Assembly (NCBI GenBank): GCA_011389735.1
Contig: JAABTS010000050.1
Location: 1-35,618 of the forward strand
Direction of reading: 5' to 3'
Origin: Desulfobacteraceae bacterium
GTDB lineage: Bacteria; Desulfobacterota; Desulfobacteria; Desulfobacterales; JAABTS01
Length of the DNA stretch: 35,618 nucleotides
Part shown: in pieces, positions 1 through 35,618 of the stretch
Position numbering within the stretch: the stretch's first letter is position 1
How the letters are laid out: every line of letters begins with the position of its first letter
The notes under the pieces: generated by a model
Databases searched by the model: none
Seen by the model: the letters and a program-made list of their open reading frames with translations, nothing else
What the model was told of the DNA's origin: nothing
Program-made: the position numbers and the translations under genes

Positions 1-60
1 TTGAATCTGACCGGGAAGACCATCCGGGTTTCCATAGGCTATTTTTTTACGCCCGGTCAG
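1..60. repeat. GC-rich hairpin: near-perfect 14-15 bp inverted repeat (TTGAATCTGACCGGG ... CCCGGTCAGTTCAA) around a ~35-nt loop, immediately left of the AT-rich island
   Basis: Read directly: 5' arm at 1-15 and its reverse complement at 52-65. Composition matches the GC-rich host DNA, not the AT-rich island that follows. The window starts here, so the element may be truncated. Confidence 0.4.
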
Positions 61-81
61 TTCAATCCTTATGGGTTATCC

Positions 82-131
82 TTGATATTTATTCTTGACG
101 TTTAACTTGATATTTATTCTTGACGTTTAAC
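82..131 (+). repeat. Perfect tandem direct repeat, 2 x 25 bp (TTGATATTTATTCTTGACGTTTAAC), each carrying a TTGACG -35-like hexamer
   Basis: Copy 1 at 82-106 and copy 2 at 107-131 are identical. They lie directly upstream of the higB start at 155. Confidence 0.9.
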
Positions 132-148
132 GTTAAGCGTTATATGCT
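120..148 (+). promoter_or_regulatory. Putative sigma70-type higBA promoter: -35 TTGACG (120-125), 17-nt spacer, -10 TATGCT (143-148); 10-bp perfect palindrome TTAACGTTAA (127-136) in the spacer as candidate HigA/HigB operator
   Basis: Hexamers and spacing read from sequence. The palindrome sitting in the spacer is typical of autoregulated TA operons. The ATG at 155 is only 6 nt past the -10, so the mRNA would be leaderless or nearly so. Confidence 0.45.
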
Positions 149-154
149 TAAAAC

Positions 155-436
155 ATGATTCAGTCATTCAACGATAAAGAAACAGAAAAAATTTATAATA
201 GAATCTATTCTAAAAAATTTCCTGATGAGATTCAAAGAATAGCTTTTCGAAAATTAAGAATGATAAACCGGGCTCAAAATATAAATGACATTCGGGTTCC
301 ACCTTCAAACAGATTGGAGAAATTAAAAGGAAAACGAGAAGGTAAATACTCGATTCGAATAAACGATCAATGGAGAATATGCTTTGAGTGGCATGGAAAC
401 GATGCTTTCAAGGTTGAAATCATTGATTATCATTAG
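155..436 (+). CDS. higB: HigB-like toxin (RelE/ParE superfamily, 'plasmid maintenance system killer')
   Basis: 93 aa; ends ...RINDQWRICFEWHGNDAFKVEIIDYH, characteristic of HigB-family toxins. Followed after 8 nt by an HTH antitoxin, the canonical higB-higA order. Confidence 0.85.
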   Translation: MIQSFNDKETEKIYNRIYSKKFPDEIQRIAFRKLRMINRAQNINDIRVPPSNRLEKLKGKREGKYSIRINDQWRICFEWHGNDAFKVEIIDYH

Positions 437-444
437 GAGCAAAT

Positions 445-750
445 ATGAAAATGAATAAAATGGAACCATTACATCCGGGCGAGGTGCTTCGGGAAGAATT
501 TCTTAAGCCATTGGGATTAAGTCAGAACAAACTTGCCATGGATCTTCATGTACCAGCAAGAAGAATAAATGAAATTGTTTTAGGTCGAAGAGGAATTACC
601 GCAGATACCGCATTACGATTTGCCAGATATTTTAAAATGTCCCCTCAATTTTGGCTTGGACTTCAAATGGATTTTGAACTTGATTTAGCAAAAGATGCTA
701 ATGAAAAAAAAATAGAAGAAGAAATTCAACCAATGGCAGCGATAATCTGA
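445..750 (+). CDS. higA: HigA antitoxin (XRE-family HTH, addiction-module antidote protein)
   Basis: 101 aa; N-terminus MEPLHPGEVLREEFLKPLGLSQNKLAMDLHVPARRINEIVLGRRGITADTALRFARYF is the typical HigA HTH fold. Confidence 0.85.
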   Translation: MKMNKMEPLHPGEVLREEFLKPLGLSQNKLAMDLHVPARRINEIVLGRRGITADTALRFARYFKMSPQFWLGLQMDFELDLAKDANEKKIEEEIQPMAAII

Positions 751-882
751 AAGAGAGTATCTCAAATTTATTTACAACGTCTCCTTTGATAAGGCCGTGC
801 CATGCATTCTCGGATATCATTTTTGGGCTAATTTAAAATCAAATAATTAATCTTTTTTATCAATCATAGGAAGGGGCCGGCA

Positions 883-1206
883 ATGAAGGAATCTATTGTT
901 ATACAAATAGAAACATCTTTATTGGCCAAATTGACTGTGTTATCCCAAAAAGAAAAAATGAATTTATCGGGTTTGGTTTCTCTGGCTGTTCAACATTACA
1001 TCGACACACAAGAAAGCCCGAAAGCTGAGACAATTGATTTAAAAAATATCGAAATTCCTCCGGAAGGCATTTCACTTGAGAGGCTTCATATCAGATTAGT
1101 TGAAGAAGCCCTAAGATTAACTGATCATAACCAAACTTCAGCGGCAAATCTTTTAGGGATTACAAGGGCGAAATTCCGAATTTTGCAAAAAAAAATTGGA
1201 TCATAG
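883..1206 (+). CDS. Small DNA-binding protein: N-terminal ribbon-helix-helix-like segment plus C-terminal Fis-type HTH
   Basis: 107 aa; C-terminus EEALRLTDHNQTSAANLLGITRAKFRILQKKIG matches the Fis/NtrC-C-terminal HTH pattern. The N-terminus (IVIQIETSLLAKLTVL...MNLSGLVSLAVQHYI) looks like a beta-strand followed by two helices, i.e. RHH-like. RBS GGAAGGGG lies 8 nt upstream of the ATG. Confidence 0.6.
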   Translation: MKESIVIQIETSLLAKLTVLSQKEKMNLSGLVSLAVQHYIDTQESPKAETIDLKNIEIPPEGISLERLHIRLVEEALRLTDHNQTSAANLLGITRAKFRILQKKIGS

Positions 1207-1235
1207 TTGAAAAACATAATTGTGAAATTATCACC

Positions 1236-1844
1236 ATGGGTAAATTTACGCCTCCTACAATCACAACTGTTCGAGAACATATAGCATGGTCCTATGCGAA
1301 CTTAGCTCGCGCTGATGCAGCTCTAAAAGATGGCGCCAATAAATATAGAGTAGTTCATCATATGATTCGCGGCAAGCTTTTTAAGGGACTCAAGGAACAA
1401 ACAATGAGAATATCATCGCTATACCGTGATGAACGTTTAAAGATGACCGTTCCCCAGGCATGCTATTATTGTGGAAGTTACAAAAATCTATCGGTCGACC
1501 ATCTTATTCCAAAAATCAAAGGCGGCGCCGATGATTCTGATAACCTCATTTGGGCCTGTAGACCCTGTAATAGTTCTAAGCGTGACAAAGATATGCTGTC
1601 ATGGATGTTTAACAAAAAAATGTTTCCATCAATTTTATTATTGCGAAGATTTATCAAAATTGTAGCGCGATATTGTGATGAAAACGAATTACTGGATGAA
1701 AATTTGGAGGTCGCTTTAAAAAAATCACTGCCATTTGATTTGGCTATTTTACCATATAATTATCCACCATTAGAAAAAATGCGCCTTTGGATTCTTCCCG
1801 AATTCCAGGAATCCAAGGAATCTCAAGCACACAATCAATTTTAA
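1236..1844 (+). CDS. HNH endonuclease-domain protein (202 aa) with N- and C-terminal extensions
   Basis: Complete HNH zinc-finger motif: CYYCG-x7-LSVDHLIPKIKGG-x5-DNLIWACRPCNSSKRDKD (CxxC...H...N...H...CxxC). Starts 30 nt after the HTH gene, same strand. Confidence 0.85.
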   Translation: MGKFTPPTITTVREHIAWSYANLARADAALKDGANKYRVVHHMIRGKLFKGLKEQTMRISSLYRDERLKMTVPQACYYCGSYKNLSVDHLIPKIKGGADDSDNLIWACRPCNSSKRDKDMLSWMFNKKMFPSILLLRRFIKIVARYCDENELLDENLEVALKKSLPFDLAILPYNYPPLEKMRLWILPEFQESKESQAHNQF

Positions 1845-1852
1845 CCAATAAA

Positions 1853-1880
1853 TTCATCGGATGAAACCGATGGTTTTATT
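1853..1880 (+). terminator. Possible weak intrinsic terminator after the HNH gene (stem CATCGG/CCGATG followed by TTTTATT)
   Basis: 6-bp perfect stem with a 6-nt loop, directly followed by a T-rich run. The stem is short, so confidence is low. Confidence 0.3.
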
Positions 1881-1928
1881 ATTATCTGATGATTTCTATC
1901 GTTATTTTTTAGAAGGAGGCGACAATCA

Positions 1929-2048
1929 ATGAGCAAAAAAATGCTTAAAATGCGGATATCCGGGGCGGGTTTTTGTTATAAAGAACATAAATCAGTTATC
2001 ATCTTTATAACTGTGTGTACATTAATCTTTTTCCAAATCAGGTTTTAA
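1929..2048 (+). CDS. Possible small hydrophobic peptide (39 aa, MSKKMLKMRISGAGFCYKEHKSVIIFITVCTLIFFQIRF), not in the supplied ORF track
   Basis: Strong SD (GAAGGAGG) 9 nt upstream of the ATG at 1929. The C-terminal ~20 residues form a plausible TM helix. The 3' end overlaps the convergent zinc-ribbon gene. Confidence 0.2.
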   Translation: MSKKMLKMRISGAGFCYKEHKSVIIFITVCTLIFFQIRF

Positions 2049-3074
2049 CTCAATTGCTTTATCAATGATCATTTCTTCATCTATATAATCATCCATTTCA
2101 TCAGCATCATGTGACTTTTCAATATCGGCTACTAAAGCGTTATATGCTTTTCGAAATAATGCTGGAGACATCTTTTTTATATTTCGATCTTCCCTCAAAT
2201 CCTCTGATATACATTCGCTATACAAATCAAACAATTCTAACTCATTCGATTTTTCAACCTTTTTTTGTTTCTCATATTCAGAAATTGTTTCTTCCGCTTG
2301 CCCTGCTGTCAATCCTTTGGGTATTTGAATATTGAAGAATCTATAAAAATCTTTTTGTCCTTTTAAAGCGGGGCGATTATTTAGCTTTTTAACATTTTTT
2401 TCATCGGACAATAAATCTTGCGCCTTATATTTTGCCGTTGTACTATTTAACCCCTTCAATGATACTTTAAAAAACTTGAGGATATCCTCAAAGCGTTCAA
2501 TTTCATCGCAATTATGTAAGCCTATGAGATCTGACAACTGACCCTTTGTCATTTTCTGATCTGCTTTAATTCCAAGTTTTCTAGCATATTTAATCTGGCG
2601 GTCGGTAGAATTATCAAAAAACCAATGTGGGGCAATATCCGGCGTCTCATCAATCTCTTTCCATTTCTTTTTTAGATATTCTAAATCCTCATTGTATTTT
2701 TTTTCTTCTGATGTCTCCTCATCAAGATGCCTTCCTTTAGCCGATTTGGCTTGTAACGATTTTGGCTGGGTTTGGATTCCATTCTTCCCTTTAAATTCTT
2801 CTATGTTTTTTTCATCTTCACTGCTTTTTGATTTTATTTTCTGCTTAACCAAAATAACGCTTATTATTAAAAATATTATTCCAGCAAAAGGACTCACTTT
2901 TAATGAAATAGTAATGACACAAAATAACATAATAATAAAACCAACTATTATAATAATAATTGGTATTTCTTTTTCTTCTGGGAAATTATTGCCACACTTT
3001 GGGCACTTGTTTTTCGTTTTATAAACAACATCAGAGTTAGAAATTTCATTCTTACATTTTTTACAAATTGGCAT
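2022..3074 (-). CDS. Zinc-ribbon membrane protein (N-terminal CxxC-x17-CxxC, two TM helices, Lys/Glu-rich cytoplasmic domain with an internally duplicated motif); function unknown
   Basis: The ORF extends to 3155, but MPICKKCKNE...CPKCGNNF starts at the ATG at 3074, which is the more plausible start. The hydrophobic stretch IPIIIIIVGFIIMLFCVITISLKVSPFAGIIFLIISVILV is TM-like. The internal repeat RQIKYARKLGIKADQKMTKGQLSDLIG / FFNIQIPKGLTAGQAEETISEY is present. AT-rich like the rest of the island. Confidence 0.6.
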   Translation of the reverse strand: MPICKKCKNEISNSDVVYKTKNKCPKCGNNFPEEKEIPIIIIIVGFIIMLFCVITISLKVSPFAGIIFLIISVILVKQKIKSKSSEDEKNIEEFKGKNGIQTQPKSLQAKSAKGRHLDEETSEEKKYNEDLEYLKKKWKEIDETPDIAPHWFFDNSTDRQIKYARKLGIKADQKMTKGQLSDLIGLHNCDEIERFEDILKFFKVSLKGLNSTTAKYKAQDLLSDEKNVKKLNNRPALKGQKDFYRFFNIQIPKGLTAGQAEETISEYEKQKKVEKSNELELFDLYSECISEDLREDRNIKKMSPALFRKAYNALVADIEKSHDADEMDDYIDEEMIIDKAIELKPDLEKD

Positions 3075-3361
3075 TTTAGTTACCATCTTTTTGAGAATAA
3101 CAGTGAACCATATAGCAAAAAAATATATTCGCTTTGGCTTTTCCAGTAAACCCAATCCAAAAGAATAAAAAAAAGATCCTTATTACATATCATGTCATAT
3201 TTCCCCTTTTTTTTATCCAATATCTTTATCAATGTCAATTGCCGATACAAGTTTTTCAGCGATCTGGGATTGATCCGTGAGTTTTTACGTACGCGAGGTG
3301 ATACCGGGAAGGGTGCGACGTCCGGAGGAATTCCGGAAACATGATACTTAATTATTGACAC

Positions 3362-6300
3362 TCAATTAGGCTTCCCCCGAAGCAACCGCGCAATCCCGTC
3401 ATTCCCTTTCTTTTCAGCCCACATCAGGGCGGTCATTCCATTGTTGTCCAGCAGGTTCACGTTCGCCCCGCGCGCCAGCAGCACCTTGACCACATCCACG
3501 CGCCCTTTGGACGCCGCTATCATCAGGGCGGAGTAGCCGTCCCTGTCCACGGCGTCGATCATCGCGCCCTGATCCAGCAGAAAATCGACCACGTTCGGAT
3601 TGTTATGCACCGCCGCCGCCATCAGCGGAGTCGCTTTTTCAGGCGTCCTGGCGTTCACATCCCTGCCCGAACGGAGCAGTTCGCCGAGTTGTTCGATGTT
3701 TCCGTTTTTAATCGCCAGGTAAAAATCATTCTTGCGGCTTTTATGGATGGTTCGCAGGGTCGAAGGCGCAATCGGAGCGGAATTCTTGATCCGTTCCGCG
3801 TAATGCGGATCGACTCCCGCCGCCTGAACCGGAACCACGGAGATCGACTTGATTTCCTTCGCCAATCGATCGATCCTGGACAATGTTTCCTCGGAAAAGG
3901 AGACCATTGTTTGAACCGGCCCCGAAGACCTTTCTTCCCGATCATCTTCGCGAGTTTCAGAACCTCGCGCCTGATAAAACCGCATGAACTGATCCACCCC
4001 GGCCGACAGCGCTCCCCGTATCGACTCCAGCCCGTCCTGAAACGCCGACAACTGGGCCACCACATGCGTCACAGGATTGCTCTCGTCCATCCCCCTCAAC
4101 ATCTGGTTCTTTTGGAACGTCTTCTTTATCTCTTCCCATCGCTCCCGCTGCGTATCCGTCATCCAGCCCGTCAACTCCAAAAACTTGAGCATATTGGCCT
4201 CCGCCCCCGTGGTCAGGGTCTGGGCCTCGCTTTCGTAATGGGACAACAGCAGAGTTTTCAGCTCCGAGTCGTTCATGATCGGAACCAGCTTTTCCGTCAG
4301 CCGGTTCATGTTCCGGTAAGATCCCTGAAGCTTGAACGGAGGCTCCGTTCTGAATTCGTCGGCCATGCCCGCGGAACGGATATATTCCTTATTCACCTTC
4401 AGAATCACCTCCTGAACCGTGATCATCTTTTTCATGACCGACACCATCTCATCGATTTCTTCGCCTGAATAATTCCCCTCAAACTCGACCTCCTCACGGT
4501 CGCCGGTCTTCGCAATCCGGATAATCGAATACACGTCCGCCTGGCTTCGGCTCGACATTTTCCCCAGCACCGGATTGGAGGTCAGCGCGTTTTCAAGGTA
4601 GCTCATTTCGAAATCTTCCCGCGTATCCCCGATAATATCCCCCAGATTGTAAGTATCCGCCCGGTTCGCCAGCATATCCGGTATCTTGAACTTCTCCCCG
4701 CTCTCCGTGTAAGGATTTCCGGCCATCACCACGACCACTTTCTTGCCCCGAAGGTCATACGTCCGGCTTTTGCCTTTATAAACACCTTCAATTTTGCGCT
4801 GGGCGTCGCACAAAGAGATAAATTTTTGTAAGAATTCGGGGTTCAAATGCTGAATATCATCCAGATACAGCATGACATTGTCGCCCATCTCGAGGCAGAG
4901 GTTCAATTTTTGGATTTCTTCCCGGGCTGCGGCGTTGGATGCTTCCTTGGGATCGAGAGACGTGACCGTGTGTCCGATAGCCGGGCCGTTGATTTTCATG
5001 AAGATAACGCCGAGCCGGTTGGCCAGATATTCCATCAGGGTGGTTTTGCCGTATCCGGGAGGCGAAATCAGCAGGAGCATGCCCATGAGGTCGGTGCGTT
5101 TTCCTTCGCCCGCCACGCCGATCTGTTTCGCCAGATTGGCGCCGATCAGCGGCAGATACACTTTGTTTATCAGACGGTTCCGGACAAACGACGTCAAAAT
5201 CCGTGGCTTGAATTCATTCAGCCTCAAACCTTCCCTCATCTCATCGATCAGTTTCCGTTTCAAATCCTGATAACGGTTGTACAGAGGCAAGATCTCCGAT
5301 TCGAACCGGGCGGTTTTGTCCATAAACCGGTAATAATTCAAATGATAGCGCCCGTTTTGAATCACACGATGATCTCCCAGCATCCCGTCTGATTCACGGG
5401 TCATATCCACATCGGCCATATCTTTTTGAACCACTTCCGGCGGATCGAACACAAGAACCGAGGCTTCATCCAGATAATCCAACAGTTCTTCTCTTCCAAG
5501 AGACAGGATATAAGCCTCCATCCAGTCCCGGATCATTTCGAAAACGCTGAGCGGCGAACCGGCCAGTTTTTCCCGCGCGGTTTTGAATTTTTGCAGATAC
5601 AGGCCGGATTTCAAACTCACGGCGAACCCTTCGGACAGCTCGAACGCTTCCTTGCTGACCGAAAATCGCTCCGCCCCGGACGACAACTCCAAAAACAAAT
5701 ATGTCGCCGCATCCGGCGCCGATTCCACCGAAAACAGCCCGGTTCGACGAACGAATTCGTATATCCGGTCGGAAATCTCCGCAATATAACGGGCCTGTTC
5801 CCCCCTGGACGGAAAAATCCCGGATATCATCCCGAACGAACGCAGCTTTTCCAGCATGAGCGATTTTTCAGCCTGTTCTTCATCGGAAAATCCGAGCAGC
5901 ATGAACAATCCGGCCAGCGCCCGAACCCGCGGATGAAATCGCAACAGACCGATTTTGACGTGGATATCGGCCAGCGCCTGCACGATCTTTGCGCAGTCAT
6001 GGTCGTGAACGCCCTTGGAATAGCCTTCGGCATATCTCGGGCCCATGAACCGGCGAACCATGCCCTGAAGCTCTTCTTCGGACGCCTCCGCGAATTCGCT
6101 GATCGCCGAATCTCCACGGCTTTCAGCGTCTTTCAGCATTCGCAACGCCAGAAATTCGCCCCGGTAAACGTCCTCGTTCTCCGACGGAACCTCCATACCC
6201 CACACGCTCCGGGTCTTTATGAACTCAGGATGATCTATCGTTTCGAAAAAATCGGTTCCGGCCAGATGGAAAACCTGCTCGCCGTCCCGCTGTACGATCG

Positions 6301-8914
6301 TAAGATCCAGCGGCTGAACGTTCACGGAAAACCGGTAATCACCGAACCGGATAATATCGGCGCCGTCCTCGAACAATTCTTTCCGGTCTTTGAGCCGCCG
6401 GACGGTGTCTTCCCGCATCGTTTTCAGACGGGATTGAATATCGTCCGCCTTGACCGTATCGTCAAGCTCCCGAAGCTGAACGATAATGTCCCGGATTTTC
6501 TCGATCATCAGATCCGATGCGAAATACCCGTTGATTTCATTGATGTCCGTCATCCCGTCCACGCGGTTCCGGACGCCTTTCAAAATCCGCTCCGCCGCGC
6601 TCATCAACGCGTTCGCACGCTTGTTCCGGGCTTCCACAAGGGACAGCTTCCGGGTTTCAAACGCATGATACAACGCTTCCCGCTTTTCAGACAATTGGAC
6701 TATAAAATCGTCGAACTCGACAAACGCCCCCTCCAGTTCTTCAAGCTGTATCATTAATTTGGTCAGATACTCATCGCATTTATCAGGCGTGTCGCTGATA
6801 TCCAGATAGTTGATCACGCTCTGGTTCAACAGCTTGATCCGGGCGTTGAACCGCTCCACGCCCTCAACGCTTGCAAGGCTTTTACGCTTGTTTTTAAGTT
6901 CCGCCTTGACTTTGTTGATATCGGAATAGATGGCGGAAATATCGTCGATAATTCGGGTGGTTTGAGTGGAATCCTCGATCTTGAGGTTACTGACGATATC
7001 GATCAGCATTTCCAGATCCCCCGAAACAGCGCCCACGTCTTCCTGAATCCGGTCAGCGTCCGCCACACGGTCGCATTCCACGATCCGCCCCCGTGTCTCA
7101 ACGACTCGATTTACATATGGCTTCAGAGCCTCATCGCTCAATAAAAATTCCACACAGGCCGAAGAAACCCGGCCGGTCGCATCCTTGACTCCAGCCTCCA
7201 GAGACTCCACAGCATCCAAATCCACATACCGGAGATCCTTCAAAGATATGATTTCACCCCGAATATTCCGCAATTGGGAAAGCCGTTCCACAAAATGATC
7301 GATACGGTTCATCACGCCGAGATCGACCGACTTGAGAATTTCGCCGGCCCGATCGGAAACCTCCCGAACCCGGCTCTCAGTACCCTTTTTCAGCCGGACG
7401 ACCTTTTCGAACGCATCAATCGCCCCGCTCGCCGTACGCTTGATTTCGAGAACCGTTTCCTTGATATTGAACGCTTCGGGCCGTTCGATCCAGAAATAGG
7501 CGTCGGCGATATCCGTGGATTTTTTGACTATGTCATGGTACAGCCCCGAATAGGTGTCCTCCTTGTTCAAAAGCCTCAACAATTCGTTGCATTCGGCCAT
7601 GCATCGCACAATGTCCTTGTTGCCGACTTTGTAAAGAAAGGCGTCTTTTTTATCCGCCCCAGGAAGCAGGCCCGTAATAAAAGGCGTTTGCATGATCTGA
7701 ACCACATGATGCTTCGTCGGTTCGGGATCGCTGCGCAAAAGCAGCATTTCCCCGCTGTCAAAAATGGAAAAACCGCTGCACACGATCGGCGTATCCACTT
7801 TTTGATCGATAATATTATAGTGCAGCAAAATGTGATCCCCGGTCTCCCGGTTATAAAATACATAAAGAAAATCTTCGCCGTTGGACGACGCCGCCCGGCG
7901 CTCGAAACGCATATCGGCCAGGCCGCTTTCGAATTGCTTGAGTTCGCCGGTCTGAAGATAATATCCGTTGGAAAACATGAGCCCCTGGCTGTCCGGGAGA
8001 AGCACGCATGCGTTTTCGATCTCATCGACACGGCTCACCGCCTGAGTTTTTTCATTGAAGATATAATATCGAAACGCATTTTCCTGGTAAGGCCGGATTC
8101 GCACAAGAATCATGTTACCGACAAAAGCGTAGTAAATTTCAGCGTCATCGAGAGTCTGATCCTTGTTCTCGACGGCTTCCGAATACACCCCGTATCCGTC
8201 GGCCGTGTTGTCCTCCACCTTGAAAGTGATATCCCCGCCGACAGCCTCCACAAACAACCGGTCGTCCAGGGAAATATGAGGATGCACGCCTGCCCGGTGC
8301 TGGTCCCTGGTCGTCCGGGTCCAGGCGAATTCGTGCTGAGCCGGAAACTTGAATTCATGGTCGCTCCGGTTGTCCAGATACACCGGCCCCGATTCCTGCA
8401 TGGCCCATTTGAACGTTTTGATATCAACGACGGATTTGCCGATATTGAAAACCATGAAAAGATGGGGCCCGATGATCGAAAATTTCGCGAACCGCGTTTC
8501 CTTGTAATATTTATACAAGTCCTTGAAATCGGCCTCGAACCTTCCCGAATCCAGAATATCGACCGGCTGTTCGCGAAACGAGCCGTCACGGTATTCGTAA
8601 ACCGCAAACACATCGGATATCCCCGTCTCGGATTTCAGCCCCATACGCACGTTATACCCGAAAATAAACAGATTCCGCCCGATTGAAACCATGTCACGGG
8701 GGATGCAATTGTTTTGGGTTGAAATCCGTTCGGTCGACAAAATTGTGGTTTCGATAGAGCCGAAGATATCCTTGCGGGACTGATTGAGTTCACCCAGGCT
8801 GGATTGCAGGGCGTTCCCCTGAGTCAGCAGCCGGTTGCGGATAATCTCGTAAGCGCCGCCGTCCAGAGCAATCCTTGATTCATCCTGTGCTTTCACATCT
8901 TCATTGCCGGCCAT
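3362..8914 (-). CDS. Giant multidomain protein (~1850 aa): N-terminal ~1250 aa of unknown fold, MoxR/AAA_5-like AAA+ ATPase core, ~270-aa linker, C-terminal 3-4 ankyrin repeats
   Basis: Walker A LLISPPGYGKTTL; Walker B/MoxR-like MLYLDDIQHLNPEFLQKF; sensor-1 VVVVMAGNPYTE; arginine-finger region KIPDMLANRA (nt ~4600-5060). Ankyrin repeats PLMAAAVHNNPNVVDFLL / SALMIAASKGRVDVVKVLLARGANVN / TALMWAEKKGNDGIARLL (nt ~3362-3775). A coiled-coil-rich segment spans aa ~560-900. The track ORF begins with TTG at 8920. The ATG at 8914 has a GGGAG SD 6 nt upstream and is preferred. Confidence 0.85.
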   Translation of the reverse strand: MAGNEDVKAQDESRIALDGGAYEIIRNRLLTQGNALQSSLGELNQSRKDIFGSIETTILSTERISTQNNCIPRDMVSIGRNLFIFGYNVRMGLKSETGISDVFAVYEYRDGSFREQPVDILDSGRFEADFKDLYKYYKETRFAKFSIIGPHLFMVFNIGKSVVDIKTFKWAMQESGPVYLDNRSDHEFKFPAQHEFAWTRTTRDQHRAGVHPHISLDDRLFVEAVGGDITFKVEDNTADGYGVYSEAVENKDQTLDDAEIYYAFVGNMILVRIRPYQENAFRYYIFNEKTQAVSRVDEIENACVLLPDSQGLMFSNGYYLQTGELKQFESGLADMRFERRAASSNGEDFLYVFYNRETGDHILLHYNIIDQKVDTPIVCSGFSIFDSGEMLLLRSDPEPTKHHVVQIMQTPFITGLLPGADKKDAFLYKVGNKDIVRCMAECNELLRLLNKEDTYSGLYHDIVKKSTDIADAYFWIERPEAFNIKETVLEIKRTASGAIDAFEKVVRLKKGTESRVREVSDRAGEILKSVDLGVMNRIDHFVERLSQLRNIRGEIISLKDLRYVDLDAVESLEAGVKDATGRVSSACVEFLLSDEALKPYVNRVVETRGRIVECDRVADADRIQEDVGAVSGDLEMLIDIVSNLKIEDSTQTTRIIDDISAIYSDINKVKAELKNKRKSLASVEGVERFNARIKLLNQSVINYLDISDTPDKCDEYLTKLMIQLEELEGAFVEFDDFIVQLSEKREALYHAFETRKLSLVEARNKRANALMSAAERILKGVRNRVDGMTDINEINGYFASDLMIEKIRDIIVQLRELDDTVKADDIQSRLKTMREDTVRRLKDRKELFEDGADIIRFGDYRFSVNVQPLDLTIVQRDGEQVFHLAGTDFFETIDHPEFIKTRSVWGMEVPSENEDVYRGEFLALRMLKDAESRGDSAISEFAEASEEELQGMVRRFMGPRYAEGYSKGVHDHDCAKIVQALADIHVKIGLLRFHPRVRALAGLFMLLGFSDEEQAEKSLMLEKLRSFGMISGIFPSRGEQARYIAEISDRIYEFVRRTGLFSVESAPDAATYLFLELSSGAERFSVSKEAFELSEGFAVSLKSGLYLQKFKTAREKLAGSPLSVFEMIRDWMEAYILSLGREELLDYLDEASVLVFDPPEVVQKDMADVDMTRESDGMLGDHRVIQNGRYHLNYYRFMDKTARFESEILPLYNRYQDLKRKLIDEMREGLRLNEFKPRILTSFVRNRLINKVYLPLIGANLAKQIGVAGEGKRTDLMGMLLLISPPGYGKTTLMEYLANRLGVIFMKINGPAIGHTVTSLDPKEASNAAAREEIQKLNLCLEMGDNVMLYLDDIQHLNPEFLQKFISLCDAQRKIEGVYKGKSRTYDLRGKKVVVVMAGNPYTESGEKFKIPDMLANRADTYNLGDIIGDTREDFEMSYLENALTSNPVLGKMSSRSQADVYSIIRIAKTGDREEVEFEGNYSGEEIDEMVSVMKKMITVQEVILKVNKEYIRSAGMADEFRTEPPFKLQGSYRNMNRLTEKLVPIMNDSELKTLLLSHYESEAQTLTTGAEANMLKFLELTGWMTDTQRERWEEIKKTFQKNQMLRGMDESNPVTHVVAQLSAFQDGLESIRGALSAGVDQFMRFYQARGSETREDDREERSSGPVQTMVSFSEETLSRIDRLAKEIKSISVVPVQAAGVDPHYAERIKNSAPIAPSTLRTIHKSRKNDFYLAIKNGNIEQLGELLRSGRDVNARTPEKATPLMAAAVHNNPNVVDFLLDQGAMIDAVDRDGYSALMIAASKGRVDVVKVLLARGANVNLLDNNGMTALMWAEKKGNDGIARLLRGKPN

Positions 8915-8960
8915 ACCCAACTCCCTGACGGTTCAACGTCCGCATGCTTTCGAAAACAAG

Positions 8961-11096
8961 TTATTCTTTTTTTCCTCGATCTTCCAGGTTCAAGGAGCCC
9001 AGGATTTTGTTACCCAGCCCGGATCGTTCAGCCATGGAAATGAGACCGTATAGATCGCTCCGTGCGTTGTCGCAATCCGTCTGCGATACAAGGCGGCTCA
9101 ATGCGGCCGATACGGTGAGATCTTTGAACTGTTCGGCGCTGACGCCGAACTGGCTGAAAAACTGGGTAAGCTGGGATTTGAAAAATTCCGGATCGCCGTT
9201 GAAAAAGGTGTCCTTGACGTTTTTGAGTACGTCGCTGCCTTCGATAAGACGATCGATCGCCTTGCCGCCCGATACGGCGTTGACCACGCGATCGAAAAAC
9301 ATGGACTCCCCTCCGACGATATCCACCCTGGCGGATTTAAGGGCCGCGCCGAGGGTTTCCGCCTGATAGGAGGCGATTTCCTTGCGAATATTGATTTCGG
9401 CGATACGGATGTCTTTTTCCATGGCCAGACGGATTTTATATTCTTCGTGTTCACGGCCCACGGCGTCGAGCAATTTCATGGCGTTGGCCTTGCTTTCGAT
9501 GCCTTTAGCCTCGGCCTGAAACAACATGGACTGGGTTTTGGCTTCGGATGCGCCTTTTAATTCAATGCCTTTGGCGTCGGCTTCATTTTTCAGCTCGATC
9601 ACTTTAGCTTCGGCCGCGCCTTTTTTCTCGATCAACAGCGTCTGAGCCTCGTTAATTTTCACCTGAGCCAATCCGGCTGCGGCCTTTTCGGCGATTTCGC
9701 CTTCGGCCAGCAGCTTTTTGGCGTTGGCGTCTTTTTCCGCGGCAGCCTGCCTGGCCTCCGCCTCGATCACTACCTGCTCGGCTTTCATTCCGGCGGCGCC
9801 TTTCGACGCTTCAGCCGCTTTAAGCACACGATTTCTTTCTTCTTCCGCCTTGAACTCGGCGACTTTCCGGGACGCTTCAGCCGCTTTGACATCGATCAGC
9901 AAAGATTCTTCAGCCTCTTTTTCAGCCTTGGTGATAGCCACTTTTTTCTCGCGATCCGCCTGAGCGTAGGCTTCGGTGTCCTTGATTCGCTCCTGTTCCT
10001 CGATCACAGTTTTTTCAACCATTACCCGCTCACGTATTACATTCTGGATCGCTTTTTTTTCGACTTCAAGGGCTTTTTCCTTTTCAATCTGAGCTAACGA
10101 CACCAGCCGTTCCCGTTCGGTCGCCTCGATCATCCGATCTTTTTCCACCCGCTCGTTCTCGATGGCCTCGGTGCGTTCTTTGTTCTTGCGGGCCACGACC
10201 ACCTGCCGCAGTTTGTTTTCTTCCGCCACGGCAAGCTGTTCTTCGGTGGCGATCCGGGCGGATTCGGCCTTATATTTCTCTTCTTCCTGAATTTTCCGGG
10301 TTTCAGCTTCTTCCCGGGCTTTGACGGATTCGACCTCGCGCTTTTTCTGATTTTCGGTCTGGGACAACTGCCGGTTCAATTCCAGAACGGTTTCCCGGGC
10401 TTCGACATCCTGTTTGGTGATCGTCTTTTCTTTTTCCCGGTCGATCTGGTTGGCGAGTATTTTTTGAGTCGCCGTAAGCTCCGTGATCTTTTTAATCCCC
10501 TGGGAATCCAGAATATTATCAGCCTTTAGATCTTCCAGTTGTGTTTGTTCCAGAAAATCGATTGCTGCGTCATCCAGGATAAACCCATTCAAATCCGTGC
10601 CGATGATCTTCAGCATTTCCTCTTTGAATTTTTCCCGGGAATTATACAAATCCACGAAATCGAATTGTTTTCCGACGGTTTTCAGAGCTTCGGAAAATTT
10701 GGCTTCGAACAGATCCTGAAGCGCCGCCTGATGAGACGCTCGTTCGCAACCAATAGACTGGGCCACCTTGAGTACGTCTTCGCCCGTTTTGTTCACCCGG
10801 ACGAAAAAGGCCACCTTGATGTCGGCCCGAAGATTGTCCTGGCAAATCAGGCCCTCGATTCCCTGCCGGTCGATCGTGACCTTTTTAACGGAAATATCGA
10901 TAAATTCCATGCGATGAAGAATCGGAATCACCATGATTCCTGAAAACGTGACACTGGTTCCGCCGACGCCGTTCCGAACCAACGCATGTCCCTGTTCCAC
11001 TTTTTTGTAAAATCTCGCCAGCATGGTAAGAAGACCGACAAGGATGATAAATCCGCCGATAAGGACAACCCCGATCGATAAGCCCAGAATTTCCAT
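8961..11096 (-). CDS. Flotillin-like SPFH/band-7 protein (YqiK family)
   Basis: 711 aa; N-terminal TM helix, SPFH core (...VTIDRQGIEGLICQDNLRADIKVAFFVRV...), a very long Glu/Ala/Lys-rich coiled coil, and a C-terminal flotillin tail. Strong SD CAGGAGGGG. Sits 13 nt downstream of an NfeD-like gene. Confidence 0.9.
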   Translation of the reverse strand: MEILGLSIGVVLIGGFIILVGLLTMLARFYKKVEQGHALVRNGVGGTSVTFSGIMVIPILHRMEFIDISVKKVTIDRQGIEGLICQDNLRADIKVAFFVRVNKTGEDVLKVAQSIGCERASHQAALQDLFEAKFSEALKTVGKQFDFVDLYNSREKFKEEMLKIIGTDLNGFILDDAAIDFLEQTQLEDLKADNILDSQGIKKITELTATQKILANQIDREKEKTITKQDVEARETVLELNRQLSQTENQKKREVESVKAREEAETRKIQEEEKYKAESARIATEEQLAVAEENKLRQVVVARKNKERTEAIENERVEKDRMIEATERERLVSLAQIEKEKALEVEKKAIQNVIRERVMVEKTVIEEQERIKDTEAYAQADREKKVAITKAEKEAEESLLIDVKAAEASRKVAEFKAEEERNRVLKAAEASKGAAGMKAEQVVIEAEARQAAAEKDANAKKLLAEGEIAEKAAAGLAQVKINEAQTLLIEKKGAAEAKVIELKNEADAKGIELKGASEAKTQSMLFQAEAKGIESKANAMKLLDAVGREHEEYKIRLAMEKDIRIAEINIRKEIASYQAETLGAALKSARVDIVGGESMFFDRVVNAVSGGKAIDRLIEGSDVLKNVKDTFFNGDPEFFKSQLTQFFSQFGVSAEQFKDLTVSAALSRLVSQTDCDNARSDLYGLISMAERSGLGNKILGSLNLEDRGKKE

Positions 11097-11109
11097 GATA
11101 CCCCTCCTG

Positions 11110-11727
11110 TTATTCTTCGTTATACTTTTCTACAAAATAGACGCCGTTTTCCCTGTCCTCGTCATAAACCAGAGCTTTGTCGCCCTTTATAAGAACGCCG
11201 CCGCCCGTTGTCCGCGCATGGATCGTAATCGGGGCCCCTCCGGTCAAAATTTCAACCTGCCCGAATGATGAATTGACCTGGCTGGTGACCACCGTCCCTA
11301 CTTGATACATGACCGAGCTTTCCTTTCGCTGATCGTTTTGTTTGAACATTTTTGCCAGAGGTTTCATGATAAAAGCGGTGATAAAAAACGAAACAATGAA
11401 ATTGGGTATCAGAAACGCCAGGCCGAGGAGAATTGAATGGGAAGGATTTAAAAAATAATTCAGAATCAATGAAAACCACCAGCAGCTCATGACCATTAAA
11501 GTGACTACGAACATGATCGGAACTTCGCCGAGACTCAAAAATTCCGTAATCGATGATAAAAAGCCTCCTGAACCGTCCACATCGATATCCGGAGTAATAT
11601 CCGCGTCTAAAAATTCGAGATCTATTCCTCCTAGAATGACCGCAAGCCAGTACAACATTGTAAGGCCGAAGATGACTGTAAAAGGAAGGTTGAGAGGCAT
11701 TACCGTCTGTTGCAGGAATTCAAACAT
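11110..11727 (-). CDS. NfeD/YqiJ-like membrane protein (multi-TM N-terminus, C-terminal OB-fold beta domain); usual partner of SPFH proteins
   Basis: 205 aa; 3-4 hydrophobic helices then GTVVTSQVNSSFGQVEILTGGAPITIHARTTGGGVLIKGDKALVYDEDRENGVYFVEK, typical of the NfeD short-form OB domain. Confidence 0.8.
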   Translation of the reverse strand: MFEFLQQTVMPLNLPFTVIFGLTMLYWLAVILGGIDLEFLDADITPDIDVDGSGGFLSSITEFLSLGEVPIMFVVTLMVMSCWWFSLILNYFLNPSHSILLGLAFLIPNFIVSFFITAFIMKPLAKMFKQNDQRKESSVMYQVGTVVTSQVNSSFGQVEILTGGAPITIHARTTGGGVLIKGDKALVYDEDRENGVYFVEKYNEE

Positions 11728-12104
11728 AAAACTTTTCCTTTCACGATATAAGGAGGGGATGTTGTCAACGCCGATTCAAAAGAACCGGCCGACTATAAAC
11801 TTTCAGATATTCCATCGCAGTGGGTTTTCGAACGGATATACACGCCCTGGATAAACCATCCGGAAATTTTTTCATACTCCAGTTCGTACTCTTGCTCAAG
11901 ATTTTCAGAACACCCTTGCAATTTTGAACACGAGCAAGCATGAAACGGCCGGTCTTAAAACCAACCTCCTCAAAACCAATATCTCGCCCTCTTACAAATT
12001 TCTGAAATATAACATCCGAAAGCCTATAGCATGACAGAACGTCGATTGCAAATATCGGGTTATTATCGCCCTCAGAAAATAAAATTTCACCAGGTCGCCG
12101 TTTC

Positions 12105-12140
12105 GGAGGATACGAATCGTATGATCCCAGGGCCGCCGCC
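12105..12140 (+). repeat. Copy 1 of a conserved ~36-nt intergenic element (GGAGGATACGAATCGTATGATCCCAGGGCCGCCGCC), reverse orientation relative to copies 2 and 3
   Basis: Its reverse complement GGCGGCGGCCCTGGGATCATACGATTCGTATCCTCC aligns almost base-for-base with 21067-21110 and 24329-24367. Confidence 0.8.
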
Positions 12141-12371
12141 TTGTGAAATTGAATTCGGGCCTGGTTCTAACTTCGGCCACGACCGCAGGTTGAATAATCT
12201 CACCGCAGAGACGCAGAGTTCGCAAACGTTAAATAAATTAAATGTTTTACGTTCTTTGCCCCTTTGCGGTGGAAAAATATTGGCCGGAAATGGAATCAAG
12301 CCCTTGAATTTCTGAAAACCCGTATCGTTTTTCAACATCCTTCCGGAACCTTGATTTCGAAACGCAACAGC

Positions 12372-13124
12372 TTATTGTTTCACAACGACACGGGTGTCGC
12401 AGATACGGTCATGAAGCGTCCTTTTCTGATCGTCAAACGCCGCAATCAGGTATCCTATGCAAAGTATGAAATAGCTGATATATTCAGCTAAATGCCGACC
12501 GAAAGCCAGTTTAAAACCAACCGGGGTTCCGTCCGAACGAACGATTCTCAGGCGGCACGCCATTTTTCCGGGAGTCGCTCCGTGTTTTCCAACAAACCAG
12601 GTTGAATAACCCGCTGCAATGACCATTTGCAATAAAAACGTCACTGCTGGAATAATGAGCGCAAGATCGCTTTCATAGGCTTCCAGAGTTTTCATCGCCA
12701 TCGATCCGGACACCCATGATAAAGAAGCATCGACTATCAGCAAAATGATCCCGTCGATGAACTTGGCGGCGAATCTGATCAGGAATCCGCCGTATTCCAT
12801 GATTCCCGGGAGCGGCGCTCCTTCGCGGACTTTCTGGATAAACAAGGGCTTGCAAGAACCGCATACCCAAAGTTCCTTGAAAGGGATCATTTCCGATTCC
12901 GGAAACAGGTTCCCGCATTCCGCGCAGGTTCGCATATCCGATTCTTCCGCCTCGACTTCGGGTTCAATGGTTTCGACATAATCGCCGAATTTGATCCAAT
13001 GGTCAAGGCCCGACCGCCATACCAGGGTGTCTGATTGAATTGTTCCGTCGGCTACAAATTGGTTGAATTCGTCTTCGGTCAACGGTCCGTATTGTTTCCC
13101 GGATAAGGCGTAATACCAGTTCAT
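12372..13124 (-). CDS. RDD-family membrane protein with N-terminal GYF-like (DUF4339-type) domain and a CxxC...CxxC zinc ribbon
   Basis: 250 aa; WYYALSGKQYGPLTEDEF...TLVWRSGLDHW (GYF-like); CAECG...CGSC; the RDD core is hydrophobic with the conserved R...D...D pattern in the C-terminal half. SD AAGGAG. Confidence 0.75.
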   Translation of the reverse strand: MNWYYALSGKQYGPLTEDEFNQFVADGTIQSDTLVWRSGLDHWIKFGDYVETIEPEVEAEESDMRTCAECGNLFPESEMIPFKELWVCGSCKPLFIQKVREGAPLPGIMEYGGFLIRFAAKFIDGIILLIVDASLSWVSGSMAMKTLEAYESDLALIIPAVTFLLQMVIAAGYSTWFVGKHGATPGKMACRLRIVRSDGTPVGFKLAFGRHLAEYISYFILCIGYLIAAFDDQKRTLHDRICDTRVVVKQ

Positions 13125-13226
13125 GTGGATCTCCTTGAAAAGCAGTTCGGTAATTCTGGGGGCATAATACAGACCTGCGAGGTTTTGAAAACCTCGCAGG
13201 TCTCAATTGTGTCCTTGGAATTAGCA

Positions 13227-14324
13227 TCATTGACTTCCAGACAGCCATTCCCGTTCAAAAGTGCGCCATTCGTCCGGATCTGTCGTCCAGCCGGCGTAAA
13301 CAGCGATTCCGAACATATCCAAACGGGACGGCTCGATTGATTGAAGCCCCATTTGAATTCCGTAAATCGCCGATTCTACATTTTCGGCTTCGGGGTGAAA
13401 TCCCTTGCTTTTATTTTCATAGGAAGGGATTCCCATGAACAACAGCACATTCGAATCCAGTACGGTTAAAAGCCGACTTGTCTGACGGCTCACGAGGGAG
13501 GAATATATCCAGTCGTAAGGAATGGCCGTATCATACATCATGACGGCGGCCTGATCGACGATTTCGGCGATTTCCCGGTAATAATCTAGTTTCCAGAAAC
13601 CGCCTGTTTTCATGAATGCTCTTGCGAGTACGTTGGCGCCGGCGAACGGCTCCGGCTTCTCGCAAGACACGGAGAGAATTTTATCGGTTTTGGAGGTTAT
13701 CCGTCGGGCTCGTTTCAATAGATCGATAAAATCCCGGTTCCCGGTGTAAATCGGTTCGATGTTGAAATGAACTCCGTCGAACCCGAGATCTAAAAAAATA
13801 CGGGCGGTGTTTACAATTTCACGGCGTATCCCCATATCGGACAGATTCAGAGGGCCCCCGCCTGCTTTTTCGATCTGACCGATCCATGCATGCATATTGA
13901 TCCGGCTCGTTCGGCTTTTTATCCGGGAAACGAGTTGAGCTGCAAAGGGATATTTTTCAAGTTCGATTTCGCCTTGAGCGTTCAACGGCCCTACATGAAA
14001 ATAAATGTCCGTAATTTTAAACCGTTCAGCCGTTTCGATCAATTGATTGTAGACGGCGTACTCGTGGGATTTACCTACCCAGTCATGTCTCGCCCACATG
14101 GCGTTTCTTCCTTTGGAGCCGAATTTGACCGAAGGCCCGGATCTGTAAATATAATAAGTGTAGGACGCGCCGCTGAAAACCAGCGCAATCAGAAAAATAA
14201 ATCCCGTCAGGAGGGCTTTGACCCAAGATTTCAAGATTCCGTCACCTGCTTTTTTTTTAACCTCCGCTGCTGTAAAAGCATCTGTTTTACCGGCCCACGC
14301 CGCCGCCCGGGCCTGGAAAACCAT
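13227..14324 (-). CDS. Membrane-anchored putative glycoside-hydrolase-like TIM-barrel protein (GH18-like, catalytic motif degenerate)
   Basis: N-terminal signal anchor (LLTGFIFLIALVFSGASY). LGFDGVHFNIEP resembles the GH18 DGxDxDWE motif but reads D-G-V-H-F-N-I-E. The track ORF begins with TTG at 14330; the ATG at 14324 is preferred. Confidence 0.45.
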   Translation of the reverse strand: MVFQARAAAWAGKTDAFTAAEVKKKAGDGILKSWVKALLTGFIFLIALVFSGASYTYYIYRSGPSVKFGSKGRNAMWARHDWVGKSHEYAVYNQLIETAERFKITDIYFHVGPLNAQGEIELEKYPFAAQLVSRIKSRTSRINMHAWIGQIEKAGGGPLNLSDMGIRREIVNTARIFLDLGFDGVHFNIEPIYTGNRDFIDLLKRARRITSKTDKILSVSCEKPEPFAGANVLARAFMKTGGFWKLDYYREIAEIVDQAAVMMYDTAIPYDWIYSSLVSRQTSRLLTVLDSNVLLFMGIPSYENKSKGFHPEAENVESAIYGIQMGLQSIEPSRLDMFGIAVYAGWTTDPDEWRTFEREWLSGSQ

Positions 14325-14400
14325 TATCAAGTCAAGCAGTTCGAGATGAATTTAAAATCAACGTCGCCGGAAAATCAGCTATTGTCGAAGTCTCCGAAAA

Positions 14401-15888
14401 TTACAATGAAGACAGCAAGTCACAGAACAATCTTACTCCAAACCCCGTGCCGCCGGGATTGACGTATGATCCGGCCTTTGAAACATATGCAGGGCCGGCG
14501 ATATCGAGATGCGCCCATTTGGCGTCCTTGACGAATTCGGACAGAAAAAGAGCCGCAATGATAGCTCCCCCCCACCCGGTGTCGCCTACATTTTTGATAT
14601 CCGCCACATCGCTTTTGAGTTTTTCCCTGTAATCGTCCACGATGGGAAGCCGCCAGCAACGTTCGAAAGTCTTACGCCCCGACCGGACCAACGCCTCCGC
14701 AAGCTCGTCATCCGAACTGAAAACACCGGCGACATTTTCTCCCAGGGCCGCCAGGCATGCGCCCGTCAACGTCGCGATGTCGATCACGATATCGGGCTTA
14801 TAAGTCTTGACTACGTAAGCCAGGGCGTCGATGAGAATCAGCCTGCCCTCAGCGTCGGTGTTTAAAATTTCCACGGTTTTTCCGCTGTAGGCGCGGATAA
14901 TGTCCCCTGGACGGGCGGCGTTTCCGGAGGGCATGTTTTCCACGAGAGGAATCACGCCGATCACCTGCACGTCAGGTTTCAACCGGGCGGTCGTAATCAG
15001 CGTGGCGGCGACGGCGGCTGCGCCGGCCATGTCGATTTTCATGTTCGACGACGACCCTCCGGGTTTCAGGTTAATGCCGCCGGAATCAAAAGTGACGCCT
15101 TTTCCTACAAACGCAATAGTCTGTTTCGGCGTCTCGGGCGAGTATGATATAACAGCCATCCCTGGTTTGCTCAGGCTACCGGCCGCCACGGCCAGGATAG
15201 CATTGAATCCGCCTTTTTTCAAATCCGCCGAATTCATCACGGTTACATCGAGTTCTTCCTTTCTACAGGCTTGAGCTATTTGTTCGATGAACTGCTCGGG
15301 ACGTTTGTCATTGGGCGGCGTGGAAACCCAGTCCCTGGCCATGATGGTTCCTTCACAAACGGTCTCGACCTTTTCGATCAGCGACCGGTATTTTTTCACA
15401 ATCGTGTTGTTGGATATCAGATCGATTTTGGAAACAGGCGCGTCTTTTTTCTCGCTCTTATACACATCAAATATATGATTGCCGAGAATCGCCCCTTCCG
15501 CCATCGCCGTGACCACGGATTCCGCGTCCGCTTCGACTCGCGAAAAAGCCGGAGCCATCAGCGCCGCATCCTTGATTTTTTTCTTGATACACAGTTTAAT
15601 CGCCCTCCCCGAAAATGACCGGAATGTATCCACATCAATTTTTTCAAACTTGCCGATCCCGAGAAGAATGATTCGTTCCGCATTTATTCCGGATGGATTG
15701 TAAAAAATGATGTCCTCATCCTTGCGGCCCTTGAAATCGTCATAGGCGGCGGCTTTCTTTATGATGGAAAGCACCCCCGGACGTGTATGGATATCTTTGT
15801 CTTCGCAAACAGGAATGACCAGCGTATCGATTCGTATCTTGTTAAAGTCGATGGATATAAGGTTAAGCACGACAGACTCCTTTTTCAT
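14401..15888 (-). CDS. pepA: Leucyl aminopeptidase, M17 family
   Basis: 495 aa; M17 signature NTDAEGRLILIDALAY, metal ligands (K...D...D...E), and the typical N-terminal domain. Confidence 0.95.
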   Translation of the reverse strand: MKKESVVLNLISIDFNKIRIDTLVIPVCEDKDIHTRPGVLSIIKKAAAYDDFKGRKDEDIIFYNPSGINAERIILLGIGKFEKIDVDTFRSFSGRAIKLCIKKKIKDAALMAPAFSRVEADAESVVTAMAEGAILGNHIFDVYKSEKKDAPVSKIDLISNNTIVKKYRSLIEKVETVCEGTIMARDWVSTPPNDKRPEQFIEQIAQACRKEELDVTVMNSADLKKGGFNAILAVAAGSLSKPGMAVISYSPETPKQTIAFVGKGVTFDSGGINLKPGGSSSNMKIDMAGAAAVAATLITTARLKPDVQVIGVIPLVENMPSGNAARPGDIIRAYSGKTVEILNTDAEGRLILIDALAYVVKTYKPDIVIDIATLTGACLAALGENVAGVFSSDDELAEALVRSGRKTFERCWRLPIVDDYREKLKSDVADIKNVGDTGWGGAIIAALFLSEFVKDAKWAHLDIAGPAYVSKAGSYVNPGGTGFGVRLFCDLLSSL

Positions 15889-16171
15889 TGCCTGATCTTT
15901 TCATAGCCTTCCGGAAACCAAATCTCAACCTGCTGCTCGCCAGGGACAATACTGTTCTCGTATATCCAGGTCCGACAACGCAGGAGGCAGGGGCAGGGGG
16001 CAGGCTCTTTCATAAGTCCGGCTCCAAACCGCCCCCTGAAACCTGCACCCTTTAACCTTGCCGATTGCAAATCCCCTCGGATAGTGAGGAGGTTTTCGTT
16101 CAGCCCCAAGTTATCTGAAAAGCTACAGGTTATATCATTTTTGGATTCCTTGCAATACTCAAGGACGCGTT

Positions 16172-16645
16172 TTACGATCTCAGCGTCGCCGAAAGCCGCA
16201 ATGGATTTAAAAACAACTCCAGGGCGGAAACAATGTCACAAAAAACCAGGTCGGCCGACAAAACCGCTTGAACCGAGGCCCCCTCCTGCTGGATGACTGC
16301 AATCCCCAGAGCGGATTTCGCCAGGGAGGAACGATCGTTGACCCCGTTTCCAATAAAAGCCAGGCGATCAAGCCCGATTCCGCGAATGTAGGATAATTTT
16401 ACAGCATCCTGATTTTCTTTCGGGATAACGAAGAGCTTCACCGGCGTGTGATCGAACAACGCCGCCGCGCTGCCGAAAGTATCCGCCGTCAGCACGTGGA
16501 TGTTAAATTGAGCCGACAGCGCTTCCAGTATCGCCGATGTTCCTGGAATCAGATTTCCGTCCACGGCCAGCGTGCCGTTTAAATCGAGTACGATGTGATC
16601 GATGTTCAGTTGTTTGTCCCGGCCCGGGACATTGAATTTCGGCAT
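16172..16645 (-). CDS. Small HAD-superfamily hydrolase (soluble P-type-ATPase-like, COG4087-type)
   Basis: 157 aa; motif I IVLDLNGTL, motif IV GNGVNDRSSL. SD AAGGATGG. Confidence 0.75.
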   Translation of the reverse strand: MPKFNVPGRDKQLNIDHIVLDLNGTLAVDGNLIPGTSAILEALSAQFNIHVLTADTFGSAAALFDHTPVKLFVIPKENQDAVKLSYIRGIGLDRLAFIGNGVNDRSSLAKSALGIAVIQQEGASVQAVLSADLVFCDIVSALELFLNPLRLSATLRS

Positions 16646-16734
16646 TGTTCCATCCTTTGGGTTTTTGTGTCAATCTCACCCGGTCTTAGGGCAAGCAAGA
16701 CGGTAGTTGTGTTCTGTGGATTCCCTAACATCCT

Positions 16735-18282
16735 TTACGTTTCAATCAGAGAAGTTCCCGTCATTTCTTTTGATTTTTCAACTCCCATGATATCGAGCAT
16801 GGTCGGGGCGATATCCGCAAGCTTGCCTTCTTCCCGCAGCACCGCATCCCGCATGTCGTCGTTGACCAGTATAAAGGGGACCGGGTTGAGGGTGTGGGCC
16901 GTGTGAGGCGAACCGTCCTCTTCCTTCATCATTTCCGAATTTCCGTGATCGGCGGTTATCAGCACCGTTCCTCCCGAATCCAGAATTTCAGGAACTATCC
17001 TGCCCACACATGAGTCGACTGTTTTACAGGCTTCCACCGCCGCTTCGAGTACGCCGGTATGCCCCACCATGTCCATGTTTGCAAAATTGAGAACGATTGA
17101 GGCGTAATCTCTTGACCGGATTCTTTCGATCACCGCGTCCGTAACCGCTTCGGCGCTCATGGCGGGTTTCTCGTCATAGGTCGGAATATCCCTCGGCGAC
17201 GGAATTAAAAGGCGGTCTTCCCGCGGAAACGGTTTTTCCGCGCCGCCGTTGAAAAAATAGGTGACATGGGCGTATTTTTCCGTTTCAGCTATCCGGAACT
17301 GTTTGAGACCCTCATTACTGACGATTTCACCGAAAATCCCGGTTAGATCGGCCTTGGAAAAAGCGACGGGCAAGTCAAAGGTTTTATCGTATTGCGTCAT
17401 GCAAACATAATTGGAAAGGGGCGTAAAATTTCCCCGGTCGAATTGATCGAATTCCATCGCCGTAAGAGCGCGTGTAATTTCCCGAGCCCGATCCGCGCGA
17501 AAATTGAAAAAGATCACCCCGTCGTCTTTACCGATCACGCTTTTGGGATTGCCTGAATCGTCGGTGATCAAGATCGGCTTGATAAATTCATCGGTTTGAC
17601 CTTTTTCATATGCCGATTTTATCGCCTGTACAGAATCTTTTGCATAAATCCCTTCGCCTTTGACCATCATCTTAAACGCTTTTTCGACTCGATCCCATCG
17701 GTTGTCCCGATCCATTGCATAATATCTGCCGCAGACGCCGCCGATCCGGCCATAATCGATTGTTTCAACGTGTTCCAGCACCTGCTCGACAAAACCGGCG
17801 CCGCCGTCCGGCGGCGTGTCCCTTCCGTCCATCAGGGCGTATATGTTGGTTTCCGGGACGTTCCGCTGCTTCGCCATGTCCAGCAGAGCGAACAGATGAC
17901 GGATATGGCTGTGAACCCCTCCGTCGGAAACCAGGCCCGCCAGATGAAGCTTGGAACCCTTTCGGGCAACCCTGTCCATCACCTCGCATAACGCCTCATT
18001 ATTGAAAAAAGAACCGTCTCGTATCGCCAGGTCGATTCGCAACAGATTCTGATAGACCACGCGGCCGGCGCCGATATTGAGATGCCCGACTTCCGAGTTC
18101 CCCATAAACCCTTCCGGAAGCCCGACCGCTTCTCCGGAACAGTGTAACCGCGTTGTTGGATAGATCTTTTTCAAACGATTCAAATTTGGCGTTCCTGAAA
18201 GGTAGACCGCGTTGGAATCGCCGTCAGGAGCGATCCCCCATCCGTCCAGGATCATTAGCATACACAGCGGGCGTTTAGACAT
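16735..18282 (-). CDS. gpmI: 2,3-bisphosphoglycerate-independent phosphoglycerate mutase
   Basis: iPGM hallmarks: MLMILDGWGIA, SGEAVGLPEGFMGNSEVGHLNIGAGR, C-terminal ADHGN metal-binding region. The preferred start is MSKRP at 18282, whose ATG overlaps the rsfS stop (ATGTCTAA). The track ORF extends 50 codons further upstream into rsfS and is unlikely. Confidence 0.95.
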   Translation of the reverse strand: MSKRPLCMLMILDGWGIAPDGDSNAVYLSGTPNLNRLKKIYPTTRLHCSGEAVGLPEGFMGNSEVGHLNIGAGRVVYQNLLRIDLAIRDGSFFNNEALCEVMDRVARKGSKLHLAGLVSDGGVHSHIRHLFALLDMAKQRNVPETNIYALMDGRDTPPDGGAGFVEQVLEHVETIDYGRIGGVCGRYYAMDRDNRWDRVEKAFKMMVKGEGIYAKDSVQAIKSAYEKGQTDEFIKPILITDDSGNPKSVIGKDDGVIFFNFRADRAREITRALTAMEFDQFDRGNFTPLSNYVCMTQYDKTFDLPVAFSKADLTGIFGEIVSNEGLKQFRIAETEKYAHVTYFFNGGAEKPFPREDRLLIPSPRDIPTYDEKPAMSAEAVTDAVIERIRSRDYASIVLNFANMDMVGHTGVLEAAVEACKTVDSCVGRIVPEILDSGGTVLITADHGNSEMMKEEDGSPHTAHTLNPVPFILVNDDMRDAVLREEGKLADIAPTMLDIMGVEKSKEMTGTSLIET

Positions 18283-18685
18283 CTTCGTCCTCCATTTCTT
18301 TTCCCTCAACGGTTTCCCGATTCCTGTCAGATTCAAAATAGGCGGATACGTCAATCCGTCGGGCGTCGCTCCATAGCCCCTCCAGATCGTAGAAAGAACG
18401 GGTTTCCACATAGAAAACATGAATAATGACATCGCCGTAGTCCAGAAGCGCCCAATGGCCGTCCGATATTCCTTCGGCGCTTAACGTGTTAACCCCTTGA
18501 TCCTTCAAATGTCTGCGAACATGGTCGGCGACGGCTTTCACCTGACGGCCGGACCGGGCGCTGCAAATAATAAAAAAATCGGCCACGGACGTCAGATCTC
18601 GTACATCGAGCGCCACCGTGTTCATGGCTTTTTTCCCCGCAATCGCCCGAAGGTAAATATCAATGGGTGAAACATTGTTTGTCAT
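18275..18685 (-). CDS. rsfS: Ribosomal silencing factor RsfS (Iojap family)
   Basis: 136 aa; DVRDLTSVADFFIICSARSGRQVKAVADHV...GHWALLDYGDVIIHVF is the canonical RsfS core. ATGA overlap with the nadD stop. Confidence 0.9.
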   Translation of the reverse strand: MTNNVSPIDIYLRAIAGKKAMNTVALDVRDLTSVADFFIICSARSGRQVKAVADHVRRHLKDQGVNTLSAEGISDGHWALLDYGDVIIHVFYVETRSFYDLEGLWSDARRIDVSAYFESDRNRETVEGKEMEDEDV

Positions 18686-19353
18686 AAATATAGCCCTTTT
18701 TGAAAAATAAAGCGTTTTACCGGTTCCGGCGTCATACTGTTTATTGGTTTTCCCTGTTTTACGCGCTCCCGGATCCGGGTGGATGAAATGTCGATCAAAC
18801 TGCCTTTAAAATAAAAGATTTGTTTATAGCGGGGATGGTCAAATACGCTTTCACGGTGCGAAAACTCATAGGATTCGGATATGGTGGATTTCAAATAGAA
18901 TTCCAGCCGATTTCGGCCGTCCGTGAGATCCACTCCTTTAATTCCCGGACGCGCCATAACAATAAAATCAATTTCACCGAGCAAACTTCGATACGATTTC
19001 CATGTATGAATTTCCAGCATCGCGTCCAGTCCTATAATGAGGAAAAAACGAGTGCAATCAGGGTATTCGGAATGAAACCATCGCACCGTATCGATTGTGT
19101 AAGACGGCCCCCGGCGCTTCAGCTCGATATCCGAAACCTCGATATGCGCGTTTTCGGCGTCGGCCGCCAGCCGCGCCATTTCCAGGCGGTCATCGGCCGG
19201 CGCGATATTCGATCCGGATTTATGCGGCGGCGCGGCGGCCGGCGTCAATATAGCGCGGTCAAGGGCGAACCGTTCCGTAACTTCCCGAACCATACGGGTA
19301 TGCCCCGAATGAATCGGATTAAAGGTTCCCCCGAACAATCCGATACGTTCCAA
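18682..19353 (-). CDS. nadD: Nicotinate-nucleotide adenylyltransferase
   Basis: GLFGGTFNPIHSGH (the (H/T)xGH nucleotidyltransferase motif) and a C-terminal ISSTRIRE motif. The start is TTG at 19353, preceded by GGTGAGGAGG. Confidence 0.9.
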   Translation of the reverse strand: MERIGLFGGTFNPIHSGHTRMVREVTERFALDRAILTPAAAPPHKSGSNIAPADDRLEMARLAADAENAHIEVSDIELKRRGPSYTIDTVRWFHSEYPDCTRFFLIIGLDAMLEIHTWKSYRSLLGEIDFIVMARPGIKGVDLTDGRNRLEFYLKSTISESYEFSHRESVFDHPRYKQIFYFKGSLIDISSTRIRERVKQGKPINSMTPEPVKRFIFQKGLYL

Positions 19354-19380
19354 GCCTCCTCACCGTGTTTACTTATATTT

Positions 19381-20637
19381 TCAAGTTCGAATCTGGCCGT
19401 TGCCCAGAACCACGAATTTTGTCGTGGTCAATTCGTCCACGCCCATCGGGCCGAACGCATGAAGCTTGGAGGTGCTGATTCCCATTTCGGCCCCAAGCCC
19501 GAGTTGGCCTCCGTCATTGAAACGAGTCGATGCGTTGACCAGCACCACCGATGAATCCACTCGCCGCAAAAAATCTCTCGCTCTTTGATAATCGGCGGTC
19601 ACGATGGATTCCGTATGCGCAGAACCATAGGCGGCTATATGCCGGATCGCCTCATCCATATCATCCACGATTTTGACGGCCAGAATCAGATCCAGATATT
19701 CTTCCGGCCAGTCCGCCTCCACCGCCGGTTCCGCAAAAGGGACATGGTTTAAGGTTTCGGGGCACCCCTTGATTTTGACGCCCGCCGCCTTGAACCGTTC
19801 AGCCATTTGCGGCAAGAATTCGGCGGCCTCAGCAGTGTGAACCAGCATGGTTTCCATTGAGTTGCATACGCCGGGCCGTTGCACCTTGGAGTTGAAACAG
19901 ATTTCTTCGGCCATGGACAAATCAGCCCCCTTGTCCACATACACATGGCAAACGCCTTTGTAATGCTTCAGCACCGGAATTTTCGAGTTTTCCACCACGA
20001 ACCGGATAAGCCCTTCCCCGCCTCTGGGAATAATCAAATCAATGTATTCTTCCTGAGACAGAAGATAATTGACCGCTTCCCGGTCCCGAACGGATATGAC
20101 CTGGACCGCTTTTTCCGGAAGGCCGGCGTCCGCCAGGGCCCGGCTGATGATTTCCGCCAGCGCCCGGTTGGATTCCAGCGCTTCGGAACCGCCCCGGAGA
20201 ATGACCGCGTTGCCGGCCTTGAAACATAGACCCGCCGCATCCACAGTCACATTGGGCCGGGATTCATAGATGATCCCGATCACTCCCAGCGGAATCCGCA
20301 TCCGGGACACATTCAGACCGTTGGGCCGTATCCAGGTTTGAGTCATGGTTCCAACCGGATCTTTCATTTCCTTGATTTCCCGAAGCCCGTCAGCCATTTG
20401 CCGGATAACGGCGTCCGTCAAGGTCAGCCTGTCGATCATCGGGGCCGCAAGTCCCATTTCCCGGGCGCGTTCCAGATCCTTTAAGTTTTCGGCTTTGATA
20501 TACGCCGATTCAGCCTCCAGCAAACCGGCGATTCGAATCAGCGCGTCGTCCTTTTGCGGAGTGGCGCATTCGGCCATTTCGATCGACGCTTTCCTGGCCT
20601 GCTTCGCCGTTTCAATAACCATCGATTCAATATTCAT
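19381..20637 (-). CDS. proA: Gamma-glutamyl phosphate reductase
   Basis: 418 aa; aldehyde-dehydrogenase-fold ProA with the catalytic Cys region ([23 protein letters not shown]...). Confidence 0.95.
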
Positions 20638-20981
20638 GAGCTATTCCCTTCGTCCCGTTTATGTTTCAGCGCTTCGATCAGACAGGCCATCCCTTTGCGG
20701 GTTTCGGGCGTTTGTTCAACGACTTTGAATCCGCTTTGATACAAATCCGCCCTATCGTCCTTACGGCTCCACAAACAGCGCACTGTAAGCCGAATCTGAT
20801 CGGACAGAACCTCGATCCTGATTTTATAATCCTTGCCATCCGTGATCGGCTCCGCACTCATCAGTTTCACGCCTTCCGGATTGATATCGGCTAAATGGCC
20901 GAAAAGCGCGCCGGTATCGTCTTCATAAACCCGGAGGAACCGAACCAGATCCCAACGTTCCATTTTTCGGCTTTCGTTCAT
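20634..20981 (-). CDS. Small PilZ-like protein inserted between proB and proA (possible c-di-GMP-binding domain)
   Basis: 115 aa; N-terminal RKMER (RxxxR) and downstream DINPEGV (D/NxSxGG-like) resemble the PilZ signature. Its stop overlaps the proA start (ATGA), supporting that it is a translated gene. GAGG SD lies 9 nt upstream. Confidence 0.5.
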
Positions 20982-21066
20982 CGATCCAGCCTCGACTATT
21001 GAATTACAAAATTACATTTCCCGGAACGGAAGGCCTGAATACAGGTTTTTCGAAATTGAATGCAGA

Positions 21067-21110
21067 CGGCGGCGGGCCTGGAATCATACGATTCGTTCGT
21101 ATATCCCGGT
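21067..21110 (-). repeat. Copy 2 of the ~36-40-nt intergenic element (ACGGCGGCGGGCCTGGAATCATACGATTCGTTCGTATATCCCGGTG), immediately 3' of proB
   Basis: Aligns with 24329-24367 and with the reverse complement of 12105-12140. Its core GAATCATACGATTC is a dyad. Confidence 0.8.
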
Positions 21111-21134
21111 GAAAAAACCCGCATATAACAGGCG

Positions 21135-23519
<2,385 letters not shown>

Positions 23520-23535
23520 GACACTTTCTCCTTAT

Positions 23536-24045
23536 TTAGTCTTTCTGAATCTGCTCTTCCCGAACCTCGGAATCTTGAACATCTGAATCCGTCTCCGATT
23601 TTTCCGGTTCGGATTCGACGACGGCGTCGTCCGCCGCTTCAGAGATCTCAGCAGGCGCGGCCGCTTCTACCGTTTCCGTTTCGCCCGCGGGCGATGTTTC
23701 CGCTTCTTCGGCGCTTCCGCCCAGCATCGCGTCCCCGGACATGACACCGTCAATCTTTACCAGCGTAAACGGCTGACGATGGCCTTGCTTTCTCTTATAC
23801 CGTTTCCGTTTTTTGTATTTGAAAACTATGATCTTTTTCCCTTTTCCCTGTTCAACGATATGGCCGCTCACTTTCATGTCGTCGAGATAGGGTCTTCCAA
23901 TTCGAACGGTTTCCCCGTCCGAAAAAAGGAGCACTTTATCGAAAGTCACATTGGAGCCGACATCCCCGGGCAATTTTTCCACTCGAAACGAGTCGCCCTT
24001 ACCGACTTTGTATTGTTTTCCACCAGTATTCACCACCGCATACAT
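23536..24045 (-). CDS. rplU: 50S ribosomal protein L21 with ~65-aa acidic C-terminal extension
   Basis: MYAVVNTGGKQYKVGKGDSFRVEKL is canonical L21. The GGAGG SD sits inside the upstream MTEGGNKQ codons, so the start is placed at 24045. The C-terminal tail is rich in Glu/Asp/Ala/Ser. Confidence 0.9.
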   Translation of the reverse strand: MYAVVNTGGKQYKVGKGDSFRVEKLPGDVGSNVTFDKVLLFSDGETVRIGRPYLDDMKVSGHIVEQGKGKKIIVFKYKKRKRYKRKQGHRQPFTLVKIDGVMSGDAMLGGSAEEAETSPAGETETVEAAAPAEISEAADDAVVESEPEKSETDSDVQDSEVREEQIQKD

Positions 24046-24225
24046 TTGTTTATTTCCTCCTTCGGTCATCGGCCGGAAAGCCGGGTAATCATATCAGATA
24101 AAGGTTTTCGGATATTTAATTTCACAAAGCGCCGCGCCCCGGGATAACTTGATTCATGCATGCCGGAGCGTACAACACGGTGAAATGTAACTTCTGAAAG
24201 GCTATATATATCACATAAACCATTC

Positions 24226-24254
24226 ATTATGAACATGCCGACTGTTTATGTCAA
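24226..24254 (-). promoter_or_regulatory. Putative sigma70 promoter of the rplU-rpmA-obgE-proB operon: -35 TTGACA (24254..24249), 17-nt spacer, -10 CATAAT (24231..24226); implies a ~170-nt leader
   Basis: Both hexamers read on the minus strand with a 17-nt spacer. A long structured leader upstream of L21 is plausible for r-protein autoregulation. Confidence 0.4.
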
Positions 24255-24328
24255 GCGAAATTTTTAACCGGAAACGACCTTAATTTTGAATACTATCTCT
24301 TTTCCTATTTTCAAAAAAATTCAACCAG

Positions 24329-24367
24329 GCGGCGGTCCCGGGATCATATGATTCGTATATCCCGGGA
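24329..24367 (-). repeat. Copy 3 of the ~36-40-nt intergenic element (GGCGGCGGTCCCGGGATCATATGATTCGTATATCCCGGG), immediately 3' of gdhA
   Basis: Contains the 7-bp inverted repeat CCCGGGA/TCCCGGG around a 14-16-nt loop with the palindromic core ATCATATGAT. On the transcribed (minus) strand a T7 run follows ~15 nt later. Confidence 0.8.
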
Positions 24368-24427
24368 GACGACGCACTGAATGTAATTTATGAAACGCAA
24401 TGACAAAGATCTCCGGGAGCTTGTTCT

Positions 24428-25777
24428 TTAGACCACGCCCTGGTCGATCATGGCGTTCACCACTTTCAAGAAGCCCGCGATATTGGCGCCCTTTAGATAA
24501 TTGCCGGGCGCTCCATACTCTGTGGATGCGTCCATGCAGGTTTTGTGAATATTTTCCATGATCAGCTTCAGTCGGCGATCCACTTCTTCCCGGGTCCAAT
24601 TCAGCCGGGAGCTGTTCTGTGACATTTCAAGTCCCGATACGGATACTCCGCCGGCGTTGGCGGCTTTGCCGGGGCCGTAGAGAATGTCGTTGTCTAGAAA
24701 AATATCGACACCGTCCGGAGTGGTCGGCATATTCGCGCCTTCGGAAACTAGAAACACCTTGTTGTTAACCAGGTTTTGAGCGTCTTTGGCGTTGATTTCA
24801 TTTTGAGTGGCGCTGGGAAATGCGCAATCGCCCTGATAGTTCCAGAGAGGGTTGAAATCGGCGATCGGATCGATCGGCGTGTAAACCGCCTCCGGATATT
24901 TGTCAACGTATTCTTTGATCCGGCCTCTTCTGATGTTTTTCAAGGTTTTTACATAAGCCAGTTTTTGGACGTCGATTCCTTTTTCATCGTAGATGCAGCC
25001 TGACGAATCTGAAAGAGTGACCACTTTGGCGCCGAGTTCGATGAGTTTTTCCGCAGTGAACTGGGCCACGTTGCCGGAACCGGAAACGATGCAGGTTTTG
25101 TCTTTTATGCTCAGATTCCGAGTTTTCAGCATTTCGACGGCGAAGTAGACCGAACCGTATCCGGTGGCTTCGGGCCGAATCAGGCTTCCGCCCCAATTGA
25201 TGCTTTTGCCGGTCAGGACGCCGGTGAATTCGTTTCGGATTTTTTTGTACATGCCGAACAAAAATCCGATTTCGCGCGCCCCTACCCCGATATCGCCGGC
25301 GGGAACGTCCGTGTTGTGGCCGATATGCCGAAACAGTTCCAGCATGAAACTCTGGCAGAACCGCATCACCTCGCCGTCGGATTTTCCCTTGGGATCGAAA
25401 TCCGACCCGCCTTTGCCCCCGCCCATGGGAAGCGTGGTCAGCGCGTTCTTGAACACCTGCTCGAAGGCAAGAAATTTCAATATGCCGAGGTTGACCGACG
25501 GGTGAAATCTTAAACCGCCTTTGTAAGGTCCGATACAACTGTTCATTTCGACACGGTATCCCCGATTGACCTGAACTTCGCCCCGATCATCGACCCAGGG
25601 GACGCGAAACAGGATAACCCGTTCCGGTTCCACAAGACGCTCCAGAATCTTCAATTGAGCATATTCCGGGTTCTGGTCAATAACGGGTTTCACGGATTCA
25701 AACACCTCGCTCACCGCCTGATGAAATTCACGTTCATTCGGATCTTTTTCCTTAACATAGGTCAAAATATCAAGCAT
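24428..25777 (-). CDS. gdhA: NADP-specific glutamate dehydrogenase
   Basis: 449 aa; GDH signature LPMGGGKGGSDFDPKGKSD, dinucleotide fold GSGNVAQF. Strong SD AAGGAGGAG. Confidence 0.95.
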   Translation of the reverse strand: MLDILTYVKEKDPNEREFHQAVSEVFESVKPVIDQNPEYAQLKILERLVEPERVILFRVPWVDDRGEVQVNRGYRVEMNSCIGPYKGGLRFHPSVNLGILKFLAFEQVFKNALTTLPMGGGKGGSDFDPKGKSDGEVMRFCQSFMLELFRHIGHNTDVPAGDIGVGAREIGFLFGMYKKIRNEFTGVLTGKSINWGGSLIRPEATGYGSVYFAVEMLKTRNLSIKDKTCIVSGSGNVAQFTAEKLIELGAKVVTLSDSSGCIYDEKGIDVQKLAYVKTLKNIRRGRIKEYVDKYPEAVYTPIDPIADFNPLWNYQGDCAFPSATQNEINAKDAQNLVNNKVFLVSEGANMPTTPDGVDIFLDNDILYGPGKAANAGGVSVSGLEMSQNSSRLNWTREEVDRRLKLIMENIHKTCMDASTEYGAPGNYLKGANIAGFLKVVNAMIDQGVV

Positions 25778-25845
25778 CTTACTCCTCCTTGTGTTAATAG
25801 GCTATGGCTTATATAGTCTTCCACAAATTAAATTGCCGTAAACAT

Positions 25846-25970
25846 TTAAGGCATCCTTCATAAACCCAGGAAAGTGGTTGACACTTTCCAAGTCGGGATC
25901 CCGATCCCGATCCCGATAGCGATCCCGATTTCAAAGTGTAAACCGACAGATGAAGGATGCCACATTTAAT
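25846..25970. repeat. MITE/REP-like composite element. Terminal 12-nt inverted repeats GGCATCCTTCAT/ATGAAGGATGCC enclose an 8-bp perfect hairpin (GGAAAGTG-gttga-CACTTTCC) and a (CCGATC)3-4 / GGGATC hexamer tract (25893-25933).
   Basis: All repeats are read directly. The hexamer tract is the reverse-orientation relative of the tracts at 33332-33353 and 35577-35598. Confidence 0.7.
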
Positions 25971-26266
25971 AACGAAAAGCTCATGTTACCTTACTAAAAA
26001 AAAACAATACCTGTATACTGAATCCTGATATCAGACCCATAATTTAAAGGCAAGCGATTGATGAAAGGAAATATAATTTCCGCATATATCAAAAACAATC
26101 ATCCTGATGAAAAAAACAGGTTGAAATTCGATCCGAGATTGAATATAGATACAGGTTTGCGGTTAACCCATTTGAATTGAAAGAAATAGTTAGCCGCTCT
26201 GAAAAAATGCGGTTATTTATAAGCTGTAATTAATTCAGCGATATTTATCTTTCAGGAGAAATCATT

Positions 26267-27397
26267 ATGTGCAGATTGTTTGCAATTACAAGCGAAACTC
26301 CTCTTTCTCCCATGCGGGCGCTCGAAGCGCTGGACGTTATGCGTGAAGGGCATGACGGTTCGGGCGTGGGCCTGTTCATGCGGGATTTGGGAGGCCCGTT
26401 TGAATACATGAAAGAGGCGCCGATTTTATCCGGCATATTCACTGAAACCGGTATCAAGCGGCTGGATGATTTCATGATGGAAATCGGATTTTTGACCAAA
26501 TACCGTTTATCCATCCATATTTCCGAGGCGCCGCCGCCGGGGATTCCCCAACGGGATGTTTATCTGATCCGGGCTTATGATTATCCCAAATCCTGGAACC
26601 GGTTGAGCGCCCGTGAGAAGTACGCCCGGCTGCTGATTCTTCGTTTGGAGCTTCAGGAAATGGGAATGGCTGAAAATGATATGATCGTTTTTTCCTTCTG
26701 GCCGGATGTCATCATGATCAAAGAGATCGGTGATCCTTTGAGCGTGGCGGAGCATCTTCAGATTGACCGGGCTGAAATCCAGGCCGGGGTGATTATGGCT
26801 CAAGGACGCCAGAACACCAATTACGCCATTGATTTATACGCCTGCCATCCGTTTTTCCTGGAAGGTTATTCCACCATGACCAACGGTGAAAATACGGCGT
26901 TCGTTCCCATCAAGGAATATCTGATATCAAGAGAATTTCACGGTTACCGCGGATATCAGTCCGATTCGGAAGTGTTCACGCATATACTTCATTATACGAT
27001 TGCGAAACTCGGCCTTGAAATCGAATGTTACAAGCATATAGTCACGCCCTTGAAGGACGAGGATATCGATGTCCATCCTGACGCGGTCTTGTTGAAGCAT
27101 TTAAAACACACATGCAGGCGGCTTATCATCGACGGGCCGAATTGCGTGATCGGCAGCCTGCCGGATCACAGCCTGTTCATGGTTCAGGACAGCAAGAAGC
27201 TCAGGCCCGGCGTTGTCGGAGGGCGGCCCGGCGTTTTCGCTTTTTCTTCGGAGATTTGCGGTCTGGACGCGGTGATCCCGGACCGGGACAGGTCAAAAGA
27301 TTTTCAACCCATGCATCTGGACACCGCCATAGTCGGCCCGGATCGACAGGAGGTAAAAATATGTTCTCAGACCCAGCCGTTGCCCCTTTTTCATTAA
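26267..27397 (+). CDS. Class-II (Ntn) glutamine amidotransferase domain protein: N-terminal subunit of a split, archaeal-type glutamate synthase
   Basis: Begins MCRLFAITSE... (catalytic Cys2 after the initiator Met) and has the GltB-N-like fold. SD AGGAGA. Confidence 0.8.
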   Translation: MCRLFAITSETPLSPMRALEALDVMREGHDGSGVGLFMRDLGGPFEYMKEAPILSGIFTETGIKRLDDFMMEIGFLTKYRLSIHISEAPPPGIPQRDVYLIRAYDYPKSWNRLSAREKYARLLILRLELQEMGMAENDMIVFSFWPDVIMIKEIGDPLSVAEHLQIDRAEIQAGVIMAQGRQNTNYAIDLYACHPFFLEGYSTMTNGENTAFVPIKEYLISREFHGYRGYQSDSEVFTHILHYTIAKLGLEIECYKHIVTPLKDEDIDVHPDAVLLKHLKHTCRRLIIDGPNCVIGSLPDHSLFMVQDSKKLRPGVVGGRPGVFAFSSEICGLDAVIPDRDRSKDFQPMHLDTAIVGPDRQEVKICSQTQPLPLFH

Positions 27398-28995
27398 GCC
27401 TTAAAGATTTGCCCTGGTGGATAGACTGGGACAATTCCAAGTGTACGCTTTGCGGCAAATGCACGGCGGTTTGTCCTGTTCACGCCATCGAGCTGGGCGT
27501 TTTCAGGCGGCGAAAGGTTCAGACTCCGCTCAATTTCAGCGCACAGCCGTCCCAGGAAACGTCTTTGTATTATGGAATCCGCCAGAAGACCGATCCGGCG
27601 TCCGCCTGTATCGGCTGCGCCATGTGTTCCATGGTGTGTCCGAACGACGCCATCATTCCAAGACGTTCCGATGAGGCCGACAAGCTTCGCTATCATGTCG
27701 ATCAGGGCGGTTCCCCTCGAAATCGCGGGGGCCGCCGGAATGTATCCGAAAGCCTGCTCGACCGGATCAAGTTCATTCGAATTTCCATGCTGACCGACCC
27801 GGCTCTGGACGCAGGCCGGCACGAATTTGAACTAAAAACGCTTTTGGGGCGCGTTCTTCCCCCTGAAGAAAACTTCAGGCGCATGAAAGAGCGTGAATGG
27901 ATACCGCCGATCAGGGAAATTTATCCGTTGATCATCGGATCCATGTCCTTCGGCGCTTTATCGCCGAATATGTGGGAAGGGCTCCAGTTGGGAGTCGCCT
28001 ATTTGAACGAGGAGCTGAAAATGCCGGTGCGTATTTGCACGGGCGAAGGCGGATGTCCTCCGAGACTTCTTAGAAGCCGATTCTTGAAATATGTCATTCT
28101 TCAGATCGCCAGCGGGTATTTCGGGTGGGATGAAATCATTCACGCCATACCGCATATGAAAGAAGATCCGTGCGCGGTCGAGATCAAATACGGCCAGGGG
28201 GCCAAGCCAGGGGACGGGGGCCTGCTCATGTGGTACAAGGTCAACAAGCTGATATCGGCCATTCGAGGCGTTCCCATGGGCGTCAGTCTTCCCAGTCCGC
28301 CGACGCATCAGACCAAATATTCGATCGAGGAATCCGTGGCCAAGATGATCCAGTCCATGTCCATGGCCTGGGGGTTCCGGGTGCCGGTGTATCCCAAAAT
28401 ATCCGGGACATCTACGGCCGCCGCGGTGTTGAACAACCTGTCCAGGAATCCTTATGCTTCGGGATTGTCCATTGATGGAGAGGACGGAGGCACGGGGGCT
28501 GCGTACAACGTGTCCATGAACCACATGGGGCACCCTATCGCAAGCAATCTCCGGGATTGTTATCTCAATCTGGTCAAAATCGGACGCCAGAACGAAATCC
28601 CGCTTTTCGCCGGCGGCGGAATCGGCAAGAACGGCAATCTGGCGGCCAACGCCGCCGCCCTGATCATGTTAGGAGCCAGCGGGGTTCAAATCGGGAAATA
28701 CATAATGCAGGCGGCCGCCGGATGTGTCGGTTCCGAATCCGACCGCTGCAACATTTGCAATATCGGCCGATGTCCCAAGGGCATTACGTCACAGGATCCG
28801 AGACTTTACCGGCGTCTGGACGTGGACCTGGTCGCACGGCGGGTTGTGGACGTGTACCTCTCGTTTGATACGGAATTAAAAAAGATCGTGGCGCCTTTGG
28901 GCCGGTCCACCACGCTTCCGATCGGCATGTCGGACGCCCTCGGAATCAATGATCCCGCCGTGGCCGAACGTCTTGATATTAAATATGTGGTTTAG
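27361..28995 (+). CDS. Glutamate synthase FMN-binding (central GltB) domain protein with N-terminal 2x[4Fe-4S] ferredoxin
   Basis: CTLCGKCTAVCP and CIGCAMCSMVCP clusters. FMN/GltS core (PLIIGSMSFGALSPNMWEGL..., GEGGCPP..., AKPGDGGLL..., FAGGGIGKNGNLAANAAALIMLGASGVQIG). The start at 27361 has a GGAGG SD and overlaps the upstream gene by 37 nt. The track ORF's longer N-terminus (from 27112) is an out-of-frame read-through. Confidence 0.85.
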   Translation: MFSDPAVAPFSLSLKDLPWWIDWDNSKCTLCGKCTAVCPVHAIELGVFRRRKVQTPLNFSAQPSQETSLYYGIRQKTDPASACIGCAMCSMVCPNDAIIPRRSDEADKLRYHVDQGGSPRNRGGRRNVSESLLDRIKFIRISMLTDPALDAGRHEFELKTLLGRVLPPEENFRRMKEREWIPPIREIYPLIIGSMSFGALSPNMWEGLQLGVAYLNEELKMPVRICTGEGGCPPRLLRSRFLKYVILQIASGYFGWDEIIHAIPHMKEDPCAVEIKYGQGAKPGDGGLLMWYKVNKLISAIRGVPMGVSLPSPPTHQTKYSIEESVAKMIQSMSMAWGFRVPVYPKISGTSTAAAVLNNLSRNPYASGLSIDGEDGGTGAAYNVSMNHMGHPIASNLRDCYLNLVKIGRQNEIPLFAGGGIGKNGNLAANAAALIMLGASGVQIGKYIMQAAAGCVGSESDRCNICNIGRCPKGITSQDPRLYRRLDVDLVARRVVDVYLSFDTELKKIVAPLGRSTTLPIGMSDALGINDPAVAERLDIKYVV

Positions 28996-29015
28996 CGATA
29001 AAACGGAGAAACCGT

Positions 29016-31349
29016 ATGGATAATAATGAAGAATATTTTGTGATATCGGGAAAAATCAACGGAAAACGGATCGAATCGAGAATTCTCGAAGAAAAATTGC
29101 AAAAGGCCGTTGAATCCGGACATCGCCGGATAAAAGTCAATGCTTTCGGCCAGCATGGGATCGGCGGACGGCTTTGGAGAGCGGGCGGCGAACCCGTCGA
29201 GATTGTCGTGGAGGGCCATTCGGGGCAAAGGGTGGGATCCATGGGATTTCCCAACACCGTCATCGAATTGACGGGCCCGGCGTCCGATGACGTGGGATGG
29301 TTGAACTCAGGCGCGGAAATCGTAATTCACGGCCACGCGTCCAACGGCGTCGCCAACGCAATGGCCCAGGGGAAAATCTATGTTTCCGGCAATATCGGAT
29401 CTCGCGGGATGACCATGACCAAACGGAATCCACGGTTCGATCCTCCGGAACTATGGGTGCTGGGATCGGTCGGAGACTATTTCGGCGAATTCATGGCGGG
29501 CGGAGTCGCTGTTATCTGCGGCGTCGCCCCTCAGGATCGGGACGATATTCTGGGATACAGGCCGTTTGTGGGCATGGTCGGCGGTTCGGTTTTTTTTCGG
29601 GGGCCTTACAAAGGATTCAGCCGGGCGGATTCGAAAATCGTGGATATTACGGATTCCGACTGGAACTGGTTAACGTCGAATCTGGAGATATTCACCCGGA
29701 AGATCGGGAAACCCGAACTTTTGGAAACCTTGTCCGATCGTTCCGAATGGCGCCTGATCAAGGCGCTGACCCCTTTGGAGCGCGGCGGCAAAACAAACCG
29801 GGCCATGTCCGATTTTCGAAAAGCGGTGTGGGAAAAAGATCTGGGAACAGGTGGGTTGATCGGCGATCTGGTGGATTTCGACCGCGGCTTGATTCCTGTA
29901 ATCACAACCGGGGATTTAAGACGATACAAACCGGTCTGGGAGAACCGGAAATATGATCCGCCCTGCGCCGCGACCTGCCCGACTGGAATTCCGGTTCACC
30001 GCCGATGGCGTTTGATCCGTGAAGGGAAAGTGGATGAGGCCGTAGCGCTGGCCTTGGAGTACACGCCTTTTCCGGCGTCGGTTTGCGGTTATCTCTGTCC
30101 GAACTTGTGCATGCAGTCCTGCACCCGTGAATCGGCGATGTTGCCGGCCGTGGACGTCACGCTGCTTGGCAAAGAAAGCATCAAGGCCGGAATTCCGGAA
30201 ATTCCCAAACCCCTTGGAGGGCGCGTAGCCGTGATCGGCGGCGGACCGGCGGGCGTTTCCACGGCGTGGCAGCTTCGGATCATGGGACACGAGGCTGTTA
30301 TCTATGATATGGCTGAAACCCTGGGAGGCAAACTGGCGTCCGCTATTCCGGAAGACCGGATTCCGCCCGAGGTTTTGAGCGCGGAACTTGAACGGGTGAA
30401 AGCGGTCATCCCCAATGTCGGCCTTGAAAAACGGCTTTCCCGCGAGGATGTGGAAAAACTGAAATCCGAATTCGATTACGTGGTTCTGGCCACGGGCGCT
30501 CAAAAACCGAGAGTCCTCGACTTTCCGGGCAAGGAACGGATGATCACGAGCCTTGACTTTTTGAGACGGGCCAAGAAAGGGAATATCAAGCCCGGCGAAC
30601 GTATGGTCATTATAGGAGCCGGGAATGTAGGTTGCGATGTCGCGGCGGCCGGAAAAAGGCTTGGAGCCGAAAGCCTTTTGCTGATCGATGTTCAGGAACC
30701 GGCGTCGTTCGGCAAGGAGCGAAAACACGCTGAAGACGCCGGCGCTGAATTCCGGTGGCCGTGTTTCACCAGAGAGATTACGGAACAGGGCGTGGTTTTG
30801 TCCACCGGAGAGTTAATCCCGGCCGACATGGTGGTCATTGCAATCGGAGACGCCCCGGATCTCGATTTTCTGCCGGACAGCGTCGCCACGGACGCCGGAT
30901 ATGTCCTTGTTGACGAAAACTTCAGGACATCCGACGAAAAAGTGTTCGCAGTGGGAGATATGGTCAGGCCGGGGCTGTTGACCGATTCCATCGGCTCGGG
31001 CCGCGGAGCGGCGCAGACCGTTCACAAACTTTTGGCGGGCGGAGCCGAATGTAACGGGGAACGCGACATGATAGATCGAAACCGGGTCAAAACGGAATAT
31101 TTTGATCCGCGGCTCGCCGCATTCGACGATATCCAAGACGCGGCGTCGCAATGCGCATCCTGCGGAGATTGCCGGGATTGTGGAATCTGCATTGAAATTT
31201 GCCCCCGTTCAGCCATATCCAGGACGCCGTTGTCCGGAGAACCTTACGAATATGTGGTGCATGAAGACCGGTGTATCGGATGCGGATTTTGTGTCGGAGC
31301 TTGTCCGTGCGGCGTTTGGAATCTTATTGAAAATTTCGGGTTGATGTAA
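29016..31349 (+). CDS. Fusion of the glutamate synthase GXGXG (GltB C-terminal) domain with a GltD-like FAD/NAD(P)H oxidoreductase and a C-terminal 2x[4Fe-4S] ferredoxin
   Basis: N-terminal beta-helix GXGXG repeats (VVEGHSGQRVGSMG, IVIHGHASNGVANAMAQGKIYVSGNIGSRGM). GltD-like Cys cluster (CAATCPTG...CGYLCPNLCMQSCTR). Rossmann motifs VAVIGGGPAGVS and VIIGAGNVGCDVA. C-terminal CASCGDCRDCGICIEICP / CIGCGFCVGACPCG. Confidence 0.85.
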   Translation: MDNNEEYFVISGKINGKRIESRILEEKLQKAVESGHRRIKVNAFGQHGIGGRLWRAGGEPVEIVVEGHSGQRVGSMGFPNTVIELTGPASDDVGWLNSGAEIVIHGHASNGVANAMAQGKIYVSGNIGSRGMTMTKRNPRFDPPELWVLGSVGDYFGEFMAGGVAVICGVAPQDRDDILGYRPFVGMVGGSVFFRGPYKGFSRADSKIVDITDSDWNWLTSNLEIFTRKIGKPELLETLSDRSEWRLIKALTPLERGGKTNRAMSDFRKAVWEKDLGTGGLIGDLVDFDRGLIPVITTGDLRRYKPVWENRKYDPPCAATCPTGIPVHRRWRLIREGKVDEAVALALEYTPFPASVCGYLCPNLCMQSCTRESAMLPAVDVTLLGKESIKAGIPEIPKPLGGRVAVIGGGPAGVSTAWQLRIMGHEAVIYDMAETLGGKLASAIPEDRIPPEVLSAELERVKAVIPNVGLEKRLSREDVEKLKSEFDYVVLATGAQKPRVLDFPGKERMITSLDFLRRAKKGNIKPGERMVIIGAGNVGCDVAAAGKRLGAESLLLIDVQEPASFGKERKHAEDAGAEFRWPCFTREITEQGVVLSTGELIPADMVVIAIGDAPDLDFLPDSVATDAGYVLVDENFRTSDEKVFAVGDMVRPGLLTDSIGSGRGAAQTVHKLLAGGAECNGERDMIDRNRVKTEYFDPRLAAFDDIQDAASQCASCGDCRDCGICIEICPRSAISRTPLSGEPYEYVVHEDRCIGCGFCVGACPCGVWNLIENFGLM

Positions 31350-31391
31350 AATCAATATTGTACTATTAATATAAAATACGTTACATTTCAG

Positions 31392-31531
31392 GAATGTTGA
31401 ATTTTGAATTTTGAATGTTGAATGTTGAATGTTGAATTTTGAATGTTGAATTTTGAATTTTGAATGTTAGATGTTGAATGTTGAATGTTAAATGTTAAAT
31501 GTTAAATGTTAAATGTTGAATGTTAGATGTG
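31392..31531 (+). repeat. Tandem heptanucleotide array, ~20 units of GAATGTT (variants GAATTTT, AAATGTT, AGATGTT)
   Basis: Read directly; the units are contiguous with no spacer. Lies directly upstream of the XPB-like helicase gene. Confidence 0.95.
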
Positions 31532-31543
31532 AGTCCCCCATTT

Positions 31544-31596
31544 AGCATTCAACATACAACATTCAACATAAATAATTTAGCATTCAACATAACATT
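31544..31596 (+). repeat. Inverted copies of the heptamer (ATTCAACATA x3, i.e. reverse complement of ATGTTGAAT) between the array and the helicase start codon
   Basis: AGCATTCAACATACAACATTCAACATAAATAATTTAGCATTCAACATAACATT can base-pair with the upstream (GAATGTT)n array. Confidence 0.8.
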
Positions 31597-31603
31597 TGGA
31601 AAG

Positions 31604-33316
31604 ATGGCGACGATAAACCCTTCAAATCCACTGATCGTTCAAGGAGATTATACGGTTCTGGCGGAAGTCGACAGCCCCGGCTTTACAGCCGCCAGGAATC
31701 GTTTGGTGCGATTCGCGGAATTGATTAAATCCCCTGAATACATTCATACGTATCGAATCACGCCGCTTTCCATATGGAACGCATGCGCATCCGGGATATC
31801 GAAACATGAAATCGGAGACGCGCTCGAAGAATATTCCAAATATCCTGTTCCGGAACATGTTCTCGCCCAAATCGGCGATTATATTTCACGTTACGGAAGG
31901 CTGAAGATTTTAAAAGAGGAAGGCCGTTTGATTCTGGACGCCGAGGACCGGCGGCTCGCCAGGGAAATCGAAAACGACAAGACGCTTCGAAAATTGATCG
32001 ACGGCAATATATCGCCGACACGGTTTATCGTTCCGGCGGTGAACCGGGGTAGAATAAAACAGGCGTTGATCAAGGCCGGATATCCCGCTGAAGATATGGC
32101 CGGATATACGGAAGGCAATCCGCTCCTCTTTACCCTGCGTTCCCCTTCCCTTTCAGGCGCCCCTTTTGAACTAAGATCTTATCAGCGGCAGGCGGCCGAT
32201 TCATTTCACGCCGGCGGTTCGCCACAGGGGGGATCGGGCGTCATTGTTCTTCCATGCGGCGCCGGGAAAACCATTGTGGGCATATCCTGCATGGAAAAGT
32301 TACAAACATCGACCTTGATTTTAACGACCGGAACCACCGCGGTCAAGCAATGGAAAAGCGAACTAATTGATAAAACCACGCTGACCGAAGACCAAATCGG
32401 GGAATACACGGGCGAAAAAAAAGAAATCCGGGGCGCCACGCTTTCCACCTATCAAATCATGACCTATCGCAGCAAAAAAGATCCGGATTTCAAACATCTG
32501 TCCCTTTTTGAGGAACAAAATTTCGGGCTGATCATTTATGACGAAGTGCATATGCTGCCGGCGCCCATATTTCAAATCACGGCGGGATTACAGGCCAGAC
32601 GGCGGTTAGGCCTGACCGCCACGCTCGTGCGGGAAGACAACCGGGAAGATGATGTTTTCGCTCTGATCGGCCCCAAAAAAATGGATTCCCCGTGGAAAGA
32701 ACTGGAGTCTCAGGGATGGATCGCATGCGCCGCATGTTGTGAAATTCGGATTCCGCTGCCCGAAGATCTCCAGGTGCTTTACGCCGTGGCCGAACGGCGA
32801 AAAAAATTCCGGATCGCATCGGAGAATCCCCGAAAGATAGACATTGTGCGCCGTCTCATATCCAATCACGAACATCATCAGATTCTTGTCATCGGCCTGT
32901 ATTTGGAGCAGTTGCGGACGATCTCCGAAGAAATGAACATCCCCGTCATTACGGGAAAAATGTCTCAAACAAACCGCGACGACCTTTACCGGAGATTCAG
33001 AGCCGGCGAAATCAGATGCATGGCGGTTTCAAAGGTCGCCAATTTTGCGATAGACCTTCCGGACGCTTCCGTTGCTATCCAGATTTCAGGAACATTCGGA
33101 TCAAGGCAGGAGGAGGCCCAACGCCTGGGGCGCATACTGAGACCCAAACCGGGAGAAAACCAGGCCCATTTTTATACGCTGGTGACAAAAGATACGATTG
33201 AACAGGACTTTGCGCTTAACCGGCAACTATTTCTGTGCGAACAGGGATACGCCTATGAAATCAGGGATGAAGGGATAGGTTCTAACTTCGGCCATCAGTT
33301 TAGTGATTGGGCTTGA
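31604..33316 (+). CDS. XPB/Rad25 (ERCC3)-type SF2 DNA helicase
   Basis: Motif I VLPCGAGKTIVGI; Ia TTGTTAVKQWKSEL; II IIYDEVHMLPA; III and RED motif LGLTATLVREDNREDDVFALIGPKKMD; VI EEAQRLGRILR. The N-terminal ~200 aa are consistent with a damage-recognition domain. The start at 31604 (GGAAAG SD) is preferred over the track start at 31520, which lies inside the repeat array. Confidence 0.9.
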   Translation: MATINPSNPLIVQGDYTVLAEVDSPGFTAARNRLVRFAELIKSPEYIHTYRITPLSIWNACASGISKHEIGDALEEYSKYPVPEHVLAQIGDYISRYGRLKILKEEGRLILDAEDRRLAREIENDKTLRKLIDGNISPTRFIVPAVNRGRIKQALIKAGYPAEDMAGYTEGNPLLFTLRSPSLSGAPFELRSYQRQAADSFHAGGSPQGGSGVIVLPCGAGKTIVGISCMEKLQTSTLILTTGTTAVKQWKSELIDKTTLTEDQIGEYTGEKKEIRGATLSTYQIMTYRSKKDPDFKHLSLFEEQNFGLIIYDEVHMLPAPIFQITAGLQARRRLGLTATLVREDNREDDVFALIGPKKMDSPWKELESQGWIACAACCEIRIPLPEDLQVLYAVAERRKKFRIASENPRKIDIVRRLISNHEHHQILVIGLYLEQLRTISEEMNIPVITGKMSQTNRDDLYRRFRAGEIRCMAVSKVANFAIDLPDASVAIQISGTFGSRQEEAQRLGRILRPKPGENQAHFYTLVTKDTIEQDFALNRQLFLCEQGYAYEIRDEGIGSNFGHQFSDWA

Positions 33317-33321
33317 AGTTT

Positions 33322-33390
33322 TTGAATCCAAATCGGGATCGGGATCGGGATCGTTATCGAAGGATTCAATTTCGATCCCGATACCGATAA
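33322..33390 (+). repeat. GGGATC hexamer element copy B: TTGAATCC-(AAATCGGGATCGGGATCGGGATCG)-TTATCGAA-GGATTCAA then TTTCGATCCCGATACCGATAA
   Basis: 8-bp inverted repeat TTGAATCC/GGATTCAA around the hexamer tract (33332-33353). Shares the CGATACCGATA tail with copy C. Confidence 0.8.
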
Positions 33391-33459
33391 ATGAAAATGG
33401 CCGAAGATAGAACCGGGCCGGGGATGAATCACGCCGTGTGACAAATTAACAGGTGGCTT

Positions 33460-35469
33460 ATGTACAATTTACCTTCAGATTGGATTCAGTTAATCGATTT
33501 TCTTGAAAAATGGAACGGTCTGAGCGCCCGAGGCAGACGTTTGTTTTTGAATTTCAAAAAAGAATGCAGCAAATCCAAAACATCGAAACCGGACCACCGG
33601 TTCGCCGAGCTGGTCGACGCCGGGTTTTTAATTCAAAATTCAAAAAAAACACCTGAAATCCGGGAAGATCTGAAACCTTACGCCGACACCCTGTCCGTCA
33701 TGGAAAAGATTCCCTTGTTTGACGGGAAAGCCGATAAAAATCTTCTTTCAGTATATCTGGACGCCCATTTCCGTTATTCGCATAAACGGGCCCTCGAAAC
33801 CGGGCTAAACTGCAATTACGGCGGGTTCGGGACGGATATACTGGTTCGTGAACTGGCGAATCCCGGAAGGCTTGACGATTTTCTGGAAACCCGCTCGTAT
33901 TCGGACTGGGAACGCCGTTATTCAAAATGTGAGATCGAATTTTTTGACACCGAAGAAATATTCGGCATGACTCAGACACTGGTGAGGCATTGTCTTGAAA
34001 AACAAAATCCACTGCATGTCGGCCGGATATGCAAGCTTTTTCCGGACAAGGAAACAGTCAAAATATCAAAGGCGGTATCCGCCGGCGTTTACTACGCCTT
34101 GCTGTTTTTGGCGTTGAGAACTTCCGATCTGGAATCCCGGGCCGGTGTCTGGCCGTCGATTTTTCAGAGAGCCAGACGGTCCAAACCCGTAAAACCCCGG
34201 CAGGCGACCCCCGAAACCGTATTCAGCCGGTCCGTTTTGATGGAGGACATGACCCATGCGGCGGTTCAAGCGTGCCTTGAACCGTTGCGGATCAAACTGG
34301 ACGGAAACGGTATCTACCAGCGGGACTTGAAACAACTGGAACCGGGGCTCGTTCAGGTTCCCCCCTGGGTCAACGACCTTTTTGATTGCAGCGCTTCCGG
34401 CCGCCTGGAAAAAGCGGTTCAATTTCTGCGACTTTTCAATCTTATCGAATACAAAGGCTCTCCCGGCAAAAACAGGAGGATTGAAACAAGCGACGACGGC
34501 CGGCGATGGCTCGATTTGTCCGAAACGCAGCGTGTTATATTCATTCTGGAACGGATGCGGCGTCATAATGAAAGAAATGTGGCATTCGAAGATGTCGATC
34601 ACAGTGAACGTTCCTTTGATTATTTGAATCCGTATCCGCCCATGCGAAGTATCGGACTGGATAAGAATCTTCGCCGCTGGATCGCCGATGCGTTTAAAAA
34701 TATCCCGCTGGATACGTTCTACAAGATCGATACCTTTCTTTATCATGAAAAGCTGCAAAACAATCCATTGTTAAAAATCGCCGGTCCTGACGACCTTATT
34801 CAAGTTTATGTCAAAAATTCACTTATCCCTCCGGATGAGGAAGACCTTGAAAATATCTGGGAAACCCTGATTTATCAGTTTTTAGGATCATCTCTGGCGT
34901 ATACGGGCGCCGCTTCCGTAAGCGCTCTGAAAGATGGAAGCCTGGCTTTCGCCCTGACGGACTTGAGCCGTTATTTGTTGAATCCCGAGAAAGCGCGCCG
35001 GCCGGTCGAGGACAAAACCCCTTCCGTTCTTATCCAGCCGGATTTCGAAATCATTTTTTTGTCTCCGTCGCCTGGAGCGGAACGCCGCATCGGCCGGTTC
35101 GCCGAACGAATCGGATATCATATCGGCGCCATGTTTAAAATTACGAAAGCTTCCATATTCCAGGCCGCGGGCGCCGGCGTGACCTGTGAAACCGTGCTGA
35201 ACACTCTTGACCGAATCGCCATAGGCCCGATACCCGCCAACGTTAAAGGCGAAATTATAGGATGGTTTGAACAGTTCAAATGCGTCCGTATAGAATCCGG
35301 AAATCAAATCCGCTGCGACGACCGAACCACCACCAGGCTGATTTTAACCGCTCTGGGCGACCACTTCAAACCCGTTTCCGACTGTATCCTCAGAATACGA
35401 AACACCGCCCCTAAAAAAACCATCACCCAGAAACTCATGGGTATCGGCGTTTTCGTCAAGACTGAATAA
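33460..35469 (+). CDS. Uncharacterised 669-aa protein, candidate functional partner of the XPB-like helicase
   Basis: AGGTGG SD 5 nt upstream; same strand as the helicase and 143 nt downstream of it. No catalytic motif could be recognised by eye. Bracketed by hexamer elements B and C. Confidence 0.8.
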   Translation: MYNLPSDWIQLIDFLEKWNGLSARGRRLFLNFKKECSKSKTSKPDHRFAELVDAGFLIQNSKKTPEIREDLKPYADTLSVMEKIPLFDGKADKNLLSVYLDAHFRYSHKRALETGLNCNYGGFGTDILVRELANPGRLDDFLETRSYSDWERRYSKCEIEFFDTEEIFGMTQTLVRHCLEKQNPLHVGRICKLFPDKETVKISKAVSAGVYYALLFLALRTSDLESRAGVWPSIFQRARRSKPVKPRQATPETVFSRSVLMEDMTHAAVQACLEPLRIKLDGNGIYQRDLKQLEPGLVQVPPWVNDLFDCSASGRLEKAVQFLRLFNLIEYKGSPGKNRRIETSDDGRRWLDLSETQRVIFILERMRRHNERNVAFEDVDHSERSFDYLNPYPPMRSIGLDKNLRRWIADAFKNIPLDTFYKIDTFLYHEKLQNNPLLKIAGPDDLIQVYVKNSLIPPDEEDLENIWETLIYQFLGSSLAYTGAASVSALKDGSLAFALTDLSRYLLNPEKARRPVEDKTPSVLIQPDFEIIFLSPSPGAERRIGRFAERIGYHIGAMFKITKASIFQAAGAGVTCETVLNTLDRIAIGPIPANVKGEIIGWFEQFKCVRIESGNQIRCDDRTTTRLILTALGDHFKPVSDCILRIRNTAPKKTITQKLMGIGVFVKTE

Positions 35470-35570
35470 TGGTTTCGTATCGTCTTCCGGTAATCAAATT
35501 TCAGTGCGTTATCGGCCGGAGATATACGAGTTGTATTATCCGGCATCCTTCATTTCTTGTTTACAGTTTC

Positions 35571-35618
35571 ATCAAAATCGGGATCGGGATCGGGATCGTA
35601 ATAATTCGATACCGATAC
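35571..35618 (+). repeat. GGGATC hexamer element copy C (AAAATCGGGATCGGGATCGGGATCGTAATAATTCGATACCGATAC), at the window edge
   Basis: Same orientation and near-identical core to copy B. Truncated by the window end. Confidence 0.8.

Follow-up and report, generated by a model that had tools for sequence, protein, structure and literature searches.

The closest described relative of the locus studied here is an operon defined by Ravi et al. 2024 (mSystems, PMC11237479, section 19, Table S3), whose prototype is the neighbourhood of ANH61663.1 in Dokdonia donghaensis and which was described together with a PspA-less, 'abbreviated' form. Their account is purely computational, obtained by comparative genomics, and presents the operon as partnering the system by which PspA responds to membrane stress; the parallel to ESCRT-III/Vps4 considered below was drawn by Ravi et al. 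too. Functional links between SPFH proteins and PspA, as well as SPFH cages, are cited in PMC10936438 and PMC13086221. Literature searches, including DUF3686/PF12458 and 'DNA repair ATPase' in combination with flotillin, returned no experiments on any member of the ATPase family, and the ATPase goes unmentioned in both Hinderhofer 2009 and the 2026 SPFH paper on P. aeruginosa.

The 35.6-kb stretch of DNA analysed here (the window) shows the features of this operon: a YqiJ/YuaF-type protein with three transmembrane (TM) segments, an SPFH flotillin and a giant AAA+ protein with propeller and helical regions, encoded by adjacent genes on the same strand. The sequence-only reading had regarded the giant gene as not a described member of such modules and the triad as an undescribed system; this view has to be abandoned, since PMC11237479 describes exactly this operon and its abbreviated form. 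In the full form, a CesT/Tir-PspA dyad is located upstream, whereas the window lacks the dyad within its 35.6 kb; profile HMMs derived from the Bacteroidota genes detected neither PspA nor CesT in any frame of it. For this reason, the window corresponds to the abbreviated form.

Gene layout and the two membrane proteins

Inspection of the open reading frames placed the three genes on the minus strand, in the order YqiJ/NfeD-like gene (11727..11110, 205 aa), flotillin/YqiK-type SPFH gene (11096..8961, 711 aa) and giant ATPase gene (8920..3362, 1852 aa if counted from the TTG at 8920). Read directly, the junction between the first two genes is ...GAATAA-CAGGAGGGGTATC-ATG, which spans 13 nt and includes the Shine-Dalgarno sequence AGGAGG, and that between the flotillin and the giant gene is ...GAATAA-(30 nt)-CAGGGAG-TTGGGT-ATG; all three genes are preceded by a Shine-Dalgarno sequence. 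The ATG at 8914 is more likely to be the start of the giant gene than the TTG at 8920, and the protein that begins there has 1850 aa and the same sequence as the database protein P0001. With this start, the gap after the flotillin gene becomes 46 nt instead of 40 nt. The common strand, the 13-nt gap and the Shine-Dalgarno sequences were thus as had been proposed from the sequence, while the second gap, given before as 40 nt, is 40-46 nt, the larger value being likelier.

A sequence scan revealed no terminator-like or promoter-like consensus in either junction, and the number of matches over the region was that of shuffled sequence. The sole sizeable non-coding stretch is the 644-nt region 5' of the NfeD-like gene (11728..12371, minus strand), whose sequence was read and which is likely to be the promoter or regulatory region of the putative operon. 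It contains one weak sigma-70-like match (12090-12062), although shuffled sequence does equally well. No Rfam family was detected in this region, and the Rfam and tRNA scans of the whole window were empty.

The product of the first gene is a YqiJ/YuaF-type NfeD-like inner-membrane protein, with three hydrophobic segments in the TM scan that correspond to three TM helices, followed by a small C-terminal beta domain. As a whole protein it had no matches in Pfam, NCBIfam or PADLOC; taken singly, its sequence gave a weak YqiJ-type match (E=0.02), and the soluble domain of B. subtilis YuaF (2k14) also matched weakly (E=0.065). Comparison at the level of the family was clearer: E. coli YqiJ aligned with the family profile in hhalign with a probability of 96.4% (E=1e-9), and Pfam recognised YqiJ_N in 14 of 46 relatives and NfeD in 2.

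In the flotillin, the single TM segment (aa 8-26) is followed by the SPFH domain (~aa 30-210), a long coiled-coil region rich in E, A and K, and a conserved C-terminal domain. Neither Pfam, NCBIfam nor PADLOC yielded a match with the whole protein; the SPFH match (Band_7/SPFH, E=1e-13, aa 1-243) emerged from Pfam only with the N-terminal fragment as the query. The Pfam Flot domain was not detected, and the PDB sequence search found no match. E. coli YqiK, in contrast, matched the family profile with a probability of 100% (E=1e-41, 30% identity over 389 columns), in an alignment that spans the SPFH domain and the coiled coil. The earlier labels NfeD/YqiJ and flotillin/YqiK are therefore confirmed by the family profiles.

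Domain anatomy of the giant ATPase

The third product is a giant cytoplasmic ATPase of roughly 200 kDa in which Pfam identifies DUF3686 (E=7e-180), DUF7902, AAA and Ank, and whose relatives are named 'DNA repair ATPase' at NCBI; the TM scan found no TM segment in it. The description of a protein of 1850 aa with an AAA domain and ankyrin repeats agrees with Pfam on both counts. The profile and structure searches that had been proposed for this protein recovered DUF3686 and a propeller-like fold in the N-terminal part, while aa 856-1231 remained without a match.

In the AlphaFold2 model, a helix (aa 22-53) precedes an N-terminal beta-propeller (aa 59-411, 7688..8746, minus strand; pLDDT 83.8), which is the core of DUF3686. 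The Foldseek matches of the N-terminal model in the PDB comprised the beta-propellers of Sec12, Elp1, the clathrin terminal domain and IFT-A, with E-values from 1e-6 to 1e-4, and also the Nup84-complex, yet TM-scores were very low (0.07-0.17). Next comes a long all-helical stalk or bundle (aa 434-849, 6374..7621, minus strand) with model helices of 20-58 residues, within which DUF7902 is located (aa 597-681, Pfam E=7e-26). The middle region (aa 856-1231, 5228..6355, minus strand; AlphaFold2 model B, pLDDT 82.3) consists of a small beta domain and then a helical domain, and had no matches in Pfam or the PDB. A propeller joined to a helical region could suggest that the giant, as a protocoatomer-like scaffold, helps the flotillin to bend or tubulate the membrane, the AAA+ module only regulating oligomerisation. 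The matches to IFT-A, the Nup84-complex and the clathrin heavy-chain terminal domain, together with the abundance of the family in PVC bacteria and Bacteroidota, point in this direction; however, the low TM-scores and the fact that the propeller alone explains these matches, the long helices where an alpha-solenoid would be expected, and the presence of the family also in Clostridia and Desulfobacterota make a coat role improbable.

The AAA+ module (aa ~1240-1560, 4241..5203, minus strand) is matched by Pfam AAA, AAA_5, AAA_22 and RuvB_N, and the AlphaFold2 models give it an AAA+ fold. It contains Walker A (GYGKTT, aa 1289-1294, nt 5039-5056), Walker B (LYLDD, aa 1351-1355, nt 4856-4870) and the motifs MAGNP (aa 1399-1403) and LANRAD (aa 1417-1422); in sets of 25 and 34 homologues, K1292, D1354/D1355, N1402 and R1420 are invariant. 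Since Walker B ends in DD and not in the usual DE, ATP hydrolysis may be slow or regulated, and the lack of an aromatic residue in the loop after beta-2 casts doubt on a threading unfoldase mechanism.

This module had been called MoxR-like. The likeness to MoxR-family AAA+ proteins consists of a weak match to Pfam AAA_5 (dynein/MoxR-related), and we take the MAGNP...LANRAD stretch to resemble the sensor-1-to-arginine-finger segment of the MoxR/AAA_5 group. AAA, AAA_5, AAA_22 and RuvB_N, however, match about equally in 34/34 family members, while the MoxR model AAA_3 is absent from the match lists, and a vWA-domain gene, the partner of a MoxR protein, was found neither in the flanks within the window nor among the conserved neighbours. 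With no AAA_3 match, no vWA gene, and classical AAA and RuvB_N fitting equally well, the MoxR label is unsupported, and a MoxR/vWA system was rejected.

The PDB sequence search with the full giant was dominated by ankyrin matches, which also swamped the structural search for the AAA+ clade when the tail was included; after removal of the tail, only the Walker A region resembled solved structures (p97, VAT and RuvB). This bears on the database name. If the protein were a DNA-repair ATPase, its adjacency to the flotillin would be functionally irrelevant. In favour of such a role are the names themselves ('ATPase involved in DNA repair' for DUF3686 in Pfam, 'DNA repair ATPase' for the relatives of the giant at NCBI) and the weak RuvB_N match at the P-loop. 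Against it, searches of the giant in Pfam, NCBIfam and the PDB revealed no domain of a nuclease or helicase and none that binds DNA, its similarity to RuvB is limited to the Walker A region, the gene is linked to those of two membrane proteins in 58/61 loci, and our searches found no literature support for the name. With RuvB similarity at the level of the P-loop and a gene context of membrane proteins, we rejected a DNA-repair enzyme, a reading that we consider extremely improbable. Given that the databases carry this label without evidence, re-annotation alone would be worthwhile.

The protein ends in ankyrin repeats (aa ~1730-1850, 3371..3733, minus strand), preceded by a linker (aa ~1654-1729) modelled with low confidence (pLDDT < 50). 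Ankyrin or TPR tails occur among members of the family, but the ankyrin tail is confined to a small subclade, where it occupies the place of the usual helical C-terminus. It cannot then be a defining part of the giant, as had been assumed, and as far as these sequences indicate it is a lineage-specific replacement for the C-terminus that the family otherwise has.

Gene linkage, family spread and association with PspA

The neighbourhoods of giant homologues were surveyed at 61 informative loci, i.e., those where 3.5 kb or more of sequence was available upstream, which belong to Desulfobacterota, Planctomycetota, Verrucomicrobiota, Bacteroidota, Clostridia, Lentisphaeria, Kiritimatiellota and Chitinispirillaceae (at least eight phyla). 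An SPFH gene was located directly upstream and on the same strand at 58 of them, and a detectable YqiJ-like gene was also present at 53; at the other three (L004, L020 and L033, one of them a close relative), no SPFH gene was found within 7.6-10 kb upstream. The genes of the triad are the only broadly conserved clusters in these neighbourhoods, the flanks being unconserved. The order is kept in Desulfonema ishimotonii and in distant members whose propeller is only 30-31% identical. The survey, proposed by the sequence-only reading, could have found the giant mostly apart from SPFH/NfeD genes and found the opposite, in support of the claim that the three genes form one conserved module; by these counts, the linkage can be taken as not due to chance.

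The giant has more than 3,268 homologues with 55-62% identity from different phyla, and over all the comparisons identity across phyla is 46-62%. Among 1.84 billion representatives, only 252 clusters (50% identity) reach E<=1e-30; the members listed there that exceed 1,400 aa are 1,496-2,036 aa long, mostly about 1,600-1,900. As judged from these comparisons, the family is slowly evolving and nearly constant in architecture.

PspA_IM30 (E=2e-41) was present in the neighbourhood of 19 Bacteroidota loci, in 17 of which a CesT_Tir_1 (E=2e-56)-PspA pair lies directly upstream of the triad, and a divergent XRE/S24-like regulator accompanies most of the loci with this arrangement. At L028, PspA is upstream of the triad and CesT was not detected, whereas at L016 PspA is encoded on the other strand, downstream of the triad, this being the sole PspA locus where it is not directly upstream. 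In one Kiritimatiellota genome, a divergent PspA gene overlaps the start of the NfeD gene. The Bacteroidota loci reproduce the Table S3 entry of Ravi et al. gene for gene, including the divergent regulator with HTH and protease-like parts.

The same neighbourhoods bear on the possibility that the triad is an anti-phage or abortive-infection machine, in which a flotillin-anchored ATPase senses infection at the membrane and triggers a response. Phage induction is how PSP systems first came to notice, the triad of the window borders on an AT-rich island that encodes HigBA and an HNH endonuclease, and a few genomes have small endonuclease-like genes (PDDEXK_3, DUF559) between the flotillin and the giant. 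However, the PADLOC matches of the triad were to ankyrin-containing models, apart from marginal P-loop matches, and the AT-rich island gave only weak, generic HNH matches. Among 140 flanking proteins from about 45 loci, single matches were scattered, with no recurrent system, and the flanks are not conserved. Pfam found no effector domain (nuclease, TIR, pore-former or protease) in the giant, and 46-62% identity across phyla with a near-constant architecture is unlike the fast-evolving and patchy pattern of defence genes. A known defence system, within the coverage of PADLOC-DB v2.0.0 (from 2023, newer systems being outside it), was rejected, as matches beyond generic repeats were marginal and no sign of residence in defence islands was found. 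We therefore regard a defence function as having little probability, and the defence neighbourhood suspected before was not borne out, with PADLOC responding through ankyrin, HNH matches being weak and the flanks showing no recurrent defence genes.

Proposed membrane function and comparison with known systems

The identities of the three proteins, their synteny, the domain anatomy of the giant and the conservation of its catalytic motifs are observed directly. As to function, we think it somewhat better than an even chance that the triad of the window represents, in PspA-less form, a three-gene membrane module which is widespread, evolves slowly and would act in membrane stress or remodelling, with the ATPase working on flotillin or PspA assemblies. 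A role in membrane stress fits with the PspA and CesT-Tir genes found ahead of the triad in Bacteroidota and in one Kiritimatiellota genome. Points against this function are the lack of PspA and CesT genes in the window, the three of 61 loci without an SPFH gene within 7.6-10 kb upstream, the DD of Walker B and the non-aromatic loop after beta-2. Judging by the solved structures of SPFH and SPFH-NfeD complexes, the flotillin would be expected to assemble with its NfeD-like partner into a ring- or cage-shaped oligomer at the inner membrane, on its cytoplasmic side, and the strict gene linkage suggests that the giant, which has no TM segment, may be recruited to this scaffold via its propeller and stalk. 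On the model of Vps4/ESCRT-III and FtsH/HflKC, the AAA+ module could bind and hydrolyse ATP to assemble, take apart or remodel the flotillin scaffold, and the giant may act also on PspA (ESCRT-III-like) polymers, whether these are encoded beside the triad or at another site; in this way, the membrane would be maintained or repaired during envelope stress. The C-terminal tail varies within the family, and here its ankyrin repeats might dock a lineage-specific partner.

A related proposal is that the scaffold, or PspA, is not the substrate: the cage would confine damaged or unfolded membrane proteins, and the giant would extract them, refold them or hand them to proteases, as a protease-less analogue of HflKC-FtsH. 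The adjacency of an SPFH protein and an AAA+ protein parallels that system, and the classical-AAA-like Walker A region resembles p97/VAT; beta-propellers and ankyrin/TPR tails are typical client- or adaptor-binding modules; and S. aureus FloA-NfeD is reported to stabilise unfolded proteins. In contrast, the giant has neither a protease domain nor a TM anchor, the canonical aromatic pore-loop motif is absent from its loop after beta-2, and the recurrent linkage is with PspA/CesT-Tir and not with proteases or chaperones. Quality control of membrane proteins is, in our opinion, an unlikely function of the module, with a weight that is still appreciable.

Within the membrane-remodelling reading, we also put forward, tentatively and at well below an even chance, a bolder version: the giant would be a dedicated ATP-driven remodeller of flotillin cages or PspA polymers, a bacterial counterpart of Vps4 or FtsH for the flotillin scaffold, whose swappable ankyrin, TPR or helical tails select lineage-specific targets. 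If this were so, bacterial flotillins would gain an energy-dependent cycle of assembly and disassembly for membrane repair. The function of bacterial flotillins is debated, and the giant family would offer experimenters the most obvious entry point to an energy-dependent flotillin/PSP machine for maintaining the membrane, given that its gene is almost always directly after that of one flotillin subfamily, that it retains about 50% identity over at least eight phyla and that in some lineages it is joined to PspA. For the window, the analysis provides the functional context of the three genes and takes a suspected novel defence system off the list of candidates.

Among known systems, E. coli yqiJ-yqiK and B. 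subtilis yuaF-floT share with the triad the homologous first two genes in the same order. In E. coli, however, no ATPase gene follows yqiK, the next genes being sibD/ibsD; the flotillin of the window is about 160 aa longer, and a megablast search of E. coli genomes gave no match. The likeness to HflK/HflC-FtsH, drawn from the cited literature, is one of analogy, in that an SPFH scaffold and an AAA+ ATPase are functionally coupled at the inner membrane. The TM helices and M41 protease domain of FtsH have no equivalent in the giant, where the TM scan and Pfam found neither, and the AAA+ family and the domain architecture also differ. HflKC has no NfeD partner. With ESCRT-III/Vps4, the module shares, in part of the family, a remodelling polymer (PspA) genomically linked to an AAA+ ATPase; nevertheless, the giant is not an ortholog of Vps4, lacks the MIT domain, contains a beta-propeller and exceeds Vps4 in size about fourfold, and PspA is absent from the window. 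The closest likeness is to the operon of Ravi et al., which has the three protein architectures and the gene order found in the window; the C-terminal ankyrin module that the ATPase of the window carries instead of the usual helical C-terminus is unmentioned in PMC11237479. The operon is thus of a kind already known from comparative genomics, of which the window, on the basis of its sequence, is a further member.

Layout and conservation of the triad

The triad lies on the minus strand and encodes a YqiJ/NfeD-like protein (gene 1, 11727..11110, 205 aa), a YqiK-type flotillin (gene 2, 11096..8961, 711 aa) and a giant AAA+ ATPase (gene 3, 8920..3362, 1852 aa counted from TTG). Read directly, the first junction is TAA-CAGGAGGGGTATC-ATG, a 13-nt gap with AGGAGG inside, and the second is TAA, 30 nt, CAGGGAG-TTGGGT-ATG. 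These coordinates and junctions establish that the same-strand arrangement with short gaps and Shine-Dalgarno sequences, claimed in the sequence-only reading, is genuinely present. For the giant, the ATG at 8914 is a more plausible start than the TTG at 8920, because the 1850-aa product is then that of the public entry P0001; the gap becomes 46 nt. A scan revealed no terminator-like or promoter-like sites in either junction, and across the triad region their frequency was not above that in shuffled sequence. Judged from the sequence, co-transcription of the three genes is plausible. Gene 1 is preceded by a 644-nt non-coding stretch and, on the same strand, by genes for a membrane protein with GYF_2 and RDD (12372-13124), a protein with weak GH18 similarity (13227-14330) and an M17 leucyl aminopeptidase (14401-15888), none of which was kept beside the triad in other genomes in the neighbourhood clustering.

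A homologue search for the giant yielded >3,268 matching proteins, the best 120 of which share 52-64% identity with it, even in Planctomycetota, Verrucomicrobiota and Bacteroidota. We sampled 80 loci from many phyla, one genome per species, and searched their six-frame ORFs with the three proteins of the window. Among the 61 informative loci, with at least 3.5 kb available upstream of the giant, an SPFH homologue was directly upstream on the same strand in 58 (all but L004, L020 and L033), and both SPFH and YqiJ-like genes were upstream in 53. The outcome that was to count against the module, a giant mostly without adjacent SPFH/NfeD genes, was thus decisively reversed, and the triad is a real conserved module. 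Crude clustering of all the neighbourhoods showed that only the triad genes are widely conserved, while the flanks vary freely. The complete genome of Desulfonema ishimotonii carries the same triad (203, 701 and 1841 aa), which is also kept in the most divergent members found (30-31% identity in the propeller domain).

Several genomes of Bacteroidota and Verrucomicrobiota have small, unrelated genes inserted between flotillin and giant, giving gaps of 0.5-2.3 kb with the order unbroken. They encode PD-(D/E)XK_3 (PDDEXK_3; L072:73-498, L030, L026), DUF559 endonuclease-like (L018:809-1255, L032:9512-9955, L036) or biotin/lipoyl-like proteins (L059:9565-9909, L067:9465-9905). The giant gene is broken into three ORFs of 779, 78 and 915 aa in a Rubripirellula MAG (L040, 9908-15229), and the flotillin gene into two of 184 and 738 aa in L015 (6957-9725); both splits reflect a frameshift, a pseudogene or an assembly error. 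The most divergent of the triads examined (L084/L085, 11502-13823) has, in a single observation, genes for TelA (toxic anion resistance) and a ClpX-like AAA+ protein immediately downstream on the other strand.

Identity and domains of the three proteins

The YqiJ and YqiK labels given to genes 1 and 2 were correct, according to family profile matches to the E. coli proteins. The gene 1 product has three hydrophobic segments and a small soluble C-terminal part (TM scan). Its single sequence matched Pfam YqiJ_N weakly (E=0.02); in an alignment of 46 syntenic relatives, 14 matched YqiJ_N (best E=4e-8) and two NfeD. The family profile aligned over the full length of E. coli YqiJ (hhalign, probability 96.4%, E=1e-9), and the match to the solved YuaF soluble domain was weak (E=0.065). 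Gene 2 encodes one N-terminal TM segment (TM scan), and its first 243 residues matched Band_7/SPFH (E=1e-13). The full-length protein gave no Pfam match, as was the case for 26 of 32 full-length relatives, presumably due to the score correction for a biased E/A/K-rich coiled coil; automated annotation therefore likely leaves gene 2 (8961-11096) as 'hypothetical'. The Pfam Flot model was not found in this protein, and its family profile matched E. coli YqiK with a probability of 100% (E=1e-41, 30% identity over 389 columns). In E. coli, yqiJ-yqiK is a pair alone, with the ATPase gene absent downstream, whereas the window adds the giant.

The TM scan revealed no TM segments in the giant. Pfam assigned DUF3686 (aa 38-476, E=7e-180), DUF7902 (aa 597-681), an AAA domain (aa 1282-1402) and ankyrin repeats (aa 1734-1826), so that the proposed combination of AAA+ core and ankyrin repeats was indeed detected. 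AlphaFold2 models built from 37-sequence alignments (A, aa 1-850, pLDDT 83.8; B, aa 845-1852, pLDDT 82.3) predict a helix (aa 22-53), a beta-rich domain (aa 59-411), a long-helix region (aa 434-849), a small beta domain with a helical domain (aa ~856-1231) and an AAA+ fold in which a beta-hairpin precedes beta-4 (aa ~1240-1560). C-terminal to this fold, a helical region leads through a linker of low confidence into the ankyrin repeats. In Foldseek searches the N-terminal model matched beta-propellers (Sec12, Elp1, clathrin terminal domain, IFT-A) at E=1e-6 to 1e-4 with low TM-scores. Ankyrin matches dominated the structure searches of model B because the tail was left in the query.

Walker A (GYGKTT, aa 1289-1294), both aspartates of Walker B (LYLDD, aa 1351-1355, window 4856-4870, minus strand; DD instead of the usual DE), N1402 and R1420 are invariant in the alignments, a pattern that makes the AAA+ site look functional. 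The 'MoxR-like' label was not confirmed: AAA_3, the MoxR model, was matched by none of the 34 family members tested, all of which matched Pfam AAA, AAA_5, AAA_22 and RuvB_N about equally; in PDB profile searches the alignments to p97, VAT and RuvB were confined to the Walker-A region; and there is no vWA partner gene. Among the best 120 homologues, ankyrin domains occur in only 10 and TPR in 3. Tail comparison showed that the C-terminus of most family members is a conserved helical element (…VLxxQFxLMxxWMxP…), after which TPR is appended in the Desulfococcaceae relatives and in place of which the window's subclade has ankyrin repeats. Together, these patterns and the rarity of ankyrin suggest that the tail is a swappable adaptor and no defining feature.

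The AT-rich flank

The left flank, at the contig end (1-3361), is AT-rich (GC 0.32-0.37 vs about 0.5 elsewhere) and was probably acquired horizontally. It encodes a HigB-like toxin (155-436), an HTH_3 antitoxin-like protein (445-750), a Fis-type HTH protein (883-1206), an HNH endonuclease (1236-1844) and, on the minus strand, a 377-aa ORF (2022-3155) that has Cys-x2-Cys pairs and one hydrophobic segment and matches no family. This island had been taken as a possible defence neighbourhood for an anti-phage triad, a reading that the PADLOC scans of triad, island and flanks did not bear out. Only the HNH protein matched among the island proteins, in a weak and generic manner, and the triad matched through its ankyrin repeats, save three marginal cases at E>=0.003. 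Among the 140 flanking proteins scanned, from about 45 loci, matches were isolated and fell for the most part in enzyme families of wide distribution, such as helicase and PLD-like ones; no defence system recurred. In a set of 1.84 billion representatives the giant family forms only 252 clusters (50% identity) at E<=1e-30, and most of the listed near-full-length members measure about 1,600-1,900 aa; the family evolves slowly with a near-constant architecture, which also argues against defence. The island lies outside the operon and does not correspond to any recognised defence system, and a defensive role of the triad is improbable, less likely than membrane-protein quality control.

PspA linkage, prior description and a possible mechanism

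A PspA/IM30 gene (E=2e-41) was present in the neighbourhood of 19 loci, all Bacteroidota. In 17 of them, the triad is immediately preceded by CesT_Tir_1 (PF22550, E=2e-56) and then PspA, and most of these loci also have an XRE-HTH/S24-like regulator in divergent orientation. In the other two, PspA is directly upstream with no CesT match (L028) or ~1 kb 3' of the giant, on the other strand (L016). Kiritimatiellota bacterium B12222 has a divergent PspA/IM30 (L017:6682-7245, E=2e-10) that shares 9 nt with the start of the YqiJ-like gene; the HMM built on Bacteroidota PspA missed it, and linkage beyond Bacteroidota may therefore be under-counted. Upstream ORFs of 148 and 224 aa with no Pfam match (L027, L062) could be further cases. 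HMMs from the Bacteroidota genes found neither PspA nor CesT within the 35.6 kb of the window. The extended CesT-PspA form points to a function for the triad.

We found no literature on DUF3686 or PF12458; following up PspA led us to Ravi et al. 2024 (mSystems; preprint 2020; PMC11237479), whose section 19 describes operons in which three further genes accompany CesT/Tir-PspA. Our Bacteroidota loci agree gene for gene with the Dokdonia donghaensis entry in their Table S3. Ravi et al. also remark on a phospholipase D (HKD) hydrolase in some operons, with which the matches of three flanking proteins from ~45 related loci to PADLOC's PLD-type DrmC model (best E=1e-12) agree. The giant had been considered an undescribed member; the operon and its abbreviated, PspA-less form were already described computationally, and the window is an instance of the latter. 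Membership of the triad in this published family is very likely. It is an ankyrin-tail variant of this computationally described kind of operon, neither a novel system nor a defence system. No experimental study of the giant was found in the literature, and its family, whose existence and gene context are already published, merits experiments in the context of flotillin and PSP biology.

For the triad, identities, topology, synteny, PspA linkage and conserved catalytic residues are established directly. Solved SPFH and SPFH-NfeD complexes form membrane-attached rings or cages (cited in PMC10936438 and PMC13086221), and by extension the flotillin and the NfeD-like protein would form such a ring or cage, on which the soluble giant may dock via its propeller and stalk. 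The main rival, client-directed quality control of membrane proteins by the triad, is rather unlikely; a coat-like structural role is less likely still, about as improbable as defence. Many giant homologues are named 'DNA repair ATPase' in databases, and a literal role in DNA repair is the most doubtful of these alternatives. We tentatively favour remodelling, in which the AAA+ site would power the rearrangement of flotillin and/or PspA assemblies during envelope stress. This mechanism by itself is somewhat less likely than not, and the combined explanation, with membership in the published operon family, is somewhat better than an even bet. The proposed step would resemble the action of Vps4 on ESCRT-III, or the placement of FtsH inside HflKC.

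Follow-up and report, generated by a model that had tools for sequence, protein, structure and literature searches.

The giant AAA+ ATPase gene of the window (the whole 35,618-nucleotide stretch of DNA analysed here) comes third in a conserved module of three genes, after those for a YqiJ/NfeD-like membrane protein and a flotillin-like SPFH protein. Judged by its sequence, the ATPase is a member of a widespread and very conserved DUF3686/DUF7902/AAA+ family. Since the SPFH gene lies just before the conserved ATPase gene, the ATPase is probably a membrane-scaffold motor, rather than a chaperone of the MoxR type or an enzyme of DNA repair. The explanation that we consider best, and to which we give about an even chance, is that it remodels flotillin and/or PspA assemblies in an ATP-driven manner.

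A conserved three-gene module

The uninterrupted ORF spans positions 3362 to 8920 of the minus strand and is limited upstream by a TTG at 8920, from which all residue numbers of the ATPase are counted here (1852 numbering). Translation probably begins at the ATG at 8914, which follows a GGGAG ribosome-binding site at a distance of 8 nt, and NCBI protein P0001 (1850 aa) is identical to the window ATPase. A sequence search returned more than 3268 homologues at E ≤ 1e-10, which places the architecture far above chance expectation. Homologues share 52-63% identity with the ATPase across 88-100% of its length, and alignments with 14 to 69 homologues in this identity range were collinear. The window gene is real, and its domain layout, intact ATPase motifs and family membership are established, as are the operon linkage and the rarity of the ankyrin tail described below. 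The first-pass annotation had described a very large protein of several domains that include a single AAA+ module, which the ORF, its translation and the Pfam scan bear out; the motifs that it had quoted (SPPGYGKTTL, MLYLDDIQHLNPEFL, VVVVMAGNPYTE and KIPDMLANRA) are all four present in the translation.

The stop codon of the YqiJ-like gene lies 13 nt upstream of the SPFH start, and that of the SPFH gene 46 nt upstream of the ATPase start (Table 1). The SPFH protein consists of an N-terminal transmembrane helix (its only one, aa 1-31), an SPFH domain, a long helical region rich in Glu, Lys and Ala, and a C-terminal domain. In full length it gave no Pfam match, apparently because of its biased coiled-coil sequence, and the Band_7 match was obtained with the N-terminal 221 residues alone. 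Three transmembrane helices, recognised as hydrophobic segments, make up the first part of the YqiJ-like protein and are followed by a C-terminal beta-rich soluble domain. Neither protein had a match in the PDB by sequence search. The ATPase itself is without a transmembrane segment (highest 19-residue Kyte-Doolittle mean 1.35). A scan of the operon for promoters and terminators gave counts no higher than in shuffled sequence.

Of the 64 related loci in which the flank reached 2.5 kb or more, 61 have the SPFH gene upstream of the ATPase gene, at 35-65% identity, and three are without it in the vicinity. A YqiJ-like homologue lies upstream of the SPFH gene in 47 of the 61 loci with enough flank. 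The loci come from Desulfobacterota, Planctomycetota, Verrucomicrobiota, Bacteroidota, Kiritimatiellota, Omnitrophota and Clostridia, and the triad is also present in Pseudomonas fluorescens pQBR103 and Vibrio campbellii; culturable carriers include these two as well as Flavobacterium, Leeuwenhoekiella, Hymenobacter and Proteus mirabilis. Bacteroidota loci add genes for PspA/IM30 (E 9e-41) and CesT_Tir_1 (E 1e-56) and a divergent HTH gene, and clustering of neighbouring ORFs recovered the full operon form in loci of Flavobacteriia and Cytophagia. On pQBR103, PspA and polyamine-related genes precede the module. Neither PspA nor CesT_Tir was matched by Pfam among the large ORFs of the window. 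The link to SPFH is near-constant, whereas that to PspA is facultative. An absent VWA partner, and with it the lack of any partner, had been noted in the first reading of the sequence. The former stands, as no VWA domain was matched in any large ORF of the window and no VWA-sized neighbour recurs in 80 loci; the latter does not, as the SPFH/flotillin-like and YqiJ/NfeD-like genes lie directly upstream and are conserved.

The ATPase operon has already been described by comparative genomics (Ravi et al., 2024, mSystems, PMC11237479). The parts of that paper that concern it, in main text and supplement, use the term 'Betapropeller + coiled-coil + AAA-ATPase', tie the protein to PspA systems and describe PspA / CesT-Tir / YqiJ-YuaF / Band-7-flotillin operons, with Dokdonia donghaensis as an example, as well as an 'abbreviated operon' without PspA. 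The family is the same as that studied here and so is the order, YqiJ-like, flotillin, ATPase. The window holds the abbreviated form, without the PspA, CesT and HTH genes, and its C-terminal ankyrin module is a feature that these parts of the paper do not mention. The same parts state that the way in which assembly is regulated by PspA homologues lacking an associated AAA ATPase is not known. As described there the evidence is comparative genomics only, so that function cannot be transferred as tested. Neither a paper on a Pseudomonas SPFH protein nor Hinderhofer et al. (2009) mentions the ATPase. Literature searches with DUF3686, PF12458, DUF7902, PF25472 and IPR020958 found nothing relevant and no experiment on any member of the family, and no solved structure of a member was found.

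Beyond the module, the genes around it have housekeeping functions and show no conservation, both in the window and in most loci. In the window, a low-GC island that contains a HigB/HigA-like pair and an HNH nuclease lies directly next to the ATPase gene, and one copy of the family resides on the megaplasmid pQBR103. Defence systems commonly include giant NTPases with repeat domains, and the module could be read as an anti-phage or other conflict system, with the giant NTPase as the sensor of infection and the membrane proteins as its effectors. Significant matches in PADLOC-DB v2 (PDC-M72A, Ankyrin and MzaA) point the same way, but they involve the ankyrin repeats only; matches of the ATPase core were marginal (IetA, LmuB and TRIP13, E 0.003-0.008), the SPFH and YqiJ-like proteins match no PADLOC model, and a phage collection held no homologue beyond the ankyrin repeats. 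An 86% identical core and an essentially fixed architecture are also unlike fast-evolving defence genes, and the unconserved housekeeping surroundings argue in the same direction. We therefore regard a role in defence as quite improbable. As for its origin, derivation of the ATPase from a defence system or a phage was rejected on the PADLOC and phage-collection results.

Domain layout of the ATPase

The N-terminal 1250 residues had been called unknown in the first-pass annotation; two named Pfam families, DUF3686 and DUF7902, were matched there (Table 1). The PF12458 match spans profile positions 2-448 of 448. In 761 clusters at 50% identity, DUF3686 is exclusively N-terminal, in proteins of 1600-1900 aa or in fragments; the full-length proteins are ~1550-2040 aa and mostly 1600-1900 aa long. 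In the N-terminal AF2 model (pLDDT 80.7), the DUF3686 region is an N-terminal helix followed by a beta-propeller-like domain, mostly at pLDDT 80-92, whose ~27 strands at aa 59-411 account for the beta-rich region that had been predicted. Foldseek gave weak, consistent beta-propeller matches for this domain (E 2e-6 to 1e-3), among them the DCAF1 WD domain (TM 0.44 relative to target), clathrin, IFT-A and thiocyanate dehydrogenase. The coiled-coil-like segment anticipated from the sequence corresponds to long helices at aa 428-849 in the AF2 model, and DUF7902 (PF25472) was matched in this helical region with E 7e-26. Mean identity to 14 homologues is 62% in the small beta domain; in the all-helical domain before the AAA+ core it is 39%, the lowest conservation within the ATPase core.

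Table 1. Features of the module and of the ATPase, with positions in the window.
Feature	Position	Strand	Basis or remark
YqiJ/YuaF (NfeD)-like membrane protein, 205 aa	11110..11727	minus	YqiJ_N weak, E 0.02
Flotillin-like SPFH/Band 7 protein, 711 aa	8961..11096	minus	Pfam Band_7, E 8e-14, aa 1-221
Giant AAA+ ATPase gene	3362..8914	minus	ATG at 8914, 1850 aa
DUF3686 domain, aa 38-476	7493..8809	minus	Pfam PF12458, E 7.4e-180
Long helical region, aa 428-850, including DUF7902 (aa 597-681)	6371..7639	minus	AF2, Pfam
Small beta domain, aa 855-895	6236..6358	minus	4-5 strands in both AF2 models
All-helical domain before AAA+ core, aa 920-1235	5216..6163	minus	AF2, pLDDT mostly >90
AAA+ nucleotide-binding core, aa 1240-1430	4631..5203	minus	Pfam AAA, AAA_5; AF2 strand order
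Helical lid and C-terminal helical domain, aa 1431-1650	3971..4630	minus	AF2 helices
Variable, largely disordered linker, aa 1651-1728	3737..3970	minus	Low pLDDT
Four ankyrin repeats, aa 1729-1852	3365..3736	minus	Lineage-specific C-terminal module

On the C-terminal side of the core, the lid and C-terminal helical domain (mean identity 60%) contain the segment GSYRNMN at aa 1533-1539, which is invariant in the alignment, and end in a conserved LxxFxDGLxSIR motif. Mean identity falls to ~14% in the linker, where pLDDT is below 50 over model residues 806-827 and 841-879. Three to four C-terminal ankyrin repeats had been proposed, and four are present as tandem 33-residue helix-turn-helix repeats matched by Ank profiles. 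A structure search with the ATPase model returned matches dominated by ankyrin proteins.

The ankyrin tail was found in 10 of ~345 family proteins and is missing from ~97%; C-terminal tails vary by lineage and are ankyrin repeats, TPR, a helical module or none. Only this tail is a local peculiarity of the window ATPase: four ankyrin repeats replace the usual C-terminal helical module in the Desulfobacterales-type lineage. The repeats are most likely an extra or alternative protein-docking adaptor. The domain combination had been described as unusual for bacteria, which holds for the tail and not for the core architecture, present in many phyla and covered by the operon descriptions in PMC11237479. 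A domain search of the whole protein leads to a named family, DUF3686, and to one without demonstrated function.

The AAA+ core and its relatives

The nucleotide-binding core carries a Walker A motif GYGKT (1289-1293), a Walker B DD (1354-1355), a sensor-1 Asn (N1402) and a candidate arginine finger (R1420), and the AF2 model has a pre-sensor-1 beta-hairpin at 1376-1389. The motif residues, including Walker A, the sensor-1 Asn and the candidate Arg finger, are invariant across 15 to 70 homologues, and the core has a mean identity of 86% across phyla, which indicates at the level of sequence that the motor is competent and constrained. Throughout the aligned homologues the Walker B motif is DD and not DE, which could reflect slow hydrolysis or the use of ATP as a switch.

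Pfam AAA (PF00004) scored 29.5 bits with the whole protein and 32.7 bits with the AAA segment (cut-off 21.2); the match spans aa 1282-1402 and only profile positions 1-109 of 131. The classical AAA clade lacks a pre-sensor-1 hairpin, and the PF00004 match thus reflects the generic AAA+ fold and not membership in that clade. AAA_5 scored 24.8 bits against a cut-off of 22. Across the family, AAA, AAA_5, AAA_22 and RuvB_N matched weakly in 33 of 33 AAA segments. A comparison of the family with eight E. coli AAA+ proteins by hhalign, which is coarse because the templates were single sequences, gave probabilities of 95% for RuvB, 91% for FtsH, 91% for ClpX and 86% for Lon; the alignment with Lon covers 128 columns, which begin at Walker A, include the pre-sensor-1 hairpin and sensor 1 and end at the arginine finger. 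Against the PDB, the family profile matched p97/Cdc48/NSF and RuvB. The hhalign results, with Lon, RuvB and ClpX among the best profile-sequence matches, and the topology of the model, which has the pre-sensor-1 hairpin and no helix-2 insert, favour the HCLR group; around Walker A, FtsH and p97 of the classical clade score similarly to HCLR members. FtsH, of the classical clade, is membrane-anchored, has ~640 aa and includes a protease domain, whereas the window ATPase is soluble, has 1850 aa and a pre-sensor-1 hairpin, and is without a protease domain.

The first-pass annotation had assigned the module to the MoxR type, and one explanation would accordingly be a MoxR-like chaperone ATPase whose VWA partner was lost or replaced, the ankyrin repeats substituting for it. 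AAA_3 (PF07726), the profile of MoxR proper, was matched in only one of the 33 segments, with E 0.049, and was not matched by the window ATPase in the Pfam scan; AAA_5, on which the assignment could lean, reached a best E of 1.7e-8 across the segments. The protein shares with MoxR/RavA a single AAA+ module and an insert between helix 3 and strand 4, the hairpin between Walker B and sensor 1 in the AF2 model being a MoxR-type feature, but helix 2 of the model is without the beta-hairpin, and only a loop and a 4-residue helix are predicted between strand 2 and helix 2 (aa 1312-1329, pLDDT >90). RavA was the worst of the eight E. coli proteins in hhalign, with 16% probability, and the 60 PDB matches listed for the family profile include none to a chain of MoxR, RavA, CbbQ or dynein. 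JGI labels a few homologues 'MoxR-like ATPase'. The conserved partners, however, are SPFH and YqiJ-like proteins, and since the ankyrin tail is missing in ~97% of the family, it cannot be a general substitute for a VWA partner. We regard the MoxR reading as largely refuted and as very improbable.

Most database names (NCBI and UniRef) read 'DNA repair ATPase', and the Pfam description of DUF3686 is 'ATPase involved in DNA repair'. Taken literally, these would make the protein a DNA repair enzyme, to which a weak similarity to RuvB around Walker A could be added. That similarity does not extend beyond the N-terminal half of the AAA+ module, which is generic; domain searches of the ATPase revealed none for DNA binding or nuclease activity, the conserved neighbours are membrane proteins and not repair genes, and literature supporting the name was not found. 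A function in DNA repair is hardly credible, and the names 'DNA repair ATPase' and 'MoxR-like ATPase' are both unsupported and probably misleading.

HCLR and classical AAA+ motors have an aromatic pore-loop residue in the loop that reads GHRRTYIG in Lon. The aligned loop of the window ATPase is GHTVTSLD(P) and, in a difference from the HCLR proteins, has no aromatic residue at the pore-loop-1 position; S1321, L1322 and D1323 do not vary among 15 sequences, and in 70 the Ser and Leu are almost invariant. The missing aromatic makes classical polypeptide threading doubtful. It thereby weighs on the explanation that flotillin and NfeD form only a platform, where damaged proteins in or near the membrane collect and are unfolded, extracted or handed over by the ATPase, as HflK/C organises FtsH but without a built-in protease, with the propeller and the ankyrin or TPR tails selecting clients. 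Processing of this kind would agree with the best alignments of the core, which are to the unfoldase/translocase types RuvB, FtsH, ClpX and Lon, with the pre-sensor-1 hairpin of the AF2 model, typical for that group, and with C-terminal adaptors whose variability resembles that of exchangeable substrate-recognition modules; the SPFH linkage fits it equally. It sits less well with a Walker B DD that may mean a slow ATPase and with the result of clustering neighbouring ORFs, which revealed no conserved protease or recurrent downstream partner. We consider it unlikely.

A candidate motor for membrane scaffolds

SPFH proteins form membrane-attached cages, as HflK/C does around the AAA+ protease FtsH; QmcA-YbbJ is another case. 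PspA and Vipp1 are ESCRT-III homologues, the eukaryotic and archaeal relatives of which are disassembled by the AAA+ ATPase Vps4. To our knowledge, no mechanism has been established by which flotillin microdomains and PspA assemblies of bacteria are taken apart or reset.

In the remodelling explanation that we prefer, the SPFH protein would assemble with its NfeD-like partner into a large oligomeric scaffold at the inner membrane, on the cytoplasmic side. The soluble ATPase would dock onto the SPFH scaffold via its N-terminal propeller and helical arms, and its Lon/RuvB-like AAA+ ring would hydrolyse ATP such that the scaffold is remodelled, disassembled or reset, as part of an envelope-stress response. 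Where PspA is present, the ATPase may also act on the ESCRT-III-like PspA polymer, whose gene shares the operon in Bacteroidota and some Proteobacteria. In this sequence of events, we infer the oligomeric state, the SPFH interaction and the remodelling activity of the ATPase. We count the localisation in favour, with no transmembrane segment in the ATPase, one in the SPFH protein and three in the YqiJ-like protein.

Several observations run against remodelling: the linkage is one of gene neighbourhood, the pore loop has no aromatic residue, the Walker B motif is DD, the window is without PspA, and three of the 64 loci are without an SPFH gene.

Two known systems invite comparison. Like HflK/C and FtsH, the module combines an SPFH-family scaffold with an AAA+ ATPase, but the functional coupling at the inner membrane that is established there is a gene linkage here, and the window SPFH protein differs from HflK/C in being flotillin-like with an NfeD-type companion. 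The likeness to Vps4/CdvC and ESCRT-III is that an AAA+ ATPase is genetically linked to a membrane-remodelling polymer, PspA in Bacteroidota and on pQBR103; in contrast to Vps4, the ATPase gave no MIT match and shows no sequence relationship of the Vps4 type, and size and accessory domains are entirely different.

A broader proposal, which we advance tentatively and consider rather doubtful as it stands, is that the family provides the motor so far missing for an ATP-driven disassembly or remodelling of flotillin (SPFH) cages and, where it occurs, of the ESCRT-III-like PspA polymer. It would thereby be a functional counterpart of Vps4 in bacteria, with a Lon/RuvB-like AAA+ ring as its base. 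The propeller and helical arms would then grip the scaffold, and the lineage-specific tails, ankyrin repeats here, would couple further partners. The near-constant SPFH linkage and the 86% identical core across distant phyla make the ATPase the obvious candidate for such a motor. For the window itself the gain is modest, one more member of the family, and its rare ankyrin tail could be a handle for finding lineage-specific partners.

Architecture of the giant ATPase

The window holds a single very long minus-strand ORF (3362..8920), whose likely start is an ATG at 8914 with GGGAG at the usual distance before it. This start yields an 1850-aa protein identical to an NCBI protein, P0001, so the limits in the first-pass annotation (3362-8914) were exact. 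The AAA+ motifs that it listed, SPPGYGKTTL, LYLDDIQHLNPEFL, VVMAGNPYTE and KIPDMLANRA, are all in the translation, and its ankyrin repeats were matched by Pfam. The N-terminal 1250 aa had been called unknown but are not an orphan region, as Pfam assigned two DUF domains there. The predicted structure of aa 1-1150 (mean pLDDT 80.7) contains both strands and long helices, and the regions described as beta-rich and coiled-coil-like are therefore real. The ATPase carries large protein-interaction domains.

Features of the window and of the ATPase (residue numbering starts at TTG 8920; structural elements up to aa 895 and the domain after it are from the model of aa 1-1150)
Feature	Residues	Window position	Strand	Remarks
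HigB-like toxin		155..436		low-GC block
HTH_3 antitoxin		445..750		low-GC block; with HigB-like toxin
Small RHH/Fis-HTH protein		883..1206		low-GC block
HNH endonuclease		1236..1844		weak PADLOC PtuB and PDC-M01B matches via HNH motif
Zn-ribbon + TM + K/E-rich protein		2022..3155	minus	377 aa; sub-threshold DUF5855 match only
ATPase gene		3362..8914	minus	
N-terminal helix	ATPase start			
DUF3686	38-476			Pfam, E 7e-180
Beta region	59-411			~27 strands
Long helices	428-849			
DUF7902	597-681			Pfam, E 7e-26
Small beta domain	855-895			
Further helical domain				after small beta domain
GHTVTSLDP loop	1316-1324	4949..4975		
Walker B	1354-1355	4856..4861		
Pre-sensor-1 hairpin	1376-1389			
LxxFxDGLxSIR	1631-1642	about 3990..4030		
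Ankyrin repeats	1734-1832			Pfam
SPFH gene		8961..11096	minus	711 aa
YqiJ-like gene		11110..11727	minus	205 aa
RDD-family membrane protein		12372..13124	minus	N-terminal GYF_2
XPB/Rad25-type helicase and 669-aa protein		31520..35469	plus	

When aa 3-560 served as query in a full HMMER scan, 761 clusters among 1.84 billion representatives matched. The DUF3686 region was N-terminal in every full-length match, in proteins of about 1550-2040 aa (mostly 1600-1900), and the other matches look like fragments. With Foldseek, the beta domain gave weak, coherent matches to beta-propellers (E 2e-6 to 1e-3), including the DCAF1 WD domain, the clathrin terminal domain, IFT-A, Elp1, thiocyanate dehydrogenase and prolyl-oligopeptidase. 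The best rows for the entire aa 1-1150 model (window 5471..8920) were propeller-plus-helical, 'protocoatomer-like' proteins (IFT-A, clathrin heavy chain and the Nup84 complex). Because the global TM-scores were only ~0.1, homology to membrane coats was not inferred from this likeness. Structure searches found no solved structure for any family member.

Family members diverge after the conserved LxxFxDGLxSIR (~aa 1640). Most Planctomycetota-type tails consist of a linker and a ~70-residue helical module (VLxxQFxLMxxWMxP...), Desulfonema-type tails have added TPR repeats, and many Bacteroidota members stop at ~1640 aa. In place of the helical module, the window protein and those most closely related to it have four ankyrin repeats. 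Among ~345 family proteins searched with BLAST, the ankyrin segment was present in 10 distinct proteins including P0001, all among the closest relatives; the fusion is therefore an adaptor swap restricted to one lineage and does not define the family. Public records already contain this architecture, for instance in Desulfobacterales bacterium HSG16 (P0003). The window protein has a single copy of LxxFxDGLxSIR, the short helical motif at the end of the conserved core; in the tails of several homologues (P0003, P0022, P0040) it is present in two or three copies.

Type of the AAA+ module

The ATPase is soluble, and its nucleotide-binding motifs are intact and extremely constrained. The aligned homologues show no variation in Walker A (GYGKT), the sensor-1 asparagine N1402, the candidate arginine finger R1420 or the segment GSYRNMN. 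Walker B is likewise invariant, in all of them DD instead of the usual DE, which suggests that hydrolysis may be slow or regulated.

The module had been labelled MoxR-type, a reading that is unlikely in light of three comparisons and the structural model. The MoxR-specific Pfam model AAA_3 matched only 1 of 33 AAA segments (E 0.049); AAA, AAA_5, AAA_22 and RuvB_N matched all 33 weakly. Searched against the PDB, the family profile retrieved p97/Cdc48/NSF/Rix7 and then RuvB, over the Walker A half only, and none of the 60 matches listed was MoxR, RavA or a dynein chain. In hhalign comparisons with eight E. coli AAA+ proteins, RuvB (95% probability), FtsH and ClpX (both 91%) and Lon (86%) ranked above McrB (73%), HslU (70%), PspF (19%) and RavA (16%). 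The longest alignment, 128 columns with Lon, extended from Walker A to the arginine finger and took in the pre-sensor-1 hairpin (Lon VDYDLSDV, ATPase RTYDLRGKKV) and sensor 1. In the model a pre-sensor-1 hairpin is present and helix 2 lacks a hairpin; the predicted topology of the core is therefore Lon/RuvB-like. The loop aligned with Lon pore loop 1 (GHRRTYIG) is GHTVTSLDP, almost invariant across the family; it contains no aromatic residue, which argues against a standard threading mechanism.

Genomic partners and family distribution

The first-pass annotation saw no partner, but SPFH and YqiJ-like genes lie directly upstream on the same strand. The SPFH protein combines a single N-terminal TM helix and a Band 7/SPFH domain (E 8e-14) with a long, charged helical region and a C-terminal domain; the gene's stop codon lies 46 nt ahead of the ATPase start. 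The YqiJ-like gene is 13 nt upstream of the SPFH gene, and its product has three TM segments and matches YqiJ_N weakly. Across 80 related loci, an SPFH gene preceded the ATPase gene in 61 of the 64 whose upstream sequence reached at least 2.5 kb, and a YqiJ-like gene was found in 47 of the 61 where it reached at least 3.5 kb; in the window, the ATPase gene has no further conserved neighbour. The ATPase is in near-obligatory co-transcriptional linkage with a membrane-anchored flotillin-like scaffold and an NfeD-type companion. In three exceptional loci (L004, L021, L035) the SPFH gene does not adjoin the ATPase gene, although the upstream flank is 7.6 kb or longer. The RDD/GYF_2 protein just upstream of the YqiJ-like gene is conserved at that position in 0 of the 80 loci.

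PspA linkage of the module is frequent. In Flavobacteriia, Cytophagia and related Bacteroidota, three extra genes precede it, encoding PspA/IM30 (E 9e-41), CesT_Tir_1 (E 1e-56) and a divergently transcribed HTH protein. On the 425-kb megaplasmid pQBR103 of P. fluorescens SBW25 (L081, record 85112..97641), the triad is directly downstream of genes for PspA, a rhomboid protease, DUF2491, DUF350, DUF1190 and a glutathionylspermidine-synthase-like protein. Two classes of PspA operon from Ravi et al. meet in this locus. That comparative genomics study (mSystems 2024, PMC11237479) describes exactly the YqiJ-like/SPFH/ATPase arrangement and a wider distribution of abbreviated operons without PspA; a Dokdonia donghaensis locus in its supplementary table has the gene order recovered here. 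Since this prior work is comparative genomics, and we found no experimental literature on the family and no publications using its Pfam or InterPro identifiers, the family is already recognised and functionally uncharacterised. The window protein is a further member that carries a rare ankyrin variant of the C-terminus.

More than 3268 database proteins are homologous at E <= 1e-10, the best 120 with 52-64% identity across 82-100% of the length. When one genome per species was scanned, at least 568 carriers appeared, including Desulfobacterota, Planctomycetota, Verrucomicrobiota, Bacteroidota, Kiritimatiellota, Omnitrophota, Clostridia and a Chitinispirillaceae MAG; further carriers, from tblastn, are Proteus, Vibrio, Photobacterium, Halomonas, Pseudomonas (plasmid pQBR103), Streptomyces, Nonomuraea and Deinococcus. 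The observation of a giant multidomain ATPase is confirmed and its original interpretation partly supported: the architecture is real, whereas MoxR type, absence of a partner and rarity in bacteria were wrong.

Names given to homologues include 'DNA repair ATPase', 'AAA family ATPase' and 'MoxR-like ATPase'. The first, widespread name has no visible basis, and a role in DNA repair is unlikely, given that the ATPase has no DNA-related domain and no DNA-related neighbour. Mean identity to 14 homologues differs between regions: 86% in the AAA core, 61% in the propeller, 60% in both the long helical region and the lid/C-terminal helical domain, 39% in the helical domain before the ATPase module and about 15% in linker and tail. 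The extreme conservation of the core, which has no significant PADLOC match, and the lack of phage homologues in our searches make it unlikely that the module is a defence system.

A low-GC block (1..3250; 32-37% versus about 50% elsewhere) borders the ATPase gene on its 3' side and looks like a small acquired island; its 377-aa protein has no significant family match. The rest of the contig (13227..35469) is ordinary chromosomal housekeeping, with a GH18-like protein, leucyl aminopeptidase, iPGM, a cytidylyltransferase-like (CTP_transf_like) protein, aldehyde-dehydrogenase-family and amino-acid-kinase + PUA proteins (ProA/ProB-like), a PilZ protein, Obg, L21, glutamate dehydrogenase and split glutamate-synthase-like genes. 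The helicase (ERCC3_RAD25_C, Helicase_C_3, ResIII) and the following 669-aa protein, whose sole match is a C-terminal Helicase_C_3, possibly form a two-gene helicase module unrelated to the ATPase.

Proposed role

SPFH cages (HflK/C) organise FtsH, an AAA+ protease, and the PspA homologue ESCRT-III is recycled by Vps4. On these precedents, the ATPase would oligomerise, dock on the SPFH and/or PspA assembly and spend ATP on remodelling it or taking it apart when the envelope is under stress, a proposal that could equally well prove right or wrong. In a related but rather improbable scheme the scaffold is a platform only and the ATPase processes client proteins. It is the family rather than the window copy that is of interest: the family is a strong, testable candidate for an ATP-dependent regulator of flotillin and PspA assemblies in bacteria.

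Follow-up and report, generated by a model that had tools for sequence, protein, structure and literature searches.

An intergenic palindromic repeat, probably mobile and specific to its lineage, in a Desulfonema-related bacterium

What are the short, nearly identical sequences that recur between genes on this contig? The window analyzed here is the whole stretch of DNA, 35,618 nt long, and an earlier note on it had described three near-identical copies of an intergenic element (12105-12140, 21067-21110 and 24329-24367), read as REP-like, terminator- or attenuator-type, or as a shared regulator-binding site. The copies and their coordinates and orientations were confirmed, and chance similarity was not borne out by a mismatch-tolerant search, as the pattern GGCGGCGGNCCNGGNATCATANGATTCGTAT, allowing 3 mismatches at most, matched the window exactly 3 times against 0.00 expected (no match in 100 dinucleotide shuffles). 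The corresponding 31-nt consensus matches lie at 12110-12140 (minus strand), 21068-21098 (plus strand) and 24328-24358 (plus strand), and both the internal dyads described for each copy and copy 3's CCCGGGA/TCCCGGG stem were confirmed. Copies 2 and 3 do lie 3' of proB and gdhA, but not on the transcribed strand as had been proposed, the GGCGGCGG strand being antisense to both genes, such that transcription of this region would yield its reverse complement. For copy 1, placed in the earlier note ~250 nt 3' of the RDD gene, the distance between its core and the RDD stop codon is 232 nt.

The proposed unit of ~36-40 nt and the count of three both proved too small. The 36-nt motif is the left inner arm and apical hairpin/loop of a longer repeat, an imperfect palindrome of ~93-102 nt with conserved outer ends (95, 93 and 102 nt in the intact copies c1, c3 and c4 below), of which the window holds at least five copies. 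In profile searches with nhmmer, a profile built from c1-c3 alone recovered c4 (at 24114-24167) and c5 (at 35496-35541), and a five-copy profile added two weak remnants (E 0.04-0.05). The copies and their neighbouring features are:

11798-11850, minus strand: c7, candidate right-arm remnant (nhmmer E 0.049, profile positions 49-93)
12068-12162, minus strand: c1, intact, ~95 nt; contains copy 1 (12105-12140); exact 31-mer match, nhmmer E 3e-25
15903-15985, plus strand: c6, candidate decayed copy; weak matches on both strands (E 0.04 and 0.18)
21043-21113, plus strand: c2, truncated, left arm and apical hairpin only; contains copy 2; exact 31-mer match
21111-21133, minus strand: terminator-like hairpin and U6 directly 3' of the proB stop codon (GCCUGUUAUAUGCGGGU UUUUUCACC), from a terminator scan
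24102-24203, plus strand: c4, intact but diverged, ~102 nt (three-copy E 1.6e-4, five-copy E 3e-22)
24226-24254, minus strand: predicted sigma-70-like promoter of rplU-rpmA-obg-proB (TTGACA, 17-nt spacer, CATAAT; best of the scan, 11/12)
24306-24398, plus strand: c3, intact; contains copy 3; exact 31-mer match, nhmmer E 2e-22
35482-35546, minus strand: c5, truncated and diverged, apical hairpin and right arm (three-copy E 2.2e-3, five-copy E 3e-18)

The outermost parts of the repeat are inverted, AU-rich termini (approximately AGGYTTTCRGAAATTWAATTTCAC ... GTGAAATNTAAYTTCTGAAAGGC). Inside them follow a GC-rich stem in which GGCGGCGG is paired with CGNCGMC, an inner CCYGGGAT/ATCCCGG stem and, at the centre, a small apical hairpin, AUAYG-AUU-CGUAU. 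Across the family, the two ends are inverted versions of one another, and the terminal inverted repeat AGGYTTTCRGAAATTWAATTTCAC or its reverse complement is found in c1, c3 and c4, at the left of c2, at the right of c5, at the left of c6 (as AGCCTTCCGGAAACCAAATCTCAAC, which agrees with the family terminus) and at the end of a contig from a relative (L082). In c1, an outer 8-bp helix, AAUUUCAC/GUGAAAUU, is followed by UUUUAUUUUC. The partial copies keep the centre and one arm, the left in c2 and the right in c5; c2 additionally has its loop enlarged by a 4-nt TTCG insertion and its right arm is without the GC segment and the outer end, with an 11-nt deletion and a poor profile match beyond, while c6 retains the left arm, the centre and part of the right arm. 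Within the inner left arm c1-c3 agree at 28-29 of 31 positions, with more drift in the opposite arm, and this hints at a constraint beyond simple neutral decay.

RNA folding, suggested by the earlier note as a check, agrees with this anatomy: c1, c3 and c4 are each predicted to form a single long hairpin spanning the entire element. The best palindrome of all copies, c3, has a predicted energy of -33.6 kcal/mol (z -4.7, with 0 of 200 shuffles equally stable), followed by c1 at -33.1 kcal/mol, with a modest z of -1.55, and c4 at -28.6 kcal/mol (z -2.25). Only the central hairpin forms in c2 (z +0.5), and only a central 6-bp plus 4-bp hairpin in c5. Folding energies are similar on the top and bottom strands, and covariation across the 3 intact copies (3-5 in all) carries no statistical weight.

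All five solid copies are situated in intergenic DNA, which makes up ~10-13% of the window, and together with the two remnants all lie outside Pfam-supported genes, giving a density of 5-7 copies in 35.6 kb on the one contig examined. The RDD/GYF gene (stop 12372) and a 205-aa gene (start 11727) are separated by 645 nt that house c1, whose top strand runs in the sense of both neighbours, and c7, oriented like c1 and ~70 nt upstream of the 205-aa gene. Downstream of gdhA, c3 follows the stop codon by ~30 nt, antisense to the gene; ~200 nt away and in the same orientation, c4 occupies the 5' leader, downstream of the predicted rplU-operon promoter and ahead of the ribosome-binding site of rplU; the promoter itself, between c3 and c4, is not part of the repeat. 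The hairpin at 21111-21133, between proB and c2, is probably outside the repeat as well, since this stretch aligns poorly to the right arm of the family. c5 begins 13 nt past the stop codon of a plus-strand gene (33460-35469), to which it is antisense, and c6 lies 15 nt ahead of the start codon of pepA. The bias toward gene 3' ends seen in the earlier note is thus not established: c2, c3 and c5 come just after stop codons, but c4 and c6 just before starts. No tRNA or tmRNA was found in the window.

The host belongs to a Desulfonema-like lineage of sulfate reducers within the Desulfobacterales, and a relative (83-85% protein identity; 83% amino acid identity in rplU of contig L091) shares the gdhA-rplU spacer with a conserved promoter and leader, the promoter anchoring the orthologous alignment. 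At the position of c4 the relative has a clean empty site; c3 is absent as well, with a gdhA stop-to-promoter spacer ~100 nt shorter and a short canonical terminator in its place, and c2 is absent after proB (L082). Filled and empty orthologous sites were thus found for c4, c3 and c2, a difference that, in this two-way comparison, may reflect insertion here or deletion in the relative. A 19-nt stretch at the right edge of c3 is common to the relative (p ~0.01) and blurs the boundary of this copy; its rightmost ~14 nt (24385-24398) may derive from the ancestral flank and not belong to the element. Judged from its empty site, c4 may carry a target-site duplication of 2-4 nt (ATA/TA); the flanks of c1, c2 and c3 did not match. 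L082 ends 23 nt into a match to the family terminus, AGTCTTCCAGAAATTTAATTTCAC, ~83 nt after proB, which indicates that the family is present in the relative at another position. Within the species, c4 is 100% identical in contig L090, and the sequence of c2 is identical in two further samples of the same organism. The idea that same-species Logan contigs break where the repeats lie gained no support: L094 and L095 continue across c2, and the end of L090 falls ~7 nt outside c3.

Beyond these loci the repeat appears to be confined to its lineage. A degenerate 29-nt pattern had 0 matches in 185,579 species-representative genomes, and no copy was found in 1.2 Mb of relatives' loci or in proB-based loci from 80 genomes together with Desulfonema limicola, HSG8 and GCA_054920775. 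A single metagenome match to the 29-nt pattern (L001) is GC-rich, lies inside an unrelated ORF and has a profile E of 0.13 over 30 nt only, and was taken as chance; a near-top match in the gdhA search (P0122) is an unrelated, GC-rich fused gdhA. Plasmid and viral collections contained nothing relevant, and two giant-virus pattern matches fail to match the repeat profile. The Rfam search that the earlier note had suggested brought no known RNA family, with 0 matches at the gathering threshold over the window and, in three spacers at permissive E-values, only generic miRNA-hairpin noise far below threshold. The family has not been catalogued before, though it would be of an ordinary kind of bacterial mobile DNA.

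We consider it likely that the family is a mobile repeat of the MITE or REPIN (REP-doublet) kind, palindromic, non-autonomous and specific to its lineage, and intergenic in its Desulfonema-related host. The REP-like, genome-specific element of the earlier note is thereby upheld in kind, being extragenic, palindromic, hairpin-forming, multi-copy, lineage-specific and present or absent between relatives, but not in size or copy number. Short non-coding repeats would have been inserted repeatedly into intergenic DNA, copied presumably by a transposase whose gene resides elsewhere in the genome (the 35.6-kb window contains neither a transposase nor a RAYT gene); this transposase could be either a DDE enzyme recognizing the inverted termini or a Y1/RAYT-type enzyme recognizing the hairpin on single-stranded DNA. 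Most copies would be neutral passengers whose co-transcribed hairpins may affect mRNA incidentally; c4 would add a 100-nt hairpin to the rplU-operon leader, and c3 plausibly terminates or stabilises the gdhA transcript, since it occupies the place of the relative's gdhA terminator and is followed by a U-run.

Known bacterial MITEs include Correia/NEMIS of Neisseria and ERIC/IRU of enterobacteria, which are non-coding, ~100-150 nt long and bounded by terminal inverted repeats, and are intergenic and co-transcribed as hairpins acting on termination, processing or stability; Correia elements duplicate TA at their target. The present family is likewise short and non-coding, with terminal inverted repeats and filled and empty sites between relatives, but its sequence is dissimilar, it shows no clear target-site duplication, and it is palindromic throughout rather than only at the termini. 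With REPINs it shares a ~70-110-nt extragenic inverted repeat around a short spacer, one long predicted hairpin in single-stranded DNA or mRNA, many scattered extragenic copies of lineage-specific sequence, and occasional tandem pairs within one spacer. In contrast, neither GTAG nor CTAC, the first of the 5' tetranucleotide type typical of RAYT-associated REPs, occurs in any copy, and the arms do not each hold a recognisable REP palindrome, as no separate palindrome is present within either arm apart from CCCGGG. Most of the REPIN-RAYT systems described come from Gamma- and Betaproteobacteria, whereas the present host is a Desulfobacterales lineage. REPINs are REP doublets that form hairpins and are mobilised by RAYT tyrosine transposases (Bertels and Rainey, 2011, PMC3116915; PMC3337134), and the half-copies c2 and c5 match the decay of REPINs into singlets that has been described (PMC3116915). 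The REP/PU/BIME sequences of E. coli (summarised in PMC3116915) are similarly extragenic, often just past stop codons, and the 36-40-nt conserved imperfect palindrome matches REP size; however, the real unit here is ~95 nt and lacks GTAG, and the two pairs are in direct orientation, ~200-300 nt apart, unlike the alternating orientation of BIME clusters.

A bolder version of this reading, which we regard as doubtful, takes the well-conserved half (5' GGCGGCGG, the CCYGGGAT stem and the AUAYGAUUCGUAU apical hairpin) as the recognition module of an undescribed single-stranded DNA transposase, Y1/RAYT- or IS200/IS605-like, of filamentous Desulfobacterales. The family would then be a vertically inherited REPIN-RAYT-type replicator with a new motif lacking GTAG, some of whose copies were co-opted, c3 replacing the ancestral gdhA terminator.

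It is unlikely that the copies are instead host-selected, cis-acting RNA hairpins at operon boundaries (terminators, 3'-end stabilisers or insulators), kept for their function rather than by selfish transposition. Consistent with such a role, c2, c3 and c5 start 0-30 nt after stop codons, the mRNA-sense tails UUGAAUUUUUUUG, UUUUAUUUUC and UUCAUUUCUUGUUU follow c3, c1 and c5, and the relative has its canonical short terminator at the place of c3, the counterpart hairpin being degraded in the window. The GC-rich hairpin with AU-rich flanks, followed by U-rich runs at c3 and c1, also resembles Rho-independent (including bidirectional) terminators, but the stems are far longer, the U-tracts (U7 at c3 and UUUUAUUUU at c1) begin a non-canonical ~9-10 nt past the GC stem, and the scan flagged partial sub-hairpins only. 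Moreover, the same sequence recurs in 5' leaders (c4, and c6 just upstream of a start codon), c2 sits behind proB's own terminator-like hairpin and U6, neither c2 nor c4 has a terminator tail, and the copies are related by descent rather than convergence. Mixed orientation to transcription (c1 and c7 sense, the others antisense), the persistence of decayed half-copies and the empty sites in a close relative also argue against selection for this role. The terminator or attenuator reading of the earlier note survives as a possible side effect at c3 and c1 only, not at c2 or c4.

Small RNA genes, or cis-antisense RNAs made from the GGCGGCGG strand, are a still more remote explanation that we judge improbable. 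G.U wobbles on the top strand (in the c3 apical stem and the c2 outer stem), the antisense position of the top strand of c2-c5 to neighbouring genes and the high stability of the c3 hairpin would fit such transcripts, but the copies have no conserved flanking promoter or terminator, the upstream sequence being unrelated at fixed spacing, and the like energies of the two strands, the lack of an Rfam match, the decay into half-elements and the relative's orthologous sites without a copy all speak against them.

The shared regulator-binding site is likewise unsupported. The two best-placed copies flank gdhA and proB, and the core dyads ATACGA-T-TCGTAT and ATCATATGAT could recall an operator through which a transcription factor would control glutamate and proline metabolism; this reading is largely refuted, and highly improbable in our estimation, by a dyad half-site spacing that shifts from 1 to 5 nt in c2, the location of copies 3' of gdhA and proB rather than at promoters, further copies beside unrelated genes (RDD, rplU, pepA and a helicase-like gene), cores that are degenerate in c4 and c5, and a relative that retains the promoter without the element.

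Scarcely credible is a C-terminal coding motif, GGGPGIIRFV, of a small-protein family: the variable N, Y and R positions, spaced by 3 nt, occupy third codon positions and are synonymous when read as GGN GGN GGN CCN GGN ATC ATA CGA TTC GT, and an 83-codon ORF covers c1 and a 37-codon ORF c2, but three variable sites share a codon phase by chance as often as 1 time in 9, and c3-c6 refute it with an in-frame TGA in c3 and indels and stop codons in the frame of c4, c5 and c6, downstream similarity persists at the DNA level despite indels that shift the frame (of 4 nt in c2 and of 2 nt in c1), upstream protein similarity is absent, no frame of the 93-102-nt repeat is conserved across copies, and neither the repeat nor the ORFs have a Pfam match.

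Masking or annotating the repeat avoids spurious ORFs (12031-12315, 12087-12338, 20999-21112 and 24321-24599). The family accounts for several long "empty" spacers of the contig and is probably behind some breaks in the assembly of this genome and of related ones, and the 100-nt hairpins in the leader of rplU-rpmA-obg-proB and at the 3' end of gdhA may alter expression. While its practical value is modest, filled and empty sites can serve as markers when typing Desulfonema-like strains and species, and a RAYT-like mobilising enzyme would widen the host range and motif diversity of REPIN-type replicators. Directly adjoining c5, the contig also carries a different repeat, GGCATCCTTCAT followed by (GGGATC)n.

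The three intergenic motif copies described in the earlier note are present where it had placed them, and the consensus GGCGGCGGNCCNGGNATCATANGATTCGTAT, allowing up to three mismatches, matches the window only at 12110-12140 (minus strand), 21068-21098 (plus strand) and 24328-24358 (plus strand). This similarity is beyond chance, with three matches versus none expected from 100 dinucleotide-preserving shuffles. The count of three was nevertheless too low: an nhmmer profile built from these copies alone and run on the window also recovers a fourth at 24114-24167 (E 1.6e-4) and a fifth at 35496-35541 (E 2.2e-3), and against a five-copy profile the five reach E 3e-25 to 2e-16. Two more stretches, at E about 0.04-0.05 with the five-copy profile, suggest remnants. 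The copies, with strands referring to the strand carrying the motif, are:

11798-11850: c7, putative remnant
12068-12162, minus strand: c1, intact, a single long hairpin (-33.1 kcal/mol, z -1.55)
15903-15985: c6, putative remnant, a decayed copy
21043-21113, plus strand: c2, retaining the centre and left arm
24102-24203, plus strand: c4, intact, a single long hairpin (-28.6 kcal/mol, z -2.25)
24306-24398, plus strand: c3, intact, a single long hairpin (-33.6 kcal/mol, z -4.7)
35482-35546, minus strand: c5, retaining the centre and right arm

Folding and wider-flank alignment did not bear out the proposed unit length of 36-40 nt: that motif covers only the apical hairpin and the inner part of the left arm in an imperfect palindrome of 93-102 nt. 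When 131-nt windows are folded, a GC stem (GGCGGCGG versus CGNCGMC) prolongs the hairpin outward in c1 and c3, and beyond it lie AU-rich inverted ends (AAUUUCAC/GUGAAAUU in c1); alignments with wider flanks set the left end of the element at approximately AGGYTTTCRGAAATTWAATTTCAC and the right end at the reverse complement of that sequence. The c2 copy has an extra 4-nt TTCG and a larger loop in the inner dyad. Conservation across c1-c3 is uneven: 28-29 of 31 positions are identical in the inner left arm and loop, against far greater divergence in the right arm and termini. Among these three sequences the difference could reflect master-copy subfamilies, gene conversion or recognition-site constraint.

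The five copies and both putative remnants are all intergenic; intergenic DNA amounts to ~10-13% of the window. The c3 and c4 copies share the gdhA-rplU spacer in the same orientation with ~200 nt between them, and c1 and c7 likewise share the RDD spacer in the same orientation. The genes of the window include:

12372-13124, minus strand: RDD/GYF gene (Pfam)
20634-20981, minus strand: PilZ gene (Pfam)
minus strand: proA (Pfam)
21135-22274, minus strand: proB (Pfam)
minus strand: obg and rpmA (Pfam)
23536-24069, minus strand: rplU (Pfam)
24428-25777, minus strand: gdhA (Pfam)
plus strand: XPB-like helicase gene and helicase-like gene
elsewhere: glutamate-synthase genes, pepA, gpmI, nadD, rsfS, a HigB/HTH toxin-antitoxin pair and an HNH gene

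proB is 68-71% identical to its counterparts in Desulfonema limicola, Desulfococcaceae HSG8 and similar genomes, placing the organism as a Desulfonema-related member of the Desulfobacterales. A closer relative is represented by short contigs from run SRR28369931 (proB 85% and rplU 83% amino acid identity, on L082 and L091, respectively). Its gdhA-rplU spacer is alignable across the window promoter (TTCGCTTGACATAA ... TTCATAATGA ... GGTTTATGTGATA) as well as the leader and RBS (ATACCCGGCTTT.C.GCCGATGACCGAAGGAGGAAA), and lacks c4 with a clean junction: GTGATA[~105 nt]TATCTGATATG in the window versus GTGATA-CG-CATCAGAAATG in the relative. Between the gdhA stop and the -35 box the relative is ~100 nt shorter, and at the c3 position it carries CGGGCTTCCGCCCG and then GTTTCATTGTGTTT, a short canonical terminator. 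Because 19 nt at the right edge of c3 are common to both (p about 0.01 versus shuffles), the right boundary of c3 is uncertain and the relative may retain a c3 remnant. The c2 copy is absent after proB in L082, which stops 23 nt into AGTCTTCCAGAAATTTAATTTCAC (1574-1597), a sequence ~83 nt after proB that matches the family terminus well, indicating that the family is present in the relative at another position. Such a stop is usual k-mer-assembler behaviour at a multi-copy element, and suggests that the family is multi-copy in the relative's genome as well. In same-species contigs from two other runs c2 and c4 are unchanged; the motif pattern had no match in species-representative genomes, and loci of more distant relatives, 1.2 Mb in all, contained no copy. 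The sole metagenome match to the degenerate pattern (Ga0182021_10759687, 292-320), within a GC-rich ORF carrying an identical peptide reading (...NGGGPGIIRFVEET...), was judged coincidental because its profile match spans just 30 nt (E 0.13).

The element occurs in several copies, strictly outside genes; it is palindromic over its whole length, with inverted ends common to the copies; some copies have decayed to halves; the family is restricted to one lineage; and orthologous sites are filled in one genome and empty in another. In combination these features are characteristic of non-autonomous mobile repeats of the MITE or REPIN kind (for definitions see PMC3116915). The Pfam gene map of the 35,618-nt window, a complete NCBI contig, contains no transposase gene. 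The family could be either a MITE moved by a DDE transposase, for which the termini argue, or a RAYT-type REPIN using a single-strand route, for which the strongly conserved 5' motif and hairpin and the lack of clear target duplications speak; GTAG is found in none of the copies. The earlier description as REP-like and genome-specific thus holds in that the element is palindromic, extragenic and lineage-restricted, with a larger unit and more copies than stated. The repeat is real, more extensive than first reported, and of an ordinary class of bacterial repeat: MITE and REPIN-like repeats are already known, and this family is new and uncatalogued.

The suggested terminator-type role is possible for some copies. 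The hairpin ancestral at the gdhA 3' end is degraded in the window, and c3, followed in the mRNA sense by UUGAAUUUUUUUG, lies at the place taken in the relative by the gdhA terminator; judged from sequence, it may now serve to end the gdhA transcript or to stabilise it. A terminator-like hairpin and U6 directly follow proB, with c2 just beyond, so that c2 would be dispensable for termination. The c4 copy lies between the rplU RBS and a sigma-70-like promoter (24254-24226; the region's best, 11/12 matches, kept in the relative), and is therefore predicted to add a 100-nt hairpin to the rplU-rpmA-obg-proB leader. A shared regulator-binding site, or operator, was rejected on the change in dyad spacing from 1 to 5 nt, the 3' placement, the unrelated genes nearby, a core that is degenerate in c4 and c5, and sites that are empty beside a conserved promoter. 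Independent sRNA genes were rejected, as the copies have no conserved promoter or terminator beside them and fold not clearly better on either strand; an Rfam search gave no family matches. A coding role as a small ORF (GGGPGIIRFV, its variable sites falling on third codon positions) was rejected too: the frame is interrupted by a TGA in c3, shifted by indels, and broken in c4-c6. Open reading frames over the copies (12031-12315, 20999-21112, plus strand; 12087-12338, 11992-12225, 20996-21142, 24321-24599, minus strand), of 37-94 codons, have no family matches and are almost certainly not genes, and gene finders would miscall them as such.

Other repeats occur in the window. A second intergenic family consists of GGGATC/GATCCC hexamer runs of 3-5 units with flanking inverted repeats:

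25851-25962: hexamer repeat, flanked by GGCATCCTTCAT ... ATGAAGGATGCC
33320-33385: hexamer repeat
35543-35602: hexamer repeat

GGCATCCTTCAT also adjoins c5, and the last run ends 16 nt from the contig end, so the hexamer repeat may have broken the assembly. At 31364-31590, ~25 tandem heptamers (GAATGTT/GAATTTT/AAATGTT) reach into the XPB-like helicase ORF at its ATG (31520), and after them, at 31539-31590, comes an inverted partner with 81% complementarity; short heptamer arrays of this sort are known from filamentous cyanobacteria and giant sulfur bacteria. A 73-nt near-perfect palindrome (13151-13223; …GACCTGCGAGGTTTT A AAAACCTCGCAGGTC…), unrelated in sequence to the c1-c7 family, lies between the GH18-like and RDD genes and looks like a bidirectional terminator. 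A protein of 1,852 aa encoded at 3362-8920 (minus strand) unites DUF3686, by annotation a DNA-repair ATPase, with DUF7902, AAA+ sequence and ankyrin repeats at the C terminus; its gene adjoins the HNH and HigB/HTH genes, in surroundings that look defence-island-like. Directly upstream of the higB-HTH pair (155-750), the direct repeat TTGATATTTATTCTTGACGTTTAAC occurs twice at 84-131 and is possibly its operator or promoter.

Follow-up and report, generated by a model that had tools for sequence, protein, structure and literature searches.

Hexamer tracts at three intergenic sites of a Desulfobacteraceae contig are probably the cores of small, independently inserted MITE-like elements

Three intergenic sites in a contig of a Desulfobacteraceae bacterium carry tandem GGGATC hexamers, and two of these sites lie on either side of a single gene encoding a 669-aa protein. 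An earlier note on this DNA had read the arrangement as a trace of past mobilisation or recombination of that gene, and the hexamers as dense GATC clusters with a possible role in methylation or mismatch repair. What, then, are these tracts, and how did they come to bracket a gene? Here, we analyse the whole contig, a window of 35,618 nucleotides whose best protein matches are to Desulfococcaceae and Desulfonema.

The tracts themselves are well supported. The exact 21-nt sequence ATCGGGATCGGGATCGGGATC occurs three times in the window (25897-25917 on the minus strand; 33332-33352 and 35577-35597 on the plus strand) and in none of 100 dinucleotide-preserving shuffles, while GGGATCGGGATC, allowing at most one mismatch, has eight matches in the window against 0.75 expected. 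Tandem Repeats Finder resolved a period-6 array at each site, with 5.5 units and 85% matches in tract A (25897-25929, minus strand) and 3.7 units each and 100% matches in tracts B (33332-33353) and C (35577-35598). Tract A had been placed at 25893-25933, and the tract proper is slightly shorter; on the plus strand it reads as GATCCC units with one variant, GATAGC. The described relation between B and C also holds: they have the same orientation, share the tail CGATACCGATA (33379-33389 and 35607-35617; none expected) and enclose the 669-aa gene (33460-35469, plus strand) as the sole open reading frame between them. With an nhmmer profile of A, B and C, exactly these three copies were retrieved in the window.

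In the published definition (PMC11602168), prokaryotic MITEs are 50-800 bp long and have inverted termini of at least 10-15 bp and target-site duplications of 2-10 bp. Very probably, the three (GGGATC)n tracts form the central arrays of small, non-coding, palindromic elements of this kind. Element A (25850-25961, with GGGATC on the minus strand) is 112 bp long. Its terminal inverted repeats, GGCATCCTTCAT at 25850-25861 and 25950-25961, are complementary at 12 of 12 positions, and a perfect 8-bp target-site duplication, ACATTTAA, abuts both termini (25842-25849 and 25962-25969), which bears out the earlier description of this copy as embedded in a MITE-like structure. In a strict scan for inverted termini with an adjoining duplication, A was the only match, at a background rate of 1%. 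The element folds as a long hairpin (DNA ΔG of -26/-27 kcal/mol, z-scores of -6.9/-5.5). It lies 72 nt upstream of the start of gdhA (25777, minus strand) and 305 nt upstream of the start of the glutamate synthase operon (26267), and a promoter scan found neither sigma-54 nor sigma-70 promoters at A. The gdhA-glt junction was not found in relatives, which either have other genes ahead of the glt operon or are represented by too short a contig; an empty site would be expected to carry a single ACATTTAA.

Element B (33272-33420, plus strand) is a 149-bp palindromic insertion at the 3' end of an XPB helicase gene (31604-33316, plus strand; NF045503 equivalog, 843 bits, residues 9-553 of 570). Its terminal inverted repeats, GGTTCTAACTTCGGCCAT at 33278-33295 and 33397-33414, match at 17 of 18 positions, and the outermost 6 nt at its ends are non-complementary. 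The element is enclosed by the 8-bp duplication GGGATGAA (33264-33271 and 33421-33428), the left copy of which lies in the XPB codons for ...R-D-E. The hexamer array (33332-33359, plus strand) consists of ATCGGG three times followed by ATCGTTATCG, and pairs with an inverted partner array at 33373-33389 on the same strand, CGATCCCGATACCGATA, to give an apex hairpin. Folding is strong both as DNA (ΔG of -36.5 kcal/mol, z-score of -6.7) and as RNA (-65 kcal/mol, z-score of -6.9).

The closest relative found (L116), in which XPB is 85% and the 669-aa protein 74% identical, provides the empty site. B is absent from the orthologous locus of L116, and a single homologous copy stands at the position of its duplication. 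In-silico excision of 33272-33428, that is B with one copy of the duplication, restores an XPB of 562 residues, exactly the L116 length, and leaves stop codon, CAGGTGGCTT and ATG, with 10 nt between stop and ATG, where L116 has TAG, CAGGCGGCTT and ATG. The present XPB takes its final 14 codons and its stop from B (33272-33316), and the ancestral tail ...DESRRVTN* is still legible from 33421 to 33449. Alignment of the start with L116 places the true start of XPB at 31604. The annotated gene is thus wrong at both ends, its start having been extended across a heptamer array and its tail rewritten by the insertion. On this comparison, B would have landed in the last codons of XPB and exchanged a six-residue ancestral tail for 14 element-encoded residues. 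It would also have lengthened the spacer between XPB and its partner gene, 10 nt before the insertion and 143 nt after it, and introduced a strong predicted hairpin (RNA ΔG of about -65 kcal/mol) into the bicistronic transcript. Neither the conserved core of XPB nor the partner gene's ribosome-binding site is disrupted. The locus offers a clean natural case in which an insertion gave a DNA-repair helicase a new tail and separated two tightly spaced genes.

Element C (35542-35618, plus strand; at least 77 bp) starts 72 nt past the stop of the 669-aa gene and is matched by the nhmmer profile with an E-value of 1e-15. It begins with the terminus GGCATCCTTCAT (35542-35553), followed by the array (35577-35598) and the tail (35607-35617), and is cut off by the end of the contig at 35618, so that this copy is incomplete. 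Because C is truncated, its insertion is inferred from the terminus and core that it shares with A; it would be an insertion like A, with an expected 8-bp duplication of TATTATCC. Repeats often break contigs in short-read assemblies, and C as a repeat accounts for the contig break. An exact copy of the B-type terminus, GGTTCTAACTTCGGCCA, stands alone, with no array, in an intergenic region of 644 bp (12163-12179, plus strand), and a search for the B-type terminus gave three matches in the window against 0.09 expected. By their termini the elements form two subtypes, A and C with GGCATCCTTCAT and B with GGTTCTAACTTCGGCCAT, the latter pattern also being written GG(G/C)CCYGGTTCTAACTTCGGCCA.

Taken together, three copies and one solo terminus are dispersed over 35.6 kb of a single contig that ends inside C. 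All three copies are small and non-coding; no open reading frame with its own start codon was found inside the elements, and the open frames that run through the arrays have no element-encoded starts. With the inverted termini and duplications of A and B and the empty site of B, these features make it highly probable that the copies belong to a family of small, palindromic, non-autonomous MITE-like elements, each inserted independently. Each copy would have arrived separately by a cut-and-paste type of insertion, in which a staggered 8-bp cut in the target would generate the 8-bp duplication seen at A and B. The transposase would act in trans and would be encoded outside the window; no transposase gene was found within the window, nor was an autonomous insertion sequence with matching termini. 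In the predicted fold, the apex of each element's long hairpin would be formed by the (GGGATC)n array together with its inverted counterpart (CGATCCCGATACCGAT), and the arrays are therefore best regarded as part of an element's cargo or structure and not as an independent genomic signal. The position of B and C around the 669-aa gene would be incidental, the result of two independent insertions into DNA rich in repeats.

This account bears directly on the proposed mobilisation of the 669-aa gene. A composite or cassette-like unit bounded by B and C as direct repeats would have moved the gene in, and the common orientation, the shared 21-nt array and 11-nt tail, and the presence of exactly one gene between the copies are what such a unit would show. 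Its cargo should be absent or non-syntenic in relatives without the repeats, and one duplication should enclose the whole unit. Instead, L116 has the 74%-identical ortholog 10 bp after XPB in a contig with no tract anywhere, which is the syntenic arrangement that the earlier note had named as one half of the evidence against its own proposal. A and B each have their own 8-bp duplication, and B is excised cleanly in silico. The 669-aa protein also shares the Helicase_C_3 domain (Pfam PF13625) with the N-terminus of XPB, and in a more distant relative (L150) such a Helicase_C_3 partner overlaps XPB. Moreover, there is no transposase or integrase next to the gene, and the outer termini of B and C differ. 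Inspection by eye for integron attC sites showed no core or inverse-core motifs, and XPB with its partner is not a cassette array. Mobilisation of the gene between B and C is thus most improbable; the gene is a Helicase_C_3 partner of XPB that lies in no mobile unit, and a false lead on its history is removed. The reading of the tracts as functional GATC clusters, serving Dam-type methylation, SeqA- or MutH-like binding or an epigenetic switch, draws on the three to five GATC sites within the 22-33 bp of each tract, but it fares no better. If GATC were the signal, it should be conserved or enriched. The window contains GATC often but without bias (263 sites, 7.4 per kb, observed/expected 0.96), and the elements account for just 11 of these sites. 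In related arrays GGGATC is replaced by GCTATC, GAAATC, GGTATC or GTTATC, so that the homologous arrays keep ATCG and not GATC. The tracts, furthermore, came inside inserted elements. To our knowledge, SeqA and MutH are confined to some Gammaproteobacteria, whereas the best matches of this genome are to Desulfobacterales. We consider this role extremely unlikely.

The strong hairpins in intergenic DNA, with B and C downstream of stop codons, could also be taken for intrinsic terminators or for REP-like elements moved by a RAYT-type transposase. An intrinsic terminator combines a GC-rich stem with a U-run, but the stems here have no T-run, a terminator scan returned nothing at A, B or C, and in the relative the operon into which B falls is uninterrupted. 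REP elements are shorter palindromes and are not known to duplicate their target on insertion; A and B have duplications of 8 bp. Either identity is very unlikely. A further proposal is that the array with its inverted partner is a module used by the host, as a binding array for a repeat-binding protein or as a structured RNA, by analogy with intergenic short tandem repeats such as TAACTGA in Beggiatoaceae; the MITE shell would then be only its vehicle. One architecture, in which hexamers repeat ATCG at 6-nt intervals and are followed by a short loop and an inverted array, recurs with different flanks in intergenic DNA of other Desulfobacterales (L009, L105 and L084), of Thiohalocapsa, Thiosymbion and Binatia, and of others. 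The glt-XPB spacer of the window is filled by a heptamer version, (GAATGTT)19 with inverted units, and regulatory roles have been proposed for short intergenic tandem repeats (PMC4679880). Nevertheless, this cross-genome sample was picked by a search for GGGATC x3, so that the shared unit is partly circular. The array hairpins of other genomes gave no matches in the strict scan for 8-bp duplications and are therefore not claimed to be the same kind of MITE. The matches listed from the GGGATC x3 scan of genome collections were mostly high-GC arrays without an inverted partner, which gave no usable census; about a dozen loci among them, from genomes of roughly 50% GC, were informative, and in high-GC DNA a stop-to-stop ORF classification failed to tell coding arrays from non-coding ones. 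Rfam gave no match, no candidate binding protein was found, and relatives are without arrays at the same loci. Nor is there a constant position or orientation relative to gene starts, A lying upstream of one, B inside an operon and C past a stop. A host-used module is accordingly doubtful. It is similarly a rather improbable idea that the array-loop-inverted-array hairpin, seen here with ATCGNN hexamers and, 1.7 kb upstream, in the GAATGTT heptamer version, is a transferable functional module carried across phyla by different MITE shells, although this would account for an interior that shows more conservation than the termini. By analogy, such a module could be bound by a transposase, in the manner of Ac/Ds subterminal repeats, or by a host repeat-binding protein. 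The recurrence of array-hairpin cores in several phyla poses a modest question.

Several other interpretations were tried and rejected. Small peptides of the (IG)n or (DP)n type are not encoded by the arrays: the only ATG of A spans the junction of duplication and terminus, B lacks a start and is directly preceded by a stop, and the conserved positions follow no codon logic. No tRNA-derived termini were found. A G-quadruplex fails across copies, B and C having only three G3 runs.

The MITE-like elements resemble described prokaryotic MITEs, such as Correia/NEMIS and RUP, in their length of 112-149 bp, non-coding nature, inverted repeats of 12-18 bp and 8-bp duplication. They are likewise mostly intergenic, differ in presence between relatives, and form long hairpins that can be co-transcribed and can change gene ends. 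They differ in that the interior, the hexamer array and its inverted partner, is better conserved between subtypes than the termini; a core common to elements with different termini is the reverse of the usual MITE, in which the ends are conserved and the interior is variable. No similarity to described families was found by literature string searches or in Rfam and plasmids. In particular, plasmid BLAST of A and B gave no match, and the Rfam 15 covariance models found nothing at gathering score in the window, with generic hairpin noise at B (E-values of about 0.8-5). The 12-nt terminus is too short for scanning genome collections. A metagenome scan for the A/C terminus with the array returned 27 loci, nearly all chance matches with one doubtful case (L119), and a scan of viral contigs gave two arrays, both unrelated. 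Across about 94 kb of sequence from relatives there are no such arrays, compared with three in 35.6 kb here, a distribution that fits a lineage-specific expansion.

Ac/Ds-type (hAT) elements are eukaryotic and have terminal inverted repeats of 11-12 bp, an 8-bp target-site duplication and subterminal hexamers in both orientations. The elements described here resemble them in their short inverted termini, 8-bp duplication and two-orientation hexamers, a likeness that is one of resemblance only; no hAT-like transposase was found here. As pure inference from this likeness, the hexamers may be bound by the transposase in the Ac/Ds fashion.

The MITE-like family is undescribed so far and belongs to an uncultured lineage related to Desulfococcaceae and Desulfonema. 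The finding behind the tracts is real but ordinary, and its value lies mainly in annotation, where it accounts for a contig break and for three odd intergenic features. TAACTGA repeats of Beggiatoaceae and Cyanobacteria are direct repeats in intergenic DNA just upstream of start codons (PMC4679880). The hexamer arrays share with these and with the cyanobacterial STRR heptamers a unit of 6-7 nt, intergenic tandem arrangement and a patchy phylogeny (PMC4679880), but they run to just 3.7-5.5 units, have an inverted partner array and lie within inserted units that carry inverted termini and duplications, whereas TAACTGA repeats have no transposon hallmarks. The hexamer arrays thus fall outside that class of direct arrays placed just upstream of starts, to which the (GAATGTT)19 array may belong.

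Three copies of the 21-nt sequence ATCGGGATCGGGATCGGGATC are present in the window, at 25897-25917 (-), 33332-33352 (+) and 35577-35597 (+), against zero in shuffled sequence; Tandem Repeats Finder places period-6 arrays of 5.5, 3.7 and 3.7 units at these tracts, here A, B and C. Copies B and C also have in common CGATACCGATA (33379-89 and 35607-17), and 33460-35469 is the sole ORF between them; the description of the tracts in the earlier note is accurate. Each tract lies within a longer element. Element A (25850-25961) ends in termini GGCATCCTTCAT that are complementary at 12/12 positions and directly abutted on both sides by the duplication ACATTTAA (25842-49 and 25962-69). A strict scan for inverted termini with a duplication covered 21 array loci plus 300 randomly chosen positions (background rate 1%), and element A was the only array hit. 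Element C opens with the same 12-mer (35542-53) and shares with A the next segment, GTTTACA..TTT..AAATCGGGATCG, but is cut by the contig end, the window being the entire NCBI contig (35,618 bp). Element B (33272-33420) has termini GGTTCTAACTTCGGCCAT and GGTTCTATCTTCGGCCAT (17/18), flanked by GGGATGAA at 33264-71 and 33421-28. Long imperfect hairpins are predicted for all elements (DNA z-scores -5.5 to -6.9; -65 kcal/mol for element B as RNA), with the predicted apex made up of the hexamer array plus a partial array in inverse orientation (CGATCCCGATACCGAT).

The history of element B can be read from the closest relative found (L116, a Logan contig), in which XPB and the 669-aa protein are 85% and 74% identical to those of the window. 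Its gene order is glt-XPB-669 aa-ECF sigma, no hexamer array is present anywhere in the contig and only 10 nt separate the stop codon of XPB from the ATG that follows. In-silico deletion of 33272-33428 yields a 562-aa XPB, exactly the length of that in L116, and a junction that reads ...EIRDESRRVTN* followed by CAGGTGGCTT-ATG, compared with ...EIRDGWHLMKN* and CAGGCGGCTT-ATG in L116. Because the deletion restores an L116-like XPB length and junction, element B is a true insertion that duplicated 8 bp of its target. It has rewritten the XPB tail, where the final six codons gave way to 14 supplied by the element. The conserved core of XPB, residues 9-553 (model positions 1-547), is unaffected.

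In the earlier note, the bracketing of the 669-aa gene by the direct repeats B and C had suggested past mobilization or recombination. Mobilization of the gene is rejected: it is syntenic with XPB in the repeat-free L116, the more distantly related L150 also has a Helicase_C_3 partner that overlaps XPB, element B has its own target duplication, and the outer termini of B and C differ. The bracket is coincidental. The proposal that the tracts act as GATC signals for methylation or mismatch repair fared no better, as the 263 GATC sites of the window, 11 of them inside elements, show no bias (observed/expected 0.96), and related arrays vary the unit but keep ATCG. What stands is two independent insertions, A and B, with 8-bp target duplications, of elements with palindromic architecture and no coding capacity. 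Insertion-sequence families that make 8-bp duplications exist, and a DDE-type transposase acting in trans with 8-bp staggered cuts would mobilize the elements. Since the contig breaks at element C, we infer that they are multicopy in the genome. That the hexamer array is a binding site rather than a mere hairpin apex is speculative.

In their features, the elements match prokaryotic MITEs as defined in the literature (PMC11602168). No Rfam or plasmid match, no tRNA, and no terminator or promoter in the respective scans was found at the elements, and string searches of the literature returned nothing relevant. The elements are an undescribed MITE-like family, a real but ordinary feature. Arrays of at least three ATCGNN units were absent from about 94 kb from relatives (loci L116, L150, L151 and L144-L147, the last group including the complete Desulfonema limicola genome), against three in the window, and from Markov simulations. 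A profile built from A, B and C found no further copies in the window. The terminus of element B recurs alone as an exact 17-mer, GGTTCTAACTTCGGCCA (12163-12179), immediately after one copy of a 46-nt repeat found in two intergenic regions (12112-12157 and 21051-21096; 80% complementary, inverted). This second repeat family may be the source of element B's ends. The genome-wide pattern scan was dominated by high-GC matches; among the matches listed, intergenic hairpins of array, loop and inverted array occur in another Desulfobacteraceae genome (L009, L105) and a Desulfobacterales genome (L084), with others in Thiohalocapsa, Thiosymbion, Binatia and elsewhere. One arm, at L009, is recognizably like that of element A; none of the other-genome array hairpins passed the strict duplication scan. 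The array core is common to elements with different termini and to hairpins in other phyla, the common hexamer unit being partly a product of the search design.

The same architecture recurs at 31392-31590, where a (GAATGTT)19 array, a 14-nt spacer and inverted AACATTC-type units fill nearly the whole glt-XPB spacer. This heptamer array resembles intergenic tandem repeats of Beggiatoaceae and Cyanobacteria (PMC4679880) and is absent from L116, whose glt-XPB spacer is similar in length and unrelated in sequence.

The surrounding genes are gdhA (24428-25777, -), an archaeal-type split glutamate synthase (26267-31349), XPB (NCBIfam equivalog NF045503, 843 bits) and the gene for the 669-aa protein, which has a C-terminal Helicase_C_3 domain; the best protein matches, 74-80% identical, are from Desulfococcaceae, Desulfonema and other Desulfobacterales. 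The 598-aa XPB ORF (NCBI protein P0123) begins within the heptamer array (region 31520-31603). As the L116 alignment and the NF045503 model both put the first codon at 31604, for a product of 570 aa, the deposited annotation probably includes 28 extra codons. Likewise, the 627-aa ORF of the glutamate synthase FMN-domain subunit overlaps a 376-aa amidotransferase-like gene by 286 nt (27112-27397); its real start is probably near 27361, since the products in relatives are 544-554 aa with an overlap of about 37 nt. A word-indexed search of 5.8 billion proteins returned only two proteins for the 669-aa partner (itself and the L116 ortholog), although thousands of relatives exist for XPB itself; the partner is fast-evolving or lineage-specific. 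The XPB partner of L150 has 602 residues and is encoded upstream of XPB.

At the contig start, a low-GC stretch that is possibly a foreign islet (1-3155; 0.32-0.37 versus about 0.5 elsewhere) encodes a HigB-like toxin, an HTH antitoxin, a Fis-type HTH protein, an HNH endonuclease and a 377-aa ORF with no Pfam hit. Shortly before higB lies a perfect 25-bp direct repeat (81-131), operator-like in appearance. The gene at 3362-11727 (-) encodes an 1852-aa protein with DUF3686 ('ATPase involved in DNA repair'), DUF7902, an AAA domain and C-terminal ankyrin repeats, adjoined upstream on the minus strand by 711- and 205-aa proteins with no Pfam hit. The locus could be a conflict or defense-type system; PADLOC gave weak matches only, to the ankyrin region. 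Finally, a near-perfect palindrome at 13151-13223 (36-nt arms, 81% complementary, 1-nt spacer) sits in the short spacer between the minus-strand genes 12372-13124 and 13227-14330.

What the first reader, a model, noticed from the sequence alone, without database searches (positions are those of the whole stretch)
31392..31603. Twenty tandem heptamers (GAATGTT)n plus inverted copies directly upstream of the XPB helicase: candidate phase-variable or structured control region
A ~140-bp perfect-register 7-nt microsatellite abuts the helicase 5' region. Three inverted heptamer copies (31544-31596) follow it and could pair with the array in DNA (cruciform) or RNA (long hairpin occluding the weak GGAAAG SD). 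Heptamer tracts are prone to slipped-strand mispairing, so copy-number change would alter promoter-to-start spacing. If translation initiated inside the array (the in-frame ATG at 31520, and every unit contains an ATG) it would also shift the reading frame. Either way this is an on/off switch for a DNA-repair or defence helicase. Each unit also contains TGAAT/ATTCA half-sites that could act as iterated protein-binding sites.
Basis: partly seen in the sequence, partly recalled or inferred. Interest (0 to 1): 0.7.

Follow-up and report, generated by a model that had tools for sequence, protein, structure and literature searches.

The report
Heptamer microsatellite hairpin upstream of XPB
A real but degenerate 20-unit, 7-base microsatellite with a fold-back arm lies in the spacer before a DNA-repair helicase gene; it belongs to the already known class of bacterial intergenic heptamer repeats, and nothing here shows it to be an on/off switch.

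Summary
The repeat is real. There are 20 heptamers in strict 7-nt register at 31392-31531. Only 9 are GAATGTT, and the longest perfectly periodic stretch is 34 nt. About eight degenerate inverted units follow at 31539-31599, not three. Together they form a ~50-bp imperfect hairpin (z -5 to -8) that ends 2 nt before the GGAAAG/ATG of XPB.

The true XPB start is ATG 31604. The deposited 598-aa model starting at 31520 over-extends into the array.

A frameshift switch is excluded, because every other ATG in the array opens a 6-codon mini-ORF. No sigma-70-like promoter straddles the array. Predicted SD accessibility does not change with unit number, and the hairpin saturates at ~9 units.

The array is missing from the closest relative (XPB 85% identical, same gene order) and from 45 other XPB loci.

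Arrays of the same unit occur in at least 118 stretches from many phyla. Those loci are rich in heptamer arrays generally, and 11-19% have inverted partners. Over-representation of heptamer SSRs is in the literature.

Verdict: this is a lineage-specific, slippage-built heptamer SSR hairpin. It is probably part of the XPB leader, with at most a modest structural effect. An hmw-like rheostat remains possible (~15%) but untested. It is a new member of a known kind, of modest interest.

The parts
29016..31349 (+). Upstream gene: third gene of a split glutamate-synthase-like cluster (GXGXG, pyridine-nucleotide oxidoreductase and 4Fe-4S domains). Its stop codon opens the 254-bp, 24% GC spacer.
   Evidence: Pfam, ORF list, spacer GC 0.243
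31341..31369 (+). Candidate promoter TTGATG-17 nt-TATTAA. The 11-nt block TGTACTATTAA (31359-31369) is the only spacer sequence conserved with the closest relative L001. If this promoter is used, the whole array is transcribed as a ~225-nt XPB leader.
   Evidence: Alignment A2. The rest of the spacer is not alignable. The site fails the strict consensus scan. This part is inference.
31392..31531 (+). Forward array of 20 heptamers in strict register, consensus GAATGTT, 23% GC. Identical variant units sit in blocks (4 x AAATGTT, 2 x 2 GAATTTT).
31532..31538 (+). G+C-rich spacer AGTCCCC. It forms the apical loop of the fold-back (loop TGAGTCCCC, 31530-31538).
31539..31599 (+). Inverted arm of about eight degenerate inverted heptamers: CATTTAG CATTCAA CATACAA CATTCAA CATAAAT AATTTAG CATTCAA CATAACA. 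It contains an internal 17-nt duplication, ATTTAGCATTCAACATA. Its variant units differ from those of the forward array.
31471..31595 (+). Predicted long imperfect hairpin (~50 pairs) between the last ~8-9 forward units and the inverted arm. Any 7-nt register of the array can pair equally well.
31549..31576 (+). Alternative promoter-like site, TCAACA-16-AATAAT, inside the inverted arm. If used, the leader would be only ~20 nt and the array would be upstream DNA.
   Evidence: consensus match only
31598..31603 (+). Weak SD-like GGAAAG abutting the start codon. It lies outside the hairpin.
31604..33316 (+). XPB DNA-repair helicase, 570 aa from ATG 31604. The deposited 598-aa product starts at ATG 31520 inside the array and is an over-extension.

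Best explanation
This is a lineage-specific intergenic heptameric simple-sequence repeat with a fold-back arm. It belongs to the class of 7-nt tandem repeats known to be over-represented in bacterial intergenic DNA.

Origin (inferred). A short forward-loop-inverted heptamer palindrome sat in the spacer between the glutamate-synthase cluster and XPB. Similar palindromes are seen in other phyla. Its forward arm then grew to 20 units by replication slippage. Point mutations accumulated faster than slippage homogenised them.

Effect (inferred). The array probably lies in the XPB leader, transcribed from a promoter just after the upstream stop codon or by read-through. There, the last ~9 units pair with the inverted arm to form a ~50-bp hairpin that ends 2 nt before the SD. 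I expect a constitutive, modest influence on mRNA stability or processing, or on ribosome loading. I do not expect a binary switch. Units beyond ~9 add no further pairing, so gain or loss of units around n = 20 should have little effect.

Shown: the anatomy, the hairpin potential, the position outside the coding sequence, the absence from relatives, and the generic nature of the repeat class.
Inferred: transcription through the array, and any effect on expression.
For: - Anatomy and significance.
- Variant units cluster, p = 0.005.
- Hairpin z-scores are -5.3 for RNA and -7.7 for DNA.
- MFE plateaus from ~9 units (-66.5) to 20 units (-78.0), and SD accessibility stays flat.
- XPB starts at 31604. 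The array ATGs are dead-end 6-codon ORFs.
- The closest relative L001 has the same gene order and 85% identical XPB. Its 235-bp spacer has no repeat.
- None of 45 further XPB loci has more than 3 repeat copies upstream.
- (GAATKTT)>=4 occurs in at least 118 stretches across many phyla. Permuted-unit controls in viral contigs give 27, 25 and 31 stretches against 35 for the real unit.
- In those 118 loci, period 7 dominates: 333 arrays, against 31 for period 8 and 3 for period 6.
- 11-19% of those heptamer arrays have an inverted partner within 120 nt.
- Literature: heptamer SSR over-representation and inverted pairs (PMC4692102); heptamer repeats just upstream of start codons (PMC4679880).
- The same window carries other intergenic repeat hairpins, also absent from L001.
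Against: - There are no transcript data, so the position of the TSS relative to the array is unknown.
- At 20 units the array is longer than any of the 144 arrays parsed from other genomes (maximum 18). Such length could reflect selection.
- In the hmw system, expression scales with repeat number even though only 10 repeats pair. My 'saturation means no effect' argument is therefore not safe.
- Only one genome and one assembly were available, so polymorphism is untested.
- Promoter assignment rests on an 11-nt block conserved in two sequences.
Confidence: 0.6

Rival explanations
1. An hmw-like contingency rheostat. The array is transcribed in the XPB 5'-UTR and its hairpin is an RNase III substrate. 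Slippage-driven changes in unit number tune XPB expression in a graded way, not on/off, giving population heterogeneity in a DNA-repair function.
For: - The architecture closely parallels H. influenzae hmw1A: (ATCTTTC)n in the 5'-UTR, ~10 repeats pairing with a downstream arm, RNase III processing, and expression inversely proportional to repeat number (PMC12721329).
- The hairpin is significant.
- There is evidence of past slippage.
- A conserved promoter-like block lies upstream of the array.
Against: - The units are degenerate: 11 of 20 depart from the consensus and the longest perfect stretch is 34 nt. The hmw repeat, by contrast, is written as one uniform unit, (ATCTTTC)n.
- Predicted RBS and SD accessibility is insensitive to unit number above ~5.
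- The array is absent from all relatives examined.
- The organism is an environmental Desulfobacterota-like MAG, with no obvious fluctuating host-type selection on XPB.
- No polymorphism data exist.
Confidence: 0.15
2. An iterated protein-binding array. The heptads in direct and inverted orientation are cooperative operator or nucleation sites for a DNA-binding protein, such as a ribbon-helix-helix repressor of the omega type or a nucleoid protein that prefers AT-rich DNA. This protein represses or insulates the XPB promoter.
For: - Contiguous 7-bp units occur in both orientations.
- The spacer is 23-24% GC in a ~50% GC genome.
- From my own knowledge, not tested here: omega of pSM19035 binds 7-10 contiguous heptads in direct or inverted orientation.
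Against: - No RHH, ParA or other regulator gene appears among the larger ORFs of the window.
- The array is not conserved in relatives that keep the same genes.
- Arrays of the same unit flank unrelated genes in unrelated phyla.
- Permuted-unit controls are equally frequent.
Confidence: 0.1
3. A mobile-element remnant or an assembly artefact. Either the block was delivered by a MITE-like element, or its length is an assembly error (a collapsed or inflated repeat in a short-read MAG).
For: - The same window carries MITE-like elements with internal (ATCGGG)n arrays, terminal inverted repeats and a target-site-like duplication.
- The contig comes from a metagenome-assembled genome.
Against: - No terminal inverted repeats or flanking direct repeat bound the heptamer block.
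- It replaces the ancestral spacer rather than interrupting it.
- The irregular order of variant units gives assemblers unique anchors, and the register is never broken.
Confidence: 0.1

Closest known systems
Over-represented intergenic heptameric SSRs of bacteria (cyanobacterial STRR repeats; Xanthomonas GGGAATC and Nostoc GGGGAYT repeats, PMC4692102)
   Same: - 7-nt unit, head-to-tail, intergenic, close to gene starts and ends.
- Length and sequence vary between close relatives.
- Some occur as inverted pairs able to form stem-loops.
- In the 118 loci I fetched, period 7 dominates every other period.
   Different: - The unit is AT-rich with no G-quadruplex potential.
- 20 units is long for the class.
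- Only one such array is visible in the 35.6 kb available, so a genome-wide family is not shown for this organism.
- The organism is Desulfobacterota-like rather than cyanobacterial or xanthomonad.
H. influenzae hmw1A/hmw2A (ATCTTTC)n 5'-UTR repeat (PMC12721329)
   Same: - A heptamer array directly upstream of a gene, outside the coding sequence.
- About 9-10 repeats pair with a downstream arm to form a long hairpin close to the start codon.
   Different: - The hmw repeat is written as one uniform unit and is shown experimentally to change in number. Here the units are degenerate and variation is untested.
- The hmw right arm is a G-rich tract, not inverted heptamers.
- Transcription, RNase III cleavage and dose-dependence are shown for hmw and unknown here.
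TAACTGA direct repeats of marine Beggiatoaceae, Cyanobacteria and Bacteroidetes (PMC4679880)
   Same: - Heptamer direct repeats lie in short spacers immediately upstream of start codons with poor or absent SD.
- They are scattered across unrelated phyla.
- No consistent downstream gene function is seen.
   Different: - Those sets mostly have 2-6 copies, at ~170 loci per genome.
- They are almost never inverted (one indirect repeat).
- Here there is a single 20-unit array with an inverted arm.
Omega (RHH) heptad operators / parS of plasmid pSM19035 (from my own knowledge)
   Same: Contiguous 7-bp units in direct and inverted orientation upstream of a gene.
   Different: - The consensus is different (WATCACW).
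- Those arrays have 7-10 heptads.
- They are always found with the cognate omega and ParA-type genes on a plasmid. None is present here, and the context is chromosomal housekeeping genes.

Membership tests
Bacterial intergenic heptameric long SSR (STRR-like class) | Head-to-tail repeats of a 7-nt unit, at least ~4 copies, in register | tested here: met
   20 units, no indel; TRF gives 19 copies at 90% matches
Bacterial intergenic heptameric long SSR (STRR-like class) | Located outside coding sequence, in an intergenic spacer | tested here: met
   Lies between stop codon 31349 and the XPB start 31604. The start is fixed by homologue lengths, the NCBIfam profile and the L001 alignment.
Bacterial intergenic heptameric long SSR (STRR-like class) | Not conserved between close relatives (rapid turnover) | tested here: met
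   Absent from L001 (XPB 85% identical, same gene order) and from 45 other XPB loci
Bacterial intergenic heptameric long SSR (STRR-like class) | Many arrays dispersed through the same genome | tested here: inconclusive
   Only 35.6 kb is available, with one substantial heptamer array. The other arrays in the window are hexamers. The rest of the genome could not be fetched.
SSR contingency locus (phase or rheostat variation, hmw type) | Long tract of identical units (a hypermutable substrate) | tested here: not met
   Only 9 of 20 units match the consensus; longest perfectly periodic stretch is 34 nt
SSR contingency locus (phase or rheostat variation, hmw type) | Tract lies in the reading frame, between the -35 and -10 hexamers, or in the transcribed leader | tested here: inconclusive
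   It is not in the reading frame and not between promoter hexamers. Leader status is only inferred from a conserved promoter-like block.
SSR contingency locus (phase or rheostat variation, hmw type) | Unit number varies within populations or between strains | not testable with these tools
   No reads were available. No second contig of the species covers the locus.
SSR contingency locus (phase or rheostat variation, hmw type) | Repeats pair with a downstream arm in a long leader hairpin | tested here: met
   52-nt arms, 81% complementary; z -5.3 (RNA) and -7.7 (DNA)
SSR contingency locus (phase or rheostat variation, hmw type) | RNase III processing and repeat-number-dependent expression | not testable with these tools
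   Needs experiments. In silico, SD accessibility is flat with unit number.
Omega-type RHH heptad operator / parS | Cognate RHH and ParA-type genes adjacent; heptad consensus WATCACW | tested here: not met
   Pfam scans of the larger ORFs show housekeeping genes only. The unit is GAATGTT. Small ORFs were not scanned.
MITE | Terminal inverted repeats plus a target-site duplication bounding an insertion relative to an empty site | tested here: not met
   The block replaces the L001 spacer and has no bounding TIR or TSD. By contrast, the hexamer element at 33272-33420 has both.
Intrinsic terminator | G+C-rich stem followed by a T run | tested here: not met
   No terminator-like site in 31200-31700. 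The stem is AT-rich and is followed by TTTGGAAAG.
Known RNA family (Rfam) | Match at or above a family's gathering score | tested here: not met
   No match at gathering threshold. Only sub-threshold hits to plant miRNA-precursor hairpins, on both strands.

The most novel reading that the evidence does not exclude
The array is a working hmw-type device in a free-living Desulfobacterota-like bacterium. It would be a transcribed heptamer repeat whose sliding-register hairpin is processed by RNase III and whose unit number, changed by slippage, tunes the level of the XPB repair helicase. That would make DNA-repair capacity itself a heritable but reversible, population-variable trait.
Probability: 0.1. 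Interest if true: 0.65.

Novelty: new member of a known kind. Interest (0 to 1): 0.3.

Why it matters
As found, it matters in three modest ways.
- It corrects a gene model. The deposited XPB product starts inside a microsatellite.
- It adds a large, palindromic example from a Desulfobacterota-like genome to the poorly understood class of bacterial heptamer repeats.
- The fetched data show how strongly period 7 dominates in repeat-bearing genomes of many phyla (333 arrays, against 3 for period 6). About one array in seven (47 of 326) has an inverted partner. This pattern has been known since 2007 and is still unexplained mechanistically.

If the minority reading were true, it would extend SSR-plus-RNA-hairpin gene tuning, so far shown in a host-adapted pathogen, to environmental bacteria and to a DNA-repair gene.

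Tried and rejected
1. Exact-protein look-ups of the window's XPB (570 aa, 598 aa and P0001) and of the upstream 777-aa gene, to find other contigs of the same strain. None is on record. The same species appears only as a 1.5-kb Logan contig carrying rplU.
2. A metagenome scan for the first 26 nt of the XPB coding sequence, to find strains with other array lengths. It gave 0 hits.
3. XPB-related metagenome loci are all only 49-65% identical and none has an upstream array. The three relatives at ~68% identity have the partner gene upstream of XPB with overlapping stop and start, so they could not test the promoter block.
4. The idea that GAATGTT is a special cross-phylum motif was rejected. Permuted-unit controls are about as frequent in viral contigs. 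A literature search for the sequence found nothing relevant.
5. Residual homology between the window spacer and the L001 spacer beyond the 11-nt block was tested by local alignment. The score was no better than for shuffles.
6. The intrinsic terminator, Rfam family, MITE and replication/partition-site readings were rejected.
7. A coding role was rejected. The + strand has stops in all frames every 21 nt. No ORF of at least 40 aa crosses the array on either strand, apart from the over-extended XPB ORF that begins at 31520.

Full report
**Observation.** The sequence at 31392-31531 is a tandem array of 20 heptamers with no indel.
- TRF reports 19 copies at 90% matches.
- A two-unit pattern with up to 2 mismatches hits 21 times in the window, against 0.39 expected.
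- It is not a perfect microsatellite. There are 9 GAATGTT, 5 GAATTTT, 4 AAATGTT, 1 AGATGTT and 1 AGATGTG. The longest perfectly 7-periodic stretch is 34 nt.
- Identical variant units sit next to each other more often than chance allows (5 adjacent identical variant pairs, permutation p = 0.005). This is what local duplication by slippage would leave behind.
- The array is 23% GC and lies in a 254-bp spacer of 24% GC, within a ~50% GC window.

**The inverted part.** After a 7-nt G+C-rich spacer (AGTCCCC) come about eight degenerate inverted units in 7-nt register, at 31539-31599. They are 73% identical to the consensus.
- The arm is 52 nt long and 81% complementary to any register of the array.
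- Its variant units (TTATGTT, GTATGTT, GAATGCT) are not those of the forward array, so the two arms have diverged independently.
- The predicted hairpin (31471-31595, ~50 pairs) is far more stable than shuffles. RNA of 31350-31640 gives -73.9 kcal/mol, z -5.3. DNA of 31462-31603 gives -29.7 kcal/mol, z -7.7.
- The hairpin ends 2 nt upstream of GGAAAG (31598-31603), so the SD-like element is not inside it.

**The gene.** The downstream ORF is XPB. It scores 842.8 bits against the NCBIfam equivalog NF045503 (cutoff 610), and Pfam finds the Helicase_C_3, ResIII and ERCC3_RAD25_C domains.
- The start is ATG 31604. The profile begins at residue 9 of the 570-aa form, homologues are 555-563 aa, and the ATG of the closest relative aligns exactly.
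- The deposited 598-aa product (P0001) starts at ATG 31520 inside the array and is an over-extension.
- Every other ATG in the array opens a 6-codon mini-ORF, apart from two near its 3' end that stop after 10 codons and 1 codon. Gain or loss of units therefore cannot shift the XPB frame.

**Promoter and leader.** No + strand sigma-70-like hexamer pair brackets the array.
- The only + strand match in the spacer (TCAACA-16-AATAAT, 31549-31576) lies inside the inverted arm.
- Immediately after the upstream stop codon, the 11-nt block TGTACTATTAA (31359-31369) is the only spacer sequence shared with the closest relative. The rest aligns no better than shuffles.
- With the TTGATG that overlaps the end of the upstream gene, it forms TTGATG-17-TATTAA. 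I take this as weak evidence for a promoter upstream of the array, which would put the array in a ~225-nt leader. This is inference.

**Does unit number matter in silico?** I folded the leader with 0 to 20 units.

| Units | MFE (kcal/mol) | SD P(unpaired) | -15..+5 P(unpaired) |
|---|---|---|---|
| 0 | -11.5 | 0.31 | 0.46 |
| 9 | -66.5 | 0.36 | 0.18 |
| 20 | -78.0 | 0.38 | 0.29 |

The main hairpin is complete at about 9 units, because only that many can pair with the inverted arm. SD accessibility does not depend on unit number. The -15..+5 region falls only from 0.46 to about 0.2-0.35 once 5 or more units are present.

**Comparative evidence.**
- The closest relative found is L001 (Logan contig, XPB 85% identical). 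It has the same order: glutamate-synthase-like gene, then XPB, then the 669-aa helicase-associated gene. Its 235-bp spacer has no repeat.
- Of 50 metagenomic XPB loci (49-65% identical), 45 had usable upstream sequence. Neither they nor L001 have more than 3 copies of any short repeat in the 500 nt upstream.
- In relatives at ~68% identity, XPB is translationally coupled to an upstream partner gene.
- The array is therefore not a conserved part of XPB regulation.
- No second contig of the same species covering the locus could be found. Length polymorphism remains untested.

**The repeat class.** These came from Nostocales, Bacteroidota, Verrucomicrobiota, Thermoanaerobaculia, Chloroflexota, CPR and two Desulfobacterota.
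- I parsed 144 arrays, with a median of 5 units and a maximum of 18. The window's 20 units is at the top of that range.
- Several are clean forward-loop-inverted palindromes in short spacers, some directly before an SD and ATG (L004, L064, L074, L092, L007, L031).
- The unit itself is not special. In viral contigs it gives 35 stretches, against 27, 25 and 31 for three permuted units.
- Period 7 is special. In the 873 kb fetched, arrays of at least 3.5 copies number 333 for period 7, 31 for period 8, 13 for period 9 and 3 for period 6. They involve more than 100 different units.
- 19% of GAATKTT-type arrays and 11% of other heptamer arrays have an inverted partner within 120 nt.
- This fits the literature. 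Heptameric SSRs have been known to be over-represented in bacterial genomes since 2007, including inverted pairs in Xanthomonas (PMC4692102). TAACTGA heptamer repeats sit just upstream of start codons in Beggiatoaceae, Cyanobacteria and Bacteroidetes (PMC4679880).

**Mechanism.** My best reading (0.6) is a slippage-built, lineage-specific heptamer SSR with a fold-back arm, probably within the XPB leader. Its ~50-bp hairpin abuts the ribosome-binding region and may modestly affect mRNA stability, processing or ribosome loading. It does not act as a switch.

The closest proven analogue is the H. influenzae hmw (ATCTTTC)n leader. There, 10 repeats pair with a downstream arm, RNase III cleaves the hairpin, and expression scales inversely with repeat number (PMC12721329). 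This keeps an hmw-like rheostat alive as a rival (0.15), because hmw expression depends on repeat number even though pairing saturates. Against it stand the degenerate units, the flat predicted accessibility and the lack of conservation.

A heptad operator array for an RHH-type or nucleoid protein (0.1) has no cognate gene nearby. A mobile-element origin or assembly artefact (0.1) lacks bounding repeats. No Rfam family and no terminator signature fits.

**Verdict.** The frameshift and promoter-spacing switch mechanisms do not, and SD occlusion is not predicted. The feature is a new, unusually long, palindromic member of a known kind. Interest is 0.3.

Noticed in passing
window 33264-33428: A 149-bp MITE-like insertion (33272-33420) sits in the 3' end of XPB. 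It has 18-nt terminal inverted repeats (33278-33295 and 33397-33414, 94% complementary) and an internal (ATCGGG)3.7 array paired with an inverted CGATCCCGATACCGAT. It is flanked by the 8-bp direct repeat GGGATGAA (33264-33271 and 33421-33428). Relative to L001, it replaces the last 7 codons of XPB (GWHLMKN*) with 15 new ones (EGIGSNFGHQFSDWA*). It also widens the XPB-to-partner gap from 10 nt to 143 nt.
   Followed up: partly
window 25850-25961 and 35542-35618: Two more members of the same hexamer-repeat element family. One is (GATCCC)5.5 at 25897-29, bounded by the perfect 12-bp inverted repeat GGCATCCTTCAT (25850-61 and 25950-61). The other starts with the same GGCATCCTTCAT at 35542, carries (ATCGGG)3.7 at 35577-98 and runs off the window end. 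The G-rich strand at 25897-29 has four GGG tracts, so a G-quadruplex is possible..
   Followed up: partly
loci L002-L119 (bacterial genomes): In 873 kb from 118 loci, tandem arrays of at least 3.5 copies are overwhelmingly period 7 (333, against 31 for period 8 and 3 for period 6). They use more than 100 different units. They occur in Nostocales and also in Bacteroidota, Akkermansiaceae, Thermoanaerobaculia, Chloroflexota, CPR and Chthoniobacterales. 11-19% have an inverted partner array within 120 nt. The heptamer bias is in the literature, but its cause is unexplained..
   Followed up: partly
L058 1744-1772 (Sulfomarinibacteraceae MAG): A (GAATTTT)4 array abuts, on the opposite strand, the GFTLIEL motif of a type IV pilin-like gene. 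The place where the short leader peptide and start codon should be is occupied by the repeat. Seen by eye.
   Followed up: no
window 31520-31603: The public gene model for XPB (598 aa, P0001) begins at an ATG inside the microsatellite. The 28 extra N-terminal residues are translated repeat and spacer, with no counterpart in 555-563-aa homologues..
   Followed up: yes
window 3362-11727 (- strand): A 1852-aa protein with DUF3686 ('ATPase involved in DNA repair'), DUF7902, AAA and C-terminal ankyrin repeats is followed by two ORFs (711 and 205 aa) with no Pfam match. Nearby are an AT-rich (26-40% GC) segment at 1-3200 and an HNH endonuclease gene (1236-1844). This may be a defence or repair island..
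   Followed up: no
window 25778-26266: Gene orientation switches from - to + here, and the cumulative GC skew reaches its minimum at about 25.8-26.0 kb. The 490-bp divergent spacer lies between gdh and the glutamate-synthase cluster and also holds the hexamer element. Most likely this is just a divergent promoter region. No DnaA-box analysis was done.
   Followed up: no
window 33460-35469 vs L289/L290 2196-4004: The helicase-associated partner of XPB (PF13625 domain) lies downstream of XPB in the window and in L001. In relatives at ~68% identity it lies upstream, with overlapping stop and start. So the gene order of the XPB pair has been inverted in this lineage..
   Followed up: no

Follow-up and report, generated by a model that had tools for sequence, protein, structure and literature searches.

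The window analysed here (the whole stretch of 35,618 nt) contains an XPB-type helicase gene and, downstream on the same strand, a gene for a 669-aa protein that resembles the TFIIH subunit p52/Tfb2. The two genes form a conserved two-gene unit, and the most likely reading, in which we have good confidence, is that the pair is a free-standing bacterial counterpart of the XPB–p52 sub-module of TFIIH. Our search of the literature brought up no account of a p52-like partner of XPB in bacteria; a paper from 2012 states that no homologue of p52 exists in bacteria (PMC3353954), and according to a review from March 2026, the role and control of bacterial XPB are still elusive (PMC13024598). The features of the window are listed in Table 1.

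Table 1. Coordinates of genes, domains and repeat elements in the window.
Feature	Position	Strand	Basis or location
XPB/Rad25-type SF2 DNA translocase/helicase, 570 aa	31604..33316	+	NCBIfam NF045503, Pfam
XPB N-terminal domain, Pfam Helicase_C_3 (PF13625)	aa 10-131, 31631..31996	+	110.8 bits
XPB RED motif region LGLTATLVREDNRE	aa 335-348, nt 32606..32647	+	direct reading
p52/Tfb2-like XPB partner, 669 aa	33460..35469	+	family, AF2 model, Foldseek, XPB adjacency
N-terminal array, about four winged-helix domains and a helical insert	aa 1-510, 33460..34989	+	AF2 model
C-terminal clutch-like domain	aa 511-669, 34990..35469	+	Pfam, AF2 model
Tandem array, 19 heptamers (GAATGTT/GAATTTT/AAATGTT)	31392..31524	.	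between glutamate-synthase gene and XPB
Inverted partial heptamer copies (CATTCAACAT units)	31539..31590	.	just upstream of XPB start
Palindromic intergenic element, (ATCGGG)n core	33320..33390	.	between XPB and partner; inverted repeat I21
Second (ATCGGG)n element copy	35540..35618	.	downstream of partner, truncated by contig end
Third ATCGGG copy	25897-25929, element 25886-25965	other strand	7.4 kb upstream

The XPB gene and its conserved neighbour

The preliminary description had identified the helicase as XPB, including its RED motif, and this was borne out. The protein scored 842.8 bits against the NCBIfam equivalog NF045503 (“DNA repair helicase XPB”; cut-off 610) and also passed TIGR00603 (339.9 bits, cut-off 328.7). 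Its Pfam domains are Helicase_C_3, ResIII and ERCC3_RAD25_C, and its SF2 motifs include the Walker A sequence GAGKT (aa 219–223) and DEVH (aa 313–316), with RED itself at aa 343–345. Judged by its matches to these models, the helicase gene is a true XPB. The longest ORF begins at 31520; the start at 31604 is backed by the closest relative, L081. Human XPB (8ebt_A) aligned with residues 6–554 of the window XPB in a single stretch (E 1e-77), showing that the two are collinear, N-terminal domain included. In the comparison with PDB sequences, the window XPB is nearer to eukaryotic XPB (~270 bits; 273 for yeast Rad25 and 266 for human XPB) than to archaeal XPB, which is more distant (~150 bits). 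The same NCBIfam equivalog includes the characterised bacterial XPB proteins of Mycobacterium tuberculosis (Rv0861c) and Kineococcus radiotolerans, which have the same order of N-terminal domain and helicase core, with no eukaryotic C-terminal extension. The N-terminal domain is common to bacterial and eukaryotic XPB and missing in archaeal XPB (PMC3353954); in the window XPB, it contains the motif RITPLSI (aa 51–57).

The 669-aa ORF was found downstream of XPB as described previously, with a Shine-Dalgarno sequence, AGGTGG, upstream of its start at 33460. A word-indexed homologue search with the single partner sequence returned only the protein itself and one relative, and a 90-sequence profile used in such a search added one weak match. 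The family became visible only by an exhaustive HMMER search, which gave 968 representatives at 50% identity with E ≤ 1e-3, and 266 with E ≤ 1e-30. Most relatives are full length, at ~660 aa, and the existence of such a large, mostly full-length family indicates that the partner is a real gene. The NCBI start, which yields a 642-aa protein, is probably 27 aa too short, since M1, W8, W18 and R26 (numbered on the 669-aa form) are conserved in the family. One partner relative carries the NCBI label “helicase-associated domain-containing protein”, used for PF13625 proteins; this label covers the C-terminal domain only and is silent on both the p52-like architecture and the linkage to XPB. The proteins of the window lineage are singletons at 90% identity.

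A co-occurrence analysis, as proposed in the preliminary description, was carried out on 80 loci, which between them represent at least seven lineages of bacteria, including Acidobacteriota, Planctomycetota, Gemmatimonadota, Syntrophaceae, Verrucomicrobiota/Lentisphaerae and Spirochaetes. The XPB gene adjoins the partner gene in 72 of the 75 informative loci (96%) and in all but one of these 72 (71 loci) immediately precedes it on the same strand, while three loci have a partner with no adjacent XPB. Of the 60 loci measured, at least 23 show an overlap of exactly 4 nt between the two ORFs, and the adjacent XPB ORFs reported by HMMER (at most of the 80 loci) have a matching N-terminal domain. 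The earlier proposal of a two-component helicase–effector unit stands with respect to the conserved pair, but not the effector, as no nuclease or defence domain was found in the partner. Coupling is looser in the window than in its relatives, with a gap of 143 nt that includes a stable hairpin; in L081, which has the same synteny, the gap is 10 nt and contains no repeat.

The genes around the pair differed between loci, with metabolic and housekeeping functions predominating, and no third conserved neighbour, large or small, was found across the 80 loci. Neither a small conserved (p8-like) ORF near the pair nor linkage to genes for p34, p44, p62 or XPD was seen across these loci. PIN or DarT genes occasionally neighbour the pair. 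The surroundings in the window are core-chromosomal (L21, Obg, ProB, glutamate dehydrogenase and glutamate synthase). In eight of the 80 loci, a second type of p52-like paralogue is located upstream of XPB, one of which scored 28.0 bits on Pfam Tfb2 (cut-off 34.5). The mycobacterial Rv0862c, which we take to lie upstream of XPB, may correspond to this type; nothing functional was found in the literature on Rv0862c.

Resemblance of the partner to p52/Tfb2

The AF2 model of the partner (pLDDT 89.8, pTM 0.87) is divided into a winged-helix array and a clutch-like domain. The array includes winged-helix domains that resemble PadR/MarR regulators, and most relatives have a basic WH1 and WH2. In the model, the clutch-like domain, in which the motifs IQPDFEIIFL and KITKASI occur, has the fold shared by the N-terminal domain of XPB and the clutch of p52. 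The sole Pfam domain of the window partner, Helicase_C_3 (aa 523–629), is the same as that at the XPB N-terminus and was present in all 70 of the 70 relatives tested as well. Conversely, the partner-family HMM matched the XPB N-terminal domain region with an E of 2.5e-8.

The Foldseek comparison that the preliminary description had suggested for detecting a Bax1-like or PD-(D/E)xK fold was run with the partner model against the PDB. Ranks 1–18 were all p52/Tfb2 chains, followed by XPB chains, and the best p52/Tfb2 match had an E of 2.2e-8 and a probability of 1.0 over ~560 aligned columns. The analogy to TFIIH, previously mentioned in passing, turned out to be the relevant one. For the N-terminal array, the likeness to p52 was seen in Foldseek 3Di alignments, with TM-scores of only 0.16–0.36 and a large rmsd. 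Winged-helix domains are common in general, which weakens the case for p52 homology in this part.

A PDB search with the single partner sequence found nothing. With the family profile (90 sequences), the six best matches in the PDB were all Tfb2/p52 (E 1.7e-5 to 0.025), headed by yeast Tfb2 (E 1.7e-5), and they aligned to the clutch (Tfb2 335–405). A 71-aa Tfb2 clutch query retrieved only fragments of 78–117 aa and no full-length eukaryotic p52. Pfam Tfb2 (PF03849) was not matched by the window partner at E ≤ 0.1; it was matched by 29 of 70 relatives at E ≤ 1 (best E 5e-7), all below the gathering score. At the level of sequence, homology to p52 is established for the clutch domain only. Within this domain, the threonine of the [KRQ]-I-T-x-x-S-I motif, T562, is kept in 85 of 90 family sequences, and the motif aligns with ITRESI of Tfb2. 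We read T562 as the putative counterpart of XPB T119, a residue that XPB and the p52 clutch have both kept (PMC6422496).

Within TFIIH, XPB is recruited through a pseudo-symmetric dimer made by its N-terminal domain and the p52 clutch (PMC6422496), and the XPB ATPase is stimulated by the interaction of this domain with p52, as given in PMC3353954 with reference to Coin 2007. The bacterial pair is like the eukaryotic one (Ssl2–Tfb2 in yeast) in that XPB is collinear with eukaryotic XPB through the N-terminal domain, the partner combines an N-terminal winged-helix array with a clutch homologous to that domain, and both pairs have the conserved I-T-x-x-S motif. It differs in that the partner is ~200 aa longer than p52, does not reach the Pfam Tfb2 threshold and, by the AF2 model and domain analysis, is devoid of the C-terminal module of p52 that binds p8/Tfb5; no p8-like gene was found either. 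Unlike TFIIH, the bacterial pair has no linked p34, p44, p62 or XPD genes, and its own two genes follow each other in an operon-like manner, in many cases with an overlap.

Proposed role of the pair and alternative explanations

In the bacterial counterpart of the XPB–p52 sub-module, XPB would be the ATP-driven double-strand DNA translocase and the partner a non-enzymatic scaffold and regulator; no nuclease or other catalytic signature was found in the partner by Pfam, Foldseek or family conservation. Points that count against this reading are that the window partner does not match Pfam Tfb2, that sequence homology to p52 is confined to the clutch, that the p8/Tfb5-binding module is missing, that the two genes are less tightly coupled in the window, and that three loci have a partner gene with no XPB next to it. 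By analogy with TFIIH, we infer that the partner clutch physically binds the XPB N-terminal domain, with which it would pair as a pseudo-symmetric heterodimer, and that this pairing would hold XPB in place and tune or stimulate its ATPase. The basic winged-helix domains may serve as an anchor, tethering XPB to DNA or to another protein, and translocation of XPB against this anchor could then open or remodel the DNA. DNA repair is presumably the most probable setting.

Several alternatives were considered. The pair might be a transcription-associated machine, with the winged-helix array docking onto promoter DNA, a sigma factor or RNA polymerase itself. XPB would then aid DNA opening or restart, much like TFIIH at promoters of Pol II. 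The pair has the same architecture as the promoter-opening sub-module of TFIIH, PadR/MarR-like winged-helix domains are present, and an ECF sigma-factor gene lies downstream of the pair in L081. Across the 80 loci, however, the pair shows no conserved association with genes for RNA polymerase, sigma or transcription factors, and promoter opening by bacterial RNA polymerase proceeds without an ATPase, which counts against such a role. Moreover, the helicase and annealing activities that M. tuberculosis XPB displays in vitro are of the repair type (PMC3353954), and we consider the transcription role unlikely. A partner that acts independently, as a DNA-binding regulator with several winged-helix domains that shares a transcript with XPB but forms no complex with it, would be consistent with the regulator-like array and with the three loci where XPB is not adjacent. 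This is difficult to reconcile with 96% adjacency across phyla and frequent 4-nt overlaps, and the sole domain that XPB and the partner have in common is the one that mediates XPB–p52 pairing in TFIIH, making independence highly improbable.

The preliminary description had suggested a helicase–effector unit for repair or phage defence and a test of the partner for nuclease folds; neither the defence nor the nuclease idea held up. A helicase-based anti-phage or anti-plasmid module, with the partner as sensor or adaptor, would fit a two-gene cassette amid changing genomic neighbourhoods, the PIN or DarT genes seen now and then next to it, and the weak resemblance of the XPB helicase core to PbeA and Dnd-type restriction helicases. 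These latter matches span only the generic SF2 core, however, and the partner had 0 matches in PADLOC (PADLOC-DB 2.0). Neither of the two proteins, nor any conserved neighbour, was found to have a nuclease, NADase, protease or pore domain, the window and most other loci have housekeeping or metabolic surroundings, and no link between XPB and defence was found in the literature; a defence function is thus very unlikely. A Bax1-like (DUF790) or PD-(D/E)xK nuclease that cuts the DNA opened by XPB was suggested by a gene order like that of archaeal XPB–Bax1 operons (PMC7672443), where XPB also has a dedicated partner gene and Bax1 is thought to control the outcome of XPB-driven DNA opening (PMC7672443). 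Bax1 is a nuclease, whereas no nuclease domain or fold was found in the bacterial partner by Pfam or Foldseek, which contradicts this explanation and leaves it with hardly any probability.

The adjacent and often overlapping p52-like partner means that bacterial XPB should be studied as a two-subunit enzyme, with a predicted contact surface between the N-terminal domain of XPB and the partner clutch. As a counterpart of the XPB–p52 sub-module, the pair would offer a two-protein bacterial model of the interface at which human disease mutations such as F99S and T119P are located. The pair is also relevant to how TFIIH originated, since an XPB closer to the eukaryotic than to the archaeal protein occurs together with a matching partner. 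A bolder claim is that bacteria have a true p52/Tfb2 homologue, which forms a minimal two-subunit DNA-opening machine with XPB, and that the pairing is an ancient module; we regard this as a serious possibility, but are inclined slightly against it. If it is correct, XPB–p52 pairing would be no eukaryotic invention and would point to a bacterial origin or to exchange with the eukaryotic stem, and some bacteria would have two p52-like paralogues flanking XPB. It would also contradict the published absence of a bacterial p52 homologue (PMC3353954) and provide a simple system for how p52 controls XPB.

Repeats around the genes

Two types of repeat that had been described around the genes are real, but they do not bracket an accessory locus. 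Both are lineage-specific and lie outside the conserved module: the syntenic intergenic region of L081 lacks the heptamer array, and the hexamer element was not found in that relative either. The hexamer is a dispersed intergenic element rather than a partner-specific bracket, since its third copy lies well away from the partner. For these reasons, namely this 7.4-kb distant copy and the repeat-free synteny of L081, bracketing of a mobile or accessory locus was rejected.

An ATCGGG search gave ten matches versus 0.15 expected by chance, and TRF identified 3.7 copies each at 33332–33353 and at 35577–35598. The element between XPB and the partner folds as a hairpin (−30.8 kcal/mol, z −3.08, RNA fold) with no T-run after it, while the flank of the copy at the contig end matches 25941–25961 in inverted orientation (I24). 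Because an Rfam search of the window gave no RNA family, the repeats represent no known riboswitch or sRNA. For the heptamer array, TRF reported a period of 7 and 19 copies with 90% matches and a score of 189, and the pattern had 21 matches versus 0.39 expected. The inverted copies form the heptamer inverted repeats I1–I12, with 52-nt arms that are 77–81% complementary, and they are overlapped by a weak sigma-70-like match (9 of 12 positions) at 31549–31576.

The XPB gene and its downstream partner

The window contains both open reading frames (ORFs) and both sets of repeats, heptamer and hexamer, that the preliminary description had reported, and the two ORFs lie on the same strand. The helicase was confirmed as XPB: its product of 570 aa reaches 842.8 bits, above the cut-off of 610, with the NCBIfam equivalog "DNA repair helicase XPB". 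It contains the Pfam domains Helicase_C_3 (aa 10–131), ResIII and ERCC3_RAD25_C, and carries the motifs GAGKT, DEVH and RED, the last inside LGLTATLVREDNRE (aa 335–348). The longest version of the ORF starts at 31520, within the repeat array; L081, the locus of the closest relative (MAMVNPANPL), keeps the start at 31604 (MATINPSNPL). The protein aligned with the human XPB structure in a single stretch, from residue 6 to 554 (E = 1e-77), and among solved structures it scored 266–273 bits against eukaryotic XPB, compared with ≈150 bits against archaeal XPB.

The ORF directly downstream of XPB is a real gene, and the protein it encodes, the partner, belongs to a large family. At E ≤ 1e-3 an exhaustive HMMER search returned 968 cluster representatives, with 266 remaining at E ≤ 1e-30; the majority are ≈660 aa long and match end to end. 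The NCBI model of the partner has 642 aa and omits the first 27 codons of the ORF, whose ATG is at 33460. Since the family conserves residues M1, W8, W18 and R26, the NCBI model is probably 27 residues too short and the 669-aa version correct.

Coordinates of the ORFs, repeats and upstream paralogues (window positions, or positions in loci of the partner-family genome scan where a locus is named)
Feature	Coordinates	Strand	Remarks
XPB ORF	31604-33316	+	
Partner ORF	33460-35469	+	669 aa, AGGTGG upstream
Heptamer array GAATGTT x19	31392-31524		tandem repeat
Inverted partial heptamer copies	31539-31590		just after heptamer array
Hexamer (ATCGGG)n runs	33332-33353, 35577-35598		
Third hexamer motif copy	25897-25929	opposite strand	matching flanks
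(ATCGGG)n-core element	25886-25965	-	≈80 nt, palindromic
(ATCGGG)n-core element	33320-33390	+	≈80 nt, palindromic
(ATCGGG)n-core element	35540-35618	+	≈80 nt, palindromic
Upstream p52-like paralogue	L001:329-2170, L006:1447-3771, L015:2048-3997, L033:1477-3348	+	
Upstream p52-like paralogue	L052:2687-3889, L054:2562-4310, L056:2604-4310, L072:2415-4331	+	

Partner domains and likeness to p52/Tfb2

The only Pfam domain in the partner is a C-terminal Helicase_C_3 (aa 523–629, 39.5 bits, cut-off 34.2), the same domain as at the N-terminus of XPB, and it was found in all 70 partner relatives scanned. The partner-family HMM also matched the N-terminal domain of the window XPB (E = 2.5e-8). When a profile built from 90 family members was searched against all PDB sequences, yeast Tfb2 was the top match (E = 1.7e-5), followed by C. 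thermophilum Tfb2 and human p52, with XPB reaching E = 0.67 at best. The alignment covers Tfb2 residues 335–405, corresponding to the clutch domain. The Pfam Tfb2 model was matched below threshold by 29 of the 70 relatives; by the curated threshold, the partner itself is not a member of that family.

The AlphaFold2 model of the partner, calculated with the family alignment as input, is confident (pLDDT 89.8, pTM 0.87) and comprises ≈4 winged-helix (WH) units, each with a helix-helix-helix-strand-strand order, together with one helical insert and a short low-confidence linker (aa ≈372–400), and ends in an α/β domain. In a Foldseek search of the PDB, ranks 1–18 were all p52/Tfb2 chains of TFIIH structures, the best being 9pd3_D (E = 2.2e-8, probability 1.0, ≈560 aligned columns), while XPB chains ranked after these, with ≈166 columns aligned. 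The TM-scores were low (0.16–0.36), which is usual when an elongated protein of several domains differs in its inter-domain angles; because of these scores, it is suggestive rather than proven that the N-terminal array is collinear with p52.

Conserved positions in the 90-sequence alignment are mainly Trp, Pro, Gly, Arg and hydrophobic residues. The motif K-I-T-K-A-S-I (aa 560–566), in which T562 is kept in 85 of the 90 sequences, was aligned with ITRESI of Tfb2 in the profile search, and the window's own XPB has a RITPLSI motif. Greber et al. (PMC6422496) describe T119 of XPB as a residue that XPB and the p52 clutch both conserve, and we read T562 as its putative counterpart. WH1, WH2 and the clutch are basic in 64–79% of the partner relatives.

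Gene linkage and proposed mechanism

One genome per species was scanned with the partner-family alignment, yielding 80 loci from Acidobacteriota/Terriglobia, Planctomycetota, Gemmatimonadota, Syntrophaceae, Verrucomicrobiota/Lentisphaerae and Spirochaetes. Five loci, in which the upstream sequence was absent, were left out of the linkage count. XPB adjoins the partner in 72 of the 75 informative loci: in 71 it lies immediately upstream in the same orientation, and in one (L007) on the opposite strand; the other three (L013, L034, L070) have room upstream and a neighbour unrelated to XPB. In 23 of 60 measured loci the start of the longest partner ORF precedes the XPB stop by exactly 4 nt, and in five it follows within 30 nt, most of the remainder being longest-ORF over-extensions in GC-rich DNA. 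The adjoining XPB ORFs reported by HMMER, in most of the 80 loci, bear a region matching the clutch profile. Clustering of flanking ORFs of at least 90 aa gave no third conserved gene, the next clusters being shadow ORFs. None of the ORFs of 40–110 aa was common to more than two loci, so that no p8/Tfb5 analogue is detectable. In L081, an ECF-type sigma-70 factor gene (L081:4204-4785) comes after the XPB–partner pair; the window ends before the equivalent position.

This linkage bears out the two-component unit of the preliminary description, which had further pointed to a Bax1/DUF790-like or PD-(D/E)xK nuclease fold as something to test for in the partner, and to a defence module as one reading of the pair. 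DUF790 was matched neither by the window protein nor by 70 relatives. No His or Lys is conserved in the partner family, and its conserved acidic residues stand isolated. The partner had no PADLOC match, and XPB matched just the generic helicase core of PbeA. The window is core chromosome, with genes for L21, Obg, ProB, a ProA-like dehydrogenase, a NadD-like protein, iPGM, PepA, glutamate dehydrogenase and an archaeal-type glutamate synthase, and the immediate neighbours across the loci are varied, mainly metabolic or housekeeping genes. We rejected the effector, nuclease and defence readings and kept the two-component one.

In TFIIH, the recruitment of XPB by p52 relies on a pseudo-symmetric dimer between the clutch and the homologous XPB N-terminal domain (PMC6422496), and the contact of this domain with p52 is described as stimulating the ATPase of XPB (Coin 2007, cited in PMC3353954). 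With domain identity and gene linkage established, the bacterial pair holds both halves of this interface in adjoining, often overlapping genes. Because of this, we infer that the partner would bind XPB, clutch to N-terminal domain, and modulate its ATPase, and that the winged-helix array may anchor XPB on DNA or another factor. Translocation by the anchored XPB could then open the DNA, and the pair may have a role in repair.

The pair would work like the XPB–p52 sub-module of TFIIH. However, the partner is ≈200 aa longer than p52 and lacks the p8-binding module; no other TFIIH subunit accompanies the bacterial pair, and the partner gene is in tandem with XPB. In the archaeal XPB–Bax1 pair, Bax1 is a nuclease and XPB lacks the N-terminal domain, and the bacterial pair differs in both respects. 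What was found is a variant, in bacteria, of the XPB–p52 module, and it belongs to a large family not described in the literature searched. That full-text literature, which leaves out most subscription journals, has no description of this partner, and a mention elsewhere is possible; NCBI names one relative "helicase-associated domain-containing protein". A p52-like bacterial partner contradicts the published statement that there is no bacterial p52 homologue (PMC3353954), and makes the function of bacterial XPB, still called elusive in a March 2026 review, directly testable.

Upstream paralogues, repeats and flanking regions

Eight of the 80 loci encode a second protein with a C-terminal Helicase_C_3, of 570–770 aa (400–774 aa as called), directly upstream of XPB. 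With hhalign, 382 columns of this family aligned to the partner family at a probability of 99.6%, and one member matches Pfam Tfb2 (E = 1.3e-6). In some bacteria XPB is therefore flanked by two p52-like clutch-domain paralogues; the window has the downstream type only. The upstream paralogue may correspond to the mycobacterial Rv0862c type.

The repeats, which had been taken as a feature of the locus, proved incidental. The heptamer array and its inverted copies could form a long imperfect hairpin with 52-nt arms, ≈80% complementary; the array is reminiscent of short tandem heptamer repeats in some other bacteria. Three copies of the (ATCGGG)n element lie within 35.6 kb, of which the first and third also have matching flanks. 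Since one of the three, on the other strand, carries the hexamer motif (25897–25929) with matching flanks, the motif is a palindromic element dispersed between genes, similar to a REP or MITE element. The copy between XPB and the partner is predicted to form a hairpin (-30.8 kcal/mol, z = -3.1), with no T-run after it. Rfam gave no match anywhere in the window. In L081, where the partner is 74% identical and the same glutamate-synthase gene lies upstream, the heptamer array and hexamers are absent and the XPB–partner gap is 10 nt, and the repeats are for this reason lineage-specific additions outside the XPB–partner module. At its very beginning, the contig has another tandem repeat (76–131), of period 13/25, with TTATTCTTGA[TC]AT units and a perfect 25-mer x2.

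Elsewhere in the window, a 1852-aa protein (3362–11727, -) matches DUF3686 at 598.7 bits ("ATPase involved in DNA repair") and also contains DUF7902 and an AAA domain, with ankyrin repeats at its C-terminus. The 711-aa and 205-aa ORFs that follow it had no Pfam or PADLOC match, and the three may form an uncharacterised ATPase system. Positions 1–3000 have a low GC content (0.32–0.37, vs ≈0.5 elsewhere) and hold an HNH endonuclease ORF (1236–1844) and a 377-aa ORF without a family match; this stretch at the end of the contig may be of foreign origin.
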